26,596 nucleotides of DNA from a virus (Duplodnaviria; Caudoviricetes), in the IMG/VR virus record IMGVR_UViG_3300037424_001928, positions 1 to 26,596 of that record; one strand, written 5' to 3'. The position numbers and the translations under genes are program-made. The notes beneath the pieces were generated by a model. It did no database searches and was not told the origin of the DNA. It saw only the letters and a list, made by a program, of their open reading frames with translations. This document shows, one piece after another, positions 1 through 26,596 of this stretch. Each line of letters begins with the position of its first letter. The first letter of the stretch is position 1.

Positions 1-3000
1 ACGTACAGACGGCCAGAGCCAAATTGGCTGAAATGGAAGGGCAATTAGGGAGCACCGACAACAGAATAATAGAGATGAACAACCGTGTTACGGAATTAAA
101 CGGCAAACAAGGCCAGCTTGTGACCACCCTGGAGAAGGTACGGGTAGGTCAGATGTCAATGACCGATGCAATGGCCCAGGCCACACCCAGGGCACAGGAG
201 CTAATTAAATGGATACAGATTTTAGGTATCCAATCCCCGTTTACTTCTGATGGTATCCAGAAAGCTTTTCAAACCGCCCTGGCCTACGGCTTTACTACCG
301 AACAGGCGCAGCGATTAACCGCAGCCGAGGTAGACTTTACGGCGGCCACCGGCAAAAGCTCACAGGCGGCTGATCTTATTGCCCTCGCATTGGGTCAGAT
401 TCAATCACGGGGGAAGGTGGCGGCCCAGGAGCTACGGCAACTATCCGAGCAGGGTATCGGCACAAATCGTATTCTTGAGGATATGGGTTTTACCCTGGAT
501 GATGTAACTAATGGCCTGGTCGATACTGACATATTTATCGAGGCCGTTATCCAGGATATGGAAATCTTTAAAGGGGCAGCCAAAGACCAGGCGACTACCT
601 TTAGTGGGTTGGTAACGTCTTTGAGTGAAGTTAAGGCCATCGGCTTGCGCGAGTTTTTTACCGGCACGTTTGAATCTATCCGGCCTTATCTGGCTAATTT
701 TGTGGATTTTTTAACCAAAGCCGCTTTTGAGACGGGTAGTATCCGGGCACTGGGGGACGTATTGGGCCAAAAGGTGGGCGGGGCGCTGGCAATCATCAAT
801 CGGTGGGTCACGCTCATTAGCCAACTTGGAGGCGGGGCGGGCCTGACCATTTTCTCTGATTTGTTTGGACCGCAGGGGATTACCTTGTGGGCACAAATCG
901 GAACGCTCGTGGGCAATGTGGCTGATACCTTTAGCGAATGGAGCGGAGTACTGGGCGGAATTTTGCCGTCGTTCTCTGAGTTTTCCGGGGGCATTATTCC
1001 GGCCCTCATAAGCGGCTTGACCTTCCTCAATCAACATTTTGAGGAATTTAAGGGGGCAATGCTTGGTATTGGGGCGGTGATGGGCGGGGCCGTATTTGCG
1101 GCGGTGGTGGCAGGGCTAATCGGGTTACTTACGCCGATTAACCTGATTATAGCCGGCGCTGCTTTGCTGGGGGCGGCGTGGGCGGGCAACTGGGGAGACA
1201 TTCAGGGCAAGACGATGGCAGCATGGGCGATCATTCAGCCTATTCTGGCCCAGGTTGCCGGTTGGCTGCAAGTAAATATACCCGTCGCCATTCAAACTGC
1301 TTCTGGCTTTTGGACCAATACTCTTCAACCGGCTATGGTTCAGGTAGGTGGCTGGATAACAGGGACGCTTATTCCAACCCTGACCGAAGTATGGGGTTGG
1401 CTCAATACGAATATCCCCATCGCTGTTCAGTTTCTTTCGGATACGTGGACAAACTATCTCTTGCCGGCCTTGACTGGTGTATGGGGTTTTATCTCAAGTA
1501 CGCTAATTCCGCTGTTCTCTGATTTTGTTAGTGGATATATAGAGGTTACTTCAACCCGTCTGCAAGTTCTGGCGGATACCTGGACGCTCTATCTATTGCC
1601 GGCTTTAACGGCTGTTTGGGGCTATCTCAACCAAAATATCTTTCCATTGGTACAGGCCATCAATGGTTTTATAGGAGCCGTCTTTAACAAAACCATTGAA
1701 GCGGCAGCCGGGTTGTGGCAAAACATCCTGTGGCCGGCATTGCAAAAAGTCTGGAGTTTAATCAGCAACTCTTTGCAGCCGATTTTTCAGGATTTAGCCG
1801 GTACGATTAGCGAGGATGTTTCTCCTATCCTTAATTACCTGGGTGAGACTATTTTACCGTTGCTGTCCGATGGACTGGAAATCGTGACGGAGTGGATTAA
1901 AAAAGCAACCGACTTTTTTAACGGCTTGAAAGATGCGGTTAATAGCTTTGAGTTACCGGAAGTGCTCCAAAGACATTCGCCCTCCCCCTTTGAACAATCT
2001 TTAATAGGAATTTCCAACGCGGCTTTGGTCGCTAAAAGTGCCATAGCTGCATTAACCCAGGGTGTCTCTACCGGCTCGGCTGCCTTTAGAGAAGCGGTAG
2101 GGAATATGTTTGGCCTGGAAAGTATTCTGGCAGGTACCGGCCTGGTGGGTGAAGGCCGGAGACACGATATTGACGCTATTTTTCGCAATGTCCTGGGAGG
2201 GATTATCCCCCAAATAGAGGCTGGTACGTTTGGAATGAATGAGCTACTGGCAGCCATTAACCAGGGGGCTGAACTGGGGGGAATATCTCTGTCTCAGGCT
2301 CTTGACGCTATCGAGCGAGGGGGATACACCTTACAGCAGCTTTTGGACAACCTCAATACCTCATTCAGCGAAACTCAAAAAGCACTCAGGCTGGCCAGGG
2401 CGGCTCAATCAGTTGGTATAGCCGGCCAGTTTGCTCAGTTCGGAATCACGGCGGCAGACAGGTTGCAATCCAGGATCGAAACCCTACAAGCCATCGTGGA
2501 TAGTGGTACAGAGGGCGCATTTGGGGGCCAGATCATCTCCGCTACTCAGGCCCAAGAGGAACTTAATCAAGCCCTGGCCGATCAGGTAACGGTACAACAG
2601 CAGATCGTTGATCTACAGCGACAGCAGGCCGATCTGCAATTTTTACAGCAGCAAATAGCCCTGATCCAGATGATTAAGGACGCCGGCCTGAATGTAGAGG
2701 ATATTCTGGGTGGCATTACCCTGGGGTTGGACGCCAGTCTTCCGGACATTGTGGCGGCGATGAACGCCGTTGTTCAGGCGATGTTGGATCAGATCGATGA
2801 TGATCTGGCTATCCAATCTCCTAGCAAGGTAATGTTCGACAAATTCCGGCAGGTTGGTTTGGGGGCAGCCAAAGGCATTATGAGCACCAAAGGTATTTTG
2901 GAGCGGGCCTTTGCGCCGGTTGTACAGCCATTACTTTCGGCGGGGCCGGGGGTGCAAGGCTCGCCGGTGAATAATAACACGTACTATGATTTTAATATGA

Positions 3001-3071
3001 CTGTCAATACCGGGGCCTCGCCTCAGGGGGTTATCCGGCAGTATTCGGTTATGGCAGGGATGTTGGCTTAA
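1..3071 (+). CDS. Phage tail tape measure protein (5' end outside window)
   Basis: Frame is open from the window edge. TMP-like N-terminal segment (SPFT...ALGQIQSRGKVAAQELRQL), long Trp-periodic amphipathic repeats, HSPS/QSPS motifs, and position directly upstream of tail genes. Confidence 0.93.
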   Translation, partial: VQTARAKLAEMEGQLGSTDNRIIEMNNRVTELNGKQGQLVTTLEKVRVGQMSMTDAMAQATPRAQELIKWIQILGIQSPFTSDGIQKAFQTALAYGFTTEQAQRLTAAEVDFTAATGKSSQAADLIALALGQIQSRGKVAAQELRQLSEQGIGTNRILEDMGFTLDDVTNGLVDTDIFIEAVIQDMEIFKGAAKDQATTFSGLVTSLSEVKAIGLREFFTGTFESIRPYLANFVDFLTKAAFETGSIRALGDVLGQKVGGALAIINRWVTLISQLGGGAGLTIFSDLFGPQGITLWAQIGTLVGNVADTFSEWSGVLGGILPSFSEFSGGIIPALISGLTFLNQHFEEFKGAMLGIGAVMGGAVFAAVVAGLIGLLTPINLIIAGAALLGAAWAGNWGDIQGKTMAAWAIIQPILAQVAGWLQVNIPVAIQTASGFWTNTLQPAMVQVGGWITGTLIPTLTEVWGWLNTNIPIAVQFLSDTWTNYLLPALTGVWGFISSTLIPLFSDFVSGYIEVTSTRLQVLADTWTLYLLPALTAVWGYLNQNIFPLVQAINGFIGAVFNKTIEAAAGLWQNILWPALQKVWSLISNSLQPIFQDLAGTISEDVSPILNYLGETILPLLSDGLEIVTEWIKKATDFFNGLKDAVNSFELPEVLQRHSPSPFEQSLIGISNAALVAKSAIAALTQGVSTGSAAFREAVGNMFGLESILAGTGLVGEGRRHDIDAIFRNVLGGIIPQIEAGTFGMNELLAAINQGAELGGISLSQALDAIERGGYTLQQLLDNLNTSFSETQKALRLARAAQSVGIAGQFAQFGITAADRLQSRIETLQAIVDSGTEGAFGGQIISATQAQEELNQALADQVTVQQQIVDLQRQQADLQFLQQQIALIQMIKDAGLNVEDILGGITLGLDASLPDIVAAMNAVVQAMLDQIDDDLAIQSPSKVMFDKFRQVGLGAAKGIMSTKGILERAFAPVVQPLLSAGPGVQGSPVNNNTYYDFNMTVNTGASPQGVIRQYSVMAGMLA

Positions 3072-3073
3072 TT

Positions 3074-3102
3074 TTGAATAATCTATGATTAGATGATAGA
3101 GT
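3074..3102 (+). promoter_or_regulatory. Candidate sigma70-type promoter upstream of the Dit-like gene
   Basis: TTGAAT (3074-3079), 17-bp spacer ending in TGa, TAGAGT (3097-3102), followed by GGAGGT, in an AT-rich intergenic gap. Confidence 0.35.
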
Positions 3103-3125
3103 GGAGGTGGAAATTTTAATTACTA

Positions 3126-5642
3126 ATGGGGAGCAAAAAAGCGAAAAGGCTACTATCCATCTTTCTATTAGTCCTGTTCTTTGCGCCAGCGGCGCAAGCC
3201 CAGGAACCGTTTAAGGTTTATCTACCCGTGATACTATCTTGCTTCAATCAAGACAACAATTGGCGCATCATTCAGCCGGTTGCCTCGACCAATTACGTCC
3301 TCAATCCAAGCGGCGAAATTGCCGGCAGCTCTGCCGACGTTGCCGGAGGGACCACAACCCGTAGTACTACTTATCAAAAATATGGCTTGTATTCCTACAA
3401 CGTCGTCACCGTAGCCGCCGGTGATGGCGTATCGCTTGACTTACTCACCCTGGCTAATTCAGCCCATTACGTCACCCTCCGGGCACGTAAATCCTATCCT
3501 ATCCTACAGGCCACGCTTGGCACTACTACCCATACGCTGCGCCTGATTGAAAAAATAGATGAGGACTGGGACCTGCTAGGGGTTGGCTTCCAGGCCGCCG
3601 ATGCAAACGGGGCCACGACGGTCGAAATAACGGCCACGGCCACGGGTGACTTTTACCTTGACGGCATCCAGGTCGAACCGCTGGCCTATTGGACCACCTA
3701 CATTGACGGCACTCAGCCGGGCTGCGGCTGGTTGGGGACGCCGCATGCTTCGGCTTCAGAGCGCAGCGGGGCTAGCCGGGCCGGGGGCAGGTCATTGGAT
3801 TTTTGGATGGAATACGGCTTCCAGGTCCAAAAGGTCATCGGGGCCGGAGCTGCTACTCATAAGTTGGGCGTGGATTCCTATGCCCTTTTGCCGGGGGGGG
3901 AACTCAATAGTGATAAGATTTTATCACGCGAGTTTCAGATTATCGGCAAATTCATAGCTGAAACGGAAGCAGACCTGCTGGAAAAGAAACGGGCGCTTGA
4001 GAGCGCATTTTATTCCAACGATACTCAATTGACTCGGCTGCGCTTCAACGGTGGGTTAGTGCAAAAAGAATTAGCTGTGAGGTATCAGGGCGGGCTGGAA
4101 GGCGACCTGGCTACGTTTTACGGAAATGTGGAGATTGTCGAGGACGAACGATACACCGAACACGAGCTTTACACCGAAAAGGCCGCTATCCAGGTGGTTG
4201 CACCCTATCCATACTGGCAAGAAGTGGGGGAGAGCGCGGCCCTGCTGGACACGAACGACAGCGCCACGTTTCGACTTGTAGCGGGTAGGCTGAGAAGTAC
4301 GGGGCAATGGGATGAATTGGGGCCACCCAACGCGGCGGGGACGTATACGGCAGTTTATGCCCTGGCCGAAGATGACATCTACCTGTATATTGGCGGTGAT
4401 TTTCTTAATTGGGACAATATAGCCAATGGTGACCGGATAGTTAGGCTAAACAAACAAACCGGCGGTTATTCTGCAATGGGAACGGGAGGTGGAAACGGGG
4501 GTGTTTTTGCGCTTGCGATTATGCCCAATGGGGACGTAATAGCGGCTGGTACATTTACCAGCATGGGTGGTGTTGCCAACACCACTCGTGTGGCTAGATG
4601 GGATATATTAACAGAAACTTGGAACGCAATGGCAATGGGGCTTGATAACACTATCTCCGCCCTGGTTGTTGGTTTGAACGGATTACTATATGCTGGTGGT
4701 CAACAGTCTAACAGGGTTGACAGTTGGAATGGGATTTTATGGTCAGGAGTAGGAGTTGTTGCAAATCCGTGTTTGGCACTGGCCATTGGACCGGATGGAA
4801 CGTTATACGCCGGGGGTGTTATAGCTCCGAATGGCGGTTGGCTTTCTTATTGGGATGGCAATTCGTGGACTTCTATATTTAGTAACGCAAATGAGTTTGT
4901 TGATGCTCTGGCCGTCGCTCTCAATAGCATCGTGTTTATTGGTGGTGATTTTACGAATATTGGGGGTGTTACTTACAATTACGCCGCCTCTTGGAATGGC
5001 ACGTCATTATCACCTCTAGGTGATGGAGTGAATGATATAATTACAACAATGAAAACTGCCCCGGATGATTCTATATACGCATCGGGGTCTTTTACCCAGG
5101 CGGGAAATGTCATTTTGGCTGACAGGTTAGCCAGATTTAATCGATATGCGTGGGCTAACTTGGATATAGATTTACCAGGTTCTCCCACATCCTATGGTAT
5201 TTTACCCGGTACTGCTGACCCTGTATTTAAGCAAAAGTACGACCTATGGCTTGGTTTCAACACCACCGGTACCGGCACATTCGCCGGCCTTGTCACCCCC
5301 ACTAACGGCGGAAACGTCGCCGCTTATCCCAGGATTGTCTTTACCCGTTCCGGGGGCACATCGGCCACGGTTGCCACATTGCGCAATGAGGATACCGGCA
5401 AAGAACTCCTCTTTAACTATGCCCTGTTGAATGGGGAAACATTGACCATTGACCTGACGCCGGGTAATCGGGCTATTATTTCCAGTTTCTTTGGTCCCCG
5501 GCCTGATGCAATTCTGGCAAATAGCGATTTTGGCTCGTGGGCTTTGCAGCCGGGCGACAATGACGTAAGTAGTTTTGTTATCAACAACGGGGCGACGATT
5601 ACGGCCTGGCTGACCTGGCGGGAACCATTTAGCGGGTATTAA
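3126..5642 (+). CDS. Evolved distal tail (Dit-like) protein with carbohydrate-binding module and beta-propeller insert; N-terminal signal-peptide-like extension
   Basis: Follows the TMP. CBM-like segment (TNYVLNPSGE...FYLDGIQVE...TTYIDG), Dit-like halves (REFQIIG...APYPYW; NGGNVAAYPRIVF...LQPGDNDV) and propeller blades (VYALA..LYIGGDF, VFALA..VIAAGTF, LYAGG). Confidence 0.75.
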   Translation: MGSKKAKRLLSIFLLVLFFAPAAQAQEPFKVYLPVILSCFNQDNNWRIIQPVASTNYVLNPSGEIAGSSADVAGGTTTRSTTYQKYGLYSYNVVTVAAGDGVSLDLLTLANSAHYVTLRARKSYPILQATLGTTTHTLRLIEKIDEDWDLLGVGFQAADANGATTVEITATATGDFYLDGIQVEPLAYWTTYIDGTQPGCGWLGTPHASASERSGASRAGGRSLDFWMEYGFQVQKVIGAGAATHKLGVDSYALLPGGELNSDKILSREFQIIGKFIAETEADLLEKKRALESAFYSNDTQLTRLRFNGGLVQKELAVRYQGGLEGDLATFYGNVEIVEDERYTEHELYTEKAAIQVVAPYPYWQEVGESAALLDTNDSATFRLVAGRLRSTGQWDELGPPNAAGTYTAVYALAEDDIYLYIGGDFLNWDNIANGDRIVRLNKQTGGYSAMGTGGGNGGVFALAIMPNGDVIAAGTFTSMGGVANTTRVARWDILTETWNAMAMGLDNTISALVVGLNGLLYAGGQQSNRVDSWNGILWSGVGVVANPCLALAIGPDGTLYAGGVIAPNGGWLSYWDGNSWTSIFSNANEFVDALAVALNSIVFIGGDFTNIGGVTYNYAASWNGTSLSPLGDGVNDIITTMKTAPDDSIYASGSFTQAGNVILADRLARFNRYAWANLDIDLPGSPTSYGILPGTADPVFKQKYDLWLGFNTTGTGTFAGLVTPTNGGNVAAYPRIVFTRSGGTSATVATLRNEDTGKELLFNYALLNGETLTIDLTPGNRAIISSFFGPRPDAILANSDFGSWALQPGDNDVSSFVINNGATITAWLTWREPFSGY

Positions 5643-5645
5643 AAT

Positions 5646-6770
5646 ATGGCCGGAAATTACGAAATCTATTTAACCACCGACACCGGTGTTAGACTGGCCG
5701 CCCTTGATAATTTTATATCCCTTGAGTGCAGCCGGGTTGCCAGCAGCATCGGCTCGTTTGGGATGTATCTACCCCTGAGCTTTAATCCCGATCTGATTGC
5801 TCCTGACCGGCAAATCCAGGTATGGCGACAACCCGACGGGGGACGGCTTGGTCTGTGGCGGGTTTACTTGCTGCGTAAATGGAAATTTAGCACGCAGGAC
5901 AGTGATCAGATGCTCGAAATAGCCGGGCCGGATATGAACGACCTGCTGCGCCGGCGCATCGTGGCCGCTTTTGCCGGCAGCGCCCAGGCCGGCAAAACCG
6001 ACTTTGCCGACGATATGATGAAAGAGATAGTGACCCAATCCATAGCCGACGGGGTTGCGCCGGTCCCTGCCGCTGGAACGCGGGTATGGTCTAATCTGAG
6101 TATTGCCGCCGACTTGGGCGATGGACCGACTATTACCAGGTCGTTCCCGTGGGAAAAGCTCCTGACCGCTTCTAACAATGGCGTTCTACCCCAATTGGCT
6201 AAAGCGGCCCGCGAGGCCGGGACGGAAGTATTTTTCGACATTGTGCCCAATGTGGTTAGCTCAAATTCCATCACATTTCAATTCCAGACCTTCACCGGCC
6301 AGCCGGGGCAGGACGTTAGCGACCGGGTGACATTCGACCAGGCCGATGGCAATATGAAAAACCCTTCTCTTGAATACGATTACACAGAGGAGGAAAATTA
6401 CATATACGCCGGGGGGCAAGGTGAGGAAAGCGACCGCAATATCCAACAGGTTTACGACAGTACCCGTTACGGTCAATCCATTTGGGGCCGTTGCGAGGGG
6501 TTTGCCGATGCCCGCAACCAATCTACAGACAACGGGGTTATCTCTGCCGGCAATACGCATTTGGAAGAGGGCAGGTCCCGGATCCGCTTTACAGCGCAGC
6601 CGCTTGATACAACCGGTACTCGGTTTGGAATTGATTGGGATTTTGGCTACCAGGTGGGGGCCAGATACCTCAATCGGCAATTTAACAGCATCATCCGGGC
6701 TGTGTCTATTGTAGTGAATGAAAATGGTGAAGAAATTCGGGCGCGGCTTGACTACGAGGCAGCAATCTGA
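5646..6770 (+). CDS. Siphovirus Gp37-like minor tail / baseplate hub protein
   Basis: Position after Dit. Motifs NYIYAGGQGEESDR, EGFADAR and RFGIDWDFGYQV resemble the ReqiPepy6 Gp37-like family. Confidence 0.75.
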   Translation: MAGNYEIYLTTDTGVRLAALDNFISLECSRVASSIGSFGMYLPLSFNPDLIAPDRQIQVWRQPDGGRLGLWRVYLLRKWKFSTQDSDQMLEIAGPDMNDLLRRRIVAAFAGSAQAGKTDFADDMMKEIVTQSIADGVAPVPAAGTRVWSNLSIAADLGDGPTITRSFPWEKLLTASNNGVLPQLAKAAREAGTEVFFDIVPNVVSSNSITFQFQTFTGQPGQDVSDRVTFDQADGNMKNPSLEYDYTEEENYIYAGGQGEESDRNIQQVYDSTRYGQSIWGRCEGFADARNQSTDNGVISAGNTHLEEGRSRIRFTAQPLDTTGTRFGIDWDFGYQVGARYLNRQFNSIIRAVSIVVNENGEEIRARLDYEAAI

Positions 6771-7228
6771 TGATAGAAGAACTCATCAGGCGGCTAACCA
6801 AACTGGAACGCGATTTTGAGGGATTGATAAAGCCGGAGACAGGCCGGTGGATAGATTGGACACCAACAGTAACTCAGGGGGTTGCGGTTGCGGTGACGGT
6901 GACAGGGGCTAAATATAAGGTTAGCGAAGATGATGTTAGGATTTATGCTCGGCTTGCCGTGACGGGAGCGGGAACGGCAGGGCAAGCTATTGCTCTTGCA
7001 GGTTGGGCGGCGGCTCTAAATCCCAATCCTGGCCCGGCAGGATGGCCTATGGGAGTCGGAATAATCATTGATGCTACAGGACCAACAACTTATAGTGCTG
7101 TTTGCCGCTACAGTAGCAATAATCTGGTTTTTGCCTCTCAAACGGCCAACGCTTTTTTGGGGAGCAACCCGGCTTTTACCCTGGCTAACGGGGATAGTAT
7201 TTATGCGAATATGTACTGGAAGATTTAG
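6770..7228 (+). CDS. Small tail / tail-tip protein
   Basis: Coupled to the previous gene (TGATG overlap). N-terminal coiled coil, then a WIDWTPTV beta-rich domain ending LANGDSIY, typical of tail-fibre tip domains. Confidence 0.6.
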   Translation: MIEELIRRLTKLERDFEGLIKPETGRWIDWTPTVTQGVAVAVTVTGAKYKVSEDDVRIYARLAVTGAGTAGQAIALAGWAAALNPNPGPAGWPMGVGIIIDATGPTTYSAVCRYSSNNLVFASQTANAFLGSNPAFTLANGDSIYANMYWKI

Positions 7229-7283
7229 CCTTGTAGTGCTTTCAGTATCCTGCCAGGAGTGTGCTTTGTTGGGTATTCGAAAA

Positions 7284-8885
7284 TCAGGGAGACAGGACTA
7301 AAATATCCTGTAATTTGTATACCAGTTTACCTGTGAACTGGTCTACAATTGACAAAACGGTACTATCGAGAAGGCACGTCAGCCGGATGTTTTTGAAATC
7401 CGGCATAATTTCGGCGGACACGTCCAGGACTTCAACCCACCCCTGCTTTATATCAAACGGCTCGTTATATGTTTCCAGTCCCTCGCTAAACACCCGGTAC
7501 ACCTCCGCAAACCGGACCACTGCCGCCCGTCGTTCCAAGATCAAATTAAGTGATAAGCCGAGTTCTTTCTCTTCGGTTTTTAGCCTGTTCAATTCATTCT
7601 TGAGCGCGGCCCTAGCCTCCTTAATATCTTCCTCTTCCGCTTCATCGGCAAACGCCAGTAGCAGCCGTTTCAGTTGCCTCATTAGTTTTTCCTGCCGTTC
7701 TCGATTTTGGCGCAGCGTTGTTTCAAGCTGGCCTTCCTGGCCTATATCGCCCTTCAGCGCCTGATCAATCAGCCGGCTTGAGTAATCCGGGTCTGACAGG
7801 ATACGCTTAATCCAGGTCCACACAATATTGTCTATCAGGTCTACCCGGAAATGGGGCAAGCCGCATGGGTCCGCCGTCACATAGCGGTGGTGAGAGCCAC
7901 AGCGATAATATTGATGATTAGCCAGCCGGCCTTGCAAAATTCGACCGCACAAAGGGCACTTGATGCGCTTGAGCATCAGGTACCCGTGTTTAGTATTGCG
8001 ACTGGCCATGGCTTTGTTTTTGGCCATAATCACCTGTGCTCTATCGAATATAGCCCGGTCGATGATAGTCGGGACTTCAACGGCTATCAGATCGTCAATC
8101 GGATTGGGCACGTGATGGTGCTTGCCCTCTACCTTAACAGAGGTGTTTTTTCCCCAGTACCACACGCCGGTGTAGGTTTCGTTTTTGAGGACACGGATAA
8201 CGCCGGTGGTCCCCCATTCCCCGTATTTTTTCTTTTTCTGAAAATGACCGCGTAAATCTGACCAGGTAGGTATTTTTTTCTCCGTGAGGTAATCCGCAAT
8301 TTTGGCCAGGCTCAAACGATCAATAGCGTACAGTCTAAAAATCAACCTGACTATCTCGGCCTCGCTCTCTTCGATTATCAGCTTGCCGTCTACGGCTCGG
8401 TAACCATAAGGGGGCCTGCTGTTTACCTGGACGTAGCCCTGAGTGGCCCTGGTTCGTTTCCCCATCCGGCACATCTTTAGAAATTCCTTGCGCCAATAAT
8501 CGGCAAAACGCCCCTGGATGTCTTCTACTACAGCCCCACCCAGAGAGTTTAAATCAATAAGGCCGCGTTGGGTATAGTGAAGTTCTATCCCCTTCGCGGC
8601 CCATTCGTCCCTGAGTTTAACGTAGTCGAGCGGATTACGACTAATGCGGTGGCTCTCGTAAGCAACCACGGCGGTTGCGGTTCTGCTGGCCAGTTGATTT
8701 TGTAGCTCGGTAAAGCCCGGACGATTGAGGGTCATCCCGGTTTCATCGTCAAAGATTTCAACTACCAGATTTAGGTTGTTTTTCTGGCAATACGAGCGGA
8801 TGCTCTGTATCTGCCCTTCCAGGCTCGCTCCCGTTTCGGCCTGTTCGTCGGATGACACCCTGGCGTAGCCGATTGCGTTCTTCAT
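7284..8885 (-). CDS. Large serine recombinase (integrase)
   Basis: Catalytic YARVSS; resolvase-type segment (RPGF...RISRN); recombinase domain (PPYGY...VLKNETYTG); Zn ribbon (CPLCG...YYRC...C); coiled coil. Confidence 0.96.
   Translation of the reverse strand: MKNAIGYARVSSDEQAETGASLEGQIQSIRSYCQKNNLNLVVEIFDDETGMTLNRPGFTELQNQLASRTATAVVAYESHRISRNPLDYVKLRDEWAAKGIELHYTQRGLIDLNSLGGAVVEDIQGRFADYWRKEFLKMCRMGKRTRATQGYVQVNSRPPYGYRAVDGKLIIEESEAEIVRLIFRLYAIDRLSLAKIADYLTEKKIPTWSDLRGHFQKKKKYGEWGTTGVIRVLKNETYTGVWYWGKNTSVKVEGKHHHVPNPIDDLIAVEVPTIIDRAIFDRAQVIMAKNKAMASRNTKHGYLMLKRIKCPLCGRILQGRLANHQYYRCGSHHRYVTADPCGLPHFRVDLIDNIVWTWIKRILSDPDYSSRLIDQALKGDIGQEGQLETTLRQNRERQEKLMRQLKRLLLAFADEAEEEDIKEARAALKNELNRLKTEEKELGLSLNLILERRAAVVRFAEVYRVFSEGLETYNEPFDIKQGWVEVLDVSAEIMPDFKNIRLTCLLDSTVLSIVDQFTGKLVYKLQDILVLSP
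7309..7354. other. Putative attP site (imperfect palindrome centred on CT at 7331-7332) inside the integrase 3' end
   Basis: tgtaatttgtataccagtttac-CT-gtgaactggtctacaattgaca: 22-bp arms with 18/22 inverted identity around a 2-bp centre, the geometry of serine-integrase attP sites. Confidence 0.7.
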
Positions 8886-8967
8886 TTTGCTCCTCTATCC
8901 ATTTAAGGTGCTTTTTGAACATTGCTACCATTGCTGGCAGCGCTTCCGGGGGGATTTCTTTCGCCAT
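8758..8967 (-). CDS. Small hypothetical protein overlapping the integrase start
   Basis: AAAGGAGA RBS upstream of ATG 8967; the 3' part overlaps the integrase in another frame. Confidence 0.5.
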   Translation of the reverse strand: MAKEIPPEALPAMVAMFKKHLKWIEEQNEERNRLRQGVIRRTGRNGSEPGRADTEHPLVLPEKQPKSGS

Positions 8968-9023
8968 TATATCACGGTCTCCTTTCGCTACAAAAATTCA
9001 AACGGTTTTTACGGGTCATCTTA

Positions 9024-9492
9024 TCACCCCAACGGCAGCTTCAACTGCCCCAGCGACGGCCGTTCTCGCTTCCTAAAATTCACTAGCGGCGTCCCACCCA
9101 GATCGGTTGTTTTTCGCAACCGGAAGCGTATCTTCCCCAAATTACGCTCAGGGAAGATATTTTCGGCCACGATGAACATCTCGCCTGAACGCAAAGCGCG
9201 GACCTGACCAAATGAAACGGGCAGGTATTGGGCAATGACCTGCTTATAATCCTTCTCGTAGGTGACTTTCCCAAACAGGCGCACATTAGCTCCAAAGATC
9301 ATCTGTTTGTGCAGGGGCCATGGCGTTGGACTTACCGCAACCCTGATTGCCAAGCAAGACAACGCCAAGACCCTCGGATTGGTAAGGTGGGCGAGAGAGA
9401 TTGATTGCCGCGTTATCGAAGAGATGCAGAATCAAGTCGTCATCTGGGCCGGTTTCGGTTAGGTACATCGGGCGAATTTCGGTCATTAGCAT
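9024..9492 (-). pseudogene. HerA/DUF87-like P-loop ATPase with large internal deletion and frameshift
   Basis: The N-terminal ORF has Walker A (VVLLGNQGCGKSNAMA). At about 9315 the sequence switches frame into a C-terminal part (LHKQMIFGAN..LFGKV...RKTTDLGGTP). No Walker B or central domain is present. Confidence 0.7.
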
Positions 9493-9505
9493 GGGTTATC
9501 CTTCC
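9486..9505. repeat. 20-bp direct repeat, copy 1 (ttagcatgggttatccttcc)
   Basis: 19/20 identical to 10522-10541. Confidence 0.9.
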
Positions 9506-10187
9506 ACATTTTCATTATGTTTGCACAGGATAGCTCAAAACATTTATAATGAGCATTGTTTTTTGTTTTCCCTCCGTCCGGTATCCATCTCTTACCATCA
9601 AAATACTGGCAGAATCGGCGGGCTTTCATTCCGGCATAGTTCCCGTCAACGCTCACTACATTTAGATAATGAGCCAAAGATAATTGTTTTTCAGGGCGTC
9701 CTCCCAGTAGGTGAATCGGCCAACCTAAGAACTCACTAAGAAAAACATCGGTACCAGAAAAGCCAGTTGGCACAGAATAACCAAGTCTCACTTGGATGTC
9801 ACCGTTTTTAGTCGGAATGACTCTAGGTAAAAATCGTATAATCCCGTGCGCCTTCGGGATGATAATAATGGCTGGTTCTCTAATCTCTTCCGTTTTTCTA
9901 TCGATTTCTGGTACAAGATATTGGGCCGCGCACACGGTCCAAAATGTCACCCGCGCCAATTGGCTCCAATGCTCCAAATCAAGTACAGTCGCCAACCTGG
10001 GCCGGTATTGTTTTAGCGCCGCCATGTATCGCTCGAAATTTGGAGTCTCCCAGTTCTGGTCAACAAATTGAGGCCGATAATAAATAGTGTTTGGCAGTTG
10101 CGCACCGTAGCTAAATCCGGCGTCAATTGCTATTTTGGCAAAGCGAGGGTTTCCAGCCGCGCAATAAATCAAAGTTGGAGTCGCCAA
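9486..10187 (-). CDS. TGT/DpdA-like TIM-barrel protein (DUF6610-like), putative DNA base-modification enzyme
   Basis: Motifs FVDQNW, ATVLD, IIIPK, LGYSVPT, IHLLGG and SVDGN resemble the C-terminal HxLG...SxD motifs of tRNA-guanine transglycosylase-like proteins. Confidence 0.55.
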   Translation of the reverse strand: MATPTLIYCAAGNPRFAKIAIDAGFSYGAQLPNTIYYRPQFVDQNWETPNFERYMAALKQYRPRLATVLDLEHWSQLARVTFWTVCAAQYLVPEIDRKTEEIREPAIIIIPKAHGIIRFLPRVIPTKNGDIQVRLGYSVPTGFSGTDVFLSEFLGWPIHLLGGRPEKQLSLAHYLNVVSVDGNYAGMKARRFCQYFDGKRWIPDGGKTKNNAHYKCFELSCANIMKMWKDNPC

Positions 10188-10200
10188 TGATTTACCCTCC

Positions 10201-10512
10201 TCATTTTAAGTACAATCTCCAAAGATTTAACTTACGGCCTCTGGGTGTAGTCTCAGTTCCTTCCAGCACAAAGCCCTTCTTTCGGTAAAACTCGTTTGAT
10301 TCAAGCTCAATCGGGCATTTAGCAAAGATAGACGATGCATCCTTGCAAGTCCTTAGTTTTCTGAGCATCTCCGAGCCGGCTCCGGGGCGAAGGCTGATAA
10401 TTTCCCTGATGGTTAATTGTCCGTCGCGTCTCAAGTGCCAGTGGCAAAATCCACCGTTGACCAGTAGGAGTTCACCACGTTGGGTACTTTCATATAAAGT
10501 TTCAAAAATCAT
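10201..10512 (-). CDS. GNAT-family acetyltransferase
   Basis: Motif A-like (IREIISLRPGAGSEML) and motif B (SNEFYRKKGF); RBS GAGGA. Confidence 0.75.
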   Translation of the reverse strand: MIFETLYESTQRGELLLVNGGFCHWHLRRDGQLTIREIISLRPGAGSEMLRKLRTCKDASSIFAKCPIELESNEFYRKKGFVLEGTETTPRGRKLNLWRLYLK

Positions 10513-10521
10513 ATTTCCTCT

Positions 10522-10541
10522 TTAGCACGGGTTATCCTTCC
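10522..10541. repeat. 20-bp direct repeat, copy 2 (ttagcacgggttatccttcc)
   Basis: 19/20 identical to 9486-9505. Confidence 0.9.
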
Positions 10542-10542
10542 G

Positions 10543-10698
10543 CTAGATTAATTTGGCGAGTATTAAAAAAACGACTGCGAGAACCGGGACTGGTCATGCG
10601 TCGCCGGCCTGTGAAAAATCAAGCATTGCAGCCAGGGTATTAAGTGCAATCAGGCTAATTCTGAAAACAAAGTCCCATTTAATGATTTTAGATCGCAT
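10543..10698 (-). pseudogene. Small two-helix membrane protein interrupted by an in-frame TGA
   Basis: Manual translation: MRSKIIKWDFVFRISLIALNTLAAMLDFSQAGDA*PVPVLAVVFLILAKLI*, with TGA at 10594-10596. Confidence 0.4.
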
Positions 10699-10717
10699 GC
10701 GTTATCTTTGTTGTGCA

Positions 10718-10924
10718 TCAGGCGACAACTGACAAAACCAGCAAAGTCATAAACCAGACAAAAAGAAAAGCGGATACAAAAACATGGACCCGCAATTCGT
10801 GTTTCACCCGTATATATGCGTGGCCTCTCCGCCGTGCATCGGCCACAATCGCATATAAACCACAAATTAGAGAGCCAACTAGCCAAACCCACTGTAGATT
10901 CTCAATCATCACAGTCAACCTCAT
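10718..10924 (-). CDS. Small two-TM membrane protein
   Basis: Two hydrophobic segments. The start is probably the internal ATG (MIENLQ...) overlapping the end of the upstream gene. Confidence 0.6.
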   Translation of the reverse strand: MRLTVMIENLQWVWLVGSLICGLYAIVADARRRGHAYIRVKHELRVHVFVSAFLFVWFMTLLVLSVVA

Positions 10925-11207
10925 TGACCAGTTCTAACTGGTCGGTTTCACAGTCTGCCATCGATCTCGCTATGACATCAACCGGCGTCTCAAAGAACTT
11001 ACTTGGCCCTTTGGGGTTGTCCCTACTTTGACGGGAAAACTTCACTAAATCCTTCCAGGGGTTGGGTAATTTTGACCCACTAACCCGATTTAGATGCACC
11101 CAAATAGCAGCCCAGTATCCAAACATCCAAAACTTATAGCGTCCCAGGGCGTCCCAGGCTTTGCGTTCTGCCTCGTCAAGCTCGTGGCTCATTGCGATAG
11201 TTTTCAT
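10902..11207 (-). CDS. Hypothetical phage protein
   Basis: ATGA coupling with the upstream gene; folded-looking core KAWDALGRYKFWMFGYWAAIWVHLN...NPW. Confidence 0.7.
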   Translation of the reverse strand: MKTIAMSHELDEAERKAWDALGRYKFWMFGYWAAIWVHLNRVSGSKLPNPWKDLVKFSRQSRDNPKGPSKFFETPVDVIARSMADCETDQLELVNEVDCDD

Positions 11208-11482
11208 CTGCGTTTCTCCTGACTAAAAGCCGGCTTGTTTTCCATGGCCAGCTTGAACGTTTCCAAAGCCATAGACCGGACCAATAGTTGTAAGTCGGTA
11301 CTTAGCCTGAAGTCACGCTCCAAACTGAGTACAAAAACCACGTGGAAGTTATGGACGGCCATAAAATCATCAATGGGGCTAATCTCAGGATGCTCCTCGC
11401 AGAAGCGGTTGTGGCACTCGTTGAGGTGGTCAAGTAACATTTTGACGTGTTCTCTGTTGGCTGCAAGTAGTTCTTTACTCAT
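11204..11482 (-). CDS. Hypothetical protein
   Basis: Packed in the operon; GAGG upstream. Confidence 0.65.
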   Translation of the reverse strand: MSKELLAANREHVKMLLDHLNECHNRFCEEHPEISPIDDFMAVHNFHVVFVLSLERDFRLSTDLQLLVRSMALETFKLAMENKPAFSQEKRR

Positions 11483-11485
11483 AGG

Positions 11486-11710
11486 TCAAACCAGAGCCTC
11501 TTGATCTACAACTATCCAGGTCCGTTTATTGCTATTTGGGTGCTTACCTATGGTAATAAGCCCCTTTTGTTTCATACGGTTAATGGTTGAACCATTGACA
11601 GTTCTTCCGCCTATCTCCCAACGGTTCCCAAACGGACCTGTTCTAATTGGTATGGCTGGATGCACCCTCAAGAGTTCGAGTAGTTGCTTCTCTGTTTTGG
11701 TCATTCTCAC
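11486..11710 (-). CDS. Small basic protein, possible winged-helix
   Basis: GTGA overlap with the helicase-methylase stop; pattern MTKTEKQLLELL...STINRMKQKGLI. Confidence 0.6.
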   Translation of the reverse strand: MRMTKTEKQLLELLRVHPAIPIRTGPFGNRWEIGGRTVNGSTINRMKQKGLITIGKHPNSNKRTWIVVDQEALV

Positions 11711-14688
11711 GCGACCTCCTCTAACGGTTCTTTGGTTGTGCCGTTGCCGTTGTGGTTTTGTTGTTGCTCCAACCAGTCGGAGAAGGTTGGCGCAAGTGCT
11801 TTTAGTTCAATGTTTTTGCAATAGCGTACCCCCTCATCAAAGTATTGGCGATTTAGTTCGATTACTACAGCCCTTCGGTTCATTTCAATTGCTACATACG
11901 CGGTAGTCAGTAGTCCCCCAAACGGATCAAAAACTATATCACCCTCGTTGCTACAGAGCCGGATAACCCGCCGTACCACGTCAAAGGGGAGAGGGCAAAT
12001 ATGCTTCTCTCGCCCATCCAGACTTTGCAACGTGTTCAAGCCGTGCATAAAATTTACGTCATCCCAAACCCAATCCTCATCAGAACGAGTAACGGCGGGG
12101 GGACAAAGCATTACCGAAGCAGGTAATCTATGATTACGGTCAAGCGCCTCGCAAATTTCAATGTGCCGATCGTAGTCGTAAGGATGGGTCAGTTGCTCAT
12201 TCTTAAAAACTGCATAGATGTCTTCTGGCATTAATTGAGCGTATTCTGCTGGCGTAAGAAGTCGGTTTCCGTTTGAGCGCCATTCGCTATGAGCATCAAC
12301 TTGCCAGCGTCCCCGGCTGAAATCGTCCTTGCTCTTTGTTACTGGCTCATCAGCGTAAGCGTTATCACTGGACGTAGGGGGCTTGCGAAAGAGTAGGATG
12401 TACTCAGGTAAGCCACTGCCCATCTTGGTAGCATCCTTACACATCTCCGACCAGCCGAGCCGGTAAGTGCTGTTATTTTCCCTAACTACATCGGTCACGA
12501 CAGTTCGTCTACCTTCGTACATAAAACCGTGCTTACGAAAAGCCATTACGCACTCGTCAGAGAACGGGGAGACTTCCATAAAGCCGGTCTTGGTTTGATG
12601 ACCGTAAAGAATACGGTCCTTAACGTGAATAGCGGCGACACGCCCCGGTTTCAACGTCCGAAGCAGTTCAGGGATGAGAAATTCCATTTGTAGCCAAAAT
12701 TTATTGTCATTGTCGTTGTAACCGAAGTCGTTCTTTTTGTCTGTATATTGGAAATGATTTCCAAAAGGTATACTGGTGCAGAGTAGGTCAACTGAGTTGT
12801 CAGCCATCCCGAAGATTTCAGCCACGCAATCGTTATGAATAGCCGTAAAACACTTGCCGTCTACTTGCTCACGAACTACGCCGATAGAGCGCCGGCGCGT
12901 TGCCTGGCTCAAGGCAGTTCGAGTTAGGCCATATTTGCGTATAATCTCTCGCATTTTCCCAACGAGGATATCATGCTGCGCCCATTTGTGTTTGAGGCTT
13001 TCAAGTATCTGGTCTTCGCTTTCAGCGTAGATAATATGTACGTCTACCGGGTCGTTTTGGAGAAAACGATGATTACGATGGATCGCTTGGATAAAATCCT
13101 GGAAGCGGTAATCAATACCCAAAAAGACAACCTTGTGACACTGCTGAAGATTTAAGCCAGAACCAAGCATTTCCGGCTTGCTTAAAAGAATATGGGTATA
13201 CTTATCTTTCCACTCATACAAGCGTCGTTCTGCCTCATCTGTAGGGAGTGACCCCTGAATAGAAGAAACGGAAAGCCCCATTTTTTCTAAAGCAGATTTC
13301 GCAATACGCTGTTCATCGTTTAGGTGACACCAGATGACGAATTGCGTAGGTAATCCGCCGCCCTCTCCAGAATAAGGATGCTCTCCTGAAATTGCCCCAA
13401 TGCTGCATTGCATAGTCGGCAAAGAAGACCCCTGACCTTTCTCGTTTGATGATCGTGGTCCACTACCCCCACAGTCAGACCGTATTCCCTCTGAAGTTTG
13501 TTCTTCCGATTGGTAACACTTGCTCTCTTCTTGTTGTCGATGTACCATTGCCGACTGCGGGTCCTGACTTTTTCCCGATTGGCGTCGCTGTACTTTTGTG
13601 TGAGTTCCTTGTAGCGTTCTGGATTTTCCTTCCGCCAGCGTCGGTTTTTCTCCTTGATCCTTTCCTTGTTTTTCTGATAGTAAGTCTGACCGTAAGTCTT
13701 GACCTTTTCTTTGTTCTTCTGGTAATACTCCCTGAAGTACTCTTTCGTTGCTGACAATTTGTGTCATCCTTTCAACTCGGTCATCTATGGTGGCGCGTTT
13801 CTCTGCGCTGGCTTCTCTCACCCCCCCGGCGGCGTCAAGAAATAATCGGTGTTGCCCTCGGTCGTCGGTTTGTTCCCAGGCCCGGCTCTGATCAACGCCA
13901 ATACGGTGATAATGAACTCGGAGTTCTGGCAGGTCATAACCTTCGGTATCATAACCCAGATCACTGGGGTGATATAGGAATAGCGCCCATGATGCGATCC
14001 AAAGCCAGAAGTCGGCTTCGTGTTGGGGGTGAAGGGTCAAATCATTCGCCTTGTTGGGGTTACGTTTGAACCAGTGGTTTAGAGATAAATTGTAATCCAT
14101 CACGCCTAACCACTTGGCATAATAAATGAGTTCGCGGAAACGGTTTGGGGCAGGCGTTGCAGTGCAGACGTAGCGGTAAGGGACATTGGCAAAAACCTGT
14201 AAAAAAATCTCGTAGGTTTTACTGCCCAAGCTGCGGAGTACAGAACCCTCGTCAAGAGAACAGCCGCCGATATTGTGTTTGCGTGGATCAATGTCACCGT
14301 CTCGCACCCGTTCATAATTCGTAAGAAGATAGGGTGTATCTGCTGCTTCAATTTCCGCATCAGTACGTACGTATTGGAAATGAATATCCAGACGCGGACC
14401 ATCTTCCTCAATAAATTGGTGTTTAACCCCCAGAGGACAGACAATTAGGAACTTACCACCTGTTTGTTGGTGAATGAGCCTGGCTAATTCCAATTGCACA
14501 ACCGATTTTCCTAATCCGAAGCTGGCCGCGATCAACCCCCGACCTAGTCGGGTTGCCCACATCACCATATCACGTTGATGAGGGAACAGCGACGGATGAA
14601 TGTTGCTTGCTTCAACCTCAAAGCCGCTGTAGTCGGCTAATTCAACTTTGCCAGCTAAAAATTCATAATATTTGTCAAGTACAGTCAT
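11707..14688 (-). CDS. SNF2-like helicase fused to an N4-C/N6-A DNA methyltransferase, with a ~130-codon insertion in the helicase
   Basis: LFPHQ, Walker A-like FGLGKS, DEGS, TATP; helicase-C motifs (WCHLNDEQ, GSGLNLQ, QAIHRNHRFLQ); MTase motif IV variant TSIPF and motif I DPFGG in beta order. Confidence 0.9.
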   Translation of the reverse strand: MTVLDKYYEFLAGKVELADYSGFEVEASNIHPSLFPHQRDMVMWATRLGRGLIAASFGLGKSVVQLELARLIHQQTGGKFLIVCPLGVKHQFIEEDGPRLDIHFQYVRTDAEIEAADTPYLLTNYERVRDGDIDPRKHNIGGCSLDEGSVLRSLGSKTYEIFLQVFANVPYRYVCTATPAPNRFRELIYYAKWLGVMDYNLSLNHWFKRNPNKANDLTLHPQHEADFWLWIASWALFLYHPSDLGYDTEGYDLPELRVHYHRIGVDQSRAWEQTDDRGQHRLFLDAAGGVREASAEKRATIDDRVERMTQIVSNERVLQGVLPEEQRKGQDLRSDLLSEKQGKDQGEKPTLAEGKSRTLQGTHTKVQRRQSGKSQDPQSAMVHRQQEESKCYQSEEQTSEGIRSDCGGSGPRSSNEKGQGSSLPTMQCSIGAISGEHPYSGEGGGLPTQFVIWCHLNDEQRIAKSALEKMGLSVSSIQGSLPTDEAERRLYEWKDKYTHILLSKPEMLGSGLNLQQCHKVVFLGIDYRFQDFIQAIHRNHRFLQNDPVDVHIIYAESEDQILESLKHKWAQHDILVGKMREIIRKYGLTRTALSQATRRRSIGVVREQVDGKCFTAIHNDCVAEIFGMADNSVDLLCTSIPFGNHFQYTDKKNDFGYNDNDNKFWLQMEFLIPELLRTLKPGRVAAIHVKDRILYGHQTKTGFMEVSPFSDECVMAFRKHGFMYEGRRTVVTDVVRENNSTYRLGWSEMCKDATKMGSGLPEYILLFRKPPTSSDNAYADEPVTKSKDDFSRGRWQVDAHSEWRSNGNRLLTPAEYAQLMPEDIYAVFKNEQLTHPYDYDRHIEICEALDRNHRLPASVMLCPPAVTRSDEDWVWDDVNFMHGLNTLQSLDGREKHICPLPFDVVRRVIRLCSNEGDIVFDPFGGLLTTAYVAIEMNRRAVVIELNRQYFDEGVRYCKNIELKALAPTFSDWLEQQQNHNGNGTTKEPLEEVA
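13320..13757 (-). CDS. Endonuclease VII-family (homing endonuclease-like) gene overprinted in the +1 frame inside the helicase-methylase
   Basis: YGLT...VDHDHQTRKVRGLLCRLCNAALG...LERAADYL EndoVII signature; basic helical N-terminal repeats (YYQKNKE x2); AAAGGA 9 nt upstream of the TTG start. Confidence 0.85.
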   Translation of the reverse strand: MSATKEYFREYYQKNKEKVKTYGQTYYQKNKERIKEKNRRWRKENPERYKELTQKYSDANREKVRTRSRQWYIDNKKRASVTNRKNKLQREYGLTVGVVDHDHQTRKVRGLLCRLCNAALGQFQESILILERAADYLRNSSSGVT

Positions 14689-14690
14689 CT

Positions 14691-15014
14691 TTAATAAACC
14701 TCCGCTATCAATTCAATCGCCGGCGGCATCTCCGCCCGTATCTTTGCCAGTTCTTCTTTCAGCGCCGGGTCGAACCAGGCGGCAATGATGTCCAGCACCG
14801 CTGCGGTGAGGTACGGCTCACTCACCCACCAGGCTTTTGTGGTTTTGTCGAACCTTCTGGCGTGGCCGGGGAGTTGGGTTTTTAAGTCCTCAACGAAGCC
14901 TTTGTGGTAGGGCGTGTGGAGGTGATAGCCGCCCTGAGTAGGCGTTATCTTGACCTTGCCACCGGCGAAGGTCATTTGAGATTTGAGGTTAAGGGACAGA
15001 AGTTGGTTATTCAT
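14691..15014 (-). CDS. Small HARP-like domain protein
   Basis: TPYHKGFVEDLK..LPG..RRFDKTTKAWWV resembles the HARP-like pattern (PY...IK.IPGR.WD...K.W). Confidence 0.55.
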   Translation of the reverse strand: MNNQLLSLNLKSQMTFAGGKVKITPTQGGYHLHTPYHKGFVEDLKTQLPGHARRFDKTTKAWWVSEPYLTAAVLDIIAAWFDPALKEELAKIRAEMPPAIELIAEVY

Positions 15015-16753
15015 TTAAGTACCTCGATACACCGTTCCAGGATCATTGTCATCACCGGTGGTGTAACCGCGTTCCCGTATTGCTTGACCCGTTCCCGTTC
15101 GGTTCCCAAAACAGTATACGTATCAGGAAAGGCCATCGCTTTGCCTATCTCGTGACTTTTGAGCATACGAAAGTAACAATCCTCAACGGCTGGCTCACTA
15201 CCCGGCTGCACCAGGCCGTGCCGGTCGTGAGTTGAGACCGTAGCAACCGGGTCAGTCACGGGTTTAGCCTGGTCGCTGCCGCTATAGTAGGAGACCAGGA
15301 AGGGTGAAGGAATAGTCAAGCCTAACTTTTCACCAGTCGTCTGGGTTGGCATTGGATCAGTTACCGGGCGGGTTATCTCATCGAAATAATTGACCGAGGT
15401 CAGGAAGGGCGATGGTGTAACTAATCCGTGATGGTTGCCACCTGCCAGGACGCAACCCAACACATCGGTCAATGGTCGGGCCTGCGTCCCACTGCCGTGC
15501 ATCTCAACCAGGTATGGTTGCACCAGGCCGTGGTGAGTGGTGGTCAAAATACTTCCCATTGGGTCGGTGATTGGACGAGCGCTACTCTGACCATAAAGCT
15601 CAACCAGATAAGGCGCTCCGACCGTGCTTTGAGTAGGTAAAGACTCAGTGATGTGCTTTAGTGGATAATCCGGCGAGTCTCGCATCGAGACGACAAAGGC
15701 CAATGTTTGGCGGCTTGTCTGGGTGGGAATGGGTTCATACATATTGTGACACTTGCCGGGGTGTTCGGCGTGAGTGTGGCCTAAATCTACAAGATAATGC
15801 ACCGGCCAGGTAGGTTGAGTGGGAAGCGGTGCATCAATAGGAGAATTGGCCGCCCTTCCCACTGCGCGGGTATAATAACTTGTCAAAAACGGCTGCCGTC
15901 CATACTTCTCCAACCCCACCCGAATCCGGTCCAACGTCTTTTCCTTGAGCGGTCTCTTTCGGTCGCCAATTCGCTCAGAAGGTAATGCCCAGTCTATGGC
16001 ATTGGCAGCACAGTAGTAGTACGGTGTCACCTCGCCGGCGCAAGTTGGGCAGTGGTAAAGATACTGGCGGTTCTTGCCATAGCGTCCCCATCGTTTGCCT
16101 GGATTTTTCCAGCCCTGAACCGCTGCGACATTGCACTCACAGCGGGGACAATAAGCCGGCGGGGTAAAACGAAGGTCAGGCGCTTTGTTGCCGCGTTTCC
16201 AGAAAACCACGTACATGCGGTCGCGGCTCTGGGGTGTTGGGTGGGCGAACATTGAATTGAAGTAAACAATTTCGTGGTTGTAATCGAGTGACGACATAGC
16301 TTGTAACCAGGCGTTAAACAGCCGCCAGTTTCGAGCATCAACCACGTTCTCGGTGATAATGAGCCGGTAATCGTGAATCTCGGCAAAACGTGGGGTATCC
16401 CACATCGTGGCCCGACTGCGTTCCTCTGCCGGGTCAATGATGGCCTTGCCAAACATCTCCATCTGGGCCTGGTATTTGCGCTGTTTGCCTTTAGCCAGGC
16501 TGTGATTTGTGCATTCCGGGCTGGTGATCAGAATATCGGTTGAAGGATACCGGCGCGGGTCACAGGCCGAAATGTCGGTGCAGTCAACGTCCGTGTTTGG
16601 ATGATTAGCTGAGTAGGTTTCTACAGCGCGTTTCCAGTGGTTCATAGCCTGCTGAAGTTCGGCTCCGGCCTCAACAGCTCCGATACTGCTGCCACCTGCC
16701 CCACAGAATTGATCGGTTACGGTAAGGTAAGATTTTTTCATTCTTGATTCCAA
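15011..16753 (-). CDS. DNA cytosine-C5 methyltransferase with repeat-expanded variable region
   Basis: Motif I DQFCGAGG, motif IV SPECTNHS, motif VI ENV, motif VIII PQSRDR, motif X QYGNAV. Confidence 0.93.
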   Translation of the reverse strand: MESRMKKSYLTVTDQFCGAGGSSIGAVEAGAELQQAMNHWKRAVETYSANHPNTDVDCTDISACDPRRYPSTDILITSPECTNHSLAKGKQRKYQAQMEMFGKAIIDPAEERSRATMWDTPRFAEIHDYRLIITENVVDARNWRLFNAWLQAMSSLDYNHEIVYFNSMFAHPTPQSRDRMYVVFWKRGNKAPDLRFTPPAYCPRCECNVAAVQGWKNPGKRWGRYGKNRQYLYHCPTCAGEVTPYYYCAANAIDWALPSERIGDRKRPLKEKTLDRIRVGLEKYGRQPFLTSYYTRAVGRAANSPIDAPLPTQPTWPVHYLVDLGHTHAEHPGKCHNMYEPIPTQTSRQTLAFVVSMRDSPDYPLKHITESLPTQSTVGAPYLVELYGQSSARPITDPMGSILTTTHHGLVQPYLVEMHGSGTQARPLTDVLGCVLAGGNHHGLVTPSPFLTSVNYFDEITRPVTDPMPTQTTGEKLGLTIPSPFLVSYYSGSDQAKPVTDPVATVSTHDRHGLVQPGSEPAVEDCYFRMLKSHEIGKAMAFPDTYTVLGTERERVKQYGNAVTPPVMTMILERCIEVLK

Positions 16754-17016
16754 TGTACCCGGTATAGGTAAACCATATTTCCGTTTCGTTGGGCGTAGTC
16801 GCTAAAGCTGGGCCTGGCCGGCTCGGTTCGTTTGGCCCGCTGGCACCGGTGTTGCAGTTCGGAAATATAGATATTTTGGTTGTTCAGAAGGCAGGTCAGT
16901 TCCTTGATCTGCCTGTCACGCTCCCGGATCTCGCTGCGGTAGTGACGGTGGTAAAGGCGGGAGAGGATGGCGCCGGTCAGAGCAGCCAGGACCAGGGTAA
17001 AGATGGTTAGGGTCAC
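16738..17016 (-). CDS. Small single-TM protein with coiled coil
   Basis: AAGGAG RBS; N-terminal hydrophobic helix. Confidence 0.65.
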   Translation of the reverse strand: MTLTIFTLVLAALTGAILSRLYHRHYRSEIRERDRQIKELTCLLNNQNIYISELQHRCQRAKRTEPARPSFSDYAQRNGNMVYLYRVHWNQE

Positions 17017-17028
17017 TTGATTAACTCC

Positions 17029-18429
17029 TTAAAAGTTTTTTCGAGCTTCCAAATCAATAAATGTGGTTACGTGCTTTTTGAAGTAGGTTGTCAACGATCC
17101 GGTTCTGCCCCCTCGGTGTTTAGCCACAATCAACTCTGCTACATTTGGGAATTGGGTTTCCGGGTTGTAAACTTCATCCCGGTAGATAAAAATGACTGCA
17201 TCGGCATCGTATTCCCAGTTTCCACTTTCGCGCAGGTCAGATAACACGGGCCGCTTATCGTGACGCTCCTCGCATTTTCTGGACAAAGAGGCTACGCACA
17301 CAACTGGGACCTTTAACCCGTTCGCCATCCGCTTGAGCATGGCCGATACCGCGCCTAATTCGGCATCCCGGTTTTGATAGTTCTTACTCACCGTTACCCG
17401 TTGACCATAATCTACCACTATCAAATCAAGGCCATGTTTCCACTGGTGAGTAATAGCTCGCGCTCTAATAGCTTCAATGTTTTGGGTTATGTCATCAATG
17501 GTCAAAGGCCATCTCGAAATACGATCAACTACTTTGTTGATCTCTGAAAACTGGCCGCTAGTTAGCCCCTTGTTTCTCATGGTCTCGGTATCTATGCCGG
17601 TTTCGCTTGACACCAGTCGCTCTACTAGCTCATCACCTATCATCTCCAGGCTAAAATAGAGCACCTTCGCCTGTCGCTTCAGCGTAGCCGTCTTTGTCAT
17701 TTGCAAAACCAGGGCGCTCTTGCCCATCCCGGGACGGCCAGCTACCAGAATGAGTTTTCCCTGCTGTAACCCCCCAAGTATTTTGTCTAGATCGTAAAGG
17801 CCGGTCGGAAGTCCAACTATGTCATTTTCATTAGCGTAGTAGGTATCAAGGGCCTCACTAAACTTCGTGCAAAAGTACCCAATCGAGCGCGCTTGCCCTA
17901 TCTGATTATTGGTAGAAACCTTTAGCAACACGTCGCTAGCTTCCTGGATGATATTGGTGGGGTCATCATCCTTGCTTTCGAAACTAAGCTGGGCAATTTC
18001 CCCGGCTGCGGTTATCAGATTTCGCCGGACCGCGTCCCGCTTTACAGTTCGGGCATAATAACCGGCATGAGCTGAGGTTGGCGTTACATTAAGCAAGTAG
18101 GTTAAATGAGCCGCACCTCCCAGTTCTTCTAGTTGGCCCTGTCGTTCCAGTTCATCGCATAAGCTCACGATGTCACAATGTGCGCCAAGCTTTTTGGCCG
18201 CTGCAAAAACCCAGCCGTTACGATGGATAAAAAAGTCGTCCTGGGTGATGCCTATTTCATCACACCAGATAAGTGCATCCGGGTTAATCAAAATAGAACC
18301 TATCAAAGCTTCCTCGTTTTCAATGTTATGAGGCTGCAACCGGTCAGGCGCTGTGCCGTTGTCCCAAATAGTTGGTTCTTTGGGCTGCGCGCCATTCCTG
18401 CCGTTTTTGTAAGTCTTCTTGATTTCCAT
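17029..18429 (-). CDS. dnaB: Replicative DNA helicase DnaB
   Basis: PHNIENEEALIGSIL, AGRPGMGKS, FSLEM, IVVDY, RPVLSDLRESGNWEYDAD, IVAKHRGG. Confidence 0.97.
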   Translation of the reverse strand: MEIKKTYKNGRNGAQPKEPTIWDNGTAPDRLQPHNIENEEALIGSILINPDALIWCDEIGITQDDFFIHRNGWVFAAAKKLGAHCDIVSLCDELERQGQLEELGGAAHLTYLLNVTPTSAHAGYYARTVKRDAVRRNLITAAGEIAQLSFESKDDDPTNIIQEASDVLLKVSTNNQIGQARSIGYFCTKFSEALDTYYANENDIVGLPTGLYDLDKILGGLQQGKLILVAGRPGMGKSALVLQMTKTATLKRQAKVLYFSLEMIGDELVERLVSSETGIDTETMRNKGLTSGQFSEINKVVDRISRWPLTIDDITQNIEAIRARAITHQWKHGLDLIVVDYGQRVTVSKNYQNRDAELGAVSAMLKRMANGLKVPVVCVASLSRKCEERHDKRPVLSDLRESGNWEYDADAVIFIYRDEVYNPETQFPNVAELIVAKHRGGRTGSLTTYFKKHVTTFIDLEARKNF

Positions 18430-19391
18430 TACGCAACGCCTGCGTTGTGAATTTGCTCTTTGTCCTCTTCGCGCAGGCGCTGGTAAAGAGCCATATCTAT
18501 TTTGGGCAGTGATTGGGGAACGATATTCCCATTTGTGGTCGGCATTGGCCGACCTGCCTGGATCCAGGATTTATACTGGCCCCAAAATTCACCAACTTGT
18601 TTCAATGTCGGAACGGAATCACCCCTCCCGGTCCAATGATGGGTTTTTCGCCATTTTTCAAAGTCAATAACTTCATCCGGCTTGGCATCCTCTTCGGCCA
18701 AAAACGCCAACAGCGATGATAATGATTTAGTTAAATCCTTTGACCTTTTGACAAATGCCCATTTCAATCTGCAAATTTCTAAAACAGATTGGCAAACAGG
18801 ACCGGGCGTTACCTCCTCTGTTGTTTTTGCTGGAGTCTTTGCTGTTATGGATTTTAGACATTGTTGAATTTCGATTTTAGAGTTTGTTGAATTTCGATTT
18901 TCAAGATTGTCTAAAATCGAAATTTCACTATCTTGAATTTCGGGATTGTCTAAATTCGATTTTGAACTATCCTGAATTTCGGGATTGTCTAAATTCGATT
19001 TTGAACTATCCTGAATTTCAACACTGTCTAAAATCGGAAATTGTTTAGCTATTTGGTCAAGAATAAAGGTCATATTGGCTCGATAGTGAATAGTTGGGGC
19101 GCCATTGGCGTTGGTTTTCATCAGGGAAATAAATCCAGCGTTTTCGAGTTCTTTGCCTAACCTTGTTACCTGAGCATAGCTTAGACCGGATTCCGTTTTC
19201 CATTCACTGGCTTTTTTCCAGAAGAAACCGTCTTCGCGGTCACCTTTATCGCTCCACCAAACAATACGATCCAGGAATAGTCCGCGTAACGGATCTCCCG
19301 TGATGGTGATATAGATTTGAGTAGACCATTGCTTCTGACCGGATAATTGCTCGGTCAAGTCAATGATGGTCTGATAGTTATTTGAGGACAT
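18429..19391 (-). CDS. Phage replication initiator (lambda O-like wHTH) containing iterons
   Basis: N-terminal wHTH (DGFFWKKASEWKTESGLS..QV...L...GFI...PTIHYR), central tandem repeats, directly upstream of and coupled to dnaB. Confidence 0.85.
   Translation of the reverse strand: MSSNNYQTIIDLTEQLSGQKQWSTQIYITITGDPLRGLFLDRIVWWSDKGDREDGFFWKKASEWKTESGLSYAQVTRLGKELENAGFISLMKTNANGAPTIHYRANMTFILDQIAKQFPILDSVEIQDSSKSNLDNPEIQDSSKSNLDNPEIQDSEISILDNLENRNSTNSKIEIQQCLKSITAKTPAKTTEEVTPGPVCQSVLEICRLKWAFVKRSKDLTKSLSSLLAFLAEEDAKPDEVIDFEKWRKTHHWTGRGDSVPTLKQVGEFWGQYKSWIQAGRPMPTTNGNIVPQSLPKIDMALYQRLREEDKEQIHNAGVA
18850..19040. repeat. Iteron array / probable replication origin
   Basis: Exact 39-bp tandem duplication (18934-18972 = 18973-19011); a TGTCTAAA(A/T)TCG core recurs four times at 39-bp period (units starting 18905, 18944, 18983, 19022); an inverted core and two ttgttgaatttcgatttt copies lie at 18850-18901; AT-rich. 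Confidence 0.8.
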
Positions 19392-19803
19392 CCAGGCTCA
19401 ACATTTCTTGGCGGCGTAAGTTGATTTTTTTTAGTGCTATAGCGTTCCTGACTTTTTGAACGCATATTCTGGTTTCGTTCCAAACCTCCGAACCGGTAAA
19501 CCGAACTACAGTCCAGCCCATTCGTTCTATTTCTTTTTGGCGGCAATAGTCTTTCAGAATTTGGTCAACAGTTGAATGATAATTGCGCCCATCGACCTCA
19601 ATAGCGGTTTTTTCTTTTTCAATGGCAAAATCAACCCGGTAAGGTCCAATTTGATACTGACAAGTTACACCCTCAAGTTTTAGGTTTTTGGCCTCTTGCA
19701 GAAACAGCTCTTCCATCGGACTTTCTGTTTCAGTTCGACCAATCCCTATCTCTTGCTCGTATAGCTTAATTAACGTACCGAGTTGCCATGTTGCCACTAT
19801 CAC
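19378..19803 (-). CDS. DUF559 / Vsr-like PD-(D/E)xK endonuclease
   Basis: ESPME...QYQIGPYRVDFA...AIEVDG..YH...D..RQ...GWTVVRFTGSEV. Confidence 0.9.
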   Translation of the reverse strand: MIVATWQLGTLIKLYEQEIGIGRTETESPMEELFLQEAKNLKLEGVTCQYQIGPYRVDFAIEKEKTAIEVDGRNYHSTVDQILKDYCRQKEIERMGWTVVRFTGSEVWNETRICVQKVRNAIALKKINLRRQEMLSLDVLK

Positions 19804-19871
19804 CGCACCTCAATTCTCTGCAATCTTCGGGCGTCCCGGATGACGGTTTTAATCCAGTTGATAAGGCTCAT
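19800..19871 (-). CDS. 23-aa peptide (MSLINWIKTVIRDARRLQRIEVR)
   Basis: ATGA overlap with the upstream stop and GTGA overlap with the DUF559 start; GGAGG upstream. Confidence 0.5.
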   Translation of the reverse strand: MSLINWIKTVIRDARRLQRIEVR

Positions 19872-20263
19872 CTTGCCTCCCGGCGATACTTCCGTACAAC
19901 CTCGGTGGCCGTCTTCTCGGTCGCGACCAGGTTGTATCCGGCCAGGCTGGGTAGCAGGTCGAGCAATGTCACCCGGCGCGTCGGTGTTTCTTTTGGCTGG
20001 CCGGCGCGTTTGAGCCAGGTGATCCTGGCGTGAGCGTCGTTGGGGTCCCGACCGTAATTCCTGCTGGCAATGAGCAGATCGAACCCTGCCTCTGGCTGCG
20101 CTGTTAGCCGGGTCAGGGCCGCTTGCATCGCGGTTACGATGATCTGCACCGCATCGGCGGCAAAGCCGTTGCCGAGCATCGTTATGGCGTGTTGGTGGGC
20201 CTTTGGGTCCAGGGTTCGCAACTGGAGCAGTTGCAGCTTGTGAACGGTCTTGAAGGTGGCCAT
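19868..20263 (-). CDS. Hypothetical phage protein
   Basis: Packed operon; AAGGTGGG upstream. Confidence 0.65.
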   Translation of the reverse strand: MATFKTVHKLQLLQLRTLDPKAHQHAITMLGNGFAADAVQIIVTAMQAALTRLTAQPEAGFDLLIASRNYGRDPNDAHARITWLKRAGQPKETPTRRVTLLDLLPSLAGYNLVATEKTATEVVRKYRREAR

Positions 20264-20266
20264 AAT

Positions 20267-20401
20267 TCACCCCACCTTCCCAATTTTGGCGAGTTGGGCT
20301 TTTTTGCAATCGGCACAAATGCCGTGGCTGATTTCCGTGGCGTTTGGGTCTCCACCCAGAAAGCGACCGCACCAGGCACAAATGATTTTGTGGACGCTCA
20401 T
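20267..20401 (-). CDS. 44-aa zinc-finger protein (CAWC...SHGICxxC)
   Basis: ATG 20401 overlaps the upstream stop (ATGA); MSVHKIICAWCGRFLGGDPNATEISHGICADCKK. Confidence 0.75.
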   Translation of the reverse strand: MSVHKIICAWCGRFLGGDPNATEISHGICADCKKAQLAKIGKVG

Positions 20402-20688
20402 TCGAGCACCCCGGCCAGTTCGGCTTCGGACATCTCGACCAGCGAACGGGCCGCCTGGGTGTGATCTTCTGACCAGGCAACTTCGTCGCCGCCAAGGATG
20501 ATGACAAAGTCTGAGCCGAAGGAATAGACGCCATCGGCCAACAGGGGCAGGTGGTGAGACTTGCAGCACACGCAATCACCGCAGTGTTGCCCAAATTGGC
20601 AGGCAGTACAAAAGCGGCTATTCGATTGAATAACTGAGGTGAGTTTTTGCGCAGAAAGCGCCGGATGGGTAATATTAAGGGCAGGCAT
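20398..20688 (-). CDS. Cys-rich hypothetical protein, first gene of the leftward transcript
   Basis: CTACQFGQHCGDCVCC cluster; first ORF after the leftward promoter and structured leader. Confidence 0.6.
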   Translation of the reverse strand: MPALNITHPALSAQKLTSVIQSNSRFCTACQFGQHCGDCVCCKSHHLPLLADGVYSFGSDFVIILGGDEVAWSEDHTQAARSLVEMSEAELAGVLE

Positions 20689-20714
20689 TGCAGAAGCTCT
20701 CTTTCTGTCGTGCT

Positions 20715-20886
20715 AGAGCCGTTTTGGTGTTTGCTGCACCGGGCGGCTCGCCTATTCTTAAGGAAGCAAAAGGGCCAACTCTGTTCTTGTCTGCCAGGAC
20801 GTTGAACGATTGAGTTGGCCCTATTGCTTTCCCTAAAAATAAGGGATATGATAGCTTTGGTTGTTACTTCATCCAACGTCCTGGCA
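20715..20886 (-). ncRNA. Structured 5' leader with interleaved stems (pseudoknot or switch) plus a GC hairpin
   Basis: 13-bp perfect inverted repeat (20792-20804 / 20874-20886) interleaved with a ~17-bp inverted repeat (20764-20781 / 20812-20829), followed by the GAGCCG..GGTG-loop-CACC..CGGCTC hairpin. Confidence 0.55.
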
Positions 20887-20892
20887 CTCACT

Positions 20893-20921
20893 ATAATATC
20901 ATACATCTGTCCTAATGTCAA
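20893..20921 (-). promoter_or_regulatory. Strong leftward sigma70-type promoter
   Basis: On the - strand: TTGACA, 17-bp spacer ending TGa, TATTAT (extended -10). Confidence 0.8.
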
Positions 20922-20952
20922 GACATCTGCTGTAATTGATAATACATCTGTC
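20901..20952. promoter_or_regulatory. Three direct-repeat operator-like sites
   Basis: ATACATCTGTC (20901), AGACATCTGCT (20921), ATACATCTGTC (20942); 20-21 bp period; overlap the leftward promoter and abut the repressor RBS. Confidence 0.7.
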
Positions 20953-20964
20953 AGGGAGGGTAAT

Positions 20965-21192
20965 TTGATACAAGTTAAGCTATTTGAATTTTGGAAGCAA
21001 AAGGAAATCGAGCTTGGCCGCACTATCCAGGTTACTGAGGTATCAAAGGCAACTGGTATTAGCCGTGATACGCTGACACGGTTAAAGGCCGGAAAGACGG
21101 CCCGTCCTGATCTAGCCGTTATTGATAAACTTTGCAGATATTTCGATATTCCCACCGGTACAATTCCTTTTTTGGTTTATGAGGAGGACTAA
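20965..21192 (+). CDS. Cro/CI-type HTH transcriptional repressor (75 aa)
   Basis: AGGGAGGG RBS before TTG 20965; HTH VTEVSKATGISRDTLTRLKAGK...IDKLCRYFD. The longer ORF-track start (20815) runs through the promoter region and is unlikely. Confidence 0.9.
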   Translation: MIQVKLFEFWKQKEIELGRTIQVTEVSKATGISRDTLTRLKAGKTARPDLAVIDKLCRYFDIPTGTIPFLVYEED

Positions 21193-21193
21193 T

Positions 21194-21295
21194 TTATCCG
21201 AAGAACAACCACAACACCATTAGCCCACCGGCTGCATAAGCCAAAGTGGCTATGGTGCAAATGATAAAATCAATCGCGTCGTATCTATCGAACAT
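21194..21295 (-). CDS. 33-aa single-TM peptide
   Basis: GGAGGA RBS; MFDRYDAIDFIICTIATLAYAAGGLMVLWLFFG; stop 1 bp from the repressor stop. Confidence 0.6.
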   Translation of the reverse strand: MFDRYDAIDFIICTIATLAYAAGGLMVLWLFFG

Positions 21296-21298
21296 TGG

Positions 21299-21583
21299 TT
21301 ATTCCTCCCACCGTTTTTTATTCTTCCCGGCCTTCGTGGCCAGTTGCTTTTTCAACCGCTGTATCTCCGCTCTGGCTTCTGTAAGTTGGGCCAGGGCCTG
21401 CTCGTTTTCCCGGTGGTAATCCTCTGCCACCTGCTGCCACTGTTCAGCGCAGGCGATGGCTTTGGCGATTTGGTTGTTCGAGTCGTCAACCAGGCGGTTC
21501 ATCTCATCGAGCAACTGCTCTGGTGATAGCCGTTTGGTTGACGGCCGGCGGGGTTGGCACTTGAGGCCGGTGACGTAGCTCAT
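21299..21583 (-). CDS. Coiled-coil hypothetical protein
   Basis: ATGA overlap at 21580-21583; heptad-rich C-terminal half. Confidence 0.65.
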   Translation of the reverse strand: MSYVTGLKCQPRRPSTKRLSPEQLLDEMNRLVDDSNNQIAKAIACAEQWQQVAEDYHRENEQALAQLTEARAEIQRLKKQLATKAGKNKKRWEE

Positions 21584-21858
21584 ATCGGTAAATTCACGTA
21601 TTCCAAACACTGCTCAAGGCTGGCTTTGGTGAGACTAAAATCACCGACATTTACCCAGTCGTGTTTTTTTGATAAAGGCACAAATCGCTGCACCTGGATG
21701 TAATTCTTGTCCCTGAAAAATCTGACTGGGGGTTGCTCCAATTCAATCGTGGCTCCGGCTTTGAGCAGGGCCAGCAGGGACATATTCGAAGTAAGTGCTG
21801 TCATTTCACGATCCTTAATTCGTGCTCCGGGTAGCTGAGCGTGGTATTTGTGAGCCAT
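21580..21858 (-). CDS. Hypothetical protein (start MAHKY...)
   Basis: TGATG coupling at 21856-21860; GAGGG upstream. Confidence 0.65.
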   Translation of the reverse strand: MAHKYHAQLPGARIKDREMTALTSNMSLLALLKAGATIELEQPPVRFFRDKNYIQVQRFVPLSKKHDWVNVGDFSLTKASLEQCLEYVNLPI

Positions 21859-22031
21859 CAGACCGCCCTCGTTTTGGCCTTGATGATTTTCGCCCTGGCC
21901 GCTTTGACCGCCTCGGTGGTGTGTCCGAACAGCTTGTAATCTGACCACATTGTTTCGATCAGGACACGGCGCATGGCCTGTAAATTCGGCTTTTTGGCCG
22001 CTGGTTTTTGGGATAGCTTAAAACGTGCCAT
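21858..22031 (-). CDS. 57-aa basic hypothetical protein
   Basis: Manual translation MARFKLSQKPAAKKPNLQAMRRVLIETMWSDYKLFGHTTEAVKAARAKIIKAKTRAV; fills the operon gap with coupled ends. Confidence 0.55.
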   Translation of the reverse strand: MARFKLSQKPAAKKPNLQAMRRVLIETMWSDYKLFGHTTEAVKAARAKIIKAKTRAV

Positions 22032-22269
22032 CAGGCGGCCAATCTACGTTGCTCACGGGCGCGTCGTCGGCAATGAGTAGATTGTCGGTCAGGATTGCCC
22101 GTACCACCTCGTCGAGGGTGGTCAGGAGTGCGCCGGCGCGGTTGCGGTAGTGACCGGTGCTCCGGGTCAGGTCTCTGTCGATCCGGCTTACCAGGGCCAG
22201 GGCCGCGCGGTAGGCGGTCTCCCGTTCGGTCATAGCCGGTGTTCTGATCAATTCAGGTATCTGTTCCAC
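22018..22269 (-). CDS. Hypothetical protein
   Basis: GGAGGA RBS; packed operon. Confidence 0.6.
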   Translation of the reverse strand: MEQIPELIRTPAMTERETAYRAALALVSRIDRDLTRSTGHYRNRAGALLTTLDEVVRAILTDNLLIADDAPVSNVDWPPDGTF

Positions 22270-22474
22270 ATTTCCTCCACTTTGTTTCGAGTAGTTGTCT
22301 GATTTTTCGAAGTGCGTTTTGTTGCTTGTTTCCAGCTATAAATGACTGCTCATCCGCAAATTCATATGCCCGCCGGATCAGGGTTTTGTTCTCTAATTCG
22401 GCGTCGTGCAGCAGGGCCAATAGTTCCTCGATTTCTCTTTGCTGTTTATAAGACGAGGCGTAAGCGTTAGTCAT
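22253..22474 (-). CDS. Hypothetical helical protein (start MTNAY...)
   Basis: ATG overlaps the end of the upstream gene; coiled-coil composition. Confidence 0.55.
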   Translation of the reverse strand: MTNAYASSYKQQREIEELLALLHDAELENKTLIRRAYEFADEQSFIAGNKQQNALRKIRQLLETKWRKCGTDT

Positions 22475-22829
22475 TGTTGAGATCGGAATTGCTCTTCCGC
22501 TGAATGTGGTTTTGAGATTTGTTAGTAGCGAAATCGGATGAGAAATAACGCAAAACAACTACAGCCCCGGCCCCGGTTGCCACCGCCAGAAAGACCAGGG
22601 CCACCCACCCCAGCCCCATCAGGGAGACAGTCAAACCACCGCCCAGCAGGACTGATGCCGTACCGTAGACGTAGCAGGCTATCAACTCCTTGACCGTTTT
22701 CGGCAAGACGGCATCGGTATGCCGGGTTAAAAACAGCCGGAATAGATACGGGGCAATGGCGACTAGAAACATCCCCACCAGGACGCCGGTTATCAGGCAA
22801 ACAAAAAATTTGTCATCTTCGATGGTCAT
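22467..22829 (-). CDS. Membrane protein (about 3 TM helices)
   Basis: Three hydrophobic segments; start at MTIEDD (22829). Confidence 0.65.
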   Translation of the reverse strand: MTIEDDKFFVCLITGVLVGMFLVAIAPYLFRLFLTRHTDAVLPKTVKELIACYVYGTASVLLGGGLTVSLMGLGWVALVFLAVATGAGAVVVLRYFSSDFATNKSQNHIQRKSNSDLNND

Positions 22830-23091
22830 AAATTCAATCTTTCGTGATACACTAAAATTACAATCCAATAGGGCAGAATTCCGGCGGACTGCTGACGGTG
22901 GCCGCTCCTCTGCTCATCGTGGTCGCCGGGGAGGGAGAGACAACCCCGGCGGCTCACGCATTTCGCACATTAACAATTTAATCTAAAATGGTACTTCGAT
23001 TTCAGTGTATGTCAGATACGCCACGGTTGCCGCTCTGGACACGCTCTGGACAACGCAGAGCGACAAAAACGCCCGTGGTGTACTTTCCTTC

Positions 23092-24696
23092 CTAAAAATC
23101 AATTTCCTCTTCCTGGGTGACTTCTTCAGCAGCTTTTCCGCCTGGTTGAAATTCACCTCTGGGGAAGAATTTATTCAGTTCGCTTTCGCCGGCGGGCTGA
23201 CCGAACAGGTCAAGCTGTCCGGCGGCTATGGCAGCCTCCCGTTCGGCTTTGACCGCTTCCTGATAGACCTGGTATGCCTCCTCTGGAGCAGGCAGGGTGA
23301 CCGTAGCTTTCCACCTGTCATCCTTGTTGCCGTTGAGTAGCCAATCAAGCAAAGCATCGGCCATGGCGGCGCTCAGGTCAGTGGCGCTGTCGTAACCGGT
23401 GAGCCACTTGAGCGAGGCGTGGTACATTGTTTCGGCCTCTGGAACGGGCTTGAACGCCTCCTGGAACTTGGCGCTCAACAGGTTGGCGGTTTTGCTGCCG
23501 AAGGGGTGCAGAGCGACGGGTAACAGTTGTCCGGTGTTTGGATCGGCCAGGGCGGATTTTGATACTTTCTTTTCCAGTGCTGCTTTCAGGTCGAGGGGGG
23601 AGAGGAGAGGCCGGATTTTGGACTGTTTACCTTTGGTTGGTTGAGGCGTTGGCTCTGGTGGTAATACCGGATCCGGCTCTGGTTGTGTCTCATCCGTAGT
23701 CTCAATCTCAACCTCTTCAAAATCAGCGTCCTCGGAAACGGGCGCTTCCCACTGCGGCGGCTCACTGATGACCGAGGGCGAATCAACAATATCAATACTG
23801 CCCTCCGGCTGACCGGGGGAGAGAGCGTATCTGGCCATGGGGTCTATCAACCGGCGCTGGGCACGAATGAGAGAAATCATATACTCAGGCTCAATCTCCA
23901 ATTGGAGCACGTATTTATCCACTCTCACCCGGCCCGTCGGATTGCCCTTGTGGTCCTTCTTGACCGGGGACATCGAGCGTAAAACACGGCGCAGAATGAA
24001 CGGCACCCCGGCCAGCTTCCTCTTGCCGGTGAGCTCGTAAATGAGTTCCTGGATATTGAGCATCTGCTGAGGAAGCTCTTGCAGGTTGACAATCGAACCG
24101 GTGGAGATTTGAAAATAGGCCATCCGGGGGACAGCTTGCAGCATAACCAGCAGGATACCCCGATTTTTGCACATAGCGCATTTGGCGTAAATACCCGGCT
24201 CGCGCAGGGCCGGGCAGGGCATTTTGTCACCGGCGTTGTGGGACTTCAGTTTATTGTCGGCCATACGCTCGGTAAAGGGCAGGATACACACGCCGTCTTT
24301 TACGGTGGCCTGGCCGGTGGTGGGGTTGATGGCGTGGAGGATATGCTGCCCGTCGCCCTGGCAGGTCATAGAACTGGCCGAGAAGAGCGTCCGGTAGGTT
24401 GGGAAATTCCGGTCAATATCATCGAAGGGGAAGTAAATCTTTAACTCGGTGGGGGTTTCTGTACCCAATGCCTCTGCCACGCCGGGGGCGTCTTTTAGGA
24501 TAAAGTGGCCGGCTTCGGTGGTTACTTGTTTGCCCATATCACCGCTACATTTCGGGCATTTGGTGGTGTCCGGTTCGTCGTGGGATAATTTGTACTTGCA
24601 CTGCTGATTGAGGCAATATCTGGTTTTGTACCCGAGCCGGATGATCCCGGCGCGGGGTACGGATCTCTCGTCTCGTTTTAGCCCTTTTATCGGCAT
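23092..24696 (-). CDS. phiC31 Gp3-like (recombination directionality factor-like) protein with long C-terminal extension
   Basis: MPIKGL...PRAGIIRLG, PTELKIYFP, CQGDG, CPA...CAMCK..G.L, FQISTGS, LAGVPFILRR match the pattern I recall for the Gp3-like family; Pro/Glu linker and acidic EEEIDF tail. Confidence 0.7.
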   Translation of the reverse strand: MPIKGLKRDERSVPRAGIIRLGYKTRYCLNQQCKYKLSHDEPDTTKCPKCSGDMGKQVTTEAGHFILKDAPGVAEALGTETPTELKIYFPFDDIDRNFPTYRTLFSASSMTCQGDGQHILHAINPTTGQATVKDGVCILPFTERMADNKLKSHNAGDKMPCPALREPGIYAKCAMCKNRGILLVMLQAVPRMAYFQISTGSIVNLQELPQQMLNIQELIYELTGKRKLAGVPFILRRVLRSMSPVKKDHKGNPTGRVRVDKYVLQLEIEPEYMISLIRAQRRLIDPMARYALSPGQPEGSIDIVDSPSVISEPPQWEAPVSEDADFEEVEIETTDETQPEPDPVLPPEPTPQPTKGKQSKIRPLLSPLDLKAALEKKVSKSALADPNTGQLLPVALHPFGSKTANLLSAKFQEAFKPVPEAETMYHASLKWLTGYDSATDLSAAMADALLDWLLNGNKDDRWKATVTLPAPEEAYQVYQEAVKAEREAAIAAGQLDLFGQPAGESELNKFFPRGEFQPGGKAAEEVTQEEEIDF

Positions 24697-24992
24697 AATA
24701 ATTTTCCTTTGGGCCGTAACAGGCCGTCTACAATTTCGTAGCTCTCACTCATTTCTGAAATCTCAGCATCCCGCAGGGCCTGGATTGCCGGGACATCCCG
24801 TTTGTGGACAAAGAAGCGGTGTTCAACGCCGGCGCCCTCACAGGCTAACCCGGCATCGTGATACTTTAACGGTCCCAAACATTCAGCGCAGCGGTGGGTG
24901 TACCTGGCAATGTCTCTGTAAACGACCTTGCCACCGATGCGCATCGTTACACTTGGATTAAAGGTGCGGAACTTGCTTTTGGTCCAGGACAT
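24687..24992 (-). CDS. Small zinc-ribbon-like protein (start MSWTK...)
   Basis: ATG directly after the upstream stop; RCAECLGPL...LAC...H. Confidence 0.6.
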   Translation of the reverse strand: MSWTKSKFRTFNPSVTMRIGGKVVYRDIARYTHRCAECLGPLKYHDAGLACEGAGVEHRFFVHKRDVPAIQALRDAEISEMSESYEIVDGLLRPKGKLLCR

Positions 24993-24993
24993 C

Positions 24994-25464
24994 TCAGAAA
25001 TCGCTTTCGGCAATGGGGTCAGTAGTGCCATACTTGGCGAAGATAAGGGCGTCGAGCAGGTCCTCACAAGTACTAATCGTGTCACCGCTAATAATGGTGT
25101 TATCACCGCAAAAGCCGGACCAGGTAGCAGCCAAGAGGCTTTCAGGGTCAACTACCGGCCCCGGCCTTACAATGACAATACTATCCGTGTAGGCGCATTG
25201 TTCACCGGGGGTACCGGTAAGATTTACCTGGATTTCATAATAGCCGGTGCCGTCGTCGTCCTCGTGGTCAAGATAGGCGATGACTGTGGTGTCTGACAGG
25301 TCAAGTTCGTAGCAGTCGGACAGGATTTGCTGGGCCTGTCGGGCAATTTCTTTCCATTCAGCCGCTCTGCGTTTGGCTTCCTCTTCCCGACTGCGGATAT
25401 AGGTTTCACGGGCCAGTCGTTTCTCTTTCAACCGGCTGGCAATGGCTTCGTCTACGGTTTTCAT
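24994..25464 (-). CDS. Hypothetical protein
   Basis: TGATG coupling; AGGGAG upstream. Confidence 0.7.
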   Translation of the reverse strand: MKTVDEAIASRLKEKRLARETYIRSREEEAKRRAAEWKEIARQAQQILSDCYELDLSDTTVIAYLDHEDDDGTGYYEIQVNLTGTPGEQCAYTDSIVIVRPGPVVDPESLLAATWSGFCGDNTIISGDTISTCEDLLDALIFAKYGTTDPIAESDF

Positions 25465-25841
25465 CAGATAAAAAATCTCCCTTCGGGTAATTTCATAAAC
25501 GGTTCCTGAGCTTTCTTCAGCAGCTTTTCGGCCCGGTTAAAATTCACCTCGTAGGCCGATAACTCTGGATTTTCACTAATCGCCGCTTCCCAGGCGGTCT
25601 TGTCCAGTTGGGGGGTTTTGGGCTGGGTCCAGCCACACGAGCCGACGGCCGTTCGTTTGGCAACCTCGCCGGTGGAGCGGAGTTCGTTCTCAGCCAGGCT
25701 CAGAGCGGCTTTTTTGATTTCTTCAAACTGGGCAATGGCGGCATTGGCTTCTTTGTAGACAGCGATGGCGCTGTCTACGTCTTCAAACTGGGCCAGTATG
25801 GCAGCGAGTTCGGCTTCTGATTTCACTTCTTCACCTTCCAT
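25464..25841 (-). CDS. Hypothetical helical protein
   Basis: GAGGA RBS; packed operon. Confidence 0.7.
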   Translation of the reverse strand: MEGEEVKSEAELAAILAQFEDVDSAIAVYKEANAAIAQFEEIKKAALSLAENELRSTGEVAKRTAVGSCGWTQPKTPQLDKTAWEAAISENPELSAYEVNFNRAEKLLKKAQEPFMKLPEGRFFI

Positions 25842-26245
25842 CCTTTTTCCTCAAGTAGTGCCTCCGAAAATTCGTCTAAGGCGCTCTCGAAAGCCGTCGC
25901 CGGGATAATGTGATTTGGTAAAAACCACGGCTCCGGTTGCGCCGGTTCCGGCAACCCTAGCACCTGCCGTACTTTGGCCGTAATACCAATCAGGTCACCG
26001 GAGGCGTCGAAGACTTGCCCACCAATCTCGACAATCCACTCTCCGGATTTTTCCCGGTTGCGGCGAATGGAGGCGTCCCCAAGGCGTAACATGGGAACGC
26101 GGTCGGTGGGGTGGGTCTCGTCGTTGTGGCAGGTCCAGCCAAGGCGTTTGAGTAGGGTGTAGGCGTCATTGAGGGACCGGGCGCTCTCCATGGCGTGGCG
26201 GCGGAGTGAATTGTGGATGCCGTTTTTGTAGCGATTGTCAGCCAT
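25823..26245 (-). CDS. Hypothetical protein
   Basis: AAGGAG RBS; overlaps its neighbours. Confidence 0.7.
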   Translation of the reverse strand: MADNRYKNGIHNSLRRHAMESARSLNDAYTLLKRLGWTCHNDETHPTDRVPMLRLGDASIRRNREKSGEWIVEIGGQVFDASGDLIGITAKVRQVLGLPEPAQPEPWFLPNHIIPATAFESALDEFSEALLEEKGWKVKK

Positions 26246-26596
26246 TGTCTATCTCCTTTGCGAGGACCAGAACGGGCTTGCCGCTTCGTCTGTCAACTGC
26301 GCATGATCCAGGCGAAAGAATAGAAAATTGAACGTTTGTAGACCATCGCTCATGGACTAAAACCGTGGCGCTGCCGTAGGCTTCGACCGTGGCGCTGCCG
26401 GAGGCTCGAACCGTGGCGCTGCCGTAGGCTCGAACCGTGGCGCTGCCGGAGGCTTCGACCGTGGCGCTGCCGTAGGCTTCGACCGTGGCGCTGTCGGAGG
26501 CTCGAACCGTGGCGCTGCCGTAGGCTCGAACCGTGGCGCTGTCGGAGGCTCGAACCGTGGCGCTGCCGGAGATAAGCACAAGGCCAATATGGACCT
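26238..26596 (-). CDS. Octapeptide-repeat (A[YS][GD]SATV[RE]) beta-solenoid-like phage protein, 5' end outside window
   Basis: Frame open to the window edge (...VHIGLVLISGSATVRA); 8 full repeats plus a partial one. Confidence 0.8.
   Translation of the reverse strand, partial: VHIGLVLISGSATVRASDSATVRAYGSATVRASDSATVEAYGSATVEASGSATVRAYGSATVRASGSATVEAYGSATVLVHERWSTNVQFSILSPGSCAVDRRSGKPVLVLAKEIDNG
26362..26571. repeat. 24-bp tandem repeat, 8 full units plus a partial unit
   Basis: Unit accgtggcgctg(c/t)cg(t/g)aggct(tcg/cga), contiguous with no spacers. Confidence 0.95.

Follow-up and report, generated by a model that had tools for sequence, protein, structure and literature searches.

The window analysed here, a 26,596-nucleotide stretch of viral DNA (IMG/VR record IMGVR_UViG_3300037424_001928), carries an endonuclease VII-type ORF hidden in the +1 frame of a helicase-methylase gene. 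We consider it probable (about 80%) that this ORF belongs to a homing element that is nested in its host without splicing: the host frame would stay open across the insert, the host protein would be produced in full, carrying the insert as a disordered surface loop, and the nuclease would be translated from its own ribosome-binding site. Domain and family searches identified the window as a fragment of a temperate siphophage.

An endonuclease VII ORF hidden in a helicase-methylase gene

The host gene (11707..14688, minus strand) encodes a 993-aa, SNF2-type helicase fused to an N6/N4 DNA methylase and is stop-free throughout. Its product matched phrog_16 (DNA helicase) in PHROG with an E value of 4e-100 and three Pfam domains, SNF2-rel_dom (aa 37-209), Helicase_C (aa 449-542) and N6_N4_Mtase (aa 633-952), and structure comparison of an AlphaFold2 model showed that its predicted fold resembles SNF2 ATPases. 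The SNF2-rel_dom match corresponds to the ATPase N-lobe (14062..14580, minus strand), with Walker A GLGKS and DEGS, motifs that are kept in inserted alleles, and the methylase domain lies at 11833..12792 (minus strand).

Shifted one base downstream relative to the host reading, and on the same strand, lies an endonuclease VII (DHHRN-type) ORF of 145 aa with a TTG start (13320..13757, minus strand), which consists of a K/R/Y-rich helical N-part and a catalytic C-part. An earlier note, made from the sequence alone, had reported such an ORF within the 993-codon gene, and the ORF list and a frame check confirmed it. The start and stop signals were also located as described there: an SD-like AAAGGA (13767..13772, minus strand) is written into host codons E306-R307-M308 and precedes the TTG by 9 nt (-5.4 kcal/mol), the TTG spans host I311-V312, and the TAA spans L456-N457 of the WCHLNDE motif. 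The HMM search proposed as a check matched the ORF to Pfam Endonuclease_7 with an E value of 5.6e-15, but over profile positions 40-82 of 82 only. The nested ORFs at 16027-16452 and 14106-14444 had no PHROG match. In 21/25 inserted versus 5/61 uninserted loci (p 1e-11), there is a start codon in the +1 frame whose SD scores -4 kcal/mol or lower, often formed from host codons M-E-I. These signals suggest that the nuclease would have its own translation start.

The catalytic motif DHDH...R.GLLCxxCN is intact in the window (13407..13460, minus strand), with equivalents of the DHHRN / EndoVII residues D40, H41, H43, R54 and N62 as well as of C58 and C61. A profile built from 24 relatives matched Hpy99I and T4 endonuclease VII as the best solved structures. 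Each of the 24 relatives retains two CxxC pairs as well as the DHxH...RG.LC..CN motif, whereas the window has the second CxxC pair only; with regard to the two CxxC pairs that bind one zinc in this family, its nuclease is a degenerate member. The spacing from YGLT to VDH is 3 residues in the window versus 26-36 in the 22 relatives that the script could measure (2 were unmeasurable), and comparison with relatives places the junction of an in-frame internal deletion of ~23-33 codons, with the first CxxC zinc pair gone, at 13461..13473 (minus strand). According to PMC6083498, T4 Endo VII is inactivated by C23S or C61S and F-CphI by C84S. Because the first CxxC has been lost and single cysteine changes inactivate these two enzymes, the nuclease of the window is likely inactive. 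An assembly artefact as the cause of the deletion was weakened by one 151-base read that crosses the junction unchanged; it belongs to run X2 (depth 2.4), a second run that may stem from the same sequencing campaign, while run X1 may be the source. The loss of the first CxxC had escaped the earlier note, as had the foreign origin of the ~74 host codons that follow the insert (see below).

The ORF occupies an insertion found at the same site in diverse phages

The linker between R304 and W453 comprises 150 aa in the window versus 18-43 aa in 116/120 proteins (the best 120 of 5061 homologs), in line with the short linker that had been anticipated for uninterrupted homologs; among the same best 120, linkers of 206-213 aa were found in P0012, P0025 and P0105. 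The family was collected by searching DNA with a degenerate pattern that describes the downstream junction and does not depend on an open upstream frame. This pattern gave 39 matches (13 viral, 17 metagenome and 9 genome), and after two non-helicases (L121, L134), seven duplicates and three loci without an upstream anchor (L115, L120 and L124, in the last of which a stop interrupts the nuclease frame) had been left out, 24 distinct full-length inserts and three short in-frame remnants of 90 nt (L112), 129 nt (L114) and 138 nt (L135) were obtained. A protein search with the insert region of P0012 returned 3 matches among 4499 candidates and was too insensitive for allele counts. The prophage hosts of same-site inserts belong to Actinomycetota, Bacillota and Pseudomonadota and include Microbacterium, Glutamicibacter, Dactylosporangium, Paenibacillus, Variovorax, Azospirillum and a Caulobacter MAG. 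Squiddly and Malisha, two phages of Gordonia, encode the helicase separately from the methylase, and its frame is still open across a same-site insert. The same-site loci share ancestry and are not fully independent.

The inserted hosts still look functional by their motifs. Those that we take to be Walker A (K61), DE (D146-E147), motif VI (R541) and the methylase S-P-F were present in 28/28, 29/29, 30/30 and 29/29 inserted alleles, respectively. Premature host stops downstream of the insert were found in 2/25 inserted loci, L105 (methylase) and L118 (helicase C-lobe), and L135 has a host frame break upstream; some hosts are therefore broken. In a related strain (sequencing run X3), 12/19 changes in the host gene and 4/5 of those within the segment described in the next section were synonymous; the reads of this run leave 13304-13824 uncovered, including the insert, a gap that carries no evidential weight.

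A RecA2 segment is replaced downstream of the insert

Identity to the nearest relatives drops only at host aa ~305-522 (13123..13776, minus strand). We infer that this block, which comprises the SD-bearing helix end, the endonuclease ORF and a replacement RecA2 segment, is the mobile cassette. The five proteins nearest to the window among the best 120 of 5061 homologs (P0003-P0007) share 79-84% identity with it at aa 30-310 but 33-37% at aa 449-522, and identity returns to 77-83% at aa 523-600 and 79-86% in the methylase. These five proteins carry a 'type A' segment (HWxxWHHLEDE), which is replaced in the window by a 'type B' segment (QxVIWCHLNDE) of ~74 codons that runs from QFVIWCHLNDE to NLQQCHKVVF (aa 449-522; 13123..13344, minus strand). 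P0012 (inserted, type B) and P0072 (empty, type A) are 99-100% identical outside but 35-45% identical at aa 449-515; their identity switches after EKRAT..RV and returns at FLG[IV]DY. The same switch points were found in the pairs P0010/P0038 and P0021/P0117, in which only insert remnants are left. In a scan with P0007, the nearest DNA was no closer than 62%, and the tract ends were therefore mapped at the protein level only.

Trees of the two parts of the protein disagree on the placement of the window. In the N-part tree (199 rows, after removal of 4 distant rows and 3 that were misaligned or duplicated), the window groups at a support of 99 with the five type A proteins. The 25 inserted rows require 19 changes on this tree, at least 8 of which are forced by starred branches. 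In the segment tree (43 chosen rows), types A and B separate with a support of 100/100, and holding the window with P0003-P0007 was rejected (AU p 7e-8). Because 24/25 inserts were found by a pattern that requires a type B junction, the association of insert and type B rests on unbiased sets only. In the unbiased set formed by the best 120 of 5061 homologs, type B was present in 4/4 inserted proteins (window included) versus 14/116 uninserted ones (p 4e-4), and P0122, L194 and L161 gave further unbiased support. As 31 rows carry type B without any insert, the segment could instead be an ancient allele that is carried along by hitchhiking. The earlier note had equated the element with the nuclease ORF. 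The ORF does fill the insertion, but the extent was set too small, as the ~74 host codons downstream are foreign too; the mobile unit would thus be larger than the ORF and would include the SD-bearing helix end and the RecA2 replacement.

A proposed homing cycle with co-conversion

In the homing model, the nuclease of intact relatives would cut uninvaded type A alleles at some point within the stretch that is replaced. Repair templated by the invaded gene would then transfer everything between the conserved EKRAT..RV helix and FLG[IV]DY, and with it an uncuttable type B RecA2 segment. Later, the nuclease would decay via deletions in multiples of three, so that short remnants and the type B segment are left; the window, with its zinc pair lost and its nuclease likely inactive, would represent an early step of this decay. 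By analogy with the T4 free-standing endonucleases, we infer homing with co-conversion. The target would be expected inside the replaced segment, which limits the predicted cleavage region to ~220 bp. The replaced tract may reflect a distant cut, or merely the next usable homology.

Alternatively, the nuclease could be a domesticated accessory, such as a resolvase or an enzyme that cuts competitors, and the A/B mosaic could reflect ordinary recombination at conserved motifs. The nuclease family includes resolvases and restriction enzymes (PMC6083498), the best solved matches are Hpy99I and T4 Endo VII, and type B alleles without an insert exist. However, the patchy spread and the same tract ends in four backbones fit a homing cycle, as do the repeated decay to remnants and the loss of zinc ligands in the window, and we consider a domesticated nuclease unlikely.

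The host reading frame is open in all full-length inserts

The earlier note had proposed that dual coding keeps the host frame open, and the same-site family bears this out: in 25/25 distinct full-length inserts, window included, the host frame is open and the length (450-675 nt) is divisible by three. A host stop arises where a nuclease codon ending in T precedes a codon starting with AA, AG or GA. Across the 25 loci, a stop-making synonymous T was used at 0/854 sites versus 455/1989 (23%) at other sites of the same ORFs. The number of loci expected to be open by chance was 0.9/25 under host codon usage and 0.14/25 under the T rate of the ORFs themselves. In the window alone, none of 29 stop-capable synonymous sites was used, with 11.2 stops expected. 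Avoidance was absent from control EndoVII loci (n=79), with T at 1014/2517 (40.3%) versus 2057/5175 (39.7%) sites, and the same frame was open in 3/82 distinct control loci, with a mean of 12.4 stops. These 82 are the distinct loci among 160 from two scans, gathered irrespective of context: a viral scan with the window's nuclease, the matches of which were mostly N-terminal and of low complexity and served as controls only, and a second scan that covered 5/64 parts, from which 80 of 599 matches were kept.

Furthermore, amino-acid identity among the inserts was 41% in the nuclease frame versus 25% in the host frame and was higher in the nuclease frame in 300/300 pairs. Conservation thus follows the nuclease frame, and the host-frame peptide would therefore be selected only for readability. 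The third positions of nuclease codons were the most variable and only 42% identical, so most sites had time to change despite shared ancestry. In addition, all internal deletions found (in the window, L112, L114 and L135) preserve the frame, which is demanded by read-through and not by splicing. Taken together, these sequence patterns indicate that selection keeps the host frame open. Stop avoidance, in-frame decay and retained host motifs thereby give quantitative support to a strategy that so far had no selection test.

Read-through of the insert versus its removal

The host-frame reading of the insert (aa 318-446; 13351..13737, minus strand) is S/G/Q/E-rich and had no match in Pfam or PHROG. 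It is predicted to be a disordered loop, as the earlier note had suggested for a stretch just before the helicase-C domain: AlphaFold2 pLDDT is below 50 at aa 318-446, between a confident helix and a confident strand, although these low values partly reflect a thin alignment in which 4/19 rows cover the insert. The same note had seen no room for a ribozyme and no intein termini, and Rfam, Pfam and a comparison of termini were likewise empty. Rfam gave 0 matches in the window and five inserted loci (6 sources) and thus no group I or II intron, a kind of element with which the host frame is usually closed, and for an intein the HINT domain was absent, the insert had no C/S start and no HN-C/S/T end, and its termini were unconserved. 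In the best model, the host protein would be translated straight through the insert, which would be kept as a disordered loop.

An insert that is translated and then spliced out or clipped from the protein, to give a short or two-chain helicase, would account for the open frame equally well, and EndoVII genes out of frame within inteins have been described (bioRxiv 10.1101/2025.01.02.630785). Against such removal, the host-frame insert has neither a family match nor intein-like or conserved termini, as given above, and its identity in this frame is no more than the nuclease frame imposes, so that we regard removal from the protein as quite unlikely. Removal at the RNA level, either as a cryptic intron or by gene 60-type ribosome bypass, would likewise give a helicase without the loop. 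Phage homing endonucleases are commonly located in introns, and an insert of 130-200 aa would be a heavy burden for a helicase. However, removal from the RNA would give no reason for the avoidance of host stops (0/854) or for lengths, deletions and remnants in multiples of three, Rfam was empty and the nuclease ORF fills the insert; we therefore consider it highly unlikely. It is also very unlikely that the helicase half is inactivated and the frame open merely for translation of the downstream methylase: the host gene is probably dispensable, as stated of the ShiLan methylase (PMC11855218), and two inserted loci are broken downstream, but the helicase motifs flanking the insert hardly vary in inserted alleles, although the inserts themselves have diverged deeply, Squiddly and Malisha keep the frame open without a fused methylase, and the related strain has the synonymous changes given above. 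Translation straight through the insert thus remains the preferred reading.

A wider cassette model

We tentatively propose, with somewhat less than even confidence, that the element is a three-part cassette, composed of its own start within helix codons, the hidden nuclease and an immune 74-residue RecA2 replacement, that would move without splicing and with little need for local homology, would convert ~35%-identical alleles across phyla and the segment of which would outlast decay. Such nesting might apply to a few percent of phage EndoVII genes, in essential genes too, and would be a third route beside introns and inteins. Of the 82 control loci, 4 had nested EndoVII ORFs under long open host frames, with a terminase and a DNA polymerase among the host genes. 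It is predicted that many phage nucleases go unannotated and that low-complexity 'linkers' are misread. Material for direct tests exists in P0012 and P0072, a natural pair of invaded and empty alleles, and in the cultured phages Squiddly and Malisha.

Comparison with known systems

The earlier note had presented dual coding as a mobile-element strategy that needs no splicing. The reading passed every test run here, but the strategy itself is not new and is already published, including in this host gene family (Pacc40 gp60). In ShiLan, an out-of-frame HNH gene is hidden in an actinophage methylase (Arsenault, Gosselin and Gogarten, 2025; PMC11855218). There, as in the window, the nuclease ORF fills an in-frame insertion, the host frame is stop-free, intron and intein features are absent, the insert is predicted to be a loop, and a patchy spread is read as homing. 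The window correspondingly has a stop-free insertion that is absent from homologs, is filled by a nuclease ORF in an alternative frame, lacks intron and intein features and shows a disjunct distribution on the host tree. The two differ in that ShiLan has an HNH in a methylase, whereas the window has an EndoVII, a family unmentioned in the main text of PMC11855218, at a helicase site. In addition, no SD was found in ShiLan and a leaderless start was proposed, whereas the window's element carries an SD along. The sections of the ShiLan paper drawn on here contain neither a selection test nor a replaced flanking segment, both of which are given here for the window's family.

The insertion in Pacc40 gp60 (FJ174692), described in PMC11855218, also lies in a helicase plus methylase, with 51% identity to the window's protein, and leaves the host frame open. 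It is located at another site (after PSDI, ~aa 245 of the window's protein) with an HNH-like ORF of 159 aa, and Pacc40 is empty at the window's insertion site. The out-of-frame EndoVII genes within inteins (bioRxiv 10.1101/2025.01.02.630785) share the nuclease family and the shifted frame under an open reading frame, but there the passenger is spliced out by the intein, whereas the window's insert has no intein domain. F-CphI and the DHHRN homing endonucleases (PMC6083498) have the same C-terminal D-H-x-H, R, CxxC-N catalytic motif; F-CphI is free-standing, whereas the window's copy is nested and without the first CxxC. The T4 Seg and Mob endonucleases are free-standing and home without introns and with co-conversion, with mobE in Aeh1 nrdA and mobA in gene 60 (PMC2988022). 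Co-conversion of flanking host sequence and insertion in a coding region are shared with the window's element, but mobE and mobA break their host genes up into separate coding regions, whereas the window's host stays one frame.

In the open-access main texts searched, the relevant items were the ShiLan papers and the intein preprint, and no report was found of this site, of an intein-free nested EndoVII or of a replaced flanking segment. New here are the nuclease family, the site, the wide host range, a clear selection signal, the co-moving replacement segment and the degenerate nuclease in the window. A strategy so far described from few actinophage genes is thus extended to one helicase site across phages of Actinomycetota, Bacillota and Pseudomonadota.

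EndoVII insertions at the helicase site

The helicase loop that carries the +1 insert of the window is also occupied in two Gordonia phages. An intact EndoVII (endonuclease VII) ORF that is absent from the annotation was found in the helicase genes of Squiddly (gp64, locus L216) and Malisha (gp71, locus L269), in the same loop but in the +2 frame; an independent capture is therefore likely. In both phages, the methylase is encoded apart from the helicase, as its own gene. A distant helicase-methylase subfamily (L161:1827-4622) carries a +1 insert at the same site as the window, with a stop within the N-terminal part of the nuclease frame. Short in-frame remnants were observed in the homolog P0010 (L112/L116) and in L114, and the nuclease C-terminal helix is still readable in their +1 frame. 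L135, an Actinomycetota MAG, likewise has an in-frame remnant at the helicase site of the window. At the Pacc40 site (after PSDI), L135 has a second remnant, which is short and rich in Cys and contains a frame break.

Nested EndoVII ORFs in other genes

Among EndoVII control loci gathered without regard to context, a terminase large subunit gene (L211:489-2798, + strand) contains an EndoVII ORF at 1244-1921 in its +2 frame; the terminase frame is open for ~320 codons on one side of the nuclease and ~300 on the other. A family A DNA polymerase gene (L213:2039-4222, + strand) has one at 3052-3384, also in the +2 frame, and the polymerase frame is open. Pfam searches found no intein domain in either the terminase or the polymerase.

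Genomic surroundings and the methylase half

The regions 24-8885 and 15011-24696 of the window have the layout of a temperate siphophage: tape measure and tail genes (+ strand), a serine integrase (7284-8885, - strand), a C5 methylase (15011-16753), DnaB, a replication initiator, a DUF559 nuclease, a Gp3-like recombination factor and DUF6610. A 451-aa ORF (19800-21155, - strand) had no Pfam or PHROG match.

Mobile inserts have a hotspot in the helicase-methylase gene. Long insertions also occur in the methylase half of the same host family, in L130, L247, several further matches and Pacc40 gp60 (L001), where the insertion is an intein-like sequence placed before CPLQFD.
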